From: Candidatus Angelobacter sp.
Lineage (GTDB): Bacteria; Acidobacteriota; Terriglobia; Acidiferrales; UBA7541
Assembly (NCBI GenBank): GCA_035606955.1
Contig: DATNDO010000043.1
Coordinates: 16,080 to 80,079 of the forward strand
Direction of reading: 5' to 3'
DNA: 64,000 nt
Positions 1 through 64,000 of this stretch are shown one piece after another. A program made the translations under genes and the position numbers. The notes beneath the pieces are model-generated. The model saw only the letters and a list, made by a program, of their open reading frames with translations. It was not told the origin of the DNA and made no database searches. The first letter of the stretch is position 1. Each line of letters begins with the position of its first letter.

Positions 1-324
1 TCCTGCATCGGGCACATATTTTGGGTGCACGGAACCAAATGCGAGCAACCGCTTCGGATCGGCGGAACAGTATTTCGCGATCCAGTCATTCACTTCAGGC
101 GGAAAACCAATCACGTCTGGACTCACGTAATTAATCAAGCCCGCGCGTTCGATTCCAGCTTCATCCAGAAATTGCAGGAACAGCTTTGGATCTGCGGAAT
201 ATTTTTGCACTTCGGGGTAATCTTTGCGGCCTTTTTGAATCAACGCTAGAGCATGCGGCTTGAACATGTGCAAAGGCTGAATGTGAATATGAATGTCGAT
301 TACAGCGCCCGAATCGGATGGCAA
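1..324 (-). CDS. amidohydrolase-family metal-dependent hydrolase/decarboxylase (partial, runs off left edge)
   Basis: Not in the ORF track because no stop lies inside the window. The minus-strand frame reads TTG(324)-PSDSGAVIDIHIHIQPLHMFKPHALALIQKGRKDYPEV...KRLLAFGSVHPKYVPDAG and stays open to base 1. IDIHIH is the HxH metal motif of amidohydrolases. AAGGAGG lies 6 nt upstream of the TTG. Confidence 0.6.
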   Translation of the reverse strand, partial: MPSDSGAVIDIHIHIQPLHMFKPHALALIQKGRKDYPEVQKYSADPKLFLQFLDEAGIERAGLINYVSPDVIGFPPEVNDWIAKYCSADPKRLLAFGSVHPKYVPDAG

Positions 325-363
325 GCCATTCCTCCTTAAAATTTGGACCAACGGCGGCGCGGC

Positions 364-1365
364 CTATGCTTTCCCGTGGCCATTTCTCCAAGTGTCTTCG
401 AGCGCGCGTCGCGTAAACACGCGCACCATGTCACGACGATATACCGGCGTCGAACCGGAAGTCGTCAGCGGCTTGCCCGTCTGAATTGCGGCGTGCGCGA
501 CGCGCTCCGCGAGCTCCAGCGACCATTTCCGGCCAATGAGCGATTCGCTTGCTTGCATCACCAACATCGGAGCCGGATTCACAGCTGAGAGAGCGACGCG
601 CGCATCTTTGCAAATACCGGCAGAGTCGACCTCCATCGCTACGGCTACGCCAGCGAGCGGGTAGTCGATCGAGTCCCGCACGCGCAACTTGTGATACACG
701 CCGCAGCGGCCGGCCATACGCGCAGGCACGTGAACGGCGGTGACCAATTCGTTGCGCGCCAGGGCGATGCGATCCATGCCGTCATTCTTATAGAAATCGC
801 GCAGGGCAACACGCCGCGTTCCCGAACGACCGGCGATTTCCAGTTCTGCGTCGAGTGTCAAAAATGCGGGCGCGGAGTCGCCTGACCACGCGGCCCAGCA
901 AAAGTTTCCGCCAGGCGCGACGTGGCAGATGTCGCCGTCTTTTTTCAAGCAGCCACCAAGCGACTGACGCCAGAAATGCGATTGGTTGTACCAGCGACAG
1001 CGCGTTTCCAGGCACAGGTTGCCGCCGATCGTCCCCATGTTGCGCTGCAGCGGGCCCGCAACTGTGCCAATTGCGCTCGCAAGCACCGGAAATTTCTCGC
1101 GGAGCCATGGTGTATCGAGAATATTGGTCAGCGTGGCTGTCGAGCCAATGCGCAAGCCGTCGCGCGGTGAAAAATCTATCGTCGCCAATTCTCGCAGGAG
1201 TTTCACGTCCACTAACACACGCGGCGTAAAAAGCCGCATCTGCAAGTTGGGAATCACGTCGGTGCCGCCCGCAATCACCATCGCATCGGAGCCGTGTTGA
1301 TCCAGCATGTTGACCGCGTCGGCGACCGTGCGCGGCTGCAGAACGTGAAATGCAGGAAGCGTCAT
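364..1365 (-). CDS. FAD-binding medium subunit of a molybdenum hydroxylase (CoxM/HcrB-like) with an extra Cys cluster
   Basis: 333 aa. It has an AGGTD FAD-binding N-terminus. Its start overlaps the stop of the large subunit (ATGA). Insert with C123-x15-C139-x7-C147-x8-C156. Confidence 0.85.
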   Translation of the reverse strand: MTLPAFHVLQPRTVADAVNMLDQHGSDAMVIAGGTDVIPNLQMRLFTPRVLVDVKLLRELATIDFSPRDGLRIGSTATLTNILDTPWLREKFPVLASAIGTVAGPLQRNMGTIGGNLCLETRCRWYNQSHFWRQSLGGCLKKDGDICHVAPGGNFCWAAWSGDSAPAFLTLDAELEIAGRSGTRRVALRDFYKNDGMDRIALARNELVTAVHVPARMAGRCGVYHKLRVRDSIDYPLAGVAVAMEVDSAGICKDARVALSAVNPAPMLVMQASESLIGRKWSLELAERVAHAAIQTGKPLTTSGSTPVYRRDMVRVFTRRALEDTWRNGHGKA

Positions 1366-3716
1366 CGAGGGCTCCCGGCAAGCGATGCCTTCTTCGGAGC
1401 ATTTGATCCATTGCCACCCGCCGACTTCTGTTTTTCGCGCAATGCGTCCAGGATCTTATCCGGCGTGATAGGAATCGAGTTGATGCGTACGCCGACGGCG
1501 TCGAAAATCGCATTCGCAATCGCTGGTATCGTTGCCGCGAGCGAGCCTTCGCCGGCCTCTTTCGCGCCAAATGGGCCTTCCGGATCGATACTCTCGACTA
1601 TAATCGACTCAATCTCCGGATTCTCTTTCGTTGCGGGAATGCGATATTCGAGCAACGATGGATTCATCAGGCGGCCATCTTTCCAGATCATGTCTTCCTG
1701 CAGCGCCTGTCCAAACCCCATATAAACCGATCCCTCGATCTGCCCTTCGACTGTAAGGGGATTCAGCGCTTTGCCGCAGTCGTGCGCCGCGACAATTTTA
1801 TCGACGTGAACGTGGCCCGTTTCTGGATCGACGGTGACTTCCGCAACTTGCGCGCTGTAGCTGTACGCCGGTGAAGGACCCACGCCAGCGCCCTTGAATT
1901 TTCCGCCGCGCGCCGTTTCGGGAGGCGCGTAAGTGCCGCGAGCCGACAGCGCTCCGTGAAATTCGAGTGCGACGGCAACTGCTTCGTCGAACGAAAAACT
2001 CTTGCTCGCATCGCTCGTGTGCGACATGCGTCCATTTTTCGCTTCGAAATCTTCCGCCGCGCAGCCGAACTTCTTTGCTACCGCCGCGACAATTTGGTCG
2101 CGCATATCTTTCGCCGCATTCAGGCACGCGTTGCCGGCCATGAACGTTACGCGGCTCGAATAACTGCCAAGGTCAATCGGCGTAAGTTCCGTATCGGCCG
2201 CGATCAGCTTGATGCGATCCGCGGTGACGCCAAGAACCTCCGCGGCAATTTGTACCTGCATCGTGTCCGAACCCTGGCCGATCTCGGAAGCGCCCGTGTA
2301 AACGGTGACCGCCGCGTCGCGATCAATTTTGATGTGCACGGTCGTGTGCGGCATGTTCGAGCGAATGATAGGATTCGCCGCGCCGCTGACGTAATGGCTG
2401 CACGCCATACCCACGCCCTTGCCATAGGGCAGCTTGCCTTTCTTCTCCGCCCAACCCGAACGCTCAAAAACTTTCTCGACGCATTCCGGCAAGCCGTAGC
2501 TTGTGACGCGAAGCGAATTCGCCGTAATGCATGGTGCCTTCAGCAAATTTCGCCTGCGAACTTCGAGAGGATCAAGTCCGGCCTGATACGCTAACTGGTC
2601 AAGGATCGACTCGAACGCGAAACGAACGTTAACTGTGCCGTGGCCGCGCATTGCGCCACACGCAGGCTTATTCGTGAGCACGCGAAAACCGTCGTATTGC
2701 ACATTCGCGATATCGTAAATCGCTCCGAGCAGCGCGCCCGAATAGAGCACCGTCACCGGGCCATAGCCGCAGTACGCGCCGCCGTCTTGAATCACACGCG
2801 CTTGCACCGCGGTAATCTTCCCCGCGCGAGTCATCCCCACTTTCAAATAAACGATAGTGATTGGCCGGCCGCGATGCGCCAGGAACACTTCCTCGCGCGT
2901 ATACGTGATCTTCACGGGCTTGCGCGATTTTTTCGCAAGCACGCACGCGGCAACTTCAAGAGGAATAATTTCGCTCTTGCCGCCGAAGCCGCCGCCGATC
3001 AGCGGCTTGATTACTCGAATCTGGCTCATCGGCATTTCGCAAACTGCTGCGATGGTGCGATGGAGGTAGAACGGCACTTGCGTGGAGGAATGAACCGTCA
3101 GGCGCTCATCCGGTTCCCAAACCGCGAGCGTTGCGTGCGGCTCCATGGCAGCCTGATTGACTTCGCCAGCGTAATAACGCTCTTCCGCAACGAAATCCGC
3201 CTCGCCAAAACCTTTCACCGGATCACCGAATACGTGGTGATATTCCTTTTCGATATTTTGCGGCCGCTCTTCATTGATCCAGTTCGAGGCCGCTTTCATG
3301 GATTGTTCGGGATCGAACCACGCAGGCAATTGCTCGTAGTCGACGCGAATCAAATCGAGCGCCTGCTCGGCGATTTCCGGAGTTGCCGCTGCCACAGCAG
3401 CGATGTTGTCGCCGATGTAGAGAGCCTTGCCAAGCGCGAAAGCCCGCTCGTCGTGACCAATCGGCAAAATGCCATAAGGATTGCGCGCGTCTTCGCCAGT
3501 CGCCGTTACTTTGACGCCCGCGAGCGCTTCGGCTTGCGAAGTATCGATCGAACGGATGCGCGCATGTGCATGGGGTGAATGCAGGATTTTCCCGATCAGC
3601 ATTCCAGGAACGGAAAGATCGTCCGCATACTTGCCAAGGCCCGTGACTTTGGCGCGAGCATCCGTCATCGCCATAGGCTTGCCGATGATGCTGAAGCCGT
3701 TGGTATTTTTCGCCAT
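1362..3716 (-). CDS. molybdopterin-binding large subunit of xanthine-oxidase-family hydroxylase (HcrA/CoxL-like)
   Basis: 784 aa. The N-terminus is typical of the aldehyde oxidase/xanthine dehydrogenase a/b-hammerhead (IGKPMAMTDARAKVTGLGKYADDL). GGGFGGK motif. It sits between the 2Fe-2S and FAD subunits. Confidence 0.9.
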   Translation of the reverse strand: MAKNTNGFSIIGKPMAMTDARAKVTGLGKYADDLSVPGMLIGKILHSPHAHARIRSIDTSQAEALAGVKVTATGEDARNPYGILPIGHDERAFALGKALYIGDNIAAVAAATPEIAEQALDLIRVDYEQLPAWFDPEQSMKAASNWINEERPQNIEKEYHHVFGDPVKGFGEADFVAEERYYAGEVNQAAMEPHATLAVWEPDERLTVHSSTQVPFYLHRTIAAVCEMPMSQIRVIKPLIGGGFGGKSEIIPLEVAACVLAKKSRKPVKITYTREEVFLAHRGRPITIVYLKVGMTRAGKITAVQARVIQDGGAYCGYGPVTVLYSGALLGAIYDIANVQYDGFRVLTNKPACGAMRGHGTVNVRFAFESILDQLAYQAGLDPLEVRRRNLLKAPCITANSLRVTSYGLPECVEKVFERSGWAEKKGKLPYGKGVGMACSHYVSGAANPIIRSNMPHTTVHIKIDRDAAVTVYTGASEIGQGSDTMQVQIAAEVLGVTADRIKLIAADTELTPIDLGSYSSRVTFMAGNACLNAAKDMRDQIVAAVAKKFGCAAEDFEAKNGRMSHTSDASKSFSFDEAVAVALEFHGALSARGTYAPPETARGGKFKGAGVGPSPAYSYSAQVAEVTVDPETGHVHVDKIVAAHDCGKALNPLTVEGQIEGSVYMGFGQALQEDMIWKDGRLMNPSLLEYRIPATKENPEIESIIVESIDPEGPFGAKEAGEGSLAATIPAIANAIFDAVGVRINSIPITPDKILDALREKQKSAGGNGSNAPKKASLAGSPR

Positions 3717-3718
3717 GG

Positions 3719-4225
3719 TCAGTGGGTCGCCGGAACATGCGCCGCGGACTTCGTTCGCAGCTTTTCAATCGCGTATTTCACGGACTCGTAGATTTGCATG
3801 TAGCCGGTGCAGCGGCAGAGATTGCCGGAGAGCGCTTCGCGAATCTCGTCCATGGAAGGCTCTGGATTGCGGTCGAGCAGGGCCTTTGTGGCAATCATGA
3901 ACCCTGGCGTGCAATAGCCGCATTGCGCGCCGCCCATTTCCGCATAGCCTTCCTGCACGGGATCAAGTTCACCTGGGCCGCCGAGTCCCTCGACCGTCGT
4001 GATTTCGCGCCCTTCGTAGCTGGCTGCGAGCGCGACGCAGGAAAGCATTGGCGTTCCGTCGATGAGCACCGCGCAGCAGCCGCAACTCGAATCGTCGCAG
4101 CCCCGCTTCGAACCAGTGAGGCCAAGATCTTCACGTAGCGCATCCAGTACGAGCCGATTCGGCGCGATGGCGATTTCGCGCTCTTCGCCATTGACGCGCA
4201 AGCGCATGAGTTCTTTGTTCACCAC
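3719..4225 (-). CDS. [2Fe-2S]-binding small subunit of molybdenum hydroxylase (HcrC/CoxS-like)
   Basis: 168 aa. It carries both 2Fe-2S cysteine motifs (GCDDSSCGCC and CGYCTPG...CRCTGY). GTG start next to AGGAG. Confidence 0.9.
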   Translation of the reverse strand: MVNKELMRLRVNGEEREIAIAPNRLVLDALREDLGLTGSKRGCDDSSCGCCAVLIDGTPMLSCVALAASYEGREITTVEGLGGPGELDPVQEGYAEMGGAQCGYCTPGFMIATKALLDRNPEPSMDEIREALSGNLCRCTGYMQIYESVKYAIEKLRTKSAAHVPATH

Positions 4226-4230
4226 GTCTC

Positions 4231-4581
4231 CTAGGCGAGCTTCTTCAGCGCTTCTTCGTCGTACCCCAGCACGATTTGTTTCCCGGAAATTACCACGGGC
4301 CTGCGAATCAGATTCGGCTCCGCAGCCATCATTTTCAAAGCGTCCGCGCGCGAGGGCGGATTTTCCTTCATATTCCGCTGACGATACAGCTCATTTCGCG
4401 TGTTCAAGAACAATCGGTAATCCCGTTCGCCGATTAGCTTGTCCAGTTCCGCGACCGTCAAACGATCTTGAGCCAGATCCCTTAGTTCCAGTTCAACCCC
4501 GCGTTCGAGCAAGAGACCTCTTGCTTTGCGGCAGGAGGTTCATGTCGGCTTGTGCCAGAATTTAATTTTTGTTTTCGCCAT
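4231..4581 (-). CDS. Spx/ArsC-family redox protein, candidate selenoprotein (TGA 4540-4542 read as Sec, UxxC motif)
   Basis: The ORF track shows only 4231..4512 (93 aa), which lacks the family N-terminus. The same frame upstream reads ATG(4581) MAKTKIKFWHKPT-TGA-TSCRKARGLLERGVELE. The total of 116 codons is typical for this family. The C-terminal LIRRPVVISGKQIVLGYDEE is the family signature. Confidence 0.7.
4499..4542 (-). promoter_or_regulatory. candidate bacterial SECIS hairpin following the in-frame UGA
   Basis: The mRNA reads UGA-ACCUCCUG-CCGC-AAA-GCAAGA-GGUC-UCUUGC-UCGAAC-GCGG. A perfect 6-bp upper stem with a GGUC loop starts 15 nt after the UGA. A possible 4-bp lower helix is CCGC/GCGG. 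Confidence 0.5.
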
Positions 4582-4594
4582 TCTTGTTCGCCTT

Positions 4595-4933
4595 TCAGTA
4601 ACGCGGCACGCGCGGATCGATTTCCTGCGACCATCGGTCAATCCCGCCCGCCATCGAGCGCGCTCCGGAAACTCCTTGGGAACGCAACCACGCCGCGGCA
4701 TCGAGACTACGCCGGCCGCTATGACAGAAAAGTATGACGGTATCCGCTGCTTCGAATTCGGCCAGGCTTGCGGGGATCTGCCCCAGCGGAATCAGTTTTG
4801 AACCTTCGATATGGCAGAGCTGGTATTCCCACGACTCACGCACGTCGACAAAAAACAATTTCTCGCCCCGGTCGAGCTGTTGTTTCACTTCGGTGGGCGC
4901 AATCTCCAGATTCGCGAACAAGTCTTCAGGCAT
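4595..4933 (-). CDS. single-domain rhodanese sulfurtransferase
   Basis: Active-site loop CHSGRRS. ATG at 4933 is preceded by GGTGGAG with a 5-nt spacer; the track's longer ORF starts at TTG 4948. The stop lies 13 nt before the ATG of the Spx/ArsC-like gene. Confidence 0.85.
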   Translation of the reverse strand: MPEDLFANLEIAPTEVKQQLDRGEKLFFVDVRESWEYQLCHIEGSKLIPLGQIPASLAEFEAADTVILFCHSGRRSLDAAAWLRSQGVSGARSMAGGIDRWSQEIDPRVPRY

Positions 4934-4987
4934 TTTTCTCCACCGCAATTCTCCATCGTGCGTCCTGCTCTGACAGCGCGATACCTA

Positions 4988-5791
4988 TCATCTTCCCTGC
5001 CAGACGGGAGTACGTTTTTCAAGGAACGCGCGAATGCCTTCCTGCGCATCCTCGGTATGGATCAGGTCCCGCAAGTAAACTTCCTCGACGGTTTCCAGGC
5101 TCCGCTCAAAATCGAATCCCGCCGTTTTCCACAATGTACGCCGCGCCATTCCCAAAACGGCAGGACTGAGCGCGCCGAGCTCTTCGAGCAAGGCTGCAAC
5201 AGTGTTCTCCAACTCTCCGTCCGCAACCACCCGTGAAATAAGTCCAAGGCGTTGCGCTTCGCGCGCGGAAATCGTTCGGCCGCTCAATATCAGATCCACG
5301 GCCGCGCGCATCCCGACCAGCTTCGGAAACGTGACCATCGCCATGGGCGGAAAGCAGCCGAGCTTGATTTCGGGCTGGCCGAATTTCGCCGATTCTGTTG
5401 CGACGACGAAATCGCAGAACGTCGCCAGTTCGCAGCCGCCTCCCAGGCAGCACCCGTGCACGGCGGCAATAGTGATAAACCGGCTGTTCCATATTTCGCG
5501 GAAGATTCCGTGAAAGGCGTGGAGCATATCCTCGACGCGCTCTGGCGCATGATCTGAGACTTCCGCGCCCGCCGAAAAACCCTTTTCTCCTGCTCCCTGA
5601 AAAACCAGAACATCCATTTCTGGGCCCAGTTCTTCAATCACTGCGTTGATCTCGCGCATCATCGCGATATTCATCACGTTCAAAGGCGGACGCTCGAGCA
5701 CGATCCGCGCAATGCGGCCTTCGGTGCGTACGCGAACGCTTTCCAGGGCTAGCATGTCAATCGTTTTAAAATGCGCGGGACTACTCCCCAC
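4988..5791 (-). CDS. enoyl-CoA hydratase/isomerase (crotonase) family protein
   Basis: 267 aa. Crotonase fold motifs are present (FSAGAEV, GCCLGGGCELA). GTG start with GGAG upstream, 1 nt after the BoxB-like stop. Confidence 0.85.
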   Translation of the reverse strand: MGSSPAHFKTIDMLALESVRVRTEGRIARIVLERPPLNVMNIAMMREINAVIEELGPEMDVLVFQGAGEKGFSAGAEVSDHAPERVEDMLHAFHGIFREIWNSRFITIAAVHGCCLGGGCELATFCDFVVATESAKFGQPEIKLGCFPPMAMVTFPKLVGMRAAVDLILSGRTISAREAQRLGLISRVVADGELENTVAALLEELGALSPAVLGMARRTLWKTAGFDFERSLETVEEVYLRDLIHTEDAQEGIRAFLEKRTPVWQGR

Positions 5792-5792
5792 A

Positions 5793-6911
5793 TTACTCCA
5801 TCGAGCCCTTCGGCGCGATCCACTTCGGCTCCGTGCTCTGAATGTCGCTGATGAGCTTCAAGTCTTCTTCCTGCGGAAATACTTCTTTCATGTGCTCCGC
5901 ATATTTCGCAGGTGACAGCAATTCACCCGAGACGCTGTACGGTTGATTCGCAAATTCGCCGATATGGCGATTGAACTTTGGATCAGGAACGTAAAGCGGA
6001 GTCTTACCTGCAGGGACGTGCTTGTTGATTTGCTCGATCAATTTCAAGCACTCCGCGTAATAAAGATTGCGATTATGCTCGTTCATGTGGCCTAGGTCGG
6101 CGGCTTGCTGATTCTGTGCTTCGTCGTAACGTCCCTTGAGGCCCCAAACATAAAACCAGTGCGCCGAACTCGACTGATCGACGCCGAAAAGATCGTTGCT
6201 CACGGGAATCCATTTGTTGACGTATTTCTGCACTACAGTTAGAGGAACCACGCCGGCCTTCACGATGCGCTTGATCCCATCGTGGCCCGTGCCCAGGTGA
6301 AAAGATTCCTCGCGCAACATGGGAATCATCGACTGCGCCAGCGGCGCGAAGCCTGAGTAGCTCAGCATCGTGAGCTGGAATTTTCCGTCGCGGTCCACGA
6401 AATCAGTGTATGTGAAGAAGTCGAGCCAGTTACGCACGTCCTGGTTAAACGCGCCCAGCAGGCGCTTCTGCTCGAACGCGCGCCGCTCCAGCATTTTTTG
6501 CGCTTCCACGCGCCCGCCATAGCCGAAATGCGAAATCAGCAGCGTGCACATTTGCCAGCCGTGGCGCATTTCTTCGGTCACCACGCGGCAGAGTGATTTG
6601 CGGTCGTGCTCGCTCGGGCATGCCTCAAAAAGATGGCGCTGTTGCTCAACCGATGCGAACTCCGTGTCTCCCTGATAAATGATCAGATTCATCAGGCCGT
6701 CGCGTATCCGCTGGTCTGGAATTTCGAGGACTTTCTGCCACTTTGAACGGCCCTTGAACGCGCCGAATTCGATTTCGTTCGAGCGGATCGGGCCGAATTT
6801 CGCTTCGAATTTATAATTCTCAATTTCGGCATAGTTCACGCCAATTTCTTTGCGCCAGGAGCCGAATAAATCCACCCAGTCGTCAAAAGTTGCGATTCGT
6901 GTTGCAGGCAT
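5793..6911 (-). CDS. BoxB-like diiron acyl-CoA oxygenase (benzoyl-CoA 2,3-epoxidase B-subunit family)
   Basis: 372 aa. The stretch QGDTEFASVEQQRHL...EEMRH...DRDGKFQL...REESFHLG resembles BoxB as I remember it. Two ExxH diiron motifs. Strong GGAGGAG upstream of the ATG. Confidence 0.7.
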   Translation of the reverse strand: MPATRIATFDDWVDLFGSWRKEIGVNYAEIENYKFEAKFGPIRSNEIEFGAFKGRSKWQKVLEIPDQRIRDGLMNLIIYQGDTEFASVEQQRHLFEACPSEHDRKSLCRVVTEEMRHGWQMCTLLISHFGYGGRVEAQKMLERRAFEQKRLLGAFNQDVRNWLDFFTYTDFVDRDGKFQLTMLSYSGFAPLAQSMIPMLREESFHLGTGHDGIKRIVKAGVVPLTVVQKYVNKWIPVSNDLFGVDQSSSAHWFYVWGLKGRYDEAQNQQAADLGHMNEHNRNLYYAECLKLIEQINKHVPAGKTPLYVPDPKFNRHIGEFANQPYSVSGELLSPAKYAEHMKEVFPQEEDLKLISDIQSTEPKWIAPKGSME

Positions 6912-6974
6912 TGCTCCATCTCCTCCCGGGATCGTCCGGTCACCAGAGCTTATTTAAGATAAAAACTTGTTCCT

Positions 6975-7790
6975 TCAGCTCCCGCGAAACTGCGGCTCGC
7001 GCTTCGCGAAGAACGCATCGAGTCCTTCTGCACAGTCAGCCGAAAGGAAGCATTCCACTTGCTGCTCGATTTCCGCGTCGAGCGCGCGCTCCAACTCCTC
7101 GCGTTCAGCACCAATTAAAACCTGCTTGATCGCGCGAATCGCCATCGGAGGGCCGGCAGCCAATTGCGCGGCAAACTTTTTTGCTTCCTCCGCGAACTTT
7201 TCCTCCGGCACAACCCGATTCACGATTCCCAGCCGCTCCGCCTCAGCCGCGGAAATCATTTCCGCCGTGTAAAACAACTCCGCAGCCTTGGCCACGCCGA
7301 CAATCCTCGGCAGAAAATACGTCCCGCCGAAATCCGGGAACAGGCCCACTCGCGTGAAAGTCTCGCCAAAGGTCGCTTGATCGGACGCGATGCGAAGATC
7401 GCACGCCAGAGCCAGATTCATCCCAGCGCCTGCCGCTGGGCCATTCACCGCGGCGATCACCGGTTTCGGCATGGTGCAAATGGCCATTGCGATCTCTTTC
7501 CCCGCGCGCAATAGGCCTTCGAGTTCATGGCCGGCATTGCGCGAACGCGCGTCGCGAAGCACGGCCAGATCTCCTCCGGCGCAGAAACCGCGACCCGCGC
7601 CTGTCAAAATAATCACTCGTGTCGACCTGTCGGCAGCCGCGCGATTAAGTCCATCAACAAGCGCGCGACCCAACTCGACATTCAGCGCATTCAAACGCTC
7701 GGGACGGTTCAGGCGCAGACTCAACACGGCACCGTCGCGCTCCTCGAGAACCAGCGCTTCCGCCACCGATTTGTGCGTTGCACTCGACAT
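6975..7790 (-). CDS. enoyl-CoA hydratase/isomerase family protein
   Basis: Crotonase motifs (FCAGGDL, NGPAAGAGMNLALACD). I place the start at internal ATG 7790 (MSSATHKS...) because the longer track ORF would overlap the upstream mug gene by about 150 nt. Confidence 0.85.
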   Translation of the reverse strand: MSSATHKSVAEALVLEERDGAVLSLRLNRPERLNALNVELGRALVDGLNRAAADRSTRVIILTGAGRGFCAGGDLAVLRDARSRNAGHELEGLLRAGKEIAMAICTMPKPVIAAVNGPAAGAGMNLALACDLRIASDQATFGETFTRVGLFPDFGGTYFLPRIVGVAKAAELFYTAEMISAAEAERLGIVNRVVPEEKFAEEAKKFAAQLAAGPPMAIRAIKQVLIGAEREELERALDAEIEQQVECFLSADCAEGLDAFFAKREPQFRGS

Positions 7791-7801
7791 TACAGGCTGC
7801 C

Positions 7802-8311
7802 TCAAGTGCCCATCCGTTTCAGAACCGCGGCCAGCTTCCTGAAATAGCGCATCTTCACGCCTCGGCCCTTCGCATTCAGCGCGCTGGTGGAAGGCAGCAC
7901 GAAAACATCCGCGCCGTAGAGCTTTTCTTTCTGCAATCCAAGCATGCAAGGGCGGCCGGCAAATTTCTCGTAAACCATCTTGCCGTTGAACGCGACCAGA
8001 CGCGGGCGGAACTCTTCGAGCTTTTGCGCGAGTAGCACGCGGCCTTCCGAAAATTCCTCGCGTTCGATGTCGTCGATTCCCTTCGACGGCCGCTTGACCA
8101 GATCGGTAAGTCCTATGCCAAATTCCAGCACGCGGCGATCATCGGCATAGGCAATCGGCTCGGGAATCACGCCCGATTCATAGAGCAACGGCCAAAATTC
8201 GTTGCCGCGCCCCGCGTAATAGTGGCCCACGCGCGCTGAGCGTTCGCCGGGATTACATCCCACGACAATGAGCTTCATTCCTCGCCGGAGATAATCAGGC
8301 AGCGTGCGCAT
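7802..8311 (-). CDS. mug: G/U mismatch-specific uracil-DNA glycosylase (family 2 UDG)
   Basis: 169 aa. The GCNPG motif corresponds to GINPG of E. coli Mug. NEFW and LPSTSALN motifs also match. Family length is correct. Confidence 0.8.
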   Translation of the reverse strand: MRTLPDYLRRGMKLIVVGCNPGERSARVGHYYAGRGNEFWPLLYESGVIPEPIAYADDRRVLEFGIGLTDLVKRPSKGIDDIEREEFSEGRVLLAQKLEEFRPRLVAFNGKMVYEKFAGRPCMLGLQKEKLYGADVFVLPSTSALNAKGRGVKMRYFRKLAAVLKRMGT

Positions 8312-8338
8312 CGCTTCGAGCCAACTCCATCGTCACAT

Positions 8339-9811
8339 TTAATCTTTCAGATTCACCCAAACGCTCTTCACTTGCGTGTAGCTCTCGAGCGCGTGCATGC
8401 TCAATTCGCGCCCGTAACCGCTCATCTTGTAGCCGCCAAAGGCCGCGGCGGGATCGTAATTGTTGTACGTGTTGATCCACACGGTTCCAGCTTGCAGCCG
8501 GTGCGCGACGCGGTGCGCCTTGGCAATATCGCGCGTCCAAACGGCAGCTGCAAGGCCGTACGGGTTCTTATTTGCTTCGCGGATAGCTTCTTCCACGTCG
8601 TCGAACGCGATCGTCGCAAGCACAGGACCGAAGATTTCCTCGCGCGCAATGGTCATATCGTTCTTCACGTCATCGAACACGGTCGGCTGAACGAAATAGC
8701 CTTTGCCGTTGCCGAATTGCGCACGCGCTCCCCCGGCGACGAGTTTCGCTCCTTCGGTTTTTCCCTTCTCAATATAGCCGAGCACTTTATTCATCTGCGA
8801 TTCACTAACCAGTGCGCCGAATTTCGTTTTAGGATCGAGCGGGTCACCGGGTTGGACTTTCTTTGTGCGGTCAACCAGTTTCTGCATAAAATCATCGTGA
8901 ATCTTGCGCTCCACGAAGAGCCGCGAGCCTGCCGCACATACTTCGCCTTTGCCGTAGAAGATGCCGATTGTCGCGCCGCGCACTGCGCCGTCCAAATCAG
9001 CGTCGGCCAGAACAATATTCGGAGATTTTCCTCCAAGCTCGAGAGTGACGTGCTTCAGGCTGTCCGCGGAAACACGAGCAATCTCCTGCCCGGTCATAGT
9101 CGAGCCGGTGAATGCAATTTTCGACACGCCCGGGTGGCGCACCAGCGCGCGGCCGAGTTCGTCCGAAGCGCCTGTGACGATGTTCAAAGCGCCGTCCGGC
9201 AAGCCGGCTTCCTGGCAAATCTCGCCGAGCCGCAGCGCTGTGAGCGACGTCCACGGCGCGGGCTTCAGCACGACAGTATTGCCGGCAGCCAGCGCGGGCG
9301 CCACTTTCCACGACGCAAGGAGCAGGGGAAAATTCCACGGGACGATTGCCGCAACCACACCGATAGGTTCACGCAGCGTGTAATGCAGAAACGGTCCGCG
9401 AACAGGAACCGTTTCACCGTGAATCTTTGTGGCCCAGCCAGCGTAGTAGCGGAAAACTTCCGCCACCATCGGCATGTCCACCTGGCACGATTCAAAGATG
9501 GGCTTGCCATTGTCGAGCGTTTCGAGGGTCCCGAGTTCTTCGTTGTATTTGTCGACAAGATCGCCGATTTTCCAGAGTATGCGGCCGCGGTCCGAAGCGC
9601 TCATCTCCGCCCACGAGCCTGACTCGAACGCGCCCCGCGCCGCCTCGACTGCGAGATCAGCATCGGGGGCGTCTGCGTCGGCAATCTGCGTCAGTGTTTC
9701 GCCCGTGGCAGGGTTAATCGTCGAATACGTCTTGCCCGACGCGGCATTTTGCCATTTGCCGCCAATGAATAACTTCCCGGGCTTCGCCTCAATTTTGGCC
9801 GCGGTCGCCAT
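8339..9811 (-). CDS. NAD(P)-dependent aldehyde dehydrogenase
   Basis: 490 aa. ELGGKSP and GEVCAAGSR catalytic motifs. Confidence 0.9.
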   Translation of the reverse strand: MATAAKIEAKPGKLFIGGKWQNAASGKTYSTINPATGETLTQIADADAPDADLAVEAARGAFESGSWAEMSASDRGRILWKIGDLVDKYNEELGTLETLDNGKPIFESCQVDMPMVAEVFRYYAGWATKIHGETVPVRGPFLHYTLREPIGVVAAIVPWNFPLLLASWKVAPALAAGNTVVLKPAPWTSLTALRLGEICQEAGLPDGALNIVTGASDELGRALVRHPGVSKIAFTGSTMTGQEIARVSADSLKHVTLELGGKSPNIVLADADLDGAVRGATIGIFYGKGEVCAAGSRLFVERKIHDDFMQKLVDRTKKVQPGDPLDPKTKFGALVSESQMNKVLGYIEKGKTEGAKLVAGGARAQFGNGKGYFVQPTVFDDVKNDMTIAREEIFGPVLATIAFDDVEEAIREANKNPYGLAAAVWTRDIAKAHRVAHRLQAGTVWINTYNNYDPAAAFGGYKMSGYGRELSMHALESYTQVKSVWVNLKD

Positions 9812-9817
9812 GCTCTG

Positions 9818-10627
9818 CTACCTTCCTTTGAATTCCGGTTGGCGCTTCTCCACGTACGCTTTCAGCCCTTCCTTCGCATCATCGCTTGTGAAGAGCAATT
9901 GCTGCAATTCGCGCTCGATACCAAGAGCCTCGCCAAAGCCAACTTCCAATCCGGTCACCACGGCGCGCTTGATACGGCCCACGGCACGCGATGCCTTGTT
10001 CGGAGGGCAGAATTGCCGCGCGTAGGCCATTACTTCTTCCCAGAACGATTCCCGCTCGTAAATATACTGAATCAGCCCCATCTCGGCGGCTTCTTCGAAG
10101 CTGAATGTGCGCCCCGTCGCCATTAATTCAATCGCTCGCGACTTGCCCACCGCGCGCGCAAGACGTTGCGTGCCTCCCGTGCCGGGAAGAACGCCCAGGT
10201 TCACTTCGGGCAGGCCAATTTTGCCGCCTTCCTTTTTCGCCAGTCGGATATCGCAAGCCAGCGCAATTTCAAGACCGCCTCCCACCGTGTGCCCGTTCAG
10301 CGCCGCAATCACGAGTTTGGGAGTCTGCTCCAAGCGGGAAAGCGTTTCGTTGGCATGCAGGCAGAAATAATATTTGAACTGCGGGTCGACTTTGGCGAGC
10401 ATGGGGATGCTCGCTCCCGCCGAAAAGAACTTTTCACCCGCGCCACGAAGCAAAAGGACATGGACGCTGTCGTCCATGCGCGCCTGCAAAATTGATTCAT
10501 CGAGCTGGCGCATCATCTCGTACGTGTACGTGTTCGCCGGCGCATCATCCATTTCGATTATGGCGATGCCGTCTTCCACGCGATAATTCACCAACTGTTT
10601 CTGATCCACTGCTTGCGTCGTAGCCAT
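9818..10627 (-). CDS. enoyl-CoA hydratase/isomerase family protein
   Basis: 269 aa. Crotonase motifs (FSAGASI, NGHTVGGGLEIALACD). Confidence 0.85.
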   Translation of the reverse strand: MATTQAVDQKQLVNYRVEDGIAIIEMDDAPANTYTYEMMRQLDESILQARMDDSVHVLLLRGAGEKFFSAGASIPMLAKVDPQFKYYFCLHANETLSRLEQTPKLVIAALNGHTVGGGLEIALACDIRLAKKEGGKIGLPEVNLGVLPGTGGTQRLARAVGKSRAIELMATGRTFSFEEAAEMGLIQYIYERESFWEEVMAYARQFCPPNKASRAVGRIKRAVVTGLEVGFGEALGIERELQQLLFTSDDAKEGLKAYVEKRQPEFKGR

Positions 10628-10663
10628 TGAAAAACTCCTCTCTCTTGTGAATATCGATTTCGT

Positions 10664-11338
10664 CTAACCCGCGGCGCGTGCCGCCACTTTCAAGGTGCTA
10701 CGTGCAGCGCGCGATGTTTTCTGTGAGTCAACCGGGTGGCCATTCATTACGCCGTGCAGGAACATTTGCGACATCACATCTGAAAGCGCTTCGGCTTGGG
10801 GATCCACCTGTGGACGATGCCATGTGTGAATCCAGTTCATCATACCGAACAACGACAAAACAGCGATGCGAGGATTTAGCTGCCGTGCCTGACCCGCGCG
10901 CCGCAATTCCTCGAAAATCTCGAGCGCCGTGCCGTAATAGCGGCGCTTGATCTCCGCAACTTCCCTGCGATACTCCCCCGCAAGCACATCATCCTCGCGC
11001 GCAAGCACCTTCATTTCCATGGGATGGCGCAGAAAGTATTCCAGATGATTGTGGACCAAAATGCGCAGGCGGGCAGCGGGATCGGACACAGATTCCAGGT
11101 TGCGGCGAAGCTGCGACAGAATCGTGTTAAATGTATGGATTTGAATCAGATAGAGGAGCTTCTGCTTGCTTTCGACATAGTAATACAAGCCCGACAAGGA
11201 AACGCCGCTCGCGCGACTGATGTCGCGAATGGAGGCGCCTTCGTAGCCCTTTTCGGCGAAAACGCGTGCGGAATGCCGGAGAATCATCTCCAACTTCCGG
11301 GAAGCGGTTTGCGAATCCGGTGTCGCAGTACGAGGCAT
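10664..11338 (-). CDS. TetR/AcrR-family transcriptional regulator
   Basis: The HTH region reads ILRHSARVFAEKGYEGASIRDISRASGVSLSGLYYYVESK. I place the start at internal ATG 11338. It is the first gene of the minus-strand catabolic cluster. Confidence 0.8.
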   Translation of the reverse strand: MPRTATPDSQTASRKLEMILRHSARVFAEKGYEGASIRDISRASGVSLSGLYYYVESKQKLLYLIQIHTFNTILSQLRRNLESVSDPAARLRILVHNHLEYFLRHPMEMKVLAREDDVLAGEYRREVAEIKRRYYGTALEIFEELRRAGQARQLNPRIAVLSLFGMMNWIHTWHRPQVDPQAEALSDVMSQMFLHGVMNGHPVDSQKTSRAARSTLKVAARAAG

Positions 11339-11572
11339 TCGTCGGCAATCCTGAGTCGAACGTTCGTTCGAATAACGAGCATAGTTCCCCGAACGACAGG
11401 AGTCAAGCCGCACTGCGGTGGCGAATTCGAGCGCATACAGACTTTGCCAGACACGAGAATCTTGCATCTTCAAATCGTCTGCTGCGTCAGATAAGAGTGC
11501 GTGCTGACGCGAGAACATGGCGACTATTTGTGTTACGCTTTGCCATCACCTGACGCGGGGCACCGACGGATC

Positions 11573-12205
11573 ATGGAACCAGCAAAAGCAAACACCAAAT
11601 TAGCAAATTCGGAAGCAACTCCTGTCGATAACGAATCTGCCCTGGTCGCGGCGGCTAAGGCGGGAGACGTCGATGCATTTGAGGCACTCGTCAACCGTTA
11701 CGAACGGAAAATCTTTCGCCTCACCCAGCACATTACTCAAAACACCGAAGACGCGCAGGACGCATCGCAAGAAGCGTTCTTGAAGGCATTTGAGCACCTC
11801 GGGGAATTCCAGGGCAATTCGCGGTTTTACACTTGGCTGGTGCGCATCGCCGTAAATCAGGCGCTGATGAAACTGCGCAAACGGCACACGAAAGATATTT
11901 CGCTCGACCAGGACATCGAAACCGAAGACAACTTTATGCCCCGAGAAATCGAGGACTGGGGTCCTTCGCCCGAGCAACGTTACGCGCAGGACGAGCTCGC
12001 TGGAATACTCTCCCACGTGATCGGTGAACTCGAGCCGTCTTTCCGCACCGTATTCCAACTCCGCGACATCGAAGAACTTTCCACGGAAGAGACCGCGGAA
12101 GCCCTTGGCCTGTCCGTGCCTGCTGTGAAATCTCGACTGCTGCGCGCGCGCCTGAAGCTGCGAGAAAAATTGAATCGGTATTTTCGAAGAGGTATACCCC
12201 AATGA
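11573..12205 (+). CDS. ECF (sigma-70 family group 4) RNA polymerase sigma factor
   Basis: Region 2 (FEALVNRYERKIFRLTQHITQNTEDAQDASQEAFLKAF) and region 4 (LSTEETAEALGLSVPAVKSRLLRAR) are both present. ATG at 11573 chosen. Confidence 0.85.
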   Translation: MEPAKANTKLANSEATPVDNESALVAAAKAGDVDAFEALVNRYERKIFRLTQHITQNTEDAQDASQEAFLKAFEHLGEFQGNSRFYTWLVRIAVNQALMKLRKRHTKDISLDQDIETEDNFMPREIEDWGPSPEQRYAQDELAGILSHVIGELEPSFRTVFQLRDIEELSTEETAEALGLSVPAVKSRLLRARLKLREKLNRYFRRGIPQ

Positions 12206-12441
12206 ACTGTAGAAGCGTGGTCAGAGAGCTTTCGAGTTACCTCGACGGAGAACTCGACCTAAGTCTGCAGCAGTCCATCGAAGTTCACATGGAGCACTGC
12301 GAAGACTGCCACTTGCTGGTGGACACAACGAAAAAAACAATTCAGATTTTCTGCAATTCCGAACCTTTGCCGCTTTCGGATGAGGTCCGCGGCCGTCTGC
12401 ATGACGCTCTGGTAAAGCGCCTGCACAAACCGCGAACCTAG
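12202..12441 (+). CDS. small zinc-finger (zf-HC2, ZAS-type) anti-sigma factor, no TM segment
   Basis: 79 aa. H-x3-C-x2-C motif (HMEHCEDCH). Its ATG overlaps the sigma-factor TGA (ATGA coupling). Confidence 0.6.
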   Translation: MNCRSVVRELSSYLDGELDLSLQQSIEVHMEHCEDCHLLVDTTKKTIQIFCNSEPLPLSDEVRGRLHDALVKRLHKPRT

Positions 12442-12454
12442 CTGCTGTGCACCG

Positions 12455-13432
12455 TTAACTCGCAGAGTCCGCCTTCCACAGTTCCACCTCATTCCCAATT
12501 CCCCGTTGCAGCGCCAGTTCGTAGACTCGTCCAGCGGTCACAATATCCTCAATCGCGATTCCGTTGGATTTGAAAAGAGTGATTTGTTCGGATGATGTGC
12601 GTCCTTCTACGCGCCCAGCGACTAGATCGGCGAGTTCCTTGACTTTATCCCAACGCGACTGGTCTCCCTGAAACGCCTGAATCAGATCGCCCGCTTCGAG
12701 CTTCGATTGCTCGCGCGAGTCGACGAATATGGCATCGCAACGACTCACGGCATCAGCATCGAGTTCCGCCTTCTGCGGAAAATTCGCTCCAATAGCGTTG
12801 ATGTGCACTCCTGCGCGCAGCCATTTGCCTTCGACGACCGGCTGCGAAGCTGTGGTTGAAGTAATCAGAATATCCGCGTCGCGAACGGCTTCTTCCGCGG
12901 AAGCGACCGCCTCCACGGAAACACGGAGCTTTTCTTCCATCTCACGGGCGAATCGGCGGCGACGCTCCGGATCGCGTCCAAACGCGCGTATGCGTTTGAT
13001 TTTGCGCACTGTTGTGACGGCCTCGAGTTGCGTCTCTGCCTGATGGCCGGTGCCCATAATTCCCAACTCGCTTGTGTCCGGCCGCGCCAGTAACTTCGTA
13101 GCAAACCCGCTCGCCGCACCCGTGCGCATCTGGCCCAGGCAGTCCGCTTGAATCAGCGCCAGCAGTTCGCCAGTCTTGGCTTTGAAGAGCGGAATCATGA
13201 ATCGCAAGCCCTCACGCGAACTTGTGTAAATCTTCATTCCCATATAGCCGCCGTCCCCGTCGACTGCAGCCATGTAATGCAGATAGGAATTGCCAGGCAG
13301 GTGCAGACGTTGACGAGAATGGGATAGCGCGTTGCCGGCGGCGAGTCGCGCGAATGCGTCTTCGACAGCCTTGATCGCCAAAGGCATCGTCAGCAATGAA
13401 CGAACATCGGATTCGGATAGAAGTAACGCCAT
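12455..13432 (-). CDS. ornithine cyclodeaminase/mu-crystallin family protein
   Basis: Family-typical N-terminus (LLSESDVRSLLTMPLAIKAVEDAF) and Rossmann motif (GIMGTGHQA). Start placed at ATG 13432. Confidence 0.8.
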   Translation of the reverse strand: MALLLSESDVRSLLTMPLAIKAVEDAFARLAAGNALSHSRQRLHLPGNSYLHYMAAVDGDGGYMGMKIYTSSREGLRFMIPLFKAKTGELLALIQADCLGQMRTGAASGFATKLLARPDTSELGIMGTGHQAETQLEAVTTVRKIKRIRAFGRDPERRRRFAREMEEKLRVSVEAVASAEEAVRDADILITSTTASQPVVEGKWLRAGVHINAIGANFPQKAELDADAVSRCDAIFVDSREQSKLEAGDLIQAFQGDQSRWDKVKELADLVAGRVEGRTSSEQITLFKSNGIAIEDIVTAGRVYELALQRGIGNEVELWKADSAS

Positions 13433-13483
13433 AAATGACTTCCTCGCACTCTCCGCCTCTCGAAATCGAACCACCGAATTATG

Positions 13484-14464
13484 TTAGTTCACATTAATTC
13501 GGAATCGCAGCACATGGGCATCAGCCCGATCAAGTACCAACAATTCACCTTTGGGTGTGAATGCGACGTCGGTCGGCGTTGCATTTTGTCCCCATTCCGG
13601 ATGCTCGGAAAAATTTACGGTTAACTTTGGCGTCCCATCCACCGACCAGATTTCCAGCAAGTGTTTTGCCTCGTCTGTGGCGACCACAAAATTCTTCGAC
13701 ACGGCCAGGCCGTAGGCCTTAGGAACATCGCGCTTCGGCGCCAGATTGCTGAAAGGAAAACCCCACGAGGAAACGTAGGCGCCATCGAACGAAAGCTTTT
13801 CGATAAGTTGATTGTCCGCATCGGCGACGAACAAATTCCCCTTGCCTCCAACCCGGATGCGACAGGGTGTCCAATGCTGTACAGGCATGCCCGCAGGTTT
13901 CTGCCAGACTTGCAAAATGCGGCCGCGCGCATTCATTCTCGCGAGGTGCGCCGTTTCAAAATCAGCAACATAAATATCGTCGTCGTCAGGATCTATGGCG
14001 ATGCTTGCGGGATGATTCAGTGAGCTTCTGTAACGGAACGAGAGCGTGCGGAATGTTTCGCCTTCCGGGGAAAAAATCTGAATCTGCGCCCTTCGAAAAT
14101 CCACAATAAAGATCGCCTGCCCGGAATCAATGGCAATATCCCAGTCGTTCTCATTTCCCGCCACATCAAAGGCCAGCAATGGATGTCCCAAGGAATCGAA
14201 CTTCTCGATTTGCGTTGGAGTGCCGTCGTTCGCGATGTAGACATTGCCGACCCGATCTGAGTTGAACGATTGTGGATTCTGCAATTGCCCCGGCTCCGTG
14301 CCTGCGCTGCCCCATTCGCCAAGATATTGAAGCAGAGGCGGAGGAACGCTCTGTGCCGCGTGCTGCGGAGCCGAGCACGACGCAATCGCGACCGCGCAGA
14401 AAATACTAAATCCCGCACAGATCAGTCTCCTCCCGCGGCGCCGGACCATTTTCTTTTTGTTCAT
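13484..14464 (-). CDS. NHL-repeat six-bladed beta-propeller lipoprotein
   Basis: Signal peptide with a Cys lipobox (AIASC). Six NHL-like repeats (for example GNVYIANDG, IYVADFET, GNLFVADADN). Confidence 0.7.
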   Translation of the reverse strand: MNKKKMVRRRGRRLICAGFSIFCAVAIASCSAPQHAAQSVPPPLLQYLGEWGSAGTEPGQLQNPQSFNSDRVGNVYIANDGTPTQIEKFDSLGHPLLAFDVAGNENDWDIAIDSGQAIFIVDFRRAQIQIFSPEGETFRTLSFRYRSSLNHPASIAIDPDDDDIYVADFETAHLARMNARGRILQVWQKPAGMPVQHWTPCRIRVGGKGNLFVADADNQLIEKLSFDGAYVSSWGFPFSNLAPKRDVPKAYGLAVSKNFVVATDEAKHLLEIWSVDGTPKLTVNFSEHPEWGQNATPTDVAFTPKGELLVLDRADAHVLRFRINVN

Positions 14465-15468
14465 TCTTTGGCCTTTCCCAAACGCTTTCTTCCTTTTCTC
14501 GTCTCCCCCGCGCCGGAATTAATTCGATGCACGGTGGTAAGCGTCATTTCATACTGGCGATTTTCTTTCCCTTTGATGCCCGCGTTGCTGAAGTTAAAGA
14601 GCGCCTTGCCGCCCGGCGTCGTTGCGGGAGCGACCTGCACCGGCAAACTACCGCACAGCCCAGGTTCGATGAAGCCTGTTTCGTACCGATGCCTCTTCGG
14701 GCTCCAGGTGAAAACGCGAACAAGCGTGAAATCACACGGCCTTCCTTCTCCATCGCGCGTGCCCATAACCAGATACTCCGGCTTAACGAAGCCTGTTGAG
14801 TCCGCCGCGCGATTAATTTCAAACCATGCGACGATGTTGATGTGTTCAGAGCTTTGATATTCGGGAAGCGGCTCGGGTAGATCCATACTAACAAGCCGGC
14901 CAAGCACCCAGCCGGAGATCTCAGTCGCATTATTAATATTTGCGCGCACCAACCACCAATCCTGCAGGTTCGACGAATCAGACGGCGAACCGGGACGGGA
15001 TTGTCGTCCCACATCCGCAGTTGCTTCCCGCGCGAACATTTCCAAGGTTGTGCCGCCGGGCGCGGACGATATCACTTCCCACTGCCGCCCGGGACGAATG
15101 TGAAGGTTGCTGCGAGCGCGCGTATCGCCCCGTGCCTGCACGGGCATGGCCTCCGTTTCCTTATTGAGCAGGGCGGCGGCATGCCACAGCGCTAAACTCA
15201 ACAGCGAGTCCGACAACACCCAACCGCGGACGCCTGCCTTCGTCTGGACCAGTGCGTGATCGCCATCCCGCTGAAAAATCTGAACCGGCTCGCCGTAGGA
15301 AACATTGGCCACCGCTGCCCGAACTTCCGCGGTGCTGTTCCAGATAGTCGCGCCCTGCAGGCCCACATAGGCCAATTCCATGGGAGGCTTGCGGTGCAGG
15401 CGTACCTCGCGCACTGCGACGGCCGCCATGATTCCGAGCACCAGAACGATTAAAAATGCGCGGCGCAT
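14461..15468 (-). CDS. membrane-anchored protein with bacterial SH3-like domains
   Basis: Start placed at ATG 15468 (MRRAFLIVLVLGIMAAVAV, a TM anchor). Two SH3b-like segments end in GWVL. The stop overlaps the NHL gene start by 4 nt. Confidence 0.5.
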   Translation of the reverse strand: MRRAFLIVLVLGIMAAVAVREVRLHRKPPMELAYVGLQGATIWNSTAEVRAAVANVSYGEPVQIFQRDGDHALVQTKAGVRGWVLSDSLLSLALWHAAALLNKETEAMPVQARGDTRARSNLHIRPGRQWEVISSAPGGTTLEMFAREATADVGRQSRPGSPSDSSNLQDWWLVRANINNATEISGWVLGRLVSMDLPEPLPEYQSSEHINIVAWFEINRAADSTGFVKPEYLVMGTRDGEGRPCDFTLVRVFTWSPKRHRYETGFIEPGLCGSLPVQVAPATTPGGKALFNFSNAGIKGKENRQYEMTLTTVHRINSGAGETRKGRKRLGKAKE

Positions 15469-15759
15469 CAGCGAGCATCTCCCCGGCAAACGCCTCTCAG
15501 ATCCCCGCTGCTCGCTGGGTAAATCTTCGATCTCATTTCGGTTGCATTGTCGACATGGTTTGAAGTTTGCAAGAATGCGGTTGGCCGAAAACAATTCAGT
15601 CAAACAACGAATCCCCCCATCACGCTTGCGTGACGATTCTACCTCATCCGTTATTGTGTCGAATCAATGCTGTGACGCCATGTGTTCAGTCGTGCCACGG
15701 TTCTGCTAGAATATCGGGCCTCTGCGCGGTCGCGGAAAACTTCTGCAAGGAGTGAGACG

Positions 15760-16167
15760 ATGCATCATTTCGAGAAACTCAAACCGTTGGCTTTGCTGCT
15801 CCTCCGGCTCGGCCTCGGGATCATTTTTATCTATCACGGATTCCCGAAGCTTTTCACGCATACACACCAAGCCTTGCAGGAGTTCCCTCACATGGGATTC
15901 CCGTCTTATTTCGTGTACATCGCTGGCATCGTGGAGTTTTTCGGCGGGTGCCTGTTGATTCTGGGGTTGTTCACGCGAATTGCGGCACTATTGATTGCGG
16001 GCGAGATGGCAATCGCCATCTTAAAGGTACACTTGCCGCAGGGCGGTCTAATGGCTGTCGGCAATTACCAGTTCCCGTTGGCGTTGGCGGTAGCCGCATT
16101 CGCGCTAGTCGCCGTGGGAGCCGGAGCGATATCGCTCGACCGCGCCATCTTCAAAAGCAATGCCTAG
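15760..16167 (+). CDS. DoxX-family membrane protein
   Basis: The ATG is preceded by AAGGAG. LLLRLGLGIIFIYHGFPKL is the DoxX signature. Four TM segments. Confidence 0.8.
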   Translation: MHHFEKLKPLALLLLRLGLGIIFIYHGFPKLFTHTHQALQEFPHMGFPSYFVYIAGIVEFFGGCLLILGLFTRIAALLIAGEMAIAILKVHLPQGGLMAVGNYQFPLALAVAAFALVAVGAGAISLDRAIFKSNA

Positions 16168-16184
16168 CCGACTGAAAATCGCAA

Positions 16185-16532
16185 TCAGGCCGAAGCGTGT
16201 GGAGCTTCTGGCGCTTGCGGAACCGGTTGCACAGGGATTGGCAGCGATCCCTCCGGCATAATCAGCCAAGCGACCAAATAAACAACCATGCCGGGAACCA
16301 ATCCCGTGAAGAACGTCACCAACACCCAGAGCAACCGCACGATCGTCGAATCCGTCGCGAAATATTCCGCCAAACCGCCGCAAACGCCCGCAAGCTTGCT
16401 ATCAGTCGCGGACCGCTGCAGACGGCGCGGCGGCGCAGTGGATACCGTTGCGTGAGCCTGACGCGCACCGCAGAAATAGCAATAGTTGGAATAGTTGGTG
16501 ATGTCCCTTTGACACTGTGGGCAATTCATCAT
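16185..16532 (-). CDS. PspC-domain protein with N-terminal zinc-ribbon
   Basis: CPQC...CYFCG zinc ribbon, followed by a PspC domain (KLAGVCGGLAEYFATDSTIVRLLWVL). Confidence 0.75.
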   Translation of the reverse strand: MMNCPQCQRDITNYSNYCYFCGARQAHATVSTAPPRRLQRSATDSKLAGVCGGLAEYFATDSTIVRLLWVLVTFFTGLVPGMVVYLVAWLIMPEGSLPIPVQPVPQAPEAPHASA

Positions 16533-16628
16533 GACCTCCCATTTCCGCCTTGTCGGCGGGCCTCTACCGCGCTCCTATTACAGTTACGATCAACCGACCT
16601 GAAAGGTTGCACGCCTCTCAACAAAGGC

Positions 16629-18785
16629 TCAGAACGCCACCAAATCCCGGACCGCGCGCACGATGTCCTCAGTCTGCGGCAAAATCTCATCTTCGAGCTT
16701 TGGCTGATAAGCGCAAAATGTATCCGTTGCGGCAACGCGCCGCACCGGCGCATCTAGCTCTTCGAAAAGCTCGTCGGCGATGCGCGCCGCGATTTCCGCG
16801 CCGTATCCCCAGGAGAGCGAATCTTCGTACGCGACAATCACGCGGTTGGTCTTTCGCACGGACGTGGCGATCGCTTCCCAGTCATACGGGCTCAACGTCC
16901 TCAGGTCCAGAATTTCCACTTCGGTTCCCTGCCGAGCCAATTCCGCTGCCGCCACCTCCGCACGGTGAACCACAGCGCCGTAGGTGATGATGCTCACGTC
17001 CGTACCTTGGCGAACCAAACGCGCGTTGCCAAAGGGAACCGTGTAATCAGAACCGGGATACGCGGATCGATTGTAAGGCTGTCGATAAAGGTGTTTGTGT
17101 TCGAGGAACAGCACGGGATCATCACAGCGAATCGAGGTGCGCAGCAATCCACACAAATCCAGCGCCGTCGAAGGCATCACCACGCGCAAACCTGGTATGT
17201 GCGTGAAAATTACTTCTCCGCATTGGCTGTGGTAAATCGCGCCGCCAGTCAAATAGCCGCCGATCGCCACACGGATCACCGCGGGACACTTGAACGTGTT
17301 CGCCGAGCGCCAGCGCATCGTCGCAAACTCATTGCGCAGTTGCATCATTGCGGGCCAGATATAATCGAAAAATTGAATTTCCGGGACTGGCTTCATGCCT
17401 CGCGTGCCCATCCCGATTGCGCGGCCGACAATGTTGGCTTCCGCGAGCGGCGAATTGAATGCACGGTCTCCGCCATAACGACGCTGCAAACCAGAAGTCG
17501 CTTTGAACACTCCGCCTTTGCCCTTAACTTTTCCGAGATTCTCTTCGCGGCTGCAATCGGCGACGTCTTCGCCAAACACGACAATGCGCTCGTCGCGGCC
17601 CATCTCGTCCAGCAGAGTCGCGGAAACCATTTCTACCATCGTGAGCTGAGGACCCGATAATTGCGGCTCTTTTGCAAAATCAGCGCCGGTGGGATCGACA
17701 TCAGGCGAATAAACAAATTCATAAACCGAATCCGCGGAGGGAATCGCCGCGACGAGAGCCTTGTCAACGGCTTCGAGTATCTCTTTCTCAACGCTCGCTT
17801 CTAAAGCTTCCAGTTCCCTCTCGTCGAGAATTCCTTCACGCACCAGAAATAATCCAAACTTCGGAATTGGATCGCGGTGCGCTTCGGTTTCGCGTTCGTC
17901 GGCGGATTTGTAAAGCTTTTCGTCGTCCGAAAGAGAATGCGAGTAGGGCCGCGTCACATGCGCATGCAGCAATGCCGGGCCGCGGTGCTCGCGGCAATGC
18001 GTGACGGCGCGTTGGCAGGCCGCATAACTTTCCAGCGGATCCGTCCCGTCGTAGTCCTCGATATGAAGGTTCGGATGATTCGCCACCAGGTGCGCCACGT
18101 CTCCGCCCGGCGTCTGCACCTCGCAAGGAACTGAAATTGCGTAGCCATTATTCTCCACGAAAAACACAACCGGCAATTTTCTGTTCGACGCCGTGTTCAG
18201 CGCCTCCCAGAATTCGCCTTCGCTCGTCGCGCCTTCTCCTCCCGAAACGCAAACCACTTCATCATGCTGGTGACGCACAGCCTTTCCAAGCGGCGCCGTT
18301 TTCGCTTGCACCAGCGCTCTCGGAAACCGGTCGTAATACAACGACGCCTCCGCCGCGCCGACCGCTTGCAGCCACTGCGTTCCTGTTGGCGACGATTTGG
18401 AAACAATATTGTAGTCTTGATGGCCCCAGTGCGAGGGCATCTGGCGTCCACCTGATGCAGGATCGTCCTTCGCGCCCACGCCTTCGAGAAGCATTTCGTA
18501 CGGAGTGACGCCGAGCATCAGGCACAGCGCGCGATCACGATAATAGAGATAAAACCAATCGTAGGCGGACCTAAACACCAGCCCGGCGGCGGCTGTCGCG
18601 GCTTCGTGGCCCGCGCTGCTGATTTGGAAATAGATTTTGTTCTGGCGCTTAAGTTGAATCTCGCGATCGTCTAATCGACGCGACAAAAACATCACGCGGT
18701 ACAGACGAATCAATGCTTCGCGGTCCAGTCCGTGGTATTTTGCCGCGTCAAACTTGGCGGTCTTGGTTTTGGTGTGCAGAGCCAT
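16629..18785 (-). CDS. fused 2-oxoacid dehydrogenase E1 component (alpha + beta subunits, TPP-dependent)
   Basis: The N-terminal half is E1 alpha and the C-terminal half is E1 beta (transketolase-like). The start is uncertain: ATG 18785, ATG 18827 or TTG 18854. Confidence 0.85.
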
Positions 18786-18904
18786 GGGCTGTCTTTCGCC
18801 TCGCGGGACCTCAATCGGCTTGGCCATTATAGCGGAAGGAATTGCGCCCACCAAATCCGGAGCCGGCGCAGTTCGGAACTCGCCATCAAGCCTCGATTCC
18901 CGTT

Positions 18905-19291
18905 TCAGCTGAGGGAATCGAAAAGCTCGGAAATCTTCTCGAAGACGGGGTCGTTGTGACGAATCACTTCACTCTTAACGGATTTGAACGCGTCGTCGCC
19001 GGGAATGCGTTCAATCCAGCTCTGTGCGAGATGCTTCTCATGGTTTGAGAAATCCAGCCGCACCAATAAACGCACTGGTTCGGACTCTTCGGACTCCTTC
19101 TTCTTGCCTTTGTGTTTCGCCTCGTCTTTCGCCTCGGAATCTTCATTCTTCTCCGGCGATTTTCTTTCGAACTTAAATTGAAGCTTGTTGCCGAGACGGA
19201 AGCCCTGCTTCCAACCCTCGATACGATGGCGCGCCTGCTGCGCGGCTTCTTCGTCCGTACCGAAATCGAAAATCAGAAATGTGTGTGCCAT
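18905..19291 (-). CDS. hypothetical protein with central K/E-rich low-complexity segment
   Basis: 128-aa ORF with an ATG start. No recognisable domain. Confidence 0.45.
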
Positions 19292-19620
19292 ATCCGTATT
19301 CTAGCTTGCCCTCAGGCCGCAAACCACCGCGAAACTGCCACGGCCGTCCCTGCGCGGCAGCATTTGGGCCTGTTTCTCCTGATGGAGAGAGGGCGCGTCC
19401 GCGTGCCCGTCCGTCGGACGAAAATGCGCCAGAAGTTCGCGCCGTGCAAATGAAACTCATTTGCGATCAAGAAAAAGGAAGTGGCACATTTTAAAGTAGT
19501 TGCTCCTGCGCGACTGTGCATGTCATTTGCGATCAAGGTTTGGCGTTTTCGGGGAGTTTTTGGCAGCTTGGCCGTGCCCTTTGACCTGTTGTACGGCGCT
19601 CGCATCGAATATTCGCTCTG

Positions 19621-19653
19621 AAAATGCTAGCACGATGTTGCGCGCGGTGCTAG
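19621..19653 (-). terminator. possible intrinsic terminator after the crcB-DUF190 unit
   Basis: The minus-strand RNA has a 7-bp stem CUAGCAC...GUGCUAG followed by CAUUUUC, about 30 nt after the DUF190 stop. The U-tract is short. Confidence 0.35.
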
Positions 19654-19684
19654 TTGGTGTGGCTGTGGTGTTGGGCGGTCGCGC

Positions 19685-20029
19685 CTATTTCCCGGTGCGA
19701 TATAGGATTACGCGAACCTTTTCGAGCGTAATCAATCCGCCGCCGACCATCTCATCCAGCCGCGGCAATATCTGCTCGATTCGTTCGTTATATTCCACCA
19801 CTTCGATCACGATGGGAAGGTCCTGTGACAGCCGCAGAATCTTGTCTGTGTGATAAATGCTCGAAGAACCGTAGCCGCCGACGCCGCGCAGAACGGTCAC
19901 CCCTGAGAATTTCTCCGTGCGCAGCATCTCGACAATCGCCTGATAGAGCGGCTTGCCGTGCCAGTGGTCCGATTCTCCAATGTGTATTCGCATCAACGTG
20001 CGCTCGCCTTCGAATCGCTCGTGCGTCAT
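19685..20029 (-). CDS. DUF190 domain protein (commonly fluoride-riboswitch associated)
   Basis: 114 aa. It lies 9 nt downstream of crcB. KPLYQAIVEMLRTEKFSGVTVLRGVGGYG is typical of the family. Confidence 0.8.
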   Translation of the reverse strand: MTHERFEGERTLMRIHIGESDHWHGKPLYQAIVEMLRTEKFSGVTVLRGVGGYGSSSIYHTDKILRLSQDLPIVIEVVEYNERIEQILPRLDEMVGGGLITLEKVRVILYRTGK

Positions 20030-20038
20030 GCGCCCCTC

Positions 20039-20410
20039 CTAAATCGCATCGCCCAGCCGAATCCCCGCCAGCATCACAACCAACCCGAGCAGTACGCTCG
20101 CCGCCACGTACGCCGTTCCCTTCATCCATTCTCCGTCCTCTAACATCCGAATTGTTTCCCAACTGAATGTCGAGAACGTCGTGAACGCCCCAAAAAGTCC
20201 CACCGTCAAACCGATGCGCCAATCCGGCGAAATCGAAACATGATTTAGCGCAAATTTCCCAACCAGCCCCAGCAGAAAACACCCCACCAGATTCACGCTG
20301 AGCGTTCCATACGGGAAGCTCGAGCCTGATCTGTGCTGTACCAAACCCTCGAGACCGTACCGCGCCAGCGTTCCCGCAACACCAAATACGGCGAGTAGCA
20401 ATATACGCAC
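20039..20410 (-). CDS. crcB: fluoride ion channel CrcB/Fluc
   Basis: 123 aa with four TM segments. GAFTTFSTF signature. GTG start. A fluoride riboswitch lies upstream. Confidence 0.9.
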   Translation of the reverse strand: MRILLLAVFGVAGTLARYGLEGLVQHRSGSSFPYGTLSVNLVGCFLLGLVGKFALNHVSISPDWRIGLTVGLFGAFTTFSTFSWETIRMLEDGEWMKGTAYVAASVLLGLVVMLAGIRLGDAI

Positions 20411-20446
20411 CTTCGCTCCCTTTTCTGCGCCACGAACCCCTAAAAC

Positions 20447-20480
20447 AAAAAAACTCCCGGAGCCTCGCGGCAGCCAGGAG
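20447..20480 (-). terminator. riboswitch expression platform: intrinsic terminator
   Basis: The RNA reads CUCCUGG-13 nt-CCGGGAG followed by U7. The 5' arm reuses the CUCC pseudoknot strand of the aptamer. Confidence 0.6.
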
Positions 20481-20525
20481 TCATCAGCTCTTTCGAGCGG
20501 TTCAGGCGAACTCCATCGCCTCTCG
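20474..20525 (-). promoter_or_regulatory. fluoride riboswitch (crcB motif) aptamer
   Basis: The minus-strand RNA is GAGAGGCGAUGGAGUUCGCCUGAACCGCUCGAAAGAGCUGAUGACUCCUGG. It has P1 GGCG/CGCC, P3 GCUC-GAAA-GAGC and a GGAG/CUCC pseudoknot, matching the crcB motif consensus as I know it. Confidence 0.85.
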
Positions 20526-20721
20526 TTAAATTATCGGAGCCATTGTACTCCATCTTCTACTTCACGCTAACCACAGAAGTGCTTGTTCCGAGACGCGAAG
20601 AGCCGCAGAACCTCAAACGGCGAGGCTCTGCGCTGCAGACTCAGCGTCGATGCTGACGCATGTCTCGCAGAACAGATACAATTGGAGGTTCTGCAAAATC
20701 TCTGTCTACCAATTGAGGAGC

Positions 20722-21267
20722 ATGATGGAACACAATTTGCAGCACACAATATCGCTTCTCACTCGCACACCTGCTGCTCTCGATGTGCTTCTGCGCGACC
20801 TGCCGGAAACGTGGACGTTCCAAAATGAAGGCGAAGACACTTGGAGCGCGTTCGATGTCCTCGGACATCTGATCCACGGCGAACACACGGATTGGATGCC
20901 GCGCGCGAGAATGATCCTGCAATTTGGCGAGACTCAGACGTTTGAGCCTTTCAATCGCCGAGGGCACGTGCGCGAGTGTGAAGGTAAGTCGTTGGGAGAA
21001 TTATTGGATGAATTTGCGCGTTCGCGGTCAGAAAATCTGCGGGAACTGCGTACATTGAATCTGCGGCCAAAGGACCTCGCGCAACTTGGACGACATCCTG
21101 CGCTCGGAGTAGTAACCCTGTCAGAGCTGCTGGCGACTTGGGCGGCTCATGATCTAACTCATCTGCACCAAATCTCAAGGGTCATGGCGCATCAATACCG
21201 GGAAGCTGTGGGCCCGTGGAGCAAGTACCTGGGAGTGCTGCAGTGCTCCGGCCACAGCTCTCCTTAA
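20722..21267 (+). CDS. DinB-family (DinB_2) metal-dependent protein
   Basis: GAGGAG precedes ATG 20722/20725. WSAFDVLGHLIHGEHTDW and AHDLTHLHQI supply the His triad pattern. Confidence 0.8.
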   Translation: MMEHNLQHTISLLTRTPAALDVLLRDLPETWTFQNEGEDTWSAFDVLGHLIHGEHTDWMPRARMILQFGETQTFEPFNRRGHVRECEGKSLGELLDEFARSRSENLRELRTLNLRPKDLAQLGRHPALGVVTLSELLATWAAHDLTHLHQISRVMAHQYREAVGPWSKYLGVLQCSGHSSP

Positions 21268-21290
21268 TGATGAGGGGTGGCGCTCAGACT

Positions 21291-22661
21291 TTATTTCGAG
21301 GTCACAGCCTGGCGTGTGAAGCGGTCCCATCCTCGGGAGTTCGTCAGCGTGCCGCTTGGCTCTGCCCGCCAGCCGAGTTGAGTGTCAATGCGATCAAATA
21401 CGCTGCGATCCGCGCCTTCCACGCTCAAGCATTCATCTTGAAAGCATCGCAGGTAGGCGTTCCCGAAACTCGCGAACTCCCATCCTTCCGTGACAGGTTG
21501 TTTAACGGCATATTTTTTTTCGAACGCTTCGCTATAAGCGTCGAAGAACTGTGCCGCATCTTTTTCGTTGTCGAGAGCGAGCAGAACTACAAGTATCGTC
21601 TGCTTTGTCTCCTTGTTCTCAAACAATGCGTAACGGTCGCCATGCCACATGGACGCAAAACGCTCCGCTCTGCTCGCATCGATGAATTGTTTCAACACTT
21701 CGCCGAGCGCAAATTCCCCGACTACGTTCTCGTCCAGCTTATTCCAGCCGCGCGGAATTGCCGATTTCAAATCCGGCAACGCAACGATTCGGGGCTTCAC
21801 ATCTTGAAGATACAGACTGGGGTGCAGAATCTGTTGTGTTGAAAGCGGAGGATTCTCAAAGACCTTCTTAAAATCCGGCCAGCCCGAAGTCGCTTTCAAA
21901 AGCTGTTGGGTAAAAACGGCACCATCAAGATAAGGAAACAGCAGTTCGTCACGTATGAACGGCGGCGCTTTCGCGAGCTTCGGGTCCTTGTCCATCTCGC
22001 TTGCGACACCCGATTCGATGAACGGAGCGATATCAGGCACATCGCGGACGCTGGTGTGCATGCCATCCAGGCTGTAATCCATCATGGCCGCCACCGCCGA
22101 ACCCTCGACCACCGCATCCCGCGCCAGCGACGAATCGTCGTTCTCACGCACGGCCTTCTGCCACTTATCGAGATTGAAATACTGGTCGTCAAGGGCATGC
22201 GTGAGCTCGTGCGCCATTACCGGCTTCTGTTCGACAGGATCGATCCAGTCCGCAATGAAAAATTCTTTTTTCTCGGGATCGTACAGCCCTGCGACTTGGT
22301 CGGTCAGCACGTCCAGCAGGAAGGAATCGAGCGGAAATCCCTTGGGAATCAAGCCGAAAGCCTCGAGTGTTCGCTGGTCCGCATACCGTTTCTGCGGTGT
22401 TTCATCCTTTTTCTGCTGCTCGATGAGGTACTGACGAATCTCCGCCTTCGTTCGGATGCTTTTCTTCAAGGAGGATTTCGCAGGCAGGTCCAAAATCTTG
22501 CTCATCACTTCGAGAACTTGGTCGGCCGCAACGAAGAATTCCTCATTGGTCTGGGAATTTGTTTCAGAACTGAAACGAGCCGCGAGCGCAGAGGTCGCGG
22601 CCGTCGTCCCAATGCCCACGGCAAGCACACAAATCAACGCAATCGAGCTCTTGGTTTGCAT
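21291..22661 (-). CDS. secreted putative zinc metalloprotease (HExxH)
   Basis: The signal peptide starts at ATG 22661 (MQTKSSIALICVLAVGIGTTAATSALA). HELTH motif within MAHELTHALDD. Confidence 0.55.
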   Translation of the reverse strand: MQTKSSIALICVLAVGIGTTAATSALAARFSSETNSQTNEEFFVAADQVLEVMSKILDLPAKSSLKKSIRTKAEIRQYLIEQQKKDETPQKRYADQRTLEAFGLIPKGFPLDSFLLDVLTDQVAGLYDPEKKEFFIADWIDPVEQKPVMAHELTHALDDQYFNLDKWQKAVRENDDSSLARDAVVEGSAVAAMMDYSLDGMHTSVRDVPDIAPFIESGVASEMDKDPKLAKAPPFIRDELLFPYLDGAVFTQQLLKATSGWPDFKKVFENPPLSTQQILHPSLYLQDVKPRIVALPDLKSAIPRGWNKLDENVVGEFALGEVLKQFIDASRAERFASMWHGDRYALFENKETKQTILVVLLALDNEKDAAQFFDAYSEAFEKKYAVKQPVTEGWEFASFGNAYLRCFQDECLSVEGADRSVFDRIDTQLGWRAEPSGTLTNSRGWDRFTRQAVTSK

Positions 22662-22880
22662 ATCGCCTCGCTCGGATAGGATGGCAAATGGACGGAAATA
22701 GTTTCCACGTTCTTTTCGCACTTATCAGGAATGCCGCAGACAAGTGGTACGTCGATTAGCAAGAGGCAAGCGATCTTCAGAACTGGCAGCCGCGGTGAGA
22801 CACTACTCTCGCACTTGTATGCGCGACTGAACTGTGCGATAAAGCACTGTTCTGATTTCATAACAAGCTGATAACTTTGC

Positions 22881-22886
22881 TATAAT
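22881..22886 (+). promoter_or_regulatory. possible extended -10 element (TGcTATAAT) for the XRE-like gene
   Basis: The sequence tttgcTATAATttta lies 40 nt upstream of ATG 22927 in an AT-rich spacer. No good -35 element. Confidence 0.3.
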
Positions 22887-22926
22887 TTTAGTTCAATCCA
22901 CTGCCCGATCTCGGAGTACCACCGCA

Positions 22927-23667
22927 ATGTTTCCCGGAATCAGCCTTCGCCAAGTTCGCGAGCGTCTCGGGCTAACATACCGGGATGTTGAGCAGGCAAG
23001 CTACGAACTCGCGCAGCGTCACGGCCGCCCGGAATTCATAGTCCACATCAGCCGCCTGGCAGACTTCGAGAATTCGGGCGCAGTCCCGAGTCTACACAAG
23101 CTATTTAGCCTCTGCAGTATTTATCACCTGGACTTGCAGGAAGCATGCAAATGGTATGACGTTCCGCTTGCTGACATTTTCGGTCCTGCCACTTCACAAG
23201 CTCCGCCTCGAACTCACATGGCTGCGCCACCGCGGGTTGTTCGTTTGCCGATTCATTTTGATCCGGCATTCGATCCCAGGCGGACGAGTTACCTTACGCG
23301 CATGGTGGAGAGTTGGGGACATTTCGAGGCGGCAATCCTAAAAAACGGTCACAACTACCATTACGGGTACGTCGGGCAAGACGACCACTGGATGGAACCC
23401 CTACTCCGCCCCGGTGCGCTAGTCCTTGTCGATCCGCAACGACAGAAGGTGGAAACTGGTGGATGGCGCAATGAAGCGGAAAGGCCTATCTACCTAGTTG
23501 ATATCCGAGGTGGTTACCGCTGTTGTTGGTGCCTGATGGAAAAGGGCCGGCTCGTCCTGCAGCCGCACCCTCTTTCCACGAGCGTCCCGGAAGCCTATCG
23601 TTTCCCCGACGAAGCGGAAGTTGTTGGACAAGTGGTCGGCGTGTCTATGCGCTTGGTCGCGGATTAG
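22927..23667 (+). CDS. XRE-family HTH regulator with C-terminal S24/CI-like beta domain
   Basis: The N-terminal HTH reads SLRQVRERLGLTYRDVEQAS. The C-terminus (LRPGALVLVDP...VVGQVVGV) resembles LexA/CI-type domains. I could not place a catalytic Ser/Lys pair by eye. Confidence 0.65.
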   Translation: MFPGISLRQVRERLGLTYRDVEQASYELAQRHGRPEFIVHISRLADFENSGAVPSLHKLFSLCSIYHLDLQEACKWYDVPLADIFGPATSQAPPRTHMAAPPRVVRLPIHFDPAFDPRRTSYLTRMVESWGHFEAAILKNGHNYHYGYVGQDDHWMEPLLRPGALVLVDPQRQKVETGGWRNEAERPIYLVDIRGGYRCCWCLMEKGRLVLQPHPLSTSVPEAYRFPDEAEVVGQVVGVSMRLVAD

Positions 23668-24094
23668 CGTTCTCTTCAGCAATTAGGTCTAGCAAAACGC
23701 CAATATTGGAGCAGAAGAGCTCGCGCAAATAAGATGGGACTCCCGAAGGAATAAGCACGCGGTAAAATTCGTGTTCCTGCCAACGTTCGGCAATCTCGCC
23801 GGTGCGACCGCCGAGGCCCTCCAAGCATTTCCGCAACTCCACTTCCTGCCGTTCGAGCGATGTTTCCAGGATTCTCTCAAAAAGTTCCTGATGGCACACC
23901 CAAAGTGCTTGATGAACCGCCGGTTCGGAATAGATTGTCTCTAAACCTGCGTGTCGGTACCGGCCTGTCCCCATGTCCCGTAACGTCGCGACATGAAGCA
24001 AGCGGCACAGGTCTCCCGGGATTCCCGCAAGTGTAGTCGAGGCGAAATCCTCGATTACGCGATGGTTCTGTTGGAATTCATCCAGCGCTTCCAT
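23645..24094 (-). CDS. hypothetical protein
   Basis: 149-aa ORF with an ATG start. It converges on and overlaps the XRE gene by 23 nt, and is divergent from the repeat-peptide gene. Confidence 0.45.
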   Translation of the reverse strand: MEALDEFQQNHRVIEDFASTTLAGIPGDLCRLLHVATLRDMGTGRYRHAGLETIYSEPAVHQALWVCHQELFERILETSLERQEVELRKCLEGLGGRTGEIAERWQEHEFYRVLIPSGVPSYLRELFCSNIGVLLDLIAEENANPRPSA

Positions 24095-24186
24095 TTTCTA
24101 ACCTGTTCTGCCGTCAGAACATTTCGAACCCGTTGACTCGTGCCGTGCTGCGCGCGTGACACAAACCCCGCAGGAGGTAGTCCACG

Positions 24187-24435
24187 ATGAAACGGGCAAT
24201 CGCTTTGCTTTTTGTTTTTGCGTTGCTGTTGGTGATAGTAGCTCCCTCGGGTTTTGGCGTCAACACACTGGCGGCAAACGCTTCTTCTCATTCGTCCGTC
24301 TGGGCCGATGGCGGCGCTCCCATCCCACCATTTCCCGATATTTCACGTTCGGACTCGACTGTGCGCTTCTGGGCTGACGGTGGAGCTCCCATTCCACCGT
24401 TCCCGGACATACCGCCTTCGTTTACCGGCGTCTAG
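24187..24435 (+). CDS. small secreted protein with two identical WADGGAPIPPFPDI repeats
   Basis: AGGAGG lies 9 nt upstream of the ATG. Signal peptide MKRAIALLFVFALLLVIVAPSGFG. The two 14-aa repeats are identical in protein but differ at 10 synonymous sites in DNA. Confidence 0.65.
   Translation: MKRAIALLFVFALLLVIVAPSGFGVNTLAANASSHSSVWADGGAPIPPFPDISRSDSTVRFWADGGAPIPPFPDIPPSFTGV
24301..24342 (+). repeat. peptide repeat copy 1 (WADGGAPIPPFPDI)
   Basis: tgg gcc gat ggc ggc gct ccc atc cca cca ttt ccc gat att. Confidence 0.9.
24370..24411 (+). repeat. peptide repeat copy 2 (WADGGAPIPPFPDI)
   Basis: tgg gct gac ggt gga gct ccc att cca ccg ttc ccg gac ata. Confidence 0.9.
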
Positions 24436-24510
24436 TTTTGAGGACCGCTACGCGCTCTGGGGTGCCTTGTAGTAAACGTCACCTAGATGGTAAAGTGCAC
24501 CCCGGAGCGT

Positions 24511-25290
24511 ATGAACCTTTCCTTATTCGACTCGGTATATTGGGCCGCCACTGCATTCCTCGAAGTCGGGGTCTTCTGTCTAGCCTTGCGCCGAAGGCTC
24601 TTCACGCGACTGCCGTTCTTTACACTTTATCTCGGTTTGGTGGTCGCCGACGAAGCTCTCCTGTGGTTAACCTACCGTTTCATCGGAATCAGGTCACGCA
24701 TTTCATACGATGTTTATTGGACTTCGCAGGCGCTCTTGGTTCTCTCTCGCGCAGTGGTGGTATACGAGATTTGCCGGGCGCTTCTGCTGCCCTTTGCAGG
24801 GATCTGGAAACTCTGTCGTCCCCTCCTCGTTGGACTGGGATTGATTCTAGTTGCGAGCGCCCTGGCAACGGCCCGCCGGACGGTACACCCAATTTCTGCC
24901 ACCACGATTATGGCCGATCGAGGCTTGGAGTTCACCGTCGCTAGTGTTTTGCTTTTCGGGCTTATTTTTTGCCGATATTACCGCGTTGAGATTCCGCGAC
25001 ACTTGGCGTGGATTGCGCTTGGACTGGGGTTCTATTCGGCGATACAGGTTGCCAACAACACATTCTTAGGCGACTGGCTTACGCAGCAGCATTTCATGGT
25101 TTGGGGAGCGTTGCGTCGCGCGTCCTTCAACATCGCCACGCTCTTGTGGCTCGTGGCGCTATGGAAGCCGCTTCCCGCTGCGGCGCCTGCACCTGTCTTG
25201 CTCGCGCGCGGTGAATATGAGATTTTGGCGCCACAGGTCAGTGGGCGCCTTCGTGAACTGAACGCCCGGCTCTTGGAGATATGGAAATGA
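24511..25290 (+). CDS. polytopic (about 7 TM) membrane protein, unknown function
   Basis: About seven hydrophobic segments by eye and an amphipathic C-terminal tail. The start is ATG 24511 or ATG 24487. Confidence 0.55.
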   Translation: MNLSLFDSVYWAATAFLEVGVFCLALRRRLFTRLPFFTLYLGLVVADEALLWLTYRFIGIRSRISYDVYWTSQALLVLSRAVVVYEICRALLLPFAGIWKLCRPLLVGLGLILVASALATARRTVHPISATTIMADRGLEFTVASVLLFGLIFCRYYRVEIPRHLAWIALGLGFYSAIQVANNTFLGDWLTQQHFMVWGALRRASFNIATLLWLVALWKPLPAAAPAPVLLARGEYEILAPQVSGRLRELNARLLEIWK

Positions 25291-25838
25291 TCGTGTTCGT
25301 GGCTGTCTTGGTTGCGCTGGCAATTCTCCTCGGTCTCGTGTGGCTGCTGTTCGGCTCGCAGCGCAGTGCGCCAACTCCAACTATCGGAGATCTCCAGATC
25401 GAAAGGGTCCTTCCAGTAAACTGCCGGCATTTTCCGCAGATCAGCCAGTTGCTCAGCCAGGAAGACATTCAATTCATGCGTGAGCGAACGCCGCGTCACA
25501 TTCAGACTAAATGGCGTGCTGAACGCCGCAGCATCCTCAAACAATATCTAAGCGGACTGCGGCAGGACTTCGGGCGTCTCGAGCGACTGGCACGCCTGAT
25601 CGCTGCACTCTCTCCCGAAATCCGCAAACGACAAGAATGGGAGTGGTTTTGGCTCGTTCTACAATTCCATTTTTCGTATCGGATAATCGCATTGAAACTT
25701 GCTCTTGGCAGTTTTTCTCCGGAAGGACTGGCCGGACTTACGGAGATGATTGCCGGGTTGACCACCGAGTTGGAGAATCGCATGGCCCTGATCGCGGAGC
25801 ATTCTCCCTCGCGCATGCGCACGAATGCTGCGGGATGA
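25287..25838 (+). CDS. single-pass membrane protein, unknown function
   Basis: ATG 25287 overlaps the upstream TGA (ATGA), with GGAG 8 nt upstream. N-terminal TM segment IVFVAVLVALAILLGLVWLLF. Confidence 0.5.
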   Translation: MIVFVAVLVALAILLGLVWLLFGSQRSAPTPTIGDLQIERVLPVNCRHFPQISQLLSQEDIQFMRERTPRHIQTKWRAERRSILKQYLSGLRQDFGRLERLARLIAALSPEIRKRQEWEWFWLVLQFHFSYRIIALKLALGSFSPEGLAGLTEMIAGLTTELENRMALIAEHSPSRMRTNAAG

Positions 25839-25963
25839 ACCGCCCTCTCACTCAGTAGATGCGCCGGCCGAACGTAAAACGTAACTCGTACGCCCCTCCC
25901 GGAGACAATACTCCCTGATCCCTCTCAAACGGGGCCTTATAATGGACAAGTTAGGAGAATTCA

Positions 25964-27043
25964 TTGCCTGGGGAAAAGATTCTCGTCTGTGACGATGAAG
26001 AAGCGATTCGAGAGGTCGTTTCCACCCTCCTCGAAGCCCAGGGGTACCGCTGCACGGTTGTGCCCGACGGTTTTCAGGCCATGCAGGAAATCAAGAATGA
26101 CTCGCACGATCTCGTCCTCAGCGACATCGTAATGCCAGAAATGGACGGTATGCGACTGTTGCGACAGGTCCGCTCACAAGATGAGGACATTCCAGTCATC
26201 ATGGTCACCGCGATGCACGACATCTCTATCGCGCTGGAAGCAATTCGCGCCGGAGCTTACGATTACATTCTGAAACCCTTCGAGAAGGATCAGCTTTATC
26301 ACAGCGTTTCGCGGGCTCTGGAGCATAGGCATCTTGTCCTCGAGAACCGTTCCTACCAGCAAAACCTCGAGCACCTCGTCGCCGAACGCACCCAGCAGCT
26401 TTCGCTAACCCTGCGGGACCTTGAGCAATCGTATGACTACACCCTCGAAGCGCTTGGCGGGGCGCTTGACGCGAAAGACGCCGAAACAGAAGGGCACTGC
26501 CAGCGCGTGACCGCGATCACGATCCTCATCGCGAAAATCATGAAAGTCGAACGCGACCAGTTGCGACACATCGCCCGCGGCGCTTTCCTCCACGACATCG
26601 GAAAAATGGGAATCCCCGACCAGGTTCTGCGAAAGCCTGGCCCGCTCACGGATGAAGAACGTCTGCTCATGCGGCGCCACTGCGATATCGGCTACACCGT
26701 CCTGAACAAGATTCCCTTTCTAAAAGACGCAGCCGAAATTGTCCTCGCGCACCAGGAATGCTACAACGGGAGCGGTTACCCGCGTGGTTTGAAAGGCGAA
26801 GAAATTCCCCTTGGAGCCAGAATATTTGCCGTGGCTGACACGCTCGATGCCATGTGTTCCGACCGGCCATACCGCAAGGCTTTGCCGATTTCGGCGGCTC
26901 GCGACGAAATCAAAAAGTTCTCCGGAACGCAATTCGATCCCCGCGTTGTGTCCGCGTTTCTTTCCAAACCGGACGAATTCTGGACCGAACTTCGCAAGAA
27001 CATCGGCGACCCATTCAGATATCTGACAATGGATGAAAGCTAG
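25964..27043 (+). CDS. response-regulator receiver domain fused to HD-GYP phosphodiesterase domain
   Basis: TTG start with TAGGAG upstream. Receiver motifs DDEE...D...MPEMDG...K. HD-GYP motifs HDIGK and GSGYPRGL. Confidence 0.9.
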   Translation: MPGEKILVCDDEEAIREVVSTLLEAQGYRCTVVPDGFQAMQEIKNDSHDLVLSDIVMPEMDGMRLLRQVRSQDEDIPVIMVTAMHDISIALEAIRAGAYDYILKPFEKDQLYHSVSRALEHRHLVLENRSYQQNLEHLVAERTQQLSLTLRDLEQSYDYTLEALGGALDAKDAETEGHCQRVTAITILIAKIMKVERDQLRHIARGAFLHDIGKMGIPDQVLRKPGPLTDEERLLMRRHCDIGYTVLNKIPFLKDAAEIVLAHQECYNGSGYPRGLKGEEIPLGARIFAVADTLDAMCSDRPYRKALPISAARDEIKKFSGTQFDPRVVSAFLSKPDEFWTELRKNIGDPFRYLTMDES

Positions 27044-27183
27044 GGACATGCAGTTGGTAGTGTGCGGAAACCCGAACTGGGGCTCAGCGTGGGATTCGCG
27101 CCACGGCAATCCGAATACGCTTCCCGTACGTACTTCTGTTATTATAGGGCCTCGTTCGAGGTAGTTTGTTCAAGGAGAGATGC

Positions 27184-27765
27184 ATGAAGCGAATCGTTAC
27201 GATGGCGGTCGCATTGCTACTGGCGCTTTCTGTTTTGTCGTTCGCAGCGCAAGCGCAGGACCAGCAGGCGGCAATCACCACGACGAACCTGAAGGTCGGC
27301 GACGTTGCTCCGAATTTCTCTCTGCCCAGCGATCAACATGGTTCGGTATCACTGGACAGTTTTCGGGGCAAAAAGAACGTCATCCTCGCCTTCTACGTTC
27401 TCGCTTTCACCGGTGGTTGAACGAAGGAACTCCAGGCCTATCAGTCTGATTTGGCCAAGATCGAAGCAAGCGATTCGGTAATTTTCGGCGTCAGTATCGA
27501 TAGCCCTCCAGCTAACGCCGCATTCGCAAAGCAAATCGGTGTCACCTTTCCTTTGCTGAGCGATATGAACCGCACCGTCCTGAAGCAATACGGAATCGTG
27601 CAACCTTTCCCCTTGGGAACAGATAAAGTGGAATTTGCGCGACGCACCACGTTCGTGATTGACAAAGACGGCGTGATTAAGCACATCGATTTCGACACAA
27701 CGGCCATCGACCCGACGTCCGCCGTGACAATTTGTACGGGCCTTCACGAAAAACACGGAACGTAG
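27184..27765 (+). CDS. exported peroxiredoxin (AhpC/TSA-Bcp type), candidate selenoprotein (TGA 27418-27420 read as Sec)
   Basis: Track ORFs 27166..27420 and 27451..27765 are in the same frame, with only this TGA between them. The joined sequence reads VILAFYVLAFTGG-U-TKELQAYQ, so the TGA sits on the peroxidatic Cys of the FTxxCTxE motif. RRTTFVIDKDGVI lies downstream. AAGGAGAG precedes ATG 27184. Signal peptide present. Confidence 0.75.
27418..27456 (+). promoter_or_regulatory. candidate SECIS hairpin after the peroxiredoxin UGA
   Basis: GGCC-U-AUC-AGUCU-GAU-UU-GGCC at 27435-27456 starts 14 nt after the UGA. The apical loop contains GU. The stem is imperfect. Confidence 0.4.
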
Positions 27766-27779
27766 TACCTAACAGGGCT

Positions 27780-27810
27780 CGCAGGGGCTGAGACAAACTC
27801 AGCCCTTGCG
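27780..27810. terminator. bidirectional hairpin between convergent genes
   Basis: CGCAGGGGCUGAG-acaaa-CUCAGCCCUUGCG forms a 13-bp stem with one G-U or mismatch position. It lies between the peroxiredoxin stop and the end of the oxidase operon. No strong U-tract. Confidence 0.45.
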
Positions 27811-27923
27811 AAGTCTCCTTCTGCCTGCCAAGCATCTTTTGATTTCCCTTGCCGCACACACGCACCAGTCATGCGCGCTTATCATCTGGAATCGTTTTCG
27901 CCTGCAATGATGCGTGCGGAATC

Positions 27924-28223
27924 CTAATTCAAATGAAGAACGCCTTCGGACACTGAGTGGAAGGGAGAGCTAAACGTGGCGGGAACAAGAACGACTGACT
28001 CGCGGTGCATGTTGCGTCGAATACAGAGGAGCGAGAAAAAGCCCACAACAATCGATGTGGCCGGAATCACAAGAATCAAAATGCCGTGCCGCAAGGCCGC
28101 CTGGGCGGTCGGTCCCGTAGCTGCCGCGTCGCTATAGCAAAGAGCGCAGCCCTGAGCGAAAGTCGCCGAAGCACAAAGCGCCGCAGAAACTCCCGCAACC
28201 AGCATCTTAAGAGCAGTTCGCAT
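27924..28223 (-). CDS. small membrane protein at the 3' end of the oxidase operon
   Basis: 99 aa. Signal-like N-terminus, a CALC motif and one central TM segment. Confidence 0.4.
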   Translation of the reverse strand: MRTALKMLVAGVSAALCASATFAQGCALCYSDAAATGPTAQAALRHGILILVIPATSIVVGFFSLLCIRRNMHRESVVLVPATFSSPFHSVSEGVLHLN

Positions 28224-28286
28224 CTATGACCCTCTTCGGTCGTTACAGCTTCTATTTTCCACTAATTCTGACTTAAAACCAATGCC

Positions 28287-28610
28287 TCACGGGTGCAAAC
28301 GTACAATCCGCAAGCTATCCGGAAACACAAAAATCAAAATCATGACCAGACAGAAAACCAGCGAAGGAACGATAATCAAGAAGAGGCCGAGCTTCTCAAA
28401 TCGCAGATGCATGAAATACGCCACAATCAAAGCAGATTTGATCAACGACAAACCCACCAGAAGAACCAGCATGGGGTGCGGGTCAAGTTTCAAATAGGCA
28501 AGAAGGACCTCGACGCCGGTGAGAACTAGGAGCCAAAACCACACCCACATAAATAGCTTTTTCGTCGGCGCGTGGTGTGCTTCGATTGCGGATGTTCCAT
28601 GCGTGCTCAT
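28287..28610 (-). CDS. cytochrome c oxidase subunit IV (prokaryotic small subunit)
   Basis: 107 aa with three TM segments. It follows the subunit III genes. Confidence 0.7.
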   Translation of the reverse strand: MSTHGTSAIEAHHAPTKKLFMWVWFWLLVLTGVEVLLAYLKLDPHPMLVLLVGLSLIKSALIVAYFMHLRFEKLGLFLIIVPSLVFCLVMILIFVFPDSLRIVRLHP

Positions 28611-28625
28611 CGCTCGATATGCTCC

Positions 28626-29261
28626 TCAGCCCTTCAAGTTAACCGACATCAGATAGACCATTGGAAAAATGAACATCCACACCAAGTCGACAAAGTGCCA
28701 GTAAAGGCCGCTGACCTCGACGTGATCGGCATTAAATTTTCTGCGGCCGAAGCCCAACGCGATAATACACAAATAAATCACGCCAATCGAGACGTGCAGC
28801 ATGTGCAAGCCCGTCAAACCGAAGAACGTGCCGCCGAAAAGCGGGTCACCCCACTTATTCGACCACGGAGTCACGCCTTCCGCGAAAAGCCGGAACCACT
28901 CCATCATGTGTAGACCGACGAAAGCGACTCCTCCGACAGCGGTCAAGAGAATGTAAATTACAGCTTTCTTGATCTCGTTGCGATGCGCGGCGGCCACAGC
29001 CATAACCATCGTCAAGCTGCTTGACAAAAGAATAAACGTCAAAAACGTTGCGTTCGCGATTGCAGGATAAATCTCAAAGGGGCGCGGCCAGTTTGCGCTC
29101 GACAGGCGCACGTACGCGTACGCAAGAATCGCAGTCGAAAATGTGAGCGAGTCGGAAAGAAGGAACAGCCACATTCCGAGTTTCTTTGTATTTGTCGCAA
29201 AGGGAGCGACACCGCCACCCCAAGCCTGTCCCGCAACAGCGTCGACGTCCATTTCAGCCAA
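28626..29261 (-). CDS. ctaE: cytochrome c oxidase subunit III
   Basis: 211 aa. LHMLHVSIGVIYL and YWHFVDLVWMFIFPMVYL signatures. Confidence 0.85.
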   Translation of the reverse strand: MAEMDVDAVAGQAWGGGVAPFATNTKKLGMWLFLLSDSLTFSTAILAYAYVRLSSANWPRPFEIYPAIANATFLTFILLSSSLTMVMAVAAAHRNEIKKAVIYILLTAVGGVAFVGLHMMEWFRLFAEGVTPWSNKWGDPLFGGTFFGLTGLHMLHVSIGVIYLCIIALGFGRRKFNADHVEVSGLYWHFVDLVWMFIFPMVYLMSVNLKG

Positions 29262-29264
29262 GTA

Positions 29265-29912
29265 TCACCGTCCTAGCAAGAGAAGTAGGAAGAGAAAAAC
29301 CCACAGTCCATCCATGAAGTGCCAATACACCGACGTGATTTCCGTCGCCGTCGCAAATGTCAACCGGCGCAATTTTCCGCGTCCCACGTACAGCAACGCG
29401 ACAATGCCTCCAAGCAAGTGGAGCCCGTGAGCCGCTGTGAGCACATAGAAAAAACTGCCGCTCGCGTTTGTCGCCAGATAAAAGCCGGATATAACCATTT
29501 GTCGCCAAGCGATCACCTGCCCCGCGAGAAACAGGAAACCGAGAATCGTGGTAACCATCCACCAGTGCCGGAAACCTTCGCGGTCGCCTCGCGTGAAGAA
29601 GTGCCGAGCGCGCACAATCGTTAGGCTGCTGGCCAGCAGAATCAGCGTGTTCAACCACAGAATCCGCGGCATCGGAAATGCCTGCCAATCACTCCCGACA
29701 CCCTTCCGCACAATAAACGCACTGGCGAACGCCATAAAAAACATCAGTATGGCGGCCATCCCAATTGCTATTCCCGTTACATAAACGCGCTGCGGTATTC
29801 CAGAACGCCCGCTGGGCGAGCCGTCGTCGCCTCCCCCTGCAAAGGAAGGCGGCTTGCCTCCTCCGCCTGCTTCGATAATCTCGAGTTCTTCCGTTGTTGA
29901 CGTATGCGGCAT
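29265..29912 (-). CDS. second cytochrome c oxidase subunit III-family protein
   Basis: 215 aa. AAHGLHLLGG and YWHFMDGLWVFLF signatures. It has an N-terminal Gly-rich extension. Confidence 0.75.
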   Translation of the reverse strand: MPHTSTTEELEIIEAGGGGKPPSFAGGGDDGSPSGRSGIPQRVYVTGIAIGMAAILMFFMAFASAFIVRKGVGSDWQAFPMPRILWLNTLILLASSLTIVRARHFFTRGDREGFRHWWMVTTILGFLFLAGQVIAWRQMVISGFYLATNASGSFFYVLTAAHGLHLLGGIVALLYVGRGKLRRLTFATATEITSVYWHFMDGLWVFLFLLLLLGR

Positions 29913-29927
29913 GGCGGATCCCTGACG

Positions 29928-31685
29928 CTAGGCTTTAGCCACTTGCTCGGGCGCAACATCCTGCGGTATGAAATCCTCGGCCGCACCCGGCACGCTGTAT
30001 TCGTAGGGTCCACGATAGACCGTCGGATAATGACCGCCAAAATTGTCGTGCGGCACCGGCGTGCTCACCTGCCATTCAAGTGTCGTCGCGCGCCATGGAT
30101 TTCGCTCCGCCAGCTTGCCGTGCTTAATGCTCCAGAAGAAATTGAAATAGAAGAACAATTGCGCCGCGGCGGTTACGAATGCCGCGACACTGATGAATAC
30201 ATATACGGGTTGGAGGCGCGCCAAATAATGAACCGCGTCGGTGCTGGCGTAGCGTCGAGGATCGCCCGCATACCCGAGGTAGTGCATCGGCATAAAAATG
30301 CAATAGACACCCACAAAGGTCATCCAGAAGTGAATCTTCCCGAGAGTCTCGTTCATCATGTGCCCGAACATTTTGGGAAACCAATAGTACGTCGCGGCAA
30401 ACATCGCAAAAATTGCCGCGACGCCCATGATCAGGTGGAAGTGGCCAATCACGTAGTAGGTGTCATGCAGGTAGAGATCCAACGCCGGCTGCGCCAGGAA
30501 AATGCCGGAAAGGCCACCGGTTACGAACAGCGAAACGAAGCCGATGGCAAAGAGCATGGCAGCGGTGAATTGAATTCGCGCCCCCCAGAGTGTCCCAAGC
30601 CAATTGAACGTCTTGATTGCCGATGGCACTCCGATCACCAGTGTTAGAATCGAAAACGTCAGCGCCGAGTATGGATTCATTCCGCTGATGAACATGTGAT
30701 GGCCCCACACCATGAAGCTCAGGAAGCCAATCGCACTCAGCGAGTAGACCATCGCCTTGTAGCCGAACACAGGCTTCCGAGAAAACGTCGAAAGCACGTG
30801 CGAAATGATTCCCATGGCCGGGAGAATCGCGATGTACACTTCTGGATGCCCGAAGAACCAGAAGAGATGTTGCCAAAGCAGTGGCGAGCCGCCCGCGTGT
30901 TTGAGCAGGACACCGCTGACCATTTCTCCGCCGGGAATAAAGAAGCTGGTCATCGCCAGCCGGTCCAGAAGCAGCAGAATGCACGCGGCAAGAAGCACTC
31001 CGAATGCCAGCAGCGCGAGGCAGGCCGTTATGAACCAACCCCACACGGTCAGCGGCATGCGCATCAGCGAGAGCCCCTTAGTGCGCAGGTCAATTGTGGT
31101 CCCCAAGAAATTTATTGCCGACATCAGCGAAGCGCCGCAGAACAGCGCGATGCTCACGACCCAGAGCGTCTGGCCAAGTCCTTGACCCGGCCCCGCGACT
31201 ACGCCGACTGCACTTAGAGGCGCATAAGCTGTCCAGCCGCTGATTGGCGATCCACCCGGAACAAAGGCCGAGGAAAGCAGGACAAGCATCGACACAAACG
31301 TCAGCCAGAACGACATCATGTTGAGTGTGGGAAACGCCATGTCCGGCGCACCGATTTGAATCGGAAGGAAATAATTGCCAAAGCCGCTTTGCGGCACAGT
31401 TGTCAAAACGAAGAAAACCATCAGCGTGCCATGCATGGTAATGACGCGAAGGTAGTCCTCCGGTGAAACAACGCCGTTGGCAAATCCCCAAATGTGCGCA
31501 TTCGGCCAAGCGAGGTGAATCCGCATAATCACCGAAAGAATTACGCCAATCGTAACTGCGGACAGGCCAAGCAAGATGTACTGCGTGCCGATGATCTTGT
31601 GGTCCAAACTGAAAATATAATGCCGGAGCCAGCCTTTGGGCGCTTCCGAGTGGTGGACCGGACTAGCGTGCGAACTCATTGACAC
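29928..31685 (-). CDS. ctaD: cytochrome c oxidase subunit I (heme-copper oxidase, A-type)
   Basis: 585 aa. WFFGHPEVYI and HHMF motifs. Twelve or more TM segments. Confidence 0.95.
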   Translation of the reverse strand: MSMSSHASPVHHSEAPKGWLRHYIFSLDHKIIGTQYILLGLSAVTIGVILSVIMRIHLAWPNAHIWGFANGVVSPEDYLRVITMHGTLMVFFVLTTVPQSGFGNYFLPIQIGAPDMAFPTLNMMSFWLTFVSMLVLLSSAFVPGGSPISGWTAYAPLSAVGVVAGPGQGLGQTLWVVSIALFCGASLMSAINFLGTTIDLRTKGLSLMRMPLTVWGWFITACLALLAFGVLLAACILLLLDRLAMTSFFIPGGEMVSGVLLKHAGGSPLLWQHLFWFFGHPEVYIAILPAMGIISHVLSTFSRKPVFGYKAMVYSLSAIGFLSFMVWGHHMFISGMNPYSALTFSILTLVIGVPSAIKTFNWLGTLWGARIQFTAAMLFAIGFVSLFVTGGLSGIFLAQPALDLYLHDTYYVIGHFHLIMGVAAIFAMFAATYYWFPKMFGHMMNETLGKIHFWMTFVGVYCIFMPMHYLGYAGDPRRYASTDAVHYLARLQPVYVFISVAAFVTAAAQLFFYFNFFWSIKHGKLAERNPWRATTLEWQVSTPVPHDNFGGHYPTVYRGPYEYSVPGAAEDFIPQDVAPEQVAKA

Positions 31686-31738
31686 TCTCCCATGTTGCGG
31701 GTCCGTTATGATGATTACTCAAAGCCATAACTCTCACT

Positions 31739-32581
31739 TCACTGTCCGGCTTGAGCGTTCTGCGCCTCTTGCTTCTGCTCCCACTGCTGAAAATCGGCGT
31801 CAGACAGCACATGCAGCGTGGCATGCATGTGGTAGTGCCCCAAGCCGCAGAGCTGGTTGCAAGTGATTTCATAGTCGCCGATCTTGGTCACCGTAAAGTG
31901 CACGGGAATCACCAAGCCCGGAACCGTATCTTGCTTCACGCGCAACTCGCGCACAAAAAAGCTGTGGATGACGTCCTGCGAACGCAGCATCAACTCGATT
32001 TCCCTGTTAACCGGCAGATAGAGGTCTCCCGTCACAATATCGTCCTTACTCGCGGGGTCATTGGAGTCCAACCCTAATGGATTGCCCGTAGATGCATCGA
32101 TGTCTTTCGGATTGATGCGTCCAAATTTGCCATCCGGCCCGGGATAGCGAAAATTCCATACGAACTGCACGCCCGTAACCTCGACTTGCAGGGCTCCCGG
32201 CTGAGGCCCACCAAAATGCACTTCGCCCCACGCGTGAGCGGCCATCACGCCGAGACCAACGAAGATGACAAGAGTCGCCGTGGTCCACACGACTTCCAGC
32301 GTGTGGTTGCCGCGAACAAAGCGCGCCTTCTGCCCGTGGTCGCGATACCGGAAGACCATCCAAGCCAGTGCTAGTTGCGCCAGCACGAAAACAATTCCTG
32401 TCAGTATGAACGTGACGAAGAATTGCTGATCAATTTGACCACCGACGGGAGTTATCGCAGCGGGAAACCACCATGTCTTTGCAACGTGGAAATAGACGGT
32501 CGAACCGACCAAAATGAGGATAACGATTGCCAACAGGACGGCCGGTACTGACGAGCCGGCACACGATTTTCGCGAAACCAT
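31739..32581 (-). CDS. ctaC: cytochrome c oxidase subunit II (CuA), no fused cytochrome c domain
   Basis: 280 aa. CuA motif HSF...CNQLCGLGHYHM. Confidence 0.9.
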   Translation of the reverse strand: MVSRKSCAGSSVPAVLLAIVILILVGSTVYFHVAKTWWFPAAITPVGGQIDQQFFVTFILTGIVFVLAQLALAWMVFRYRDHGQKARFVRGNHTLEVVWTTATLVIFVGLGVMAAHAWGEVHFGGPQPGALQVEVTGVQFVWNFRYPGPDGKFGRINPKDIDASTGNPLGLDSNDPASKDDIVTGDLYLPVNREIELMLRSQDVIHSFFVRELRVKQDTVPGLVIPVHFTVTKIGDYEITCNQLCGLGHYHMHATLHVLSDADFQQWEQKQEAQNAQAGQ

Positions 32582-32771
32582 TTCCTCCGCTCCGGAAAGA
32601 TTGCGGCCTACGGAACAAACATCTGGCCGCCGATCCTTGCACGCATCACTCAGCTGACTATGAAGGCTCTATCAAGCCCACAATCATATATAACACGCAC
32701 AAAAAAATACAAGGGTGAATCGAGAAAATTTTCACGTTATTTTGGATACCAAGTTCTTGCGAGTGAGTTTT

Positions 32772-32858
32772 TGGTGCGGTCGAGTGGATTCGAACCACCA
32801 CGGTATTGCTACCGTCAGCCCCTCAAGCTGATGCGTCTGCCAGTTCCGCCACGACCGC
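32772..32858 (-). tRNA. tRNA-Leu (anticodon GAG)
   Basis: GCGGTCG-TG-GCGGAACTGGCAGACGC-A-TCAGC-TTGAGGG-GCTGA-long variable arm-GGTGG-TTCGAAT-CCACT-CGACCGC-A-CCA. The cloverleaf was folded by hand. CCA is encoded. Confidence 0.9.
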
Positions 32859-32897
32859 ACATTGAAAAACACGAAGAACGATATTGAAACATCAGTT

Positions 32898-33305
32898 CTA
32901 CTTCTTGGGCACAGGAGCCTGCGGCACGGGTTTCTGCGCCGGGGTTGCAGGCTTGGATGGCGCCGTCGGCATCGTTTGTTCTAGGATCGAGCTGCCTTGT
33001 GCCGTTGTCGGAGCGCGCTTTAATGAAAGTGCCAGCGAACTCATCATAAAAACAATGGCGCACCATGTCGTCGCTTTCGTCAGAAACGTGGCCGCACCGC
33101 GCGGACCAAACGCAGTCTGACTGCCCGCGCCGCCGAATGCCCCGGCCAAATCCGCCGCGTTGCCGCTCTGAAGCATGATTACAAAAATCAGCAACAAGCA
33201 CACCAGAATGTGCAACGTGACCAACACAAAATTATAGTGCCACCCGAGCCATACCAGCCCCACTGCGGCGGCAATCGCAATCACCCACTTCGCTGCATCA
33301 GGCAT
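32898..33305 (-). CDS. secG: preprotein translocase subunit SecG
   Basis: LLIFVIMLQSGNAADLAGAFGGAGSQTAFG is the SecG signature. GGAG lies 5 nt upstream of ATG 33305. It follows tpiA. Confidence 0.8.
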   Translation of the reverse strand: MPDAAKWVIAIAAAVGLVWLGWHYNFVLVTLHILVCLLLIFVIMLQSGNAADLAGAFGGAGSQTAFGPRGAATFLTKATTWCAIVFMMSSLALSLKRAPTTAQGSSILEQTMPTAPSKPATPAQKPVPQAPVPKK

Positions 33306-33337
33306 TCCTGCTCCACTCTAACCCAAAGATTTTGCCG

Positions 33338-34087
33338 CTAAAAATTCACAATTGCTGAAAACGACTGCGCATCCAGGCTCGCCCCGCCCACGAGGGCGCC
33401 GTCTATTTCGCCTTGAGCCATCAAATCCCGAATGTTATCCGGCTTGACGCTCCCGCCATAAAGAATCCGCACACGCGACGCCAATTCCGGGGTAAAGCGC
33501 TTCGCGGCTAAGAGGCGAAGAAAAACATGCACCTGGGCCGCAATTTCCGGCGTCGCCGTGCGCCCCGTGCCAATAGCCCACACAGGCTCGTAAGCAATCA
33601 GAATACGCGAGAAATCCGGACCGGTCAACGTCGCCATTCCGTCATTGAATTGACGTTCGAGTATTTGTTCTGTGCGGTTTGCATCTCTTTCGCTCTGGTC
33701 TTCTCCGACGCAAACGATGGGTTGTAGGCCCGCTGCAAGCGCCGCCTTCAGTTTGCGATTCACCGTCTCGTCGGTCTCGCCGAAATATTTTCGGCATTCG
33801 GAATGGCCGATAATCACGTCTCGGCAACCTGCCTCGACGAGCATCGGCATCGAAACCTGACCCGTGAAGGCGCCTTCGCGCTCCCAGCACGCATCCTGAC
33901 CGGCTATTGCAATCGAGGTGCCTTTCGCGGCATCCACGGCCGCAGCTATCGCGGTAAACGGCGGCGCCACAATGATGTCGCAATGACGTGACGTCGAGAC
34001 AAGCGGCTTGAATGCCTCGAAGAACGCTCGCGTTTCCGCTTGCGTCTTGTGCATTTTCCAATTACCCGCAATGACTGGATGCCGCAC
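33338..34087 (-). CDS. tpiA: triose-phosphate isomerase
   Basis: 249 aa. AGNWKMH, GHSECR and YEPVWAIGTG motifs. Confidence 0.95.
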   Translation of the reverse strand: MRHPVIAGNWKMHKTQAETRAFFEAFKPLVSTSRHCDIIVAPPFTAIAAAVDAAKGTSIAIAGQDACWEREGAFTGQVSMPMLVEAGCRDVIIGHSECRKYFGETDETVNRKLKAALAAGLQPIVCVGEDQSERDANRTEQILERQFNDGMATLTGPDFSRILIAYEPVWAIGTGRTATPEIAAQVHVFLRLLAAKRFTPELASRVRILYGGSVKPDNIRDLMAQGEIDGALVGGASLDAQSFSAIVNF

Positions 34088-34095
34088 GGATACCT

Positions 34096-35292
34096 CTAAA
34101 TTGGAGTGAGAGCTTCGACGCCAGGGAGCTTCCGGCCAGCAAGAAACTCAAGCGAAGCTCCGCCGCCTGTCGAAATATGAGAAATTTTGTCAGCGAGTCC
34201 CGCCTGTTCGATCGCGGCCACACTATCGCCGCCGCCGACAATGGACGTAGCCCCTTTCGCGGTCGCGTCGGCAACGGCCCGCGCAATTTCCATCGTTCCG
34301 CGCGCGAATGCCGGTTTTTCGAACATACCAAGCGGTCCGTTCCACACAATGGTTCGCGCTTGGGAGATTTCTTTGCTGAAGAGCTCAATCGTCTTTGGAC
34401 CGATGTCGAGGCCCATCCAATCGGACGGAGTGCCTTCGACTCCTGTGAGCTGCGTTTGAGCGCCGGGTTCGGTCGACCGCGCCAGGATATGGTCGATAGG
34501 CAGCACAATGCGAGAGCCGCGCTCGATCGCTTCACCGAGAAGTGTCAGAGCCAGATCCGTTTTGTCCTCTTCCACCAGCGACTTCCCTGTCGTAAAGCCC
34601 TTTGCGCGGAAAAATGTATACGCCATTGCCCCGCCGATTAGAATTGTGTTAGCTATCTTGATCAGATTCTGAATCACTTCGATTTTATCCGAGACCTTTG
34701 CCCCGCCAAGAATCGCCAGAAACGGCCGTTCCGGATTTGTCAGCGCTTTGCCAAGATATTCAAGCTCTTGCTCCATTAGCAATCCGGCCGCGGCTTGCCG
34801 CACAAATCTTGTAATGCCGACGACGGATGCGTGGGCGCGATGAGCCGAGCCAAAAGCATCGTCAACGTAAATTCCATCACAGAGTGCAGCCAATTGACGA
34901 GAAAATCCCTCGTCGTTCTCTTCCTCCTCGGCATGGAAGCGCACATTCTCGAGAAGAAGCACCTGCCCATTTTTCAGGGCCTTGCTACGGGATTCGGGCT
35001 GTTCGCCCACGCAATCCGGGGCAAAAATTACCGGCTTACCGAGCAGTTCCTTCAGGCGTTCCGCTACCGGCGCCAGACTGTACTTGGACTCCGGTTTCCC
35101 TTTCGGCCGCCCAAGATGCGAGGCGAGTACCAGCCGCGCGCCTCGGTCAATGGCCAGCTTCAGTGTGGGAAGCGTAGCGCGAATGCGGGTGTCATCTTCG
35201 ACCTTTCCATTGGCCAGCGGCACATTGAAATCGGCGCGAATGAACACGCGCTTTCCCGACAACTCCAAATGTCGAATGGAGAGTTTGTTCAT
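34096..35292 (-). CDS. pgk: phosphoglycerate kinase
   Basis: RADFNVP and [10 protein letters not shown] motifs. Start placed at ATG 35292. Confidence 0.95.
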
Positions 35293-35327
35293 GTCAGTTG
35301 CGGACTCGCAGAAAAACACGCCGAAGC

Positions 35328-36332
35328 TTAGAGCCGCTGGGCCATGAATTTAATCAGATCCAGACAACGGCAGGAATAGCCCCATTCATTGTCGTACCAA
35401 GCCACTACTTTCACACAGTTTGATCCCACCACGCGTGTGTAACCGGCATCAATGATCGCCGAATGCGAATTGCCCAGGAAATCGACGGACACCAATTCTT
35501 CGTCGGTGATATCGAGAATGCCCTTTAACGGTCCGTCAGCCGCGCAACGAAACGCTTCGTTGACGCTATCAGGCGTCGCTGGTTTTTCGGTTATCACGGT
35601 CAGGTCCAACACGCTCACATCGGGCGTGGGAACGCGTAACGCATACCCATCCAGCTTGCCCTTGAGCTCCGGAATCACAAGATGGAGCGCTTTCGCCGCC
35701 CCCGTCGACGTCGGAATCATGGAAAGAGCCGCCGCGCGCGCGCGCCGCAAATCCTTGTGCGGCAAATCGAGTAAACGCTGATCATTCGTGTACGAGTGAA
35801 TCGTCGTCATTGCCCCAACGACGATGCCGAACGTATCGAGGAGCACTCTTGCCACGGGGGCAAGACAGTTTGTTGTGCATGAAGCATTCGATACCACGTG
35901 ATGCTGCGCCGGATCGTATGTCTTCTCATTCACTCCGAGCACCAAAGTACAATCCGGATCGGTCGCTGGAGCGGTGATCAATACTTTTTTTACCGGCCCG
36001 CGAATGTGTTTGCGGGCCTCCGGTCCCTTATTAAAAACGCCCGACGATTCCACCACAATCTGTGCGCCCGTGGAGGGCCAGTCTACCGCGGTCAATTCTT
36101 TCACTTTGAAAACACGGATCGCATGGTCATCCACCTGAATCGCGTCATCGCTTGCCTGGATTTTATTCGGAAGGTTCCCGAGAATGGAATCGTATTTCAG
36201 CAGGTGCGCCAACGTTTTTGCATCCGTGATGTCGTTGATCGCCACAATTTCGATTGACGGATCGCCGAGCGTCACTCGAAACACATTGCGCCCGATGCGG
36301 CCGAAGCCGTTGATGGCGACTTTAACTGGCAT
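35328..36332 (-). CDS. gap: type I glyceraldehyde-3-phosphate dehydrogenase
   Basis: 334 aa. INGFGRIGR and [12 protein letters not shown] motifs. Confidence 0.95.
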
Positions 36333-36433
36333 GCTTCCTCCGTGCGTTTTGTTGAGCTGACTTCGACCTATCCGATCGTGGGCGTCACAGGAAGCAGATG
36401 CTAGGGTGCGCGGAGATAAAAGTCAACGCGGCG

Positions 36434-37306
36434 CTAACTGTATGTTTTGACGTGAATGACTTTCTCCCCGCTGAAAGTCACCAGAACTGTTTTGGATGGC
36501 GGATAACCGTAAATCCAATCCTCCGTTTGCTTGCCATCTTCGTCGGATTCTCTGACCTTCTTGTCGGGACGGCCCATCGCAGCCAACACCATGTCGTGAT
36601 TCATCCCCACGATCGCTCTGTGGTCCTTGATCGCCTGCTGGAACTGCGGCGGGAGCGTATCGACCCAGTTGACCGCCGAGGAATGTTCACCGGCGAAGTC
36701 GAGGAAAGGCGAGAGATCGTGTTTCAATTCGTCGGGACTTAAATTGGGGACCGTGTGCCCATAGTCCAGGACGAGAATAGCTCCCCCCGCTTGAGCCGGA
36801 CCCTCCGAAGTGGGCCCGGAAGCCACCGGACTCATGGGCCCAACTCCAATCTGCACATGCTGTCGCCAATTCCAATGCTTCTTCGTCCCGCCGTTGATGC
36901 CGATGATGATTTCGTTGGAACGAAACTCGAGGCTGCTGATCTGCACTTGGTCGCCGGGATTGGCCGCAGCGCCGCGCATCAGCGCCTGGCGTAAATCTTT
37001 GGCATCAATGGCCTGGCCTACCCTGTAGCGGAACCCCTGTTTCAGCGAGGGTATTGACTGAACAACGCGGGCGAATTCGCCATCGACGTACCGGATCAGT
37101 GAGATCTTCGATTCCTGGTCCAGGGACTGCTGCTTCTTACCCGTCGTAGCCTGGACAATGGCCAGAAACAGATCCGGCGGAGACGCCATCATCGGCAGAG
37201 TGCCCTGCAGTGGTTGCACAGGCTCGGGACGAAGCGGATACACGTGGGGCAAGTCGAAGCACATCAGAAGCAACATCACGCTCGCGAGGCTGGTCAATCG
37301 GAACAT
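36434..37306 (-). CDS. secreted hypothetical protein with BamE/SmpA-like C-terminal segment
   Basis: 290 aa with a signal peptide. The C-terminal GMNHDMVLAAMGRPDKKV...WIYGY resembles the SmpA_OmlA fold signature. This call is weak. Confidence 0.45.
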   Translation of the reverse strand: MFRLTSLASVMLLLMCFDLPHVYPLRPEPVQPLQGTLPMMASPPDLFLAIVQATTGKKQQSLDQESKISLIRYVDGEFARVVQSIPSLKQGFRYRVGQAIDAKDLRQALMRGAAANPGDQVQISSLEFRSNEIIIGINGGTKKHWNWRQHVQIGVGPMSPVASGPTSEGPAQAGGAILVLDYGHTVPNLSPDELKHDLSPFLDFAGEHSSAVNWVDTLPPQFQQAIKDHRAIVGMNHDMVLAAMGRPDKKVRESDEDGKQTEDWIYGYPPSKTVLVTFSGEKVIHVKTYS

Positions 37307-37468
37307 GGCTTTATCGTCTCTAATTAAGCCAGCGGGCCTGACAGAATTTCCGTTTTATCGCTGGTTGAGCAAATAATACCATTTTTCGGCGGGATTTCCT
37401 GCATTTGGGTGATGGCGGGCCACTTCGGGACAGCTACTCTCAATGAAGTCTAACTCCGGAGAAACGAT

Positions 37469-38086
37469 TTAGCTTGCGGCAGCCTTGGACTTTACGGTCG
37501 CGGCCTGCTCCTCGATTTTTTCCAATGCGAGCTGCGGTTCGAAGCAACGCCGGCATCGCGCCTCATACATTCCGCCTGCGCCGACGACAATCAACTCCTC
37601 GGAGGCGACCAACCGTTGCGTATTGACCGCGGGATTACCGCAACGCACGCAGATCGCCAGCAGCTTGGTGATTTCCTCGGCAACCACCAACAGGCGCGGC
37701 ATAGGCTCGAAAGGGCGCCCCATGAAATCGGTATCGAGTCCTGCCACGATCACTCGTTTGCCCGAATCCGCCAGCCTGGTGCAGCTTTCAAGCAAGCTTT
37801 CACCGAGAAATTGCGCCTCATCTATGCCGATGACTTCCGTCCGTGGCTCGACCTTTTCCAGAATATCTGCGCCAGTACTCACCAAAGCCGAAGCAATCTC
37901 CAAGCCCGAATGCGAAACAATGCCGTTCGACGAATAGCGCTGGTCGATAAACGGCTTGAAAATTTGCACGCGTTGCCGCGCAATTTCCGCTCGCCGCAAC
38001 CTCCGGATCAGTTCTTCACTCTTGCCGGAAAACATCGGGCCAACAATCACTTCGATCCAGCCCATATTACCCTTGACGATATCCAC
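37469..38086 (-). CDS. tdk: thymidine kinase
   Basis: 205 aa. P-loop [20 protein letters not shown] motif and a C-terminal CxxC...CxxC zinc site. Confidence 0.9.
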
Positions 38087-38170
38087 GAATTCTCTCCTGG
38101 CCGATTTGCGTAGGCTAACACAATTCCGTGTGGAAATTCCCGCGCATGGTCCAGACCGATCGAAATGCCC

Positions 38171-38776
38171 TTATTGCTTTGACGCGGCGCCTCGCAGCGG
38201 CTGGTACAGCGCTACATTGAAAAACGGTGCGAACGCATTGATGACGGCGGTGCGGAAAGCATCCTGTCTCGTGATCATGTTGCGCGTCAACACTCCCCAC
38301 GCGCCTTGAGCATCGCGAATCCCGTGTCCACCGGCAAACGCATCTATCGCAACGCCCAGTTCAATGCCTTCATCCACCACCTGCCGCGCCAGAATTTCGG
38401 GCAGAAGGATGCTTCCCGACTGTCCGTAAGCACCACGTCCATTCCTGTCCGCCACAAAGGCCCAGTTTTGCAGGAAAACGCTGCGCGAGTCGCCGTCGCT
38501 CAAGACATCCAGCCCGCCTTCCAACCCCACAAAGTAGTCCCAGGACAGCTTTTCTTCTTTTGCGCGTTTCACAAGCTCCTCGGCTCGATGGCGCGCGCCG
38601 CTCATCAACTCAGAGCGCGACAGCGGTGTGTGGCGAACTCCGCTCTCCACCTCCGCGCCCACTACTTCGAATGGGGCGTTGGGATCCAGGCTCGGCCCGA
38701 AAACTGTCAATGCTTCCCAAACCGCATTTAGTTTTGGGCGGCGAGTGCTTCCGACGGCGACAATGATCTTGGCCAT
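38171..38776 (-). CDS. inosine/xanthosine triphosphatase (YjjX/DUF84 family)
   Basis: Start at ATG 38776 (MAKIIVAVGSTRRPK). The GLEGG motif is typical of the family. Confidence 0.65.
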   Translation of the reverse strand: MAKIIVAVGSTRRPKLNAVWEALTVFGPSLDPNAPFEVVGAEVESGVRHTPLSRSELMSGARHRAEELVKRAKEEKLSWDYFVGLEGGLDVLSDGDSRSVFLQNWAFVADRNGRGAYGQSGSILLPEILARQVVDEGIELGVAIDAFAGGHGIRDAQGAWGVLTRNMITRQDAFRTAVINAFAPFFNVALYQPLRGAASKQ

Positions 38777-38806
38777 GGCTAAAGTCGGGAACAATCCCGG
38801 AGAACT

Positions 38807-39298
38807 CTATTCTTTCCAGAGCTGCGATTGTTTCTCGCGCGCAAATCGGCTATTTAGAAACGTCTTTAAATCCTCGATCGATGTGAAAACCTGATCCGAA
38901 CACGCCAACATCCACCCGCTGATTTGCTCCAACGGCAGCGATGTCACCATGTAAACGGGGATTCCCTTTCGATAAGCAACGGTTAGTTCCGCGGAAGTAC
39001 CGCCGCTCTGCGCCTTGGCATCCCCCCAAAAGCAGATGACATAGTCAGCCCTGTTCTCGATCAGGTCGAGATCAAAATGGATGATTTTGCGGACCACGCG
39101 CCGAAACCGCTCGAAGTCAGTCAGTTTCCACTCGCGGAAGTGCGCCGCCTCTTCATCTGTAAGGTTCTTCTTTTCGTCCTGCGCGGGATCGTAGACGTGA
39201 TGACCCAAGTGATCACGGAGGAAAGGGGCAAGCTTCTGCCGCCAGAGTTTGCCGCCGCCGTCGGCGAATTCAATTGGTCCGCATAGATATGCGAGCAT
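38807..39298 (-). CDS. nucleoside 2-deoxyribosyltransferase-like protein
   Basis: 163 aa. AYLCGPIEF at the N-terminus and the later GTSAELTVAY resemble the NDT-like Rossmannoid family. This call is tentative. Confidence 0.45.
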   Translation of the reverse strand: MLAYLCGPIEFADGGGKLWRQKLAPFLRDHLGHHVYDPAQDEKKNLTDEEAAHFREWKLTDFERFRRVVRKIIHFDLDLIENRADYVICFWGDAKAQSGGTSAELTVAYRKGIPVYMVTSLPLEQISGWMLACSDQVFTSIEDLKTFLNSRFAREKQSQLWKE

Positions 39299-39378
39299 GA
39301 GGTCCGGGTAAGTCAGGACTCTAGCACGAGGTCATGTGCACCGCAAAGAGGTGCCAGAGGAGCATAGCGAGGAAAAAA

Positions 39379-39452
39379 TGGAGCGGCCGAGGGGACTCGA
39401 ACCCCCGCCTACAGCTTGGCAAGCTGTCGTACTACCCCTATACTACGGCCGC
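39379..39452 (-). tRNA. tRNA-Gly (anticodon GCC)
   Basis: GCGGCCG-TA-GTAT-AGGGGTA-GTAC-G-ACAGC-TTGCCAA-GCTGT-AGGC-GGGGG-TTCGAGT-CCCCT-CGGCCGC-T-CCA. The cloverleaf was folded by hand. Confidence 0.9.
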
Positions 39453-39578
39453 TCGGACGGGCAAGACTTGGAACAAATCTTTTATAGCACGCTCGTACCG
39501 AACCCGACAAGGCCCGCGCGAACCGCGGCTGCGCGAGAATACAACGTCGCGGAATCAGTGTGCGATCGGAAGAATTAG

Positions 39579-39794
39579 CTAGTTGACTTCAAGGATGCGA
39601 GTGGATTTGACGACCGGTGATTTTTTCTGGCGGTCTGCAAAGCGAGTCGCACGCTCTCTGTCAATATAGACCCGGGCGAATTTCTCCCCATCGTGATAAT
39701 AGACCGTCACTTGCCAGTGGCGGTGTTTTCGCCGCCGGTCACGGCGGAATCGAGCTGTGCCCTTCTTCGCTTTTGTTGTGGTTTTCTTCTTCAC
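39579..39794 (-). CDS. small highly basic hypothetical protein
   Basis: A GTG start at 39794 gives VKKKTTTKAKKG...; the longer track ORF reaches 39875. No domain recognised. Confidence 0.3.
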   Translation of the reverse strand: MKKKTTTKAKKGTARFRRDRRRKHRHWQVTVYYHDGEKFARVYIDRERATRFADRQKKSPVVKSTRILEVN

Positions 39795-40028
39795 AGGGTG
39801 TCCTAGCGTCGCGGGAGTATCGCAACTTCGGAGGCGCGGCGCAAGTCTCAAGTTGATTATCACCCAGGCCGCCACGCTCGTTTCGCCAGCGTTCCCCTAT
39901 GGAACATCGACCCAAGTTTCTTGAGACGTTTGCCTGCCACTAACGTCTAAGATGGAAAGAGAAAAAGAGCTGGAACTTTTGAGGGTATTCGAGCGTATTT
40001 AAAGTTGAAGGGGAAAGGGAGTTGGGCC

Positions 40029-40292
40029 ATGGTGATGAGACTAGAGCACGAAGTAAACATTGAGAATCCGCGGCATCACTCGCTGGAGCGGGTAGAGACC
40101 CTCCGGCGGTTGCTGGCAGGCGGGGCGCGCGTGGAATGCGACCCCAAGCGCCCGGATTTCTATGAAGTTGAGAGCGGTTCTGACGTCTACTACATTCATA
40201 TCTCGCCGGTTACCGGGAACATCCTTCTGCTGGCTGCATGGCCGAAGGGTGGCGTCCCAGGCGACGAAGTGCGGGCCACCCAGGCCGCATAA
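40029..40292 (+). CDS. hypothetical protein
   Basis: ATG 40029 is preceded by GGGAAAGGGAG. 87 aa. No domain recognised. Confidence 0.35.
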   Translation: MVMRLEHEVNIENPRHHSLERVETLRRLLAGGARVECDPKRPDFYEVESGSDVYYIHISPVTGNILLLAAWPKGGVPGDEVRATQAA

Positions 40293-40319
40293 CGCGCGCA
40301 AACAAACACTCACAACGGT

Positions 40320-41639
40320 TCACATCAATAAATCGGCGGCCTTGAAGTCCAGGTCCTTGAGGATTTGCGTGTTCAACTCATAGACCTCCGGCCCGGCGGT
40401 AGTGCGCACGTACACGCTATCGCCGACGGCCGCGGAAATGTCTACTGTGATTTTCTTCCCGGATTTATCGGTGAGAATCACTTCAATGGCGGGCTTGGCC
40501 AGATGCGCCAGGATGGCCCGCGACGGCGTATCGTAAATTTGCTTCGCGCGTGCGTTCTGGATCGGATCCAGTATCTTCCAGCTTTGAATGGCCTTCCCCT
40601 TGTCGGCCGCGGGCTGAAGGATCGTCCACTGGTCATCTTTGCCTTGCGCGCACTGAATAGCTCCGTTCGCGTTGTGGACTTCCACGGTGGCCACGTTGGC
40701 GGGGTCAAAGTGCAGGATTGACTTGTCGCGCAGGTCGAAGAACTTTTTATTGAGCGCGTCGTAGACGGTTGAACCTATATCGAAGATCATCGGGCGCGCA
40801 GCATCGCGCGCGTAATAGTTGTCCCCGTTTTTTTTGCCAACAAGCAGATGAAACTCCTGCCCCTTGATCGTCGCCGTGACGCTCATCGACGGGTGAGTCA
40901 GCCCGTATTTTGCAAGGTCGTCGGGAGATTCGCTTACAACATCAGTGAATTTATCCGTCGATAGCGCGTTTGCAAGCGAATCGACGGCGCCGGAATCCCC
41001 CAGCACTTCCTTGGGCTTCGCGATTTCCCACGTGGAGTTTTTCTTAGTGACAGCAAGTGTCCCACTCGGACTATCAATCGTGATTCTCGTGACTTCACCG
41101 TTGTTTAGCTCTAAAAGCGACCGGTCGCGCAACTGAGCGAGTGGCTTATCGGTTTCGTCCAATAGGGAAACTGGCAACAGGTCAACATTCTTTGACGCGT
41201 CGATGAGAGCATAAACAACGTTGCCGGAAAAATCCTTGTCGCCCAGTCGAATCGTATGTTCAGCGCCGCTCTTTTGCTGAAAATCAATCGTGACAGCGGG
41301 CTGAGCCAGTCCGTATTTCGACAGGCTGTCCGTGGGCGCGAATGACCGGCGGATTTTGGCGTTGCTCAGATCGCTCACGATTCCGTCGATGCTCGTCTGG
41401 TCGGCGCGCGTAGAAACGGGCTGCGTTATCCGCCAGTCTTTACTTTGCTTGGCGAGAACTGTCTTGCCGGTCCCGCTCACAAGCGTCAGACCCACGATCT
41501 GGTCTGCACTCACCGCAAAGGCTGGTCTCCAGGAGGCTTCCTCCGTCGGTGGAGCGACGCTATGTTTGCTGTCGTAGAAATAAACGAACGCTCCCAGGGC
41601 AACCGCAAGTACGACTGCAATCAGTGTGCTCTTCTTCAT
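40320..41639 (-). CDS. DUF4340-like protein associated with GldG-type ABC systems
   Basis: 439 aa with an N-terminal TM anchor. It sits immediately downstream of the GldG-like gene, the usual partner arrangement. Confidence 0.65.
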   Translation of the reverse strand: MKKSTLIAVVLAVALGAFVYFYDSKHSVAPPTEEASWRPAFAVSADQIVGLTLVSGTGKTVLAKQSKDWRITQPVSTRADQTSIDGIVSDLSNAKIRRSFAPTDSLSKYGLAQPAVTIDFQQKSGAEHTIRLGDKDFSGNVVYALIDASKNVDLLPVSLLDETDKPLAQLRDRSLLELNNGEVTRITIDSPSGTLAVTKKNSTWEIAKPKEVLGDSGAVDSLANALSTDKFTDVVSESPDDLAKYGLTHPSMSVTATIKGQEFHLLVGKKNGDNYYARDAARPMIFDIGSTVYDALNKKFFDLRDKSILHFDPANVATVEVHNANGAIQCAQGKDDQWTILQPAADKGKAIQSWKILDPIQNARAKQIYDTPSRAILAHLAKPAIEVILTDKSGKKITVDISAAVGDSVYVRTTAGPEVYELNTQILKDLDFKAADLLM

Positions 41640-41645
41640 GGCCGG

Positions 41646-43172
41646 CTAACGACGTTTCACCCAAATATAAATCCCGCCAATAATCACAATCAGAGGCAGA
41701 AATACCATGCTGAACCACGACAATTCCCGCTGCTGCGCTTCGGTTAGCGTCACGCGGCGATTCGCAACCTCCTTCGGGCGGATGGAAATCAGATTTTCTT
41801 CTTCGGTCAGCCAGTTGATGGCATTGAAAAACAGATCTCCATTGCGCTGCTGCCCCACCCACTGATTCGTCGCAAATTCGGAATTGCCGATCACGACCAG
41901 CCGTGCATCCGTCGAGCCCGATTTCTTTTCCGCCGCGACGCCAAGGGGCAGCGGCCCCCGCTGATCCGTCTTCGCATCGTATCTCACGGTCCCGTTTCCT
42001 AAATTCGGCACGGTGAAACTGCGCGCCGAAGTTTTTAGCAGTTCGACCGATTGAGGCTCCGCTTTCGCAGCGTCCGCAATCGAAACCGTCCGCGCCAGCG
42101 GAAAAAACGTCATCGAACCTTTGAAATTCTTCACCACCGGGCTATCGCCGTAGTCCACGACCAGCGGAATGCCCGGCCCCGCTCCGAAGATGCGCCCAAC
42201 GCCGCTCACATCGATCACGTAGTTGTCGCCCAGCTTGATGTTCCAGGGCTGCAGGATATCGTTCAGTTTTGGATCGGTGCCCGGATCCAACAGCAGCATT
42301 GCTTTTCCGCCGCCATCAAGATATTTCTCGATCATCTGCGCTTCTTGCGGAAAGAGAGACTTCTGCGGGCCCACATCGACGAGCACGCTGCAATCGGAAG
42401 GCACGTCGTTCGACGTCACCAGATTTACAGACTTAACCTGGTAATTCTCTTTCGCGAGTTCCCCGGCCACGCCGCTGTAACCCTTGCTGTCGGATGCGCT
42501 CGGGGATTTTTCACCGTGTCCCTCCACGAAGCACACAGTTTTCACGGTGGTAGAAGTGGCTTTCAGAATCGCGGAAGCAAAATCCTGTTCCGTCGTTTCT
42601 TCCAGCCGCTGGATGTTCTTCCCGCTAACGACAATCACCTGTCCTTCTCGCGCTACTCCATATTGTTTCGTCAGATCCGGATTCTCCTGCGGATCCACCG
42701 CGCGAAAGTGAATGTGAGGATTCAGGTTCTCATACTCCGACATCTGGTCGCGAAGCTGCAGGACTTCGGGATCCGTCGATTTTGCAAACAGGAAAATATC
42801 GACGTCGGATTTTATCGGCTTGACGATTTTCTTCGTCTGATCGGAAAGCGTGTAAAGTTTTTCACTGGTCAGATCGAATGTCTTGTGATGCCGGAATCCC
42901 AGGTAATTGATGAAAATCAAAATGGCGAGCACCGCGATAACCAGCACGGAAGTATTCGTGCCCAGCTTCGAGGAACGCTTTGAGAAAAATCCAATCAGCG
43001 TGCGGAAATCTAGAACAATCCACCCCAGCACCAGCACGCCGCCCGCGATCAGCAAAACCTTATTGGTGAGCTGGAACTGCTCCAGTACGGTGTAACGAAC
43101 GTAGCCGGCAATCAGCAGCGCCAGTCCGAGCGCTCCAGCAAGCCGCGCCAATTCCCTGCGATCCCATTTCAT
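41646..43172 (-). CDS. GldG-family ABC-transporter accessory protein
   Basis: 508 aa. TM segments at both ends flank a large extracytoplasmic domain. It follows the ABC-2 permease. Confidence 0.75.
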   Translation of the reverse strand: MKWDRRELARLAGALGLALLIAGYVRYTVLEQFQLTNKVLLIAGGVLVLGWIVLDFRTLIGFFSKRSSKLGTNTSVLVIAVLAILIFINYLGFRHHKTFDLTSEKLYTLSDQTKKIVKPIKSDVDIFLFAKSTDPEVLQLRDQMSEYENLNPHIHFRAVDPQENPDLTKQYGVAREGQVIVVSGKNIQRLEETTEQDFASAILKATSTTVKTVCFVEGHGEKSPSASDSKGYSGVAGELAKENYQVKSVNLVTSNDVPSDCSVLVDVGPQKSLFPQEAQMIEKYLDGGGKAMLLLDPGTDPKLNDILQPWNIKLGDNYVIDVSGVGRIFGAGPGIPLVVDYGDSPVVKNFKGSMTFFPLARTVSIADAAKAEPQSVELLKTSARSFTVPNLGNGTVRYDAKTDQRGPLPLGVAAEKKSGSTDARLVVIGNSEFATNQWVGQQRNGDLFFNAINWLTEEENLISIRPKEVANRRVTLTEAQQRELSWFSMVFLPLIVIIGGIYIWVKRR

Positions 43173-43200
43173 CTTGCCTTACCCTCTTTCCTCCTGAAAA

Positions 43201-43989
43201 TTAAGCCCGCCGCCAGCGCATGGAATCCACCGCCCGCATCGTCAAAAATATGGCGAAGAAAATCCAACTCCCGAAGAAAATCAGCCCCGTGGTATCGATC
43301 ACGCCGCGCACAAACGGGTTATAGTGCTGCAAAATGGCGACGTATTGCAGTGTTTGCGCGATTAACCCGTTCCCAGTCCCCGCGAAGAATCCAACAACCC
43401 ACAGAAGCAGTGATATTCCCAGCACCAGCACTCCCGCGACGATCTGGTTCTCCGTCAACGCGGAAAGAAACGAGCCAATAGCAAGAAGCGTCGCGCCAAG
43501 AAGCAGCACTCCCAAATAGCCTCCCGCGATCAGCTTCCACGGCGGCACAGGCTCGCTGTGCGCGAACATGTAAACGACGTAAAGCACCGTGGGCAGGATC
43601 ATGATGATGAAAAGACTCACCGAAGCGAAAAATTTCCCGAGAACAATTTGCCAGTCCGTGATCGGGGACGTCAGCAACAGTTCCATCGTTCCGCGCTTCC
43701 GCTCTTCCGAATACACGCCCATGGTCAACAGAGGAGTTAGAAAGAGCAGGATCGTGCCCACAAGACTCAGGAATGCTCCCGTTACAGCGCTCGGCACATC
43801 AAACGGGATCGGAGCGCCGCCTTGCATCGCTTCCATACTCGCCTCGAAGGATGCCTTGATTCCATCCGCCAAATACATGTTGAAAAACACCGCGCTCAAA
43901 ATCAGAAAGATGGGAACAACGGCGTAGGCAACGGGCGACACGAAATAGTGGCTCATCTCTTTGCGATAAATAGCGTATAGGCCGCGCAT
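43201..43989 (-). CDS. ABC-2 type transporter permease (GldF-like)
   Basis: 262 aa with six TM segments. It lies 1 nt after the ATPase stop. Confidence 0.8.
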   Translation of the reverse strand: MRGLYAIYRKEMSHYFVSPVAYAVVPIFLILSAVFFNMYLADGIKASFEASMEAMQGGAPIPFDVPSAVTGAFLSLVGTILLFLTPLLTMGVYSEERKRGTMELLLTSPITDWQIVLGKFFASVSLFIIMILPTVLYVVYMFAHSEPVPPWKLIAGGYLGVLLLGATLLAIGSFLSALTENQIVAGVLVLGISLLLWVVGFFAGTGNGLIAQTLQYVAILQHYNPFVRGVIDTTGLIFFGSWIFFAIFLTMRAVDSMRWRRA

Positions 43990-43990
43990 G

Positions 43991-44962
43991 TCAGTTTCGC
44001 TCCGCTTTTTCGGCTGGATTTTGTGTCGTGTCTTCGGTGGTAAGTTGCAGGAAAATTTCTTCCAGGCTCAGGTTCATGCCGCGGAGCTCGTAAAGCGCCC
44101 AACCCTGCCCGACAACTTTGGCGGCGATTTGGCTGCGCAGGTCCTTTCCCTGATTCGCTTCGACCGTTGCAACCAAGCGTCCCGCCGACCCGAGCGACGT
44201 GATTTCCACTTTTCGGACGCCGGGAATTTGCGCCAGCGCGTCGCGTAAAGGCCTTTCCGGCGCTTGCACCTCCACGCGGATCCGCTCTCCGCCCTTGAGT
44301 TGCAGCGTCAGATTCTCTGGAGTATCCACGGCGACGATTTTCCCGCGGTTGATGATGACCACGCGGTCGCACGTCATGCTCACCTCAGGCAAAATGTGGG
44401 TCGAAAGAATGATCGTGTGGCTTCCGGCCAATCCCTTAATCAGGTTGCGGACTTCGATAATTTGCTTCGGATCCAGACCCACGGTCGGCTCGTCGAGAAT
44501 AATCACATCCGGATCATGAACGATCGCCTGCGCCAACCCTACGCGCTGCTTGTAGCCGCGGGACAGACGCTTTATCAATTCATTGCGCTTGTCCACAATC
44601 TTCGCCATTTCGAGAGCCGCATCCACCCTCGCAGCACGCATTTCCGGCGGCACATTCTTGATTCGTGCCACAAAGTCCAAGTACGAACTCACGGTCATAT
44701 CGAAATAGAGTGGCGGGTTCTCCGGCAAATATCCGATGCGGCGCCGCACTTCCATTGAATCGTCAAAAACATCGAAACCGGCAATCTTGGCCGTGCCTCC
44801 CGTCGCGGGCAGGTAGCCAGTGAGCACGCGCATGGTGGTCGTCTTGCCCGCGCCATTGGGCCCGAGGAAGCCGAGGATTTCACCTTTTTTTACGGAAAAA
44901 GAAATGTGGTCGACTGCGGTTTTGTCTCCGAAGGATTTCGTCAAGTCCTGAACTTCTATCAA
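43991..44962 (-). CDS. ABC transporter ATP-binding protein (GldA-like)
   Basis: Walker A GPNGAGKTT, signature LSRGYKQR and Walker B IILDEP. The TTG start at 44962 is preceded by GGGAGG with a 7-nt spacer; the track ORF extends to 45022. Confidence 0.9.
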   Translation of the reverse strand: MIEVQDLTKSFGDKTAVDHISFSVKKGEILGFLGPNGAGKTTTMRVLTGYLPATGGTAKIAGFDVFDDSMEVRRRIGYLPENPPLYFDMTVSSYLDFVARIKNVPPEMRAARVDAALEMAKIVDKRNELIKRLSRGYKQRVGLAQAIVHDPDVIILDEPTVGLDPKQIIEVRNLIKGLAGSHTIILSTHILPEVSMTCDRVVIINRGKIVAVDTPENLTLQLKGGERIRVEVQAPERPLRDALAQIPGVRKVEITSLGSAGRLVATVEANQGKDLRSQIAAKVVGQGWALYELRGMNLSLEEIFLQLTTEDTTQNPAEKAERN

Positions 44963-45197
44963 TCCGCTACCTCCCAGGTACAAAATGAATCCCGCATTAA
45001 CCGGCACAGACCACGCAGACAAATCAACAACGCCGCATTCGAGCCGACCTTTATACTAAAATTCAGTCCCGCTCGCCAAGACATCATGGCAAAAAAATGA
45101 TTCATCGATAAGTCCGATAGTCGTGACGGCAAGCAGGGTTGCCCGCCAATTTGCAGAACGCAATGGCGGCTCAAAAAAACCGGAAGGAAAAGCGAAG

Positions 45198-45563
45198 CTA
45201 ATCTCCGATATTGTAACTCACCACGGTCCTGAAGACTCCGCAGCCCGGACGCGGTTTGAACTTCATTGATTTCGCAAACGATTCTAATTGCTTGGCAGCG
45301 TCCTCTGAGGAAGGATGCAATGCAACGGCCGCCACGACTCCGCCTTCTTCGCTAATCTCGATCGCAACCTCACCACGAATTTTCGTCTTGGGTTGCTTCT
45401 TACCTTTCGGTTGCTTCGGCGGAGGAATGGACTCCGGTGGTTTGCTACAGCTTGTCTTTTTCTGTTGGCCCGCTTCCGACGAAGGCCGAACCGGCATTGC
45501 CTGGATAAAGGCGAACGCTATCGTCAAGACAAGAACAGCTCGAAATGTTCGTCGCAATGGCAT
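45198..45563 (-). CDS. secreted protein with TonB-C-like terminal domain
   Basis: Start at ATG 45563 (MPLRRTFRAVLVLTIAFAFIQA). It has a Pro/Lys-rich linker. The C-terminal GEVAIEISEEGGV...FKPRP resembles an energy-transducer C-domain. This call is weak. Confidence 0.4.
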   Translation of the reverse strand: MPLRRTFRAVLVLTIAFAFIQAMPVRPSSEAGQQKKTSCSKPPESIPPPKQPKGKKQPKTKIRGEVAIEISEEGGVVAAVALHPSSEDAAKQLESFAKSMKFKPRPGCGVFRTVVSYNIGD

Positions 45564-45723
45564 TTCAAGGCTGAAACTACCGCAATTCTCGAAATGATTC
45601 AATGTCAGACCGGCGCCGTTCTCTGCGTTCACCAAGAATGAAATACCCGCTGTGTTCTCCCATTGACTTGCGCGCGCGACAGGCATAACGTTCGCCGCCA
45701 ATGATTCGCGGATGCAATAGCGG

Positions 45724-47100
45724 ATGCACGAGAAGATGACGAATCGCCTTTTGATCGCGTTCTTGGCGCTGTGCGCAATCCTCGCGGCGCTGGCTTTAAT
45801 CAGTCACGGCGGAGCGCGGTATATCGCGCCCGTGGTGCTCATTACGCTCCGGTGGCTGGCGATTGTATTGCTCGCCGCATACGCCACGGCGCGTCGCTCA
45901 TTGACGCTGTGGATCCTGGTCGGCTTGCTTGCGGGCGCGGAGGTGGGTCACGACGCTCCAGCGACCGCAATGAAACTTCAAATCCTCGGCGCGATTTTTC
46001 TGCGCCTCATCAAGGTCATCATCGCTCCGCTGCTGTTTGGAACGCTTGTCGTCGGCATCGCCGGCCACGCGGAATTGAAAAAAGTCGGACGCATGGCGGT
46101 CAAGGCGCTGGTGTTTTTCGAGATTGTCTCGACCATCGCTCTCATCATCGGCTTGATTGCCATAAATCTCAGCAAAGCTGGCGTGGGCGTGCATCTTCCC
46201 ACCGAGGCCGCGCAGCAATCCATTCCGGCGACCACGCAGACGGCCAGTCAGCTCATCCTCAACGTCTTCCCTGAAAATATCGCCAAGTCGGTCGCCGAAG
46301 GACAAATCCTGCAAGTTGTCGTTTTCAGCATTTTGTTCGGCATCGGCCTGGCCCTCGTCAAGGAACCCAAGCGCCGGCCAATGGTGTTGTTCGCGGAGAG
46401 CCTTTCCGAGGCGATGTTCAAGTTCACAAATCTCGTGATGTATCTCGCCCCGCTGGGAGTATTCGGCGCGATCGCTTACACCACGGGACATCTCGGCTTG
46501 GGCGTTATGCTGCCTCTGCTCAAACTGCTGGCAACGTTGTATGTCGCGCTCGCCGTATTTGTATTTCTTGTGTTATTGCCGATTGCGCTGATGGCTCGCG
46601 TGCCTCTGCGCGAGTTTTTGCACGCGATCGCGGAACCGTCGACGATTGCCTTTGGCACAAGCAGCTCGGAAGCAGCGCTGCCGAGCGCCATGGAAAACAT
46701 GGAAGGAATTGGCGTGCCGCGCGGGATTGTCGCATTCGTGATGCCCACGGGCTACAGTTTCAATCTCACCGGCTCCAGCCTCTACCAGTCGCTAGGACTG
46801 ATTTTCATGGCGCAAGCCGCGGGAATCCATCTCACGCTCGGCCAGCAATCCCTGATGATGCTGACCCTGCTCCTGACCAGCAAAGGCACCGCCGGCGTCG
46901 CACGCGCGAGTTTGGTGATTGTGCTCGCCGCAGCCACGTCATTTCACTTCCCGATTGAATCGTTCTATTTGTTGTTCGCTGTGGACCCGCTGATGGACAT
47001 GGTCCGCACGACCGTGAACGTAGTCGGAAACTGTCTCGCCACAGTGGTCGTCGCGCGGTGGGAAGGCGATTTGCCACCGACGAGTCCGGCGCAGCCCTAG
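45724..47100 (+). CDS. dicarboxylate/amino acid:cation symporter (DAACS family)
   Basis: 458 aa. The FGTSSSEAALP and VDPLMDMVRTTVNVVGN signatures are typical of GltP/DctA-type carriers. Confidence 0.9.
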   Translation: MHEKMTNRLLIAFLALCAILAALALISHGGARYIAPVVLITLRWLAIVLLAAYATARRSLTLWILVGLLAGAEVGHDAPATAMKLQILGAIFLRLIKVIIAPLLFGTLVVGIAGHAELKKVGRMAVKALVFFEIVSTIALIIGLIAINLSKAGVGVHLPTEAAQQSIPATTQTASQLILNVFPENIAKSVAEGQILQVVVFSILFGIGLALVKEPKRRPMVLFAESLSEAMFKFTNLVMYLAPLGVFGAIAYTTGHLGLGVMLPLLKLLATLYVALAVFVFLVLLPIALMARVPLREFLHAIAEPSTIAFGTSSSEAALPSAMENMEGIGVPRGIVAFVMPTGYSFNLTGSSLYQSLGLIFMAQAAGIHLTLGQQSLMMLTLLLTSKGTAGVARASLVIVLAAATSFHFPIESFYLLFAVDPLMDMVRTTVNVVGNCLATVVVARWEGDLPPTSPAQP

Positions 47101-47110
47101 AAATTAGTCC

Positions 47111-48331
47111 TTATTCCACTCGCAATTCGGGCCGCGCACCGAAAAACTTAAAATAAAGCACCAGACTCACCCCAATTACCGCCGCGTAGGCATAGAAAGG
47201 CAGCGCAATATCGGAGACATCAAACATGTATCCGGTAAACGCGACGGCTCCACTTGAAGCCGTAAGCCGCGCCACTTGATTCATCGCCAGCGCGCGCCCC
47301 ATTTCATTCTCACGCACCATTGCCGTCAGCGCCGTCTGCTGTGCCGGGACCGCAATCACTCTCAGCGCGGGTGTGATTAAGTAAATCGCCAGTGCCAAAG
47401 CAAGAATCCGGGTCAGCGGCAGCAATAGCAGCAACAATGCTCCGAGTCCGCGCGTAACTGCTACGCCCTTGACGAAACCGAATTGCCGCTCAACCCGCGG
47501 CGCAATTAGAATGGCTCCAGCAGCCACTAATTCGCTTACGAATCCGTACACCGACATACGCTCTTTCGACACGTGGTACACAATGACGAAGAACGGAATC
47601 AGGAACGGCATTATCAATCCCTGCGAAATTCCGTTCACTGCTCCAGTCAAGGAGAATTTGCCAATCACCTTTCCGCTCTTCAGCCGCTTCCATTCGCCGC
47701 GCTGTTCCCGCAACTTCATCGGCAACAAGAACAAAACTCCCGCGGCGCTGGCTGCTGCCGCGACGAGAAATGCATTTCGCGCAGTGAACAGTCCTGCAAC
47801 CAGCAAGCCCGCAGCCCCCATCAGTCCGCTCAAGAACGTGAAAAGCGAAAAATAGAATGTGCGATTCCCGACCGCCGTCAAATCGGCGATTACCGCGTTC
47901 TGGATCGGCTGAGCCGCTCCGCCCACGCTCCCAGCCGCGCGCGAGCCCGTCGCGGAAAAACCGCCGAGTATCGCCGCGAGAAACAGGACCGGAAGCCTAC
48001 CGGAAGCGAAGGCCAGCAATGCCCCCGCCGGAAGAAGAATCCCGGCAAGCACCAGGGTTCCTTTGCGTCCCCAGAGATCAGTCAAGAATCCAAACAGCAA
48101 TGCGAATCCCGCCGTCCCCAATGTTGCGGCTGTGTAGAGCAAACCCAGCTCGAGTGCGCCGTAATGAAGAGACTGCAAGATGTAATACGGAAAAACGAGG
48201 ACGATGATTCCGGCCGAGAAACTCCTTGTGACGCGGAACAAGATCAACAGGAGCAATTGTTCGTAATTTTGGCTCACCCTCCAGTCTACCGGAAACGCGC
48301 TCCCGTACCGAACAGAGGAGTTTCCGAGCAA
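47111..48331 (-). CDS. MFS transporter
   Basis: 406 aa with about 12 TM segments. The DLWGRK motif lies between TM2 and TM3. Confidence 0.85.
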   Translation of the reverse strand: MLGNSSVRYGSAFPVDWRVSQNYEQLLLLILFRVTRSFSAGIIVLVFPYYILQSLHYGALELGLLYTAATLGTAGFALLFGFLTDLWGRKGTLVLAGILLPAGALLAFASGRLPVLFLAAILGGFSATGSRAAGSVGGAAQPIQNAVIADLTAVGNRTFYFSLFTFLSGLMGAAGLLVAGLFTARNAFLVAAAASAAGVLFLLPMKLREQRGEWKRLKSGKVIGKFSLTGAVNGISQGLIMPFLIPFFVIVYHVSKERMSVYGFVSELVAAGAILIAPRVERQFGFVKGVAVTRGLGALLLLLLPLTRILALALAIYLITPALRVIAVPAQQTALTAMVRENEMGRALAMNQVARLTASSGAVAFTGYMFDVSDIALPFYAYAAVIGVSLVLYFKFFGARPELRVE

Positions 48332-48659
48332 CAGGCTGGGGCAACGAGAGCGCGTAAAAACGCATCCAGTTGGCCTGGAGTCGTGGTCTACTAGGCCGGT
48401 ATGGATCGCGCATGCTCATTTACCGGGCATGCTTGAAATGCGCGACATAAGATGCGCGTTGACACGATGGAGCCATTTTGCTATTCAACCTGTTTGCTTT
48501 GTGCTCGGGCACCTCTTGAGCCTGCCGCACGCCGCGATTGACCTCACCTGGTCAATCTGGCCTCCCGCGAACGAGTATGCTGCTGAATCAACGGAGGATT
48601 GCTGTCTTGGTCTCGGATAAGATTAGGAAGCCGTTGCGTAAATTGAGTCAAAGGACAGA

Positions 48660-51272
48660 ATGAAGACCAGTCGCCAGCTCATGACCAAATTGATTTTTGC
48701 ATTGGTGGCTGCCGTCTGTTTGGCTGGCTGCGGCGGCGGACCCAGCGGACTCATCGTTGTCATCACTCCCGGCACAAACCAATCGGTCGACCAAAATCAA
48801 TCTGTAGCTTTCACCGCCTTCGTGGCCAACGACACGTCGAATGCCGGCGTCGCTTGGAGCCTCATGGGGGCGCACTGCGCTGCCGCAGCTTGCGGCACGC
48901 TGACGAACAGTACAACGAGTGGGGTCACCTACCTCGCGCCGAAATCAGTCGGCACGCTCTTGAATGTAACTCTCACAGCTACCGCCATAGCAAATACCAA
49001 GACCACTGCCACCTTGAATATTTCGGTTAGCCCCGTCCCAACCATCTCTACAACTTCCCTGCCCGGCGCTATTAATGGCCAAAACTACAGCCAGCAGATT
49101 ATCGCGAATGGCGGCGTGGCGCCTCTCTTCTTCAGTGTCACTTCAGGCAGCCTGCCGCCGGGATTCCACCTCGACACGAATGGGCTGGTCACGGGTCGAT
49201 CCACATCCAGCGGAGGCACTTTCAATTTCACTGTGCTCGCAACGGATCAGGGGAATCCGCCGCTGACCGCATCTCAGGCGTACACAATCATAATCGCGCC
49301 CGCGCCTCCTCTGTCAATCCTTACAACTTCTCTACCCAACGCTGCCCAAGGAAGCTCCTACAATCATCCTCTTACCGCTTCCGGCGGTGTGCCCGCGCTT
49401 ACTTGGGTGATTACCGGAGGGGGTTTGCCACCCGGACTCTCGTTGAACACAACTACCGGGCAAATTTCCGGCATACCTACAGTACAAGGCACATTTTCCT
49501 TTACTGTCAAAGTGACCGACTCGGCGCTTCTTCCGCCGAACCAACAACCGCAGACTGCCACACAGACTTTAAGCCTAACGGTCGGCGCGCCGGGATCTCT
49601 CTCAATTGCTACGACTTCGCTCCCGCAAGCAAACACGGCAACTCTTTATAGCCAGCAACTCCGCGTGAGTGGAGGCGTTGGTCCCTTCAATTGGAAACTA
49701 ACGGGCGGAATATTGCCATCAGGACTCGCTCTGAGCACATCAGGTGTAATCTCCGGAATACCCACTGCCGTTTCGGCAAACACCTTTTCGGTGCAGGTCA
49801 CCGATTCAGAACCCACGCCGCAGACCGCTTCGACCAGCTTGACCATTTCCATCATCAGTTCCGTCAACAACAACGCGCTGCTGAACGGCAACTACGTATT
49901 CATCTTCAGTGGGTTTAATTCTTCCGGCCCTGTCGTACTCGGCGGAACATTGTTCGCAAACGGAACGGGCAATATTTTCGGCTCGGAGGACAGCAACAAC
50001 AACAATCCTACTGGCTCAACTCAGAATAACGGCCCCGGACCCGTTCAGAACACTACTGTCGCGGGCAGCTATTCCATGGGCTCGGACGGCCGCGGCAGCT
50101 TTACGCTTAACTCGGCTTCCATTGTTTCCACCTACCAGTTCGTGCTCGACGCGAACGGCGACGCGCAATTAATCGAAGCAGACAGTACAGGGACTCACGG
50201 CACGGGCGTATTGCGAAAGCAGACCAATTCCAATTTCACGCCGCAAAACTTCAGCGGAAACTATGCCTTCGAATTGTCAGGAACCGACGCTTCCGGCAAA
50301 CGTGACGCCCTGGCCGGCGTTTTTAACGCCGACGGCGTCAGCCTTTTCAAGAATGGAAATATCGACACGAATTTCGCGGGCACACTGGGGACAAATCTGA
50401 ATGGTGTGACGGGCACGTTTCTTCTGGCTCAAAACGGCCGCGGTGCCGCATCCCTCGCGTTGCCGACTCCGACGACCCTAAGTTTCGTGTTCTACATGGT
50501 TACACCCTCCGACGCGTTGTTTATCGGCATGGACCCAATCAGCCCAACAAATCCCATGACCGTTGGAGAAGCCCTGCTGCAATCCCAACCGTCGTTCGAT
50601 AAGACTTCGCTCAACGGCTCGAGCATCGCCACGGCTTCCGGGCTCGCGAGCTCGGGTAACGCTACCGTTCTGGCTGGCCTTCTGACTGCGGACGGAAATA
50701 CGGGCATCAGTTCCACACTCGACACGAACGCTGGCGGCATTATCACTTCTAATGCAAGTGCCAGCGGTTCTTACTCTGTGGCTTCCAACGGACGCGTCAC
50801 GACCAGCGGTCTCAGCAACCAACTTGCGGTCTTGTACCTCATCGGAGCCAATCAAGCTTTCGTGATCGGCCAGGATTCGGCCGCCTCAGCCGGGATCGTC
50901 GAGCCACAAATAGGAGCGCCTTTCGATGCGACCTCCTTCACTAGCTACTTCACCTTTGGGCCGCCCTTGCCTCCCCCTTCGTTAACGTCTGACAAGTCAT
51001 CGAATAATTTCGTCGGTTCTCTTTTGGCCGATGGTGCTGGAACTCTCTCGGGAAAGTTGGACGAAGCTGGTCCGACTGGAATTCCCAGTTCAAATTTGGC
51101 TCTCAAGGCGACATACACCATCGGCGCGAATGGACGTGGCACCATCTCTGCAAGCTCTCCTCCGCTTCTGCCGCAGCTGTTCGTTCTCTACATAGTGTCG
51201 CCAACGGAAGTTCGAGTAATTTCTACGTCCGCCGCCGATACACATCCTCAAGTTTTCTTCTTCAACCACTGA
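48660..51272 (+). CDS. large repeat lipoprotein (three 'putative Ig' He_PIG-like repeats plus four copies of an unassigned module)
   Basis: 870 aa. Lipobox LAGC (Cys24). Repeats of the form TTSLPxAxxGxxYSQQLxxSGGVxPxxW...GxLPxGLxLxxxGxISGxPT. Confidence 0.75.
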   Translation: MKTSRQLMTKLIFALVAAVCLAGCGGGPSGLIVVITPGTNQSVDQNQSVAFTAFVANDTSNAGVAWSLMGAHCAAAACGTLTNSTTSGVTYLAPKSVGTLLNVTLTATAIANTKTTATLNISVSPVPTISTTSLPGAINGQNYSQQIIANGGVAPLFFSVTSGSLPPGFHLDTNGLVTGRSTSSGGTFNFTVLATDQGNPPLTASQAYTIIIAPAPPLSILTTSLPNAAQGSSYNHPLTASGGVPALTWVITGGGLPPGLSLNTTTGQISGIPTVQGTFSFTVKVTDSALLPPNQQPQTATQTLSLTVGAPGSLSIATTSLPQANTATLYSQQLRVSGGVGPFNWKLTGGILPSGLALSTSGVISGIPTAVSANTFSVQVTDSEPTPQTASTSLTISIISSVNNNALLNGNYVFIFSGFNSSGPVVLGGTLFANGTGNIFGSEDSNNNNPTGSTQNNGPGPVQNTTVAGSYSMGSDGRGSFTLNSASIVSTYQFVLDANGDAQLIEADSTGTHGTGVLRKQTNSNFTPQNFSGNYAFELSGTDASGKRDALAGVFNADGVSLFKNGNIDTNFAGTLGTNLNGVTGTFLLAQNGRGAASLALPTPTTLSFVFYMVTPSDALFIGMDPISPTNPMTVGEALLQSQPSFDKTSLNGSSIATASGLASSGNATVLAGLLTADGNTGISSTLDTNAGGIITSNASASGSYSVASNGRVTTSGLSNQLAVLYLIGANQAFVIGQDSAASAGIVEPQIGAPFDATSFTSYFTFGPPLPPPSLTSDKSSNNFVGSLLADGAGTLSGKLDEAGPTGIPSSNLALKATYTIGANGRGTISASSPPLLPQLFVLYIVSPTEVRVISTSAADTHPQVFFFNH
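49044..49859 (+). repeat. three tandem ~90-aa Ig-like coding repeats inside the lipoprotein gene
   Basis: Repeats span aa 129-219, 220-315 and 316-400. Each starts I(S/L/A)TTSLP and ends with a beta-rich TV/TI segment. Confidence 0.7.
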
Positions 51273-51378
51273 GTTGTCACCCGTTCGCTCACACAACAAT
51301 GCTGTTCTTGCGCTGCGCGCCGGAGGAATACCCATGCAAACTTGCATTCATATCAGACCCTCAAACCTTTGCAGCGCC

Positions 51379-52776
51379 ATGGCTCGTACGTCGATCTTAT
51401 GGCTTGCGGCTTTCATCCTTTTTGGAACGCTCACGCCTTGCGCAATTGCTCAAGCGTTGCCTTCAGCTCCTGTCTCGCGCTTGATTGATCTGACTCCTCA
51501 TCCTGGATTCTTCAACGAGCCCTCAATTGCCGTGAATCCAAATAATCCGCGTCAGATTGTCGCGGCCTATCAGGTCGGCGCGACCGCGGCCTTTTCCACC
51601 GATTCTGGAGAGCATTGGGCATTGGCTTCCGCAACGGCGCCGAAAAATCACGCGGTTTCGGGCGACGTCTCAGTCACCTTCGACAACAAAGGCCACGCAT
51701 TTCTCTGCTACATCGCCTTTGACAAACTGGGCACGGAGAATTACTGGGCGCACAACGCAACGCGCAACGGCATCTTCGTGCGGCGCTCGAATGACGGCGG
51801 CAAGACTTGGAACTCGGAAGCCTCCACCGTCATCTCGCATCCCACCGAACCGGGCATTCCTTTTGAAGACAAGCCCTACATCGTCGCGGACACCAACCCA
51901 AAAAGTCCACATGCCGGGAACCTCTACGTTGGCTGGACACAATTTACGCTAACGAAATCGACGATTTTATTTTCGCGCTCCACCGACGATGGCAACACGT
52001 GGTCGGCTCCTATTGAAATCAGCTCTCACGAAGGTCTCCCGCGTGACGACAATGGCGCGGTCGAGGGATTCAACGGCGCCATCGCGCCAGACGGAACCCT
52101 CTACGTCGTCTGGGCCGACGGTGACAATATCGCGTTTACCTATTCGAGAGACGGCGGCGAAACATTCGCCCCTTCGAAGGAAGTCCTCGACGTTGCCCCT
52201 CTATATTTCAAAGTTTCCAGCGTGGATCGTGCCAACGGCTTTCCGCAGATTTCCCTCGACCCAAAAACGGGACGCCTCTTCGTTTCCTGGAGCGATTATC
52301 GTAATGGCGACGTGGATATTTTTGTCTCGACTTCGGAAAACAGCGGAGCATCTTGGTCTCCCGCGGTTCGCGTGAATTCGGATCCGATTCACAACGGCTC
52401 TGACCAATTTTTCCAGTGGCTATCAGTGGACCCGAAAACGGGCGCGGCCTACGTCGTCTTTTACGACCGGCGCGCCGACCCTAAAAATAAGAACACGACT
52501 GTCGTGCTTGCCCGCTCGACTGACGGTGGCCTCACCTTCCAAAACTACGCATGGACACGCGAACCCTTTGAATCACGCGACGATTTCATCGGCGATTACA
52601 CGGGCCTCGCCGCATTCAACGGGCATGTCTACGGAATCTGGGCGGAAGAAACGGGGTCAGCATCAAGTGCAAATGTAAGAACTCGCAGTCGGAAGTCGCA
52701 AGCTCCGCCGGAAGCAATCGACAATCATCGAACGATTGTCCGCGTTGGCATCGCCGACTTTGGCAAATCAAACTGA
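51379..52776 (+). CDS. secreted BNR/Asp-box repeat beta-propeller (sialidase-like fold)
   Basis: Six Asp-box motifs: STDSGEHW, SNDGGKTW, STDDGNTW, SRDGGETF, SENSGASW and STDGGLTF. The signal peptide starts at ATG 51379; ATG 51334 is also possible. Confidence 0.75.
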   Translation: MARTSILWLAAFILFGTLTPCAIAQALPSAPVSRLIDLTPHPGFFNEPSIAVNPNNPRQIVAAYQVGATAAFSTDSGEHWALASATAPKNHAVSGDVSVTFDNKGHAFLCYIAFDKLGTENYWAHNATRNGIFVRRSNDGGKTWNSEASTVISHPTEPGIPFEDKPYIVADTNPKSPHAGNLYVGWTQFTLTKSTILFSRSTDDGNTWSAPIEISSHEGLPRDDNGAVEGFNGAIAPDGTLYVVWADGDNIAFTYSRDGGETFAPSKEVLDVAPLYFKVSSVDRANGFPQISLDPKTGRLFVSWSDYRNGDVDIFVSTSENSGASWSPAVRVNSDPIHNGSDQFFQWLSVDPKTGAAYVVFYDRRADPKNKNTTVVLARSTDGGLTFQNYAWTREPFESRDDFIGDYTGLAAFNGHVYGIWAEETGSASSANVRTRSRKSQAPPEAIDNHRTIVRVGIADFGKSN

Positions 52777-52782
52777 CGCGCC

Positions 52783-54717
52783 CTAGGTGACGCCCGGCGC
52801 ATCCGCAAAGCTGCGGCTCAGTTCACGGTAGATCAGCCACGCCGCCACAATCGCCAGCAGAGTCAGGAACGTTCCAGAGCCCCAGTGGCGCAAAAGCAAT
52901 TTCCCAACGCCAAATAGCGCCCCATACGTCATCGCGCAGCCAAGAATCCAGCACCATAAATTGCGCGCCAGGCCGTGCGTCTGTGGAATTTCGGGAGCTC
53001 GCGCGGCGATTGGCCGCCATCCCGTTATTTGCGGCCGCACCTTGCGATAGAACGCCAGCAACTTCGCATCGGGTTCAGGCTTGGTCAGCAACGTCACGAT
53101 GATCCATACAAACGAAGTCGCCAGCGTCGCCGTCAACGCCGTCTTTGCAAAAACCACGGAGCTCGAGCCCACGAAAAGCTCCGGCCTGTGCACCAACCAC
53201 TGCGACAATCGCTCTGAGCGCACTCCCAGCACTACAACCAGCGAAGTCGCCATCGCTGAAATTTCGCTCCACGCATTGATTCGCCACCAATACCACCGCA
53301 GCAAATAAACGCTGCCAGTCCCCGCGCCAAGCTCCAGCACGTCCTGCCAGCCGGAGAGAATCGAAGCCAAATGCGCCGAGACGTATCCCGTCACAACAAC
53401 CAGAAGCAGCGTCACAACGCGCGAAACATACACATAGTGACGCTCGCTTCCGTTACGTTTGATGAATCGCCGGTAACCATCTTCCACCAGATACGACGTG
53501 CCCCAGTTCAACTGCGTCGCAATCGTCGACATGAACGCAGCCAGAAACCCCGCCAGAATAATTCCGCGCAGCGCGTGCGGCACATGGTTTGTGACGATCA
53601 GCATGTAACTCGTCTCGGGATGCGTCAGCCCCGGATACAGCACAATCGCGGCAAGCGCCGTGAAAATCCATGGCCATGGGCGCACCGCGTACTGCGCGAT
53701 GTTGAACCACAAAACGGAATACAGTCCCTCGCGCTCGTTGCGCGCGCTGAAAATCCGCTGCGCGATGTATCCGCCCCCGCCGGGCTCCGCGCCCGGATAC
53801 CAGAACGCCCACCACTGAATTCCCAGATAAACCACGAAAGTAATCACAGGCAATGTCCACAGCGCTTCGCTGGAAAAACCGCGCGAGAAATCCGGGAAAA
53901 ACGCCAGAGGGTCCGAGCCGCCGTTCACTGCGCGCATCGCTTCGATTTTTGCGGTCATGGGACCCACGCCGCCCGCCGCAATCACGCCGTAATACGCCAC
54001 CACGATCACGATTCCCATTTTCAGCACGAACTGGAACAAATCCGTCCACAGCACGCCCCACAATCCTCCCAACGAAACGTAAATCCCCGTGAACGGAATC
54101 AGAAAGAAAATGCAGATTGCCAGCGCTTGCCCGTTCGTGCCTGCAAACGCTGGACCAAAAATTTGACTCAGCCAGTTCACGAATCCTGTGAACACCGGCC
54201 ACCCCTGCATCGTTGGCCCCATCGTCGTGCCAATGATCAGGATCATTGCTTTCGTCACCCAGCCGAGGATCAGGCAATTCATCAACAGGCCAAGATAGAT
54301 CGCGCGGAATCCCCGCAGAAACGCCGCCGGCTTTCCCGCGTATCGCATCTCCGCAAATTGCACGTCGGTCATCAGTCCTGAGCGTCGCCACAGTTTTGCG
54401 AACAGAAACACGGTCATCATTCCGGAAAGCAAAAATGCCCACCAGATCCAGTTCCCCGCAATTCCCTGCGTGTAGACGATTCCAGCGACGAGCAATGGCG
54501 TGTCCGCGGAAAATGTTGTCGCCACCATCGACGTTCCCGCCAGCCACCACGACACTCTGCGCCCTGATACGAAGTAATCTTCGGTGCTTTTCCCCGAGCG
54601 CCGCCGAAAATAGAGTCCCAAGAGAAGGGTTATCGCCAGGTAACCGAGAATTGCGGTCCAGTCGAGCGGTGTGAATGTCACGCGCGCATCATTCTCCGGC
54701 CAAATAACAGCCATCAC
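52783..54717 (-). CDS. sodium:solute symporter family (SSF) transporter
   Basis: 644 aa with 13 or more TM segments. It is the last gene of the hydroxyproline cluster. Confidence 0.85.
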   Translation of the reverse strand: MMAVIWPENDARVTFTPLDWTAILGYLAITLLLGLYFRRRSGKSTEDYFVSGRRVSWWLAGTSMVATTFSADTPLLVAGIVYTQGIAGNWIWWAFLLSGMMTVFLFAKLWRRSGLMTDVQFAEMRYAGKPAAFLRGFRAIYLGLLMNCLILGWVTKAMILIIGTTMGPTMQGWPVFTGFVNWLSQIFGPAFAGTNGQALAICIFFLIPFTGIYVSLGGLWGVLWTDLFQFVLKMGIVIVVAYYGVIAAGGVGPMTAKIEAMRAVNGGSDPLAFFPDFSRGFSSEALWTLPVITFVVYLGIQWWAFWYPGAEPGGGGYIAQRIFSARNEREGLYSVLWFNIAQYAVRPWPWIFTALAAIVLYPGLTHPETSYMLIVTNHVPHALRGIILAGFLAAFMSTIATQLNWGTSYLVEDGYRRFIKRNGSERHYVYVSRVVTLLLVVVTGYVSAHLASILSGWQDVLELGAGTGSVYLLRWYWWRINAWSEISAMATSLVVVLGVRSERLSQWLVHRPELFVGSSSVVFAKTALTATLATSFVWIIVTLLTKPEPDAKLLAFYRKVRPQITGWRPIAARAPEIPQTHGLARNLWCWILGCAMTYGALFGVGKLLLRHWGSGTFLTLLAIVAAWLIYRELSRSFADAPGVT

Positions 54718-54826
54718 GATAAATCAGTGCCGGAAATGTATCAGGTTTCTTAATGCGTCGCTAAGGATTTGACTGTAGCGTGAAAAAACGTGGCATCTAA
54801 GCGAGCAGATTTGCTCAAGCGCACCG

Positions 54827-56446
54827 TTAAGCCGATCTTACTTCCGCCGTCGCGGCCAACTTGTCACGAGTCATCTGTCCATCGACGAGTCGCCAAATTC
54901 CCATCGGGTTTTCGTTCTTCAGCTCATCGGGAAGCGCTATATTGGGGAAATCCTGATAACAAACAGGCCGCGCGAAGCGATAAATCGCTTGCGTCCCCAC
55001 CGAAGTCGAACGCCCATCGGACGTCGCCGGGTAGGGTCCTCCATGCACCATCGCATGGCAAACTTCCACGCCGGTTGGATAGCCGTTGAAAATCAATCTT
55101 CCAACCTTGGTCTGAAGTATCGCGACCAGGTCCGCAAACTCGCGTAGGTCATCCTCGGTGCCGTGCAGCGTAGCCGTCAAATGTCCTTCCAGTCCTCGCG
55201 CAATTGCCAGGAGTTCATCACGGGAATTCTGGCGGACGATCAATGTCGAAGGTCCGAAAATCTCGGACTGCAGGTTTTCATTCTCGATAAACGCAGGCGC
55301 ATCCGTTTCGAAAAGCGCTGTACCCACCCGAAAACCACTTGCTGCCGCCTCCTCGCCAGCGCGCGGCCCCTGACGGACTTTCTCTTCGCGGCTCCTGGCC
55401 TCGACCCCGGTGCGATAGGCTTCATGGATTCTCGACGTCAGCAGAGTGAACTCGCCGCTCGCCTTCATCAACTCGCGCAGACTCGTCGCAAATTCTCGTG
55501 CGGATGCGTCATCCCCAACCACCACAACTCCAGGCTTCGTGCAGAACTGTCCAGCCCCCAGTGTCACCGAGGCGTGCACTCCCTTCGCGATTTCGGCGCC
55601 TCTTTCCTTCATCGCTCCGGGGAGAATGAAAACGGGATTTGTGCTGCTCATTTCGGCAAACACCGGAATCGGCTCCGGGCGCGCGGTCGCCGCGTCCATC
55701 AGCGCGCGTCCTCCGTTTCTTGATCCTGTGAATCCCACTGCCTTGATCGCGGCGTGATTGACGAGTGCCAAACCCACTTCTGTTCCCGCATCGAACAGCA
55801 GTGAAAAAATCCCTTCAGGCAAGCCCGATTCTTTCACCGCGCGTTGAATCGCCTGCCCGACCATCTCCGCCGTGCCCGGATGCGCTGCGTGCGCCCGCAC
55901 TACCACGGGACTCCCAGCGGCGAGCGCCGACGCTGTATCGCCTCCGGCCACCGAAAACGCAATCGGAAAATTGCTCGCGCAAAAAACCGCTACCGGTCCG
56001 AGCGCTCTCCACAACGAACGTATATCCGGCTTGGGCGCAGGCTTGCGCCCAGGATCTCCGCGGTCAATTCGCGCGCCTACCCACGATCCTTCTTCCACCA
56101 CTTCCGCGAAAAGCCGAAGCTGAAAACAGGTTCGCGCCGTTTCATTCTTGATTCTTGCTGGCGGCAGCGCTGTTTCCTGCACGGCTCGCGTGACCAAATC
56201 ATCGCCCAGGCCCTCGATTTGCTCCGCAATCTTTCTCAGCAGCGCGCCTTTCGTCTTTCCGGATGCGCCGCTGTACACAGGGAACGCGCTCGCCGCCATT
56301 CGCGCAGCGGAGTCCGTCTCTTTCGCACCAGCGGAATAATAATTCGGCTCAAGCTCCTGTCCCGTGGCGGGATTTATCGCGTGGAATATCTTGCCGCCCG
56401 TCTTGCCTAATTCACTCCCGAGGATCGATCTGCCAGTTAATCCCAT
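54827..56446 (-). CDS. NADP-dependent aldehyde dehydrogenase, alpha-ketoglutarate semialdehyde dehydrogenase-like
   Basis: 539 aa. ALDH fold with catalytic GQFCTKPG. Its length and context match KGSADH of hydroxyproline and sugar-acid pathways. Confidence 0.75.
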   Translation of the reverse strand: MGLTGRSILGSELGKTGGKIFHAINPATGQELEPNYYSAGAKETDSAARMAASAFPVYSGASGKTKGALLRKIAEQIEGLGDDLVTRAVQETALPPARIKNETARTCFQLRLFAEVVEEGSWVGARIDRGDPGRKPAPKPDIRSLWRALGPVAVFCASNFPIAFSVAGGDTASALAAGSPVVVRAHAAHPGTAEMVGQAIQRAVKESGLPEGIFSLLFDAGTEVGLALVNHAAIKAVGFTGSRNGGRALMDAATARPEPIPVFAEMSSTNPVFILPGAMKERGAEIAKGVHASVTLGAGQFCTKPGVVVVGDDASAREFATSLRELMKASGEFTLLTSRIHEAYRTGVEARSREEKVRQGPRAGEEAAASGFRVGTALFETDAPAFIENENLQSEIFGPSTLIVRQNSRDELLAIARGLEGHLTATLHGTEDDLREFADLVAILQTKVGRLIFNGYPTGVEVCHAMVHGGPYPATSDGRSTSVGTQAIYRFARPVCYQDFPNIALPDELKNENPMGIWRLVDGQMTRDKLAATAEVRSA

Positions 56447-56475
56447 TGCAAAGCTCCTCTTTCCGGAAAGTCAAT

Positions 56476-57396
56476 CTACGCTCGAGTCGTTTCCCGCTCG
56501 GCATTCCGTCCGGGCCGTGTCTTCAGGGCCGCTCGGATAATCATCCTCGCCTCGTCCAATTCCTTGCCCTCCAACTCCATCCTCGGCGGACGCACTCGCG
56601 CATTACCCATTCCAGCTTCCTGCTGCACCAGTTTGATCAGTTGCACGAACTTCGGAACCGTGTCCATCCGCAAAAGCGGTAGAAACCATTTGTAAATTGC
56701 AGAAGCCTCGTCGATTTTCCCTTCGGCCGCAAAGCGAAACAAGTCCACGGACTCTTCTGGTAGCGCATTGACGAGTCCCGCAATCCACCCCACCGCTCCC
56801 GCTTGCACGCCTTCGACAATCGCATCATCGACGCCCATAAAAATCGCCAGCCGGTCTCCCAGCAGCGCGCGAATCGCCGTTACGCGCCGCACGTCGGTGC
56901 TTGATTCCTTTACGGACTCCAGATTCTTGTGTTCATTCGCCAGTTCGGCGATTTGCTCCGGCAAAAAATCCGTCCCGTACGACACGGGATTGTTGTAAAG
57001 CATGCATGGCAGTTTTGTCGCGCGCATCACCGCTACTACGTGCGATTTCATTTCCCGCCAGTCCCCGCGATAAACGTACGGCGGCAAAATCATCACGCCA
57101 GCGCATCCCTTGTCCGCTGCCGCCTTCGCCAATTCCACCGCTTCCGTGGTCCGCAGGGAAGATATCGCCGCTACGACAGGCACTTTCTTGCCTACGGACT
57201 GCACGCAAGTTTCGATCACTGCGACCTTCTCTACATATTCGAGCGTCGCGCCCTCTCCCAGCGACCCCAATGGCACGATTCCCGTGCATCCGTGTTCCAC
57301 CAGCCAGCGGCAATGGTTCGCAACAAAATCGTGATCTATCTTGTAGTCGCGGTCAAAGCACGTCGTAATTGCCGGCATCACCCCTGTCCAGTTCAT
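56476..57396 (-). CDS. DapA/dihydrodipicolinate-synthase-family lyase, likely pyrroline-4-hydroxy-2-carboxylate deaminase
   Basis: 306 aa class I aldolase fold (GIVPLGSLGEG, YNNP). The functional call comes from gene context. Confidence 0.75.
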   Translation of the reverse strand: MNWTGVMPAITTCFDRDYKIDHDFVANHCRWLVEHGCTGIVPLGSLGEGATLEYVEKVAVIETCVQSVGKKVPVVAAISSLRTTEAVELAKAAADKGCAGVMILPPYVYRGDWREMKSHVVAVMRATKLPCMLYNNPVSYGTDFLPEQIAELANEHKNLESVKESSTDVRRVTAIRALLGDRLAIFMGVDDAIVEGVQAGAVGWIAGLVNALPEESVDLFRFAAEGKIDEASAIYKWFLPLLRMDTVPKFVQLIKLVQQEAGMGNARVRPPRMELEGKELDEARMIIRAALKTRPGRNAERETTRA

Positions 57397-57421
57397 TGGT
57401 GCTCCTTATGTATTAGCAAAT

Positions 57422-58690
57422 TCATTCAACGCATCCGGTCGCGGCAAGACTTTCTACTGCCACCGGAAAAATCGGTGGACGCGCGGACTCCGCCTTCCAT
57501 CCAAACAAAAATTCTACTGCAGGTCCACAAATCCGGCCCTGGCACGGTCCCATCCCGCAGCGCGTTTGTAATTTCGCCGCGCGCCAGGACGATTGCTCTT
57601 TCAGCCGCCCGAACTTTACGTCTTCGCAGCGGCAAACGATGGTCTCTGCGCTCGGCAGCGGCCTCAATTCATCTCGCAGCATGAACGCGCGCTCCAGCGC
57701 CATCGAAAAGCGGCGTTGGCTTTTTCGCTCGCCGAAATATTCCTGCGCTCTTTCGCGCTGGCCCGCCGCCGCGAACCCGGCGATTTGCCCCTCCGCAATC
57801 GACAGCTCAAGCCCGCCAATTCCCGTCGGTTCGCCTGCGCAATAAATTCCTGAGACCGAACTTTCCTGAAAATTATCAGTTCGCACAAATCCCGCTCGCA
57901 GCTCGCAACCAAGGAGCGATGCCAACTCCGTATTCGGAACCAGATGAAACCCACACGCGAGATAATTGCATGCTTCCTTCCATGTTTTACTCTCGGTTCG
58001 CAGGGTGACACTTTCAACCTTGCCATTTCCTTCTGCTGCAGTTACCCAACACCCCGCGCGAAACGCAATCCGCGAAAGCTGTTTCTTGAGCTGAAGCGCC
58101 TGAGAAATCTTCCGTCCGTGAGATGCCACCGCCATGCCAAATCGAATCAGACGCGACCACGGCGCCTGCTCCGCAATTGTACGTACGTCGGCTCCGTGCG
58201 CCCTCAGATGTGCAGCCACCGCCAAAAGGAGTGGCCCGCTTCCGGCGATCACTACTTTCTTGCCGGTAATGTCCATCCCCGATTTCACCACCGCTTGTAA
58301 TCCCCCCGCTCCCATCACATTCGGCAACGTCCATCCCGGAAACGGCAGGAAACGTTCCCGCGCTCCCGTGCACAAAATCAATTTCTTGTAACTCAACTCG
58401 CACAGGCCGTCTGAAGACGTCGCGGTGAGTCTGCCTGTTTCCGGCTGCGCAAAGACTTCCATCGGAGTCAAAATTTCCGCGGGCGAACTGGCAAGCCTCC
58501 GAAGCCAGCTCGCGGCTTCCGCCAAATGCGAATCCCGTGTTTCGCCTCGCCAAATCTGTCCTCCGGCGCGCAGATTATTGTCGACGACCCCGACGCGCAC
58601 GCCGGCTTCTGCCGCGCAACACGCCCCCGCGATTCCCGCGGGCCCAGCTCCCACGACCAGCACATCGAAACTGCGCCGTGAGTTATTCAT
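57422..58690 (-). CDS. FAD/NAD(P)-binding oxidoreductase, HcnB/opine-oxidase A-like subunit (D-hydroxyproline dehydrogenase alpha-like)
   Basis: Start at ATG 58690 gives MNNSRRSFDVLVVGAGPAGIAGA. C-terminal Cys cluster CRCEDV...CGMGPCQGRIC. Confidence 0.8.
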   Translation of the reverse strand: MNNSRRSFDVLVVGAGPAGIAGACCAAEAGVRVGVVDNNLRAGGQIWRGETRDSHLAEAASWLRRLASSPAEILTPMEVFAQPETGRLTATSSDGLCELSYKKLILCTGARERFLPFPGWTLPNVMGAGGLQAVVKSGMDITGKKVVIAGSGPLLLAVAAHLRAHGADVRTIAEQAPWSRLIRFGMAVASHGRKISQALQLKKQLSRIAFRAGCWVTAAEGNGKVESVTLRTESKTWKEACNYLACGFHLVPNTELASLLGCELRAGFVRTDNFQESSVSGIYCAGEPTGIGGLELSIAEGQIAGFAAAGQRERAQEYFGERKSQRRFSMALERAFMLRDELRPLPSAETIVCRCEDVKFGRLKEQSSWRAAKLQTRCGMGPCQGRICGPAVEFLFGWKAESARPPIFPVAVESLAATGCVE

Positions 58691-58931
58691 CCGTTCGAAT
58701 GTCCATTGCCTGCCCGCATCGTATCTGACATGACCGGCAATGGCGTTCCCCATTAATCGTCACTCGGCATTCGAAGCACACGCCCATTCCGCACAGCGCA
58801 CCGCGCGCCGCGCCGCTAACGGAACGCCGCAAAGTTGTCGTGCCGCTCAGAAGAATTGCCGCCAGCGCGGTCATGTCTTCCGTCACGCCAACTTGCGCGC
58901 CATTCACCGTCACTGAAAAAGCCTTAGGCAT
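58683..58931 (-). CDS. small [2Fe-2S]-binding subunit (HcnA-like, gamma)
   Basis: 82 aa with Cys motif CGMGVCFEC...C..C. It overlaps both neighbours by 8 nt. Confidence 0.7.
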   Translation of the reverse strand: MPKAFSVTVNGAQVGVTEDMTALAAILLSGTTTLRRSVSGAARGALCGMGVCFECRVTINGERHCRSCQIRCGQAMDIRTDE

Positions 58932-60051
58932 GTACGCCCTCGGGAACGCGCGAAGGCAAATACGGCCCGATCGGAATTTCCGACGCGCGTCGCAAGAGTT
59001 GATCTACAAGCAGCTTTGCCGTTCCCAGCGATGTCGTAATACCCAAACCTTCGTGTCCCGTGGCAAGAAATAGATTCTCGCGTCCGACCCACGGGCCAAT
59101 CAGCGGCAATTTATCGGGTGTCGCTGCGCGAAAACCCGTCCAACTACGAATCGCCGACAATCGATTCACTCCCGGCAAAAAGTCCGCTGCTCGCTCCAGC
59201 ATGCGCTTCAAAATACTCGCATCGACTTCTTTGCCCTCCACATCGAACTGCCGGGAAGACCCAATCAACATTTGGCCCGTGCGCCGCGGCTGCACGTTGA
59301 ACGCTACCGATTCCGTCGCCATCGAATGCGCACTCTTCAAATATCCCAGCTCCACCAATTGGTGCTTCACAAATCCCGCATATCGTTCAGTAATCACCAG
59401 GTGCCCTTTGCGTTTTTTCACTTCAATCCCCGGAGTGAGCATCGGCGACCACGTTCCCGCGGCGTTCACCACCCAGTGGGCGGCAATGACGGTGCCATCA
59501 TTTAGCCGCACGCCTTCGGCGTTAATCTCCGTCACCACGCGCGAAAGATACAATTCAGCGCCCCGTGACTGCGCTCGTTCGACGAAAAATCGCGCCGCGC
59601 ACGGCGCATAAATCACCGCGTCGCCGGGAACTAGCAACCCGCCGACCAACCCTTCGCGCAGGCTCGGCTCCGCCATTCGCAGCGCCTTCGCATCGAGCAC
59701 TTCCACCGATACGCCGCGCGCCTCGTAAAATTCTTTTTTTTGCCGGACGGCCTCCATCTCCTCTTCATCAGCGGCCACCCAAATCGTTCCGCACGACTCG
59801 TACTCCACATCGCCCGGCAATTCCCTCGCAAGCTGCTGCCATAACGAACGCGAGTATCGAGTCAGAGCGAACTGTGCCTCGGAGTCATCCATGACAACCA
59901 GGTGGCCCATTCCCGCCCCGGTCGCACCTCCTCCGATGATGTCAGCCTCAACCACTGCGACGCGCAAACCCTCGTTCGCGCAAGCCCAAGCACACGCAGC
60001 GCCAACAATCCCTGCGCCGATAATCACTACGTCATAGGCTCTCGCCCTCAT
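58924..60051 (-). CDS. FAD-dependent oxidoreductase (DadA/HcnC-like, D-hydroxyproline dehydrogenase beta-like)
   Basis: 375 aa. N-terminal YDVVIIGAGIVGAACA dinucleotide fold. It overlaps the epimerase stop (ATGA). Confidence 0.85.
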   Translation of the reverse strand: MRARAYDVVIIGAGIVGAACAWACANEGLRVAVVEADIIGGGATGAGMGHLVVMDDSEAQFALTRYSRSLWQQLARELPGDVEYESCGTIWVAADEEEMEAVRQKKEFYEARGVSVEVLDAKALRMAEPSLREGLVGGLLVPGDAVIYAPCAARFFVERAQSRGAELYLSRVVTEINAEGVRLNDGTVIAAHWVVNAAGTWSPMLTPGIEVKKRKGHLVITERYAGFVKHQLVELGYLKSAHSMATESVAFNVQPRRTGQMLIGSSRQFDVEGKEVDASILKRMLERAADFLPGVNRLSAIRSWTGFRAATPDKLPLIGPWVGRENLFLATGHEGLGITTSLGTAKLLVDQLLRRASEIPIGPYLPSRVPEGVHA

Positions 60052-61010
60052 TTCGTAATTCCGAAACGAAACGGATCGCGCTCGTCGAGTATCAGGTCGC
60101 CTTCAGCATCGATGTACGCCGCCCCTTTTATGCTTGGGTACACATGGCCATCTGGCTCCCCTTCCCGAACCTTAATGCTGCCTTCGAACACGCTCCCCAC
60201 AATGCTTTCCTGCCGCCAGATCGCGCCTTCCTTCAACTTGCCGTCCGCGTAGAGACACGCCATCTTTGCGCACGTGCCTGTTCCGCACGGTGAACGGTCG
60301 TAGCTCTTCCCCGGACACAGCACAAAATTTTTGCTGTTCACGCCGGGAATCTTTGAAGGACCAAACAACTCGATGTGATCGATTTCCCCACCGTTCTTGC
60401 CTCTGATGCCTGCGCGTGTAATTGCCTGGCGAATCTGCCACGTGAATTCAGTCAATCTTTCGACGTTGGCAAAGGAGATTTCCATCCCATGCTCTTTCAC
60501 CAGGAAAAACCAGTTCCCGCCCCACGCCACGTCTCCAGTGACCAAACCATGCCCGGGCACATCCACGCCAATCCCAACGCCCGTGCGATAACTCACAACA
60601 TTGTCGACGGACACTTCGCCCGTTTCGTGCAGCTGCGCCGTCACCTTTCCTACGGGCGTCTCGATCTGATGCTCGCCCGGCTTGAGCCGCCCCAGGTGTT
60701 TCAAAGTTACGAGCAAGCCAATCGTTCCGTGACCGCACATTCCCAGGTAGCCAACGTTGTTGAAAAAAATCACGCCCGCTGTGCACGACGGATCCTCCGG
60801 TTCGCATAGCAGGGCGCCCACGACCGCATCCGATCCGCGAGGTTCGTTCACCACCGCAGATCGGAACCAGTCGAATTCCTCGCGAAATCGTGCCAGCCGG
60901 CCAGACAATGGGCCGCCGCCCAGCGACGGACCACCTGCAACAACGACTCGCGTCGGCTCGCCGCCTGTGTGAGAATCGATTACCTTAACGCGACTAACTT
61001 GTTCTCGCAT
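60048..61010 (-). CDS. 4-hydroxyproline 2-epimerase (proline racemase family, Cys/Cys type)
   Basis: DSHTGGEPTRVV is present. Both catalytic positions are Cys (MCGHGT and SPCGTGT). The start is placed at the internal Met (MREQVSRVKVID). Confidence 0.85.
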   Translation of the reverse strand: MREQVSRVKVIDSHTGGEPTRVVVAGGPSLGGGPLSGRLARFREEFDWFRSAVVNEPRGSDAVVGALLCEPEDPSCTAGVIFFNNVGYLGMCGHGTIGLLVTLKHLGRLKPGEHQIETPVGKVTAQLHETGEVSVDNVVSYRTGVGIGVDVPGHGLVTGDVAWGGNWFFLVKEHGMEISFANVERLTEFTWQIRQAITRAGIRGKNGGEIDHIELFGPSKIPGVNSKNFVLCPGKSYDRSPCGTGTCAKMACLYADGKLKEGAIWRQESIVGSVFEGSIKVREGEPDGHVYPSIKGAAYIDAEGDLILDERDPFRFGITK

Positions 61011-61149
61011 AAACTCTTTGTTCGCCAGAAGCAGAATAAGCGGAAACACACCTCACCGCAGTCTGTGAAACATTGAAATATAACCCGTTGAATATACTAT
61101 ATACAAGACGTTTGCTATCTTTCACTTCTTCGCACCTCTGGAGGCACCC

Positions 61150-62214
61150 ATGCAGTTCGCGCGCATGATTTCCGCAATCGACGCTCACGCTTGTGGCGAG
61201 CCGGGGCGCGTCATTATCGGCGGAGTTCTAGATGTGCCGGGCAAAACGATGTTCGAGAAAAAACTTTACTTCGAGACGCACGCCGACAGCCTTCGCAAGC
61301 TGATGCTCCGCGAACCGCGCGGCTACCCTGCCTCCAATTGCAATTTAATTCTCCCGCCCACCCATCCCGATGCGGACGCCGGCTTCATCATCATGGAGCA
61401 GGTCGAATACCCGCCGATGTCCGGCACGAACACGATTTGCGTCGCTACCGTTCTGCTCGAGACAGGCATGATTCCGATTCGCGGCCGAACTATGCGCCTG
61501 AAATTAGACACGCCAGCGGGTCTCATCGAAGTCGAGGCGGAAATCGAGAATTCGAAAGTCACACGCATCACATTTCAAAATGTCCCGGCCTTCGCCGTTT
61601 ATCTCGACGCGTCAATTGAAGTGCAAGGACTGGGCGCCGTCAAGGTTGACGTCGCTTACGGAGGAATGTTTTACGTTATCGCCGACGCAGAACCTCTGGG
61701 AATTCGCCTTATCCCCGAGGAAGCTCGAGGGATCGTTCGCGTCGGAGAAATGATCAAGGCGGCGGCGCAGGAGCAGCTTCCCGTCGCGCATCCTGAAAAT
61801 CCCGCGATCTCAGGAATCACCATCGCGCAACTTTCCGCGCCTTCATCCAATCCAGAAATTCATCGCAAGAATGCTGTAATCGTGTCCACCGGCGAGCTCG
61901 ACTGGAATCGTCCTTCGTCGTGGACCGGCGCACTAGACCGCTCGCCCTGCGGCACAGGAACTTGCGCGAAAATGGCCGCATTGCACGCAAAGGGCGTGCT
62001 CTCGCTCCACCAGGACTTTGTTCACGAAGGAATTCTTGGCACCACGTTCACAGGCCGTCTCATCGGCGAATCGCGCGTCGGCCGTTATCCGGCCGTAGTT
62101 CCCACCATCAGCGGACGCGCGTGGATCACCGGTTTCTCGCAATACGTGCTGGAAAGCGACGACCCGTTCCCCGAAGGTTTCACCGTAGGCGATATCTGGG
62201 GCAACACAAAATAA
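61150..62214 (+). CDS. proline racemase-family protein, Ser/Cys active-site variant
   Basis: 354 aa. DAHACGEPGRVI is present. The first catalytic position is Ser (PMSGTNT) and the second is Cys (SPCGTGTCAKMA). It is divergent from the epimerase operon. Confidence 0.85.
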   Translation: MQFARMISAIDAHACGEPGRVIIGGVLDVPGKTMFEKKLYFETHADSLRKLMLREPRGYPASNCNLILPPTHPDADAGFIIMEQVEYPPMSGTNTICVATVLLETGMIPIRGRTMRLKLDTPAGLIEVEAEIENSKVTRITFQNVPAFAVYLDASIEVQGLGAVKVDVAYGGMFYVIADAEPLGIRLIPEEARGIVRVGEMIKAAAQEQLPVAHPENPAISGITIAQLSAPSSNPEIHRKNAVIVSTGELDWNRPSSWTGALDRSPCGTGTCAKMAALHAKGVLSLHQDFVHEGILGTTFTGRLIGESRVGRYPAVVPTISGRAWITGFSQYVLESDDPFPEGFTVGDIWGNTK

Positions 62215-62282
62215 GAGACCGCATCGAATGCGCGCCGCCACAAACGCAGCAGTCAATCGCCTCGCTTCATACTGCTGAGGCT

Positions 62283-64000
62283 CTATCGATTTCCGCCTGC
62301 GCCCGCATCCGGTGCCGGACTGACTGCCGTAACCGGAATCACTCCATGCTCCGCAAGCGAGCGATTAAACGCCGGAATATCCTTGCTAATCAAAGCCTGG
62401 TAATCGGCCTTCGCTGACGCCAAGTCCTTCTCAATCATTTGCAACAAACTTAAAGCCGTATCCGTGGGCGCAAACGCCGCACCGCCCGCCACGTCTCCCG
62501 CGCCCGAGCCTACCTCGCCGTTCAGCCACAACAAATTCAGATACACTTTATAAGCTGAAACGAAATATTTGTCATCGCTGTTGGCCTCGACGCGCGAGAT
62601 CAACTTGAACTCAACCCCCTGCAACTTCTCGTCCATCTCTTTCACGGACTTCAGCAAATCGCCCTTGGTCTTTTCATCCGCCAGCATCGACTGCACGTCG
62701 TCAAGCTGTTTCCGCATCCATTCGATTTGATTCACCATATCCGAAGTGGTCGTGATGTCGTCGCGTATGCGCAGCAGCGTTTTCACGGAAGATTCGATTT
62801 CTGCATCGCTGCTTGGAACATTTGGATCTCGCAAAATTGTCAGCGGCTGCGTGTAGCTCTTTCCATTGACTGTCAGCCTGACCGTGTACTTCCCCTGCGT
62901 GACGATCGGCCCCGCTGCCGCGACTTCCAATCCCCAGTGTGTAATCGGACGCGAGTTCTTATCGCGGAACCGCAGTTCGTCCCAAATGTGCGGATTGTCA
63001 GGAGCCGCCGTGCGCAACGCCACCAGCTGCGGCGGTTCGTACCGCAAGTCCCACTCCACTCGATTCATTCCCGCTTTGCCGGACGCTTTCAGTTTCCTGA
63101 CCACCTTGCCGTTCGAATCGAGAATTTCAATTTGCACCGGGCCTTTATCTTTGTCCGCGCTGGTCGCCGCAGCTTGTTCCGTATCTTCAGCGGCGTCTTT
63201 CTTGCTTGCCTGTTTACTCTCCGCGTTCGCGTTCACTTCCGTCTTCAAGGCGTATGTGATCCCGACTCCCCCGCCGCGCACGAACCGGTAGGTCGCGCGC
63301 GGTTCGAACAGCCGCACCGCTGCCTCCGAATTATCCTTCGCCATCTGCTCGAGCGGCGTGATGTCATCCAGAATGTAGAGTCCGCGTCCGTACGTCGATA
63401 CCACCAGATCGTGGAATTGTTTCTGCACTACAGCCCACGAAACCGTCGTATGCGGTAAACCTTTGTCGAACGCCGTCCAGTGCCCGCCATCGTCCAGCGA
63501 GTAGTGCAACGCATTCCCGGTCCCAGCGAACAGCAGCCCCTTGCAATTGGGATCTTCGGCAATCACGCGAACGTACCCCAATTCTCCCTTAGGCAATCCG
63601 TCGCTGATCTTCGTCCAACTCTGTCCAAAGTCCGTCGTCTTGTAAATAAAGGGATCCCGATTATCCATCAAGTGAAAATCCACCGAGACGTACGCCGTTC
63701 CCGCATCGAAATGCGAAGGCTGAATGCTCGTAACGGTTCCCCACGCGGGAAGCCCCGAGATATTTTTCGTCACATTGTTCCACTGGCCGCCGCCGTCTTT
63801 CGTGTACCACACCTGTCCGTCATTCGTTCCTGCCCAAATCAGTCCCTTCTGAATCTGCGAAGGCGCAATCGCAAACACCACTTCGCCGTAGAATTGCCCC
63901 AGGTTGTCGCCTTCCAACCCGCCCGATGGAACGATCCGGCTGGGGTCATGCGTAGAAAGATCAGGGCTCGCGACCGTCCAGCTCCGGCCTCCATTCGTCG
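62283..64000 (-). CDS. BNR/Asp-box repeat beta-propeller protein (partial, 5' end beyond right edge)
   Basis: Asp-box motifs TKDGGGQW, TTDFGQSW and SLDDGGHW. The frame upstream of the track's TTG 63917 stays open to base 64000 (…NGGRSWTVASPDLSTHDPSRIVPSGG-LEGDN). Confidence 0.7.
   Translation of the reverse strand, partial: TNGGRSWTVASPDLSTHDPSRIVPSGGLEGDNLGQFYGEVVFAIAPSQIQKGLIWAGTNDGQVWYTKDGGGQWNNVTKNISGLPAWGTVTSIQPSHFDAGTAYVSVDFHLMDNRDPFIYKTTDFGQSWTKISDGLPKGELGYVRVIAEDPNCKGLLFAGTGNALHYSLDDGGHWTAFDKGLPHTTVSWAVVQKQFHDLVVSTYGRGLYILDDITPLEQMAKDNSEAAVRLFEPRATYRFVRGGGVGITYALKTEVNANAESKQASKKDAAEDTEQAAATSADKDKGPVQIEILDSNGKVVRKLKASGKAGMNRVEWDLRYEPPQLVALRTAAPDNPHIWDELRFRDKNSRPITHWGLEVAAAGPIVTQGKYTVRLTVNGKSYTQPLTILRDPNVPSSDAEIESSVKTLLRIRDDITTTSDMVNQIEWMRKQLDDVQSMLADEKTKGDLLKSVKEMDEKLQGVEFKLISRVEANSDDKYFVSAYKVYLNLLWLNGEVGSGAGDVAGGAAFAPTDTALSLLQMIEKDLASAKADYQALISKDIPAFNRSLAEHGVIPVTAVSPAPDAGAGGNR

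Follow-up and report, generated by a model that had tools for sequence, protein, structure and literature searches.

Positions 27184–27765 of the window, the 64-kb stretch of DNA analyzed here, very probably encode a single exported Bcp/AhpE-like peroxiredoxin with selenocysteine as its peroxidatic residue. The locus has a continuous reading frame under selection, a TGA conserved at its catalytic position, a Sec/Cys pair with its relatives, and a selected hairpin that tracks the TGA. We infer that the window protein incorporates selenium and has peroxidase activity; its export to the cell envelope is predicted from the shape of its signal peptide, which was judged by inspection.

One reading frame with a single internal UGA

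Translation of 27184–27768 revealed one internal stop, TGA 27418–27420, ahead of the terminal TAG at 27763–27765. This agrees with the sequence-only reading of this DNA, which had placed two open reading frames (27166..27420 and 27451..27765) in one frame with that TGA as the sole interruption. Based on translation, the Pfam match, and dN/dS, we describe the seleno-peroxiredoxin gene as a plus-strand coding sequence of 193 residues plus TAG, with one in-frame UGA (27184..27765). The joined product proposed earlier was likewise recovered by translation and runs ...NVILAFYVLAFTGG, then the UGA, then TKELQAYQSDL..., followed downstream by ...RRTTFVIDKDGVIKH.

The ribosome-binding site claimed for ATG 27184 is a Shine-Dalgarno-like AAGGAG, read from the sequence 6 nt upstream of the start codon (27172..27177, plus strand). 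The N terminus MKRIVTMAVALLLALSVLSFAAQA (27184..27255, plus strand) displays basic residues, a hydrophobic core, and then AQA, after which cleavage is expected. By inspection, it has the shape of the Sec-type signal peptide predicted for it, and inspection of the alignment showed that an MKR/hydrophobic/small-x-small N terminus is kept in all orthologs. The region matching the signal peptide is a low-confidence part of the AlphaFold2 (AF2) model of the homolog P0034.

This coding sequence has conserved neighbors on both sides. Upstream, a response regulator with an HD-GYP-type HD_5 domain (25964..27043, plus strand; Pfam Response_reg and HD_5) lies on the same strand across a gap of 140 nt, and a response regulator occupies this position and strand in 64 of the 80 genome loci introduced below. 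Downstream, Pfam matches define an aa3-type cytochrome c oxidase operon on the minus strand (COX4, two COX3, COX1, and COX2; 28287..32581); COX4, COX3, and COX1 are downstream and convergent in 57–60 of the same 80 loci.

The UGA codon is conserved at the catalytic position

We compared the gene with 80 genome loci from Acidobacteriota MAGs, taken from a collection holding one genome per species, and with 80 metagenome loci. These 160 loci were retained from at least ~600 stretches matched per collection scan and span two subclades, the second of which consists of the metagenome loci. All 160 carry TGA at the catalytic codon (161/161 counting the window). The codons before and after the UGA are under equally strong purifying selection (dN/dS of 0.159 upstream and 0.136 downstream), and the frame 3' of the UGA measures 112–115 codons in 79 of 81 sequences.

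The alignment to Cys-type homologs and the ortholog codon comparison that the sequence-only reading had called for gave a clear division: TGA in the retrieved orthologs, and TGC or TGT at the UGA column in more distant Cys-type relatives (loci L161 and L163–L169). The corresponding Sec/Cys pair was also apparent at the protein level, where Cys fills this column in 51 of the 120 best-matching database proteins. A false Trp occupies the catalytic position in 59 of the best 120 relatives in the protein collection, apparently as a result of translating short contigs with genetic code 4. For one such protein, P0001, its own contig carries TGA at the catalytic codon; exact matching of the Trp-bearing proteins to the retrieved loci found no link. 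In the window genome, TGA is an ordinary stop that ends 18 of 48 long open reading frames, and genetic codes 4 and 25 were rejected on this count.

The earlier reading had also counted a second in-frame-TGA gene in the window. This gene is real: it is ArsC/Spx-like, lies on the minus strand at 4231–4581 with its TGA at 4542–4540, and has a UGA plus hairpin that is conserved in relatives. It was found by a targeted motif search, a crude six-frame read-through scan being too noisy. Elsewhere, an Rfam scan of the whole window at gathering threshold reported only two tRNAs and a fluoride riboswitch.

The joined product is a Bcp/AhpE-like peroxiredoxin

The joined product matches AhpC-TSA (PF00578) over the full profile (1–124 of 124; E = 2.5e-33, 115 bits against a cutoff of 26), and the match covers residues 38–168, spanning the UGA. 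When aligned with the Sulfolobus tokodaii peroxiredoxin (PDB entry 2ywn), the UGA column falls on the peroxidatic Cys of the AFTQVCTKE motif. The active site takes the TxxU form of TxxC, T76-G-G-U79 (27409..27420, plus strand), in which the UGA codon 27418..27420 would be read as selenocysteine at residue 79, an assignment based on TGA in relatives and Cys codons in distant relatives. All 160 TGA-type relatives retrieved have Thr at position 76, where the older Cys-type relatives have Ser. The conserved Arg that had been noted downstream is Arg154 (27643..27645, plus strand), which aligns to the Arg of ...AKRAVFVIDKEG in 2ywn and is invariant in two alignments (A1 and A5).

The description of the motif as canonical AhpC/TSA-Bcp holds only in part: the TGA does take the place of the peroxidatic Cys, but the Pro of PxxxTxxC/U is absent and Val72 stands in its position (YVLAFTGGU). 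This Val is invariant in the family alignment A1, and among the 160 retrieved loci position 72 is Val with a few Ile. The motif of peroxiredoxin selenoproteins is given as PxxxTxxU in a review (PMC13188914). Because the substitution runs across the family, peroxidase chemistry is not guaranteed.

A further Cys, Cys184 (27733..27735, plus strand), is invariant in the alignments and falls past the end of the Pfam domain, in a C-terminal extension. We regard it as a candidate resolving Cys; its equivalent sits in a predicted C-terminal helix of the AF2 model of P0034.

Sequence comparison places the protein closest, among solved structures, to Bcp4- and AhpE-type peroxiredoxins. The fold was assessed on P0034, a Cys-type homolog 50% identical to the window protein, for which AF2 returned a peroxiredoxin fold (pLDDT 79, pTM 0.75). 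The top Foldseek matches of this model were all peroxiredoxins, namely Bcp1 (3drn), AhpE, and Bcp4, and ResA-type structures were also among the matches. Mycobacterium tuberculosis AhpE, Sulfolobus Bcp1 and Bcp4, and the S. tokodaii peroxiredoxin (PDB entries 1xvw, 3drn, 3hjp, and 2ywn) resemble the window protein in sequence (E = 1e-23 to 1e-27), in fold (target-normalized TM-score of ~0.75–0.85), and in the active-site context AF(T)xxC-TKE with its conserved Arg. They differ from it in using Cys and in lacking both the signal peptide and the C-terminal Cys-bearing extension.

None of the NCBIfam peroxiredoxin models reached its cutoff. The BCP model PRK09437 scored 80 bits against a cutoff of 140, which sets the protein apart from AhpE/Bcp, and ResA was among the weak matches. 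The PrxU equivalog model NF040737 scored 47.7 bits against a cutoff of 270, so the window protein is not a PrxU equivalog.

These scores, the ResA-type structures in the fold search, the family-wide Val at the motif Pro, and the synteny with a signaling regulator and a cytochrome oxidase operon would all suit a selenoprotein that acts as an envelope thiol-disulfide oxidoreductase or a redox sensor and does not reduce peroxides. We consider such a function unlikely. The CxxC/UxxC motif expected of it is absent: T-K-E-L follows Sec, and position +3 holds neither Cys nor Sec. Both peroxidatic partners, Thr76 and Arg154, are conserved (Thr76 gives way to Ser only in Cys-type relatives), and the best matches in sequence and structure (2ywn, Bcp1, Bcp4, and AhpE) are true peroxiredoxins.

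A selected SECIS-type hairpin follows the UGA

The hairpin that the sequence-only reading had described 14 nt past the UGA, at 27435–27456 on the plus strand, is the minimum-free-energy (MFE) fold of this segment (-9.0 kcal/mol). It reads GGCC-U-AUCA-GUC-UGAU-UU-GGCC. The lower stem pairs 27435–27438 with 27453–27456 and is followed by a bulged U at 27439, and the apical stem pairs 27440–27443 with 27447–27450 around the loop GUC (27444–27446). We assign it as a bacterial SECIS-type hairpin on its MFE, pairing, covariation, and frozen synonymous sites. The 5'-side bulged U resembles that of fdhF.

Published criteria for bSECIS elements specify a loop of 3–9 nt, an upper stem of 4–16 bp, a G in the first two loop positions, a distance of 16–37 nt from UGA to loop, and an MFE of at most -7.5 kcal/mol (PMC13188914). 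The window hairpin falls within all of these limits: it has a 3-nt loop beginning with G and then U, a 4-bp apical stem above a 4-bp lower stem, and a UGA–loop spacing of 23 nt, and its energy is given above.

Pairing is well preserved among the relatives. In subclade 1, the hairpin is 99.1% paired and three of the eight pairs show compensatory changes. Across 109 distinct sequences, pairing in the apical stem reaches 99.3%, and the stem shows AU/UA and UA/CG swaps: pair 23:33 occurs as AU (n = 55) and UA (n = 51), and pair 24:32 as UA (n = 56) and CG (n = 52). Pair 21:36 was seen as CG, GC, and UA, and pair 18:39 as GC and AU. Much of this covariation stems from one split between the two subclades and therefore represents few independent events. 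As controls, none of 500 shuffles matched the observed pairing, and register-shifted stems were only 16–39% paired.

Synonymous sites in the hairpin are also constrained. Third-codon entropy is 0.22 bits within it, the lowest value of 60 sliding windows, and 1.22 bits elsewhere. In established Cys-type genes the hairpin is degraded: their V-Q-A-G peptide is identical but is written in other synonymous codons, and only one or two of the four apical pairs form. The comparative data indicate an RNA hairpin under selection that covaries and tracks the presence of TGA. Folded as a single sequence, the Prx hairpin segments have unexceptional energies (z = -0.5 to -1.4); the significance of the hairpin and of the TGA comes from the comparison with relatives.

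No Rfam SECIS family matched within 27100–27900, even at a permissive E ≤ 10. A covariance model (R1) made from the UGA-plus-hairpin alignment recovered only its own hairpin in the window, at 68 bits, and did not match the ArsC-like hairpin.

The selA, selB, selD, and tRNA-Sec genes were not found in the 64-kb window, which is part of a 309-kb contig; the scan for Sel families covered the main window open reading frames of at least ~320 residues judged to be genes. A search of ~820 kb of related loci did not find tRNA-Sec either.

With the Sec machinery not found in the sequence searched, the UGA could be recoded to another amino acid: Cys, through a tRNA-Sec-like tRNA(Cys) and a SelB paralog; Ser, through an acidobacterial allo-tRNA nonsense suppressor; or Trp, through near-cognate read-through. 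According to Mukai et al. (PMC5389517), unusual 8/4 and 9/3 tRNAs of Acidobacteria may be nonsense suppressors, and the selC* tRNA(Cys) of deltaproteobacteria may suppress opal codons. Nevertheless, we judge recoding of this kind very improbable. The hairpin combines the geometry of a SelB-dependent bSECIS with a G[U/G] loop and is under selection, and an enzyme with Ser or Trp as its catalytic residue should be inactive. If the outcome were Cys, the TGA would be pointless, with TGC and TGT one step away, yet every one of the 160 retrieved loci keeps it. General suppression is at odds with TGA being a normal stop elsewhere in the window, and selC* is not reported in Acidobacteria (PMC5389517).

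It is hardly credible that the TGA is a true stop, whether in a pseudogene, through a sequencing or assembly error, or between two small genes of 78 and 104 residues: the gene callers on the source contigs do split it into an AhpC-TSA fragment of 78 residues and another open reading frame of 66, and Sec machinery was not found in the 64-kb window, but the same codon is TGA in 161 independent sequences from many assemblies, the sequence 3' of it is conserved in frame length and under purifying selection, a stop would cut the peroxiredoxin fold at its catalytic residue, and directly 3' of the UGA we saw a conserved RNA hairpin and no start codon or ribosome-binding site. The sequence-only reading had held error and pseudogene less likely and had named split orthologs with divergent downstream sequence as one case against selenocysteine; the TGA kept in 80 genome and 80 metagenome loci, together with the selected sequence that follows it, removes the error, pseudogene, and split-gene readings, and we rejected all three.

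Discussion

For the proposed exported seleno-peroxiredoxin, the anatomy of the gene and the known bacterial mechanism suggest how the protein could be made and could work. The hairpin 14 nt 3' of UGA 27418–27420 most likely recruits SelB with Sec-tRNA(Sec), so that Sec would be inserted at the UGA and translation would continue to the TAG at 27763. The signal peptide would then send a mature enzyme of 169 residues to the cell envelope. There, the Sec79 selenolate, activated by Thr76 and Arg154, may reduce peroxides and become a selenenic acid. For the resolving step, which would turn the selenenic acid into a selenenylsulfide, the invariant Cys184 is the leading candidate; an envelope thiol reductant would presumably recycle the product.

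The type of enzyme is already known, and the window protein is another member of the Sec-peroxiredoxins with a TxxU motif. This family, known since 2001, is experimentally established, and Acidobacteria are among the bacteria with reported selenoproteins (PMC13188914; PMC1794560). Its prototype is PrxU of Eubacterium acidaminophilum (Sohling et al. 2001, as cited in PMC13188914). With the family (PF00578/COG1225) the window protein shares the AhpC/TSA domain, a peroxidatic Sec in TxxU, a coding-region bSECIS directly after the UGA, and widespread Cys homologs. Compared with PrxU, it has traits of its own: a signal peptide, Val for the motif Pro, the invariant C-terminal Cys184, an acidobacterial spread, and a conserved synteny. 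The peroxiredoxin-like thiol:disulfide oxidoreductase selenoproteins (UxxC/UxxU) belong to the same Pfam clan and were likewise predicted by Sec/Cys pairing, but their motif is a thioredoxin-like UxxC, whereas the window protein has TxxU and no Cys at +3.

As in E. coli fdhF-type and consensus bSECIS elements, the hairpin lies in the coding region 3' of the UGA, with a small loop of G followed by U or G, and its spacing, stem length, and energy are inside the limits of the consensus model. Its sequence is unrelated to that of fdhF-type SECIS elements and matches no Rfam SECIS family, and SelB binding is putative.

The gene might be the first example of a hitherto undescribed clade of envelope seleno-peroxiredoxins spanning the Acidobacteriota, although we hold this somewhat less than probable. 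Such a clade would be marked by Val for Pro, an invariant resolving Cys near the C terminus, and a place in Ca. Acidiferrales that is fixed between the HD-GYP regulator and the aa3 operon; it would be abundant in aerobic soils and unseen in annotation. Our literature search found nothing linking Sulfotelmatobacter with selenocysteine, and Acidobacteriota are not mentioned in a 2026 selenoproteome review.

The known picture of Sec decoding and of Sec-peroxiredoxins is unchanged by these results. Their bearing is on a widespread clade from soil Acidobacteria that is routinely mis-annotated in public databases: wherever we looked, its seleno-peroxiredoxin appeared either as fragments (78 and 66 residues) or with Trp at the catalytic position, which would mislead inferences about function or active-site chemistry. 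Since at least ~600 stretches matched per collection and all 160 loci retained carry TGA, use of selenium may be common among soil Acidobacteriota, to which work on selenoproteomes has paid little attention. The neighboring aa3 operon and HD-GYP regulator, together with the predicted export, suggest the testable idea that the enzyme serves envelope peroxide defense in aerobic respiration. If the proposed clade is real, the envelope peroxide defense of dominant soil bacteria would have an unrecognized dependence on selenium.

A peroxiredoxin frame with an internal UGA

Translation of positions 27184–27765 (+) gave 193 sense codons in one frame closed by TAG 27763–27765, with TGA 27418–27420 as the sole internal stop; ORFs 27166..27420 and 27451..27765 share this frame, as the sequence-only reading had stated. 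The ribosome-binding site described there is likewise found, as AAGGAG at 27172–27177 (+), 6 nt 5' of ATG 27184. On inspection, the N-terminus of the product, MKRIVTMAVALLLALSVLSFAAQA, looks like a candidate Sec-type signal peptide.

With Cys placed at the stop, the product matched AhpC-TSA (PF00578; E = 2.5e-33) over residues 38–168, which span the TGA. Comparison with PDB sequences placed the TGA column opposite the Cys of AFTQVCTKE in the S. tokodaii peroxiredoxin 2ywn. In the TxxC motif of peroxiredoxins this Cys is the peroxidatic one, and the earlier assignment of the TGA to that position holds. Sulfolobus Bcp4 and M. tuberculosis AhpE were the next-best matches, and Arg-154 stands opposite the conserved active-site Arg of 2ywn/Bcp4/AhpE-type relatives. 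Cys-184, located in a predicted C-terminal helix beyond the Pfam domain, is invariant (alignments and the AF2 model of the Cys-type homolog P0034). The nearest proteins in both sequence and fold are the AhpE and Bcp1/Bcp4 enzymes. The product reached the cutoff of no NCBIfam model; the PrxU equivalog was rejected (47.7 bits versus a cutoff of 270), as was identity with the UxxC Prx-like protein. We consider it improbable that the protein is a selenoprotein with a function other than that of a peroxidase.

Conservation of the UGA and selection on the downstream frame

A protein search returned ~2,100 relatives, of which the closest, from short JGI contigs, have Trp at the TGA column and the more distant have Cys. 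Among the best 120 of these, the column held Trp in 59, Cys in 51, and Gly, Ser, and Lys in one each, the other seven falling outside the motif pattern used for the count. We rejected Trp at the catalytic column as an annotation artefact, because the contig of the relative P0001 reads ggt ggc tga acg there (locus L175, 283–285), a stop under translation table 11. Gene callers using genetic code 4 (or 25) on short contigs are the likely cause of the false Trp and Gly; gene calls on the contigs from which the window derives divide it into two ORFs of 78 and 66 residues. Genetic codes 4 and 25 are ruled out for the organism itself, since TGA otherwise serves as an ordinary stop, terminating 18 of the 48 long ORFs.

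We scanned a genome collection with a single representative per GTDB species, obtained at least ~600 matches, and kept 80 loci. All are from Acidobacteriota MAGs (Ca. Acidiferrales, Sulfotelmatobacter, and Terriglobia), with 58–96% identity to the window protein, and all 80 keep the TGA, followed by a conserved continuation up to the natural stop. A metagenome scan with a seed from a second, more divergent subclade (stop followed by TKQLQAVQ...) likewise had at least ~600 matches, and TGA was present in all 80 loci kept from it. Between the window and its orthologs, dN/dS was 0.159 for the 43 codons 5' of the TGA and 0.136 for the 112 codons 3' of it, with a dS of ~1.8 across the whole region 3' of the TGA; the frame in that region had a length of 112–115 codons in 79/81 sequences. 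These dN/dS values and the conserved frame length indicate that the part after the TGA is translated and under selection, and they exclude a sequencing error, a pseudogene, or two separate genes.

A bSECIS-type hairpin linked to the UGA

The minimum-free-energy fold contains the hairpin GGCC-U-AUCA-GUC-UGAU-UU-GGCC at 27435–27456 (+), with an energy (−9.0 kcal/mol, 31-nt segment) that by itself is unexceptional (z −0.5 to −1.4). The published model of the bacterial SECIS (bSECIS) has a loop of 3–9 nt, an upper stem of 4–16 bp, and a UGA-to-loop distance of 16–37 nt (PMC13188914, Fig. 2 legend), with G within the first two loop nucleotides, mostly with G or U next, and a minimum free energy of −7.5 kcal/mol or lower (PMC13188914). 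Having a 3-nt loop that begins with G and then U, an upper stem of 4 bp over a 4-bp lower stem, and a spacing of 23 nt, the hairpin lies within every limit of this model.

For the subclade that contains the window, 99.1% of cells were paired, and three of the eight pairs had changes on both sides. When the two subclades were combined (109 distinct sequences), pairing in the apical stem was 99.3%, with covariation at pairs 23:33 (AU 55, UA 51) and 24:32 (UA 56, CG 52); the lower stem showed the alternatives CG/GC/UA and GC/AU. None of 500 shuffles matched this pairing, and register-shifted controls were 16–39% paired. Independent covariation events are few, because most cells reflect one deep subclade split, and more than one in number, as L019–L023, L035–L042, L069, and L070 each differ separately. 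Inside the hairpin, third-codon entropy was 0.22 bits, the minimum over 60 sliding windows, compared with 1.22 at other positions; in the second subclade, the two values were 0.35 and 1.14.

The V-Q-A-G peptide is also encoded by established Cys-type genes (SEGC-TKQ..AVQAG; one comes from a Methylomirabilota MAG), which use different synonymous codons and form just one or two of the four apical pairs. Together with the other comparative support, this degraded pairing under an identical peptide indicates that the structure follows the TGA and not the peptide. The hairpin is intact in two rare variants one base off TGA, L162 (TGT, 1009–1011) and L167 (TCA, 737–739), soil contigs inside the TGA clade with a Cys and a Ser codon at the selenocysteine (Sec) position; these could be very recent Sec-to-Cys and Sec-to-Ser changes, an inactive allele, or sequencing errors. 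The hairpin first proposed from the window is real, selected, and tied to the UGA. The locus has one selected frame, a UGA at the catalytic column that forms a Sec/Cys pair with relatives, and a selected UGA-linked hairpin. The chief rival reading, in which the UGA is recoded to a residue other than Sec, appears very improbable to us.

A second UGA gene and probable Sec decoding in the organism

The second in-frame TGA claimed for the window also proved real. The ArsC/Spx-like selenoprotein candidate at 4231–4581 (−) reads MAKTKIKFWHKPT-U-TSCRKARG... across TGA 4542–4540, has a U-x-x-C motif, and matched the ArsC family (E = 7.8e-18), scoring under the cutoff of NCBIfam ArsC_rel_Se_1 (33.9 versus 85). 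Its 7-bp hairpin (4525–4508, −; loop GGUC, 4518–4515) lies 21 nt after the UGA. Relatives at ~72% identity have Cys at the UGA position (CTSCRKA), and the proteins annotated for close relatives are 93-residue truncations; at the DNA level, two of these relatives (L173 and L174) retain the TGA together with the hairpin and the upstream frame. In both, a rhodanese gene lies just 5' of the ArsC-like gene.

The ArsC-like gene heads a xanthine-dehydrogenase/CO-dehydrogenase-family set (364–4225, −) of a [2Fe-2S] subunit directly downstream (3719–4225, −), a MoCo-binding subunit (1362–3716, −), and an FAD-binding subunit (364–1365, −). Selenium cofactors occur in some molybdenum hydroxylases, so this pairing may not be accidental.

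Pointers to Sec decoding are the lineage-wide UGA and SECIS, this second UGA/hairpin gene, and the literature on Acidobacteria, for which selenoproteins of three families (four proteins) have been reported (PMC1794560). The Sec machinery was searched for in the 64-kb window of a 309-kb contig; the window holds no tRNA-Sec, and the main window ORFs of at least ~320 residues, chosen as likely genes, gave no match to SelA, SelB, or SelD. That the machinery was not seen within the window is the chief uncertainty left.

Genomic context

Within the subclade of the window, the peroxiredoxin gene follows a codirectional gene for a response regulator with an HD-GYP-type domain in 64/80 loci and faces a convergent aa3-type cytochrome c oxidase operon in 57–60 of 80. 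As a gene association, this may point to a function connected with aerobic respiration. Cys-type relatives (L161, L163–L165, L168, and L169, one a Methylomirabilota MAG) have a convergent GGDEF-domain gene after the peroxiredoxin gene, so that both types have a cyclic-di-GMP-type signalling neighbor, GGDEF in the Cys-type and the HD-GYP response regulator in the Sec-type of Ca. Acidiferrales.

At the tail of the oxidase operon lies a 99-residue ORF (27924–28223, −) with a signal-peptide-like N-terminus, a C-x-x-C motif (GCALCY), a hydrophobic segment, and no Pfam match; half of the genome loci (40/80) conserve it 3' of the peroxiredoxin gene. Between this ORF and the convergent peroxiredoxin gene, an 8-bp GC-rich hairpin, GGGCTGAG-ACAAA-CTCAGCCC (27785–27805), could be a bidirectional terminator; it is without a T-run and was not called in the terminator scan.

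Elsewhere in the window, a fluoride riboswitch (RF01734; 20468–20529, −; 55 bits, E = 1.4e-12) immediately precedes a 164-residue ORF (19788–20282, −) with no Pfam match at E ≤ 1e-5. A cluster resembling hydroxyproline/proline catabolism (54827–62214) holds a 4-hydroxyproline epimerase (60048–61049), a second proline-racemase-family gene (61150–62214), two FAD oxidoreductases, and an aldehyde dehydrogenase, and adjoins a sodium/solute symporter (52783–54717).

Discussion

In the established bacterial pathway, SelB with Sec-tRNA(Sec) binds such a hairpin, and it would here insert Sec at the UGA. By analogy with peroxiredoxin chemistry, the exported enzyme would then use Sec-79, activated by Thr-76 and Arg-154, to reduce peroxide, leaving a selenenic acid. 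As resolving residue, Cys-184 is the strongest candidate; it would form a selenenylsulfide with Sec-79, which an envelope thiol reductant may later recycle. The two residues are 105 positions apart, a spacing that presumably resembles that of Prx5-type atypical 2-Cys enzymes.

Sec-peroxiredoxins (PF00578/COG1225, TxxU) form an established family of selenoproteins, with experimental verification in Eubacterium acidaminophilum (PMC13188914, PMC1794560). The window gene shares their defining features with one exception, as the Pro of the motif is Val in its family (Ile in a few relatives). Overall, the analysis supports the interpretation as a Sec-peroxiredoxin with UGA at the peroxidatic position, export being a candidate property. 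The gene probably belongs to a clade of putatively exported acidobacterial Sec-peroxiredoxins that public annotation splits or mistranslates. A Sec-peroxiredoxin as such will not surprise specialists; what makes the find worthwhile is how broad the clade is in soil Acidobacteria, together with the annotation artefacts and the conserved synteny.
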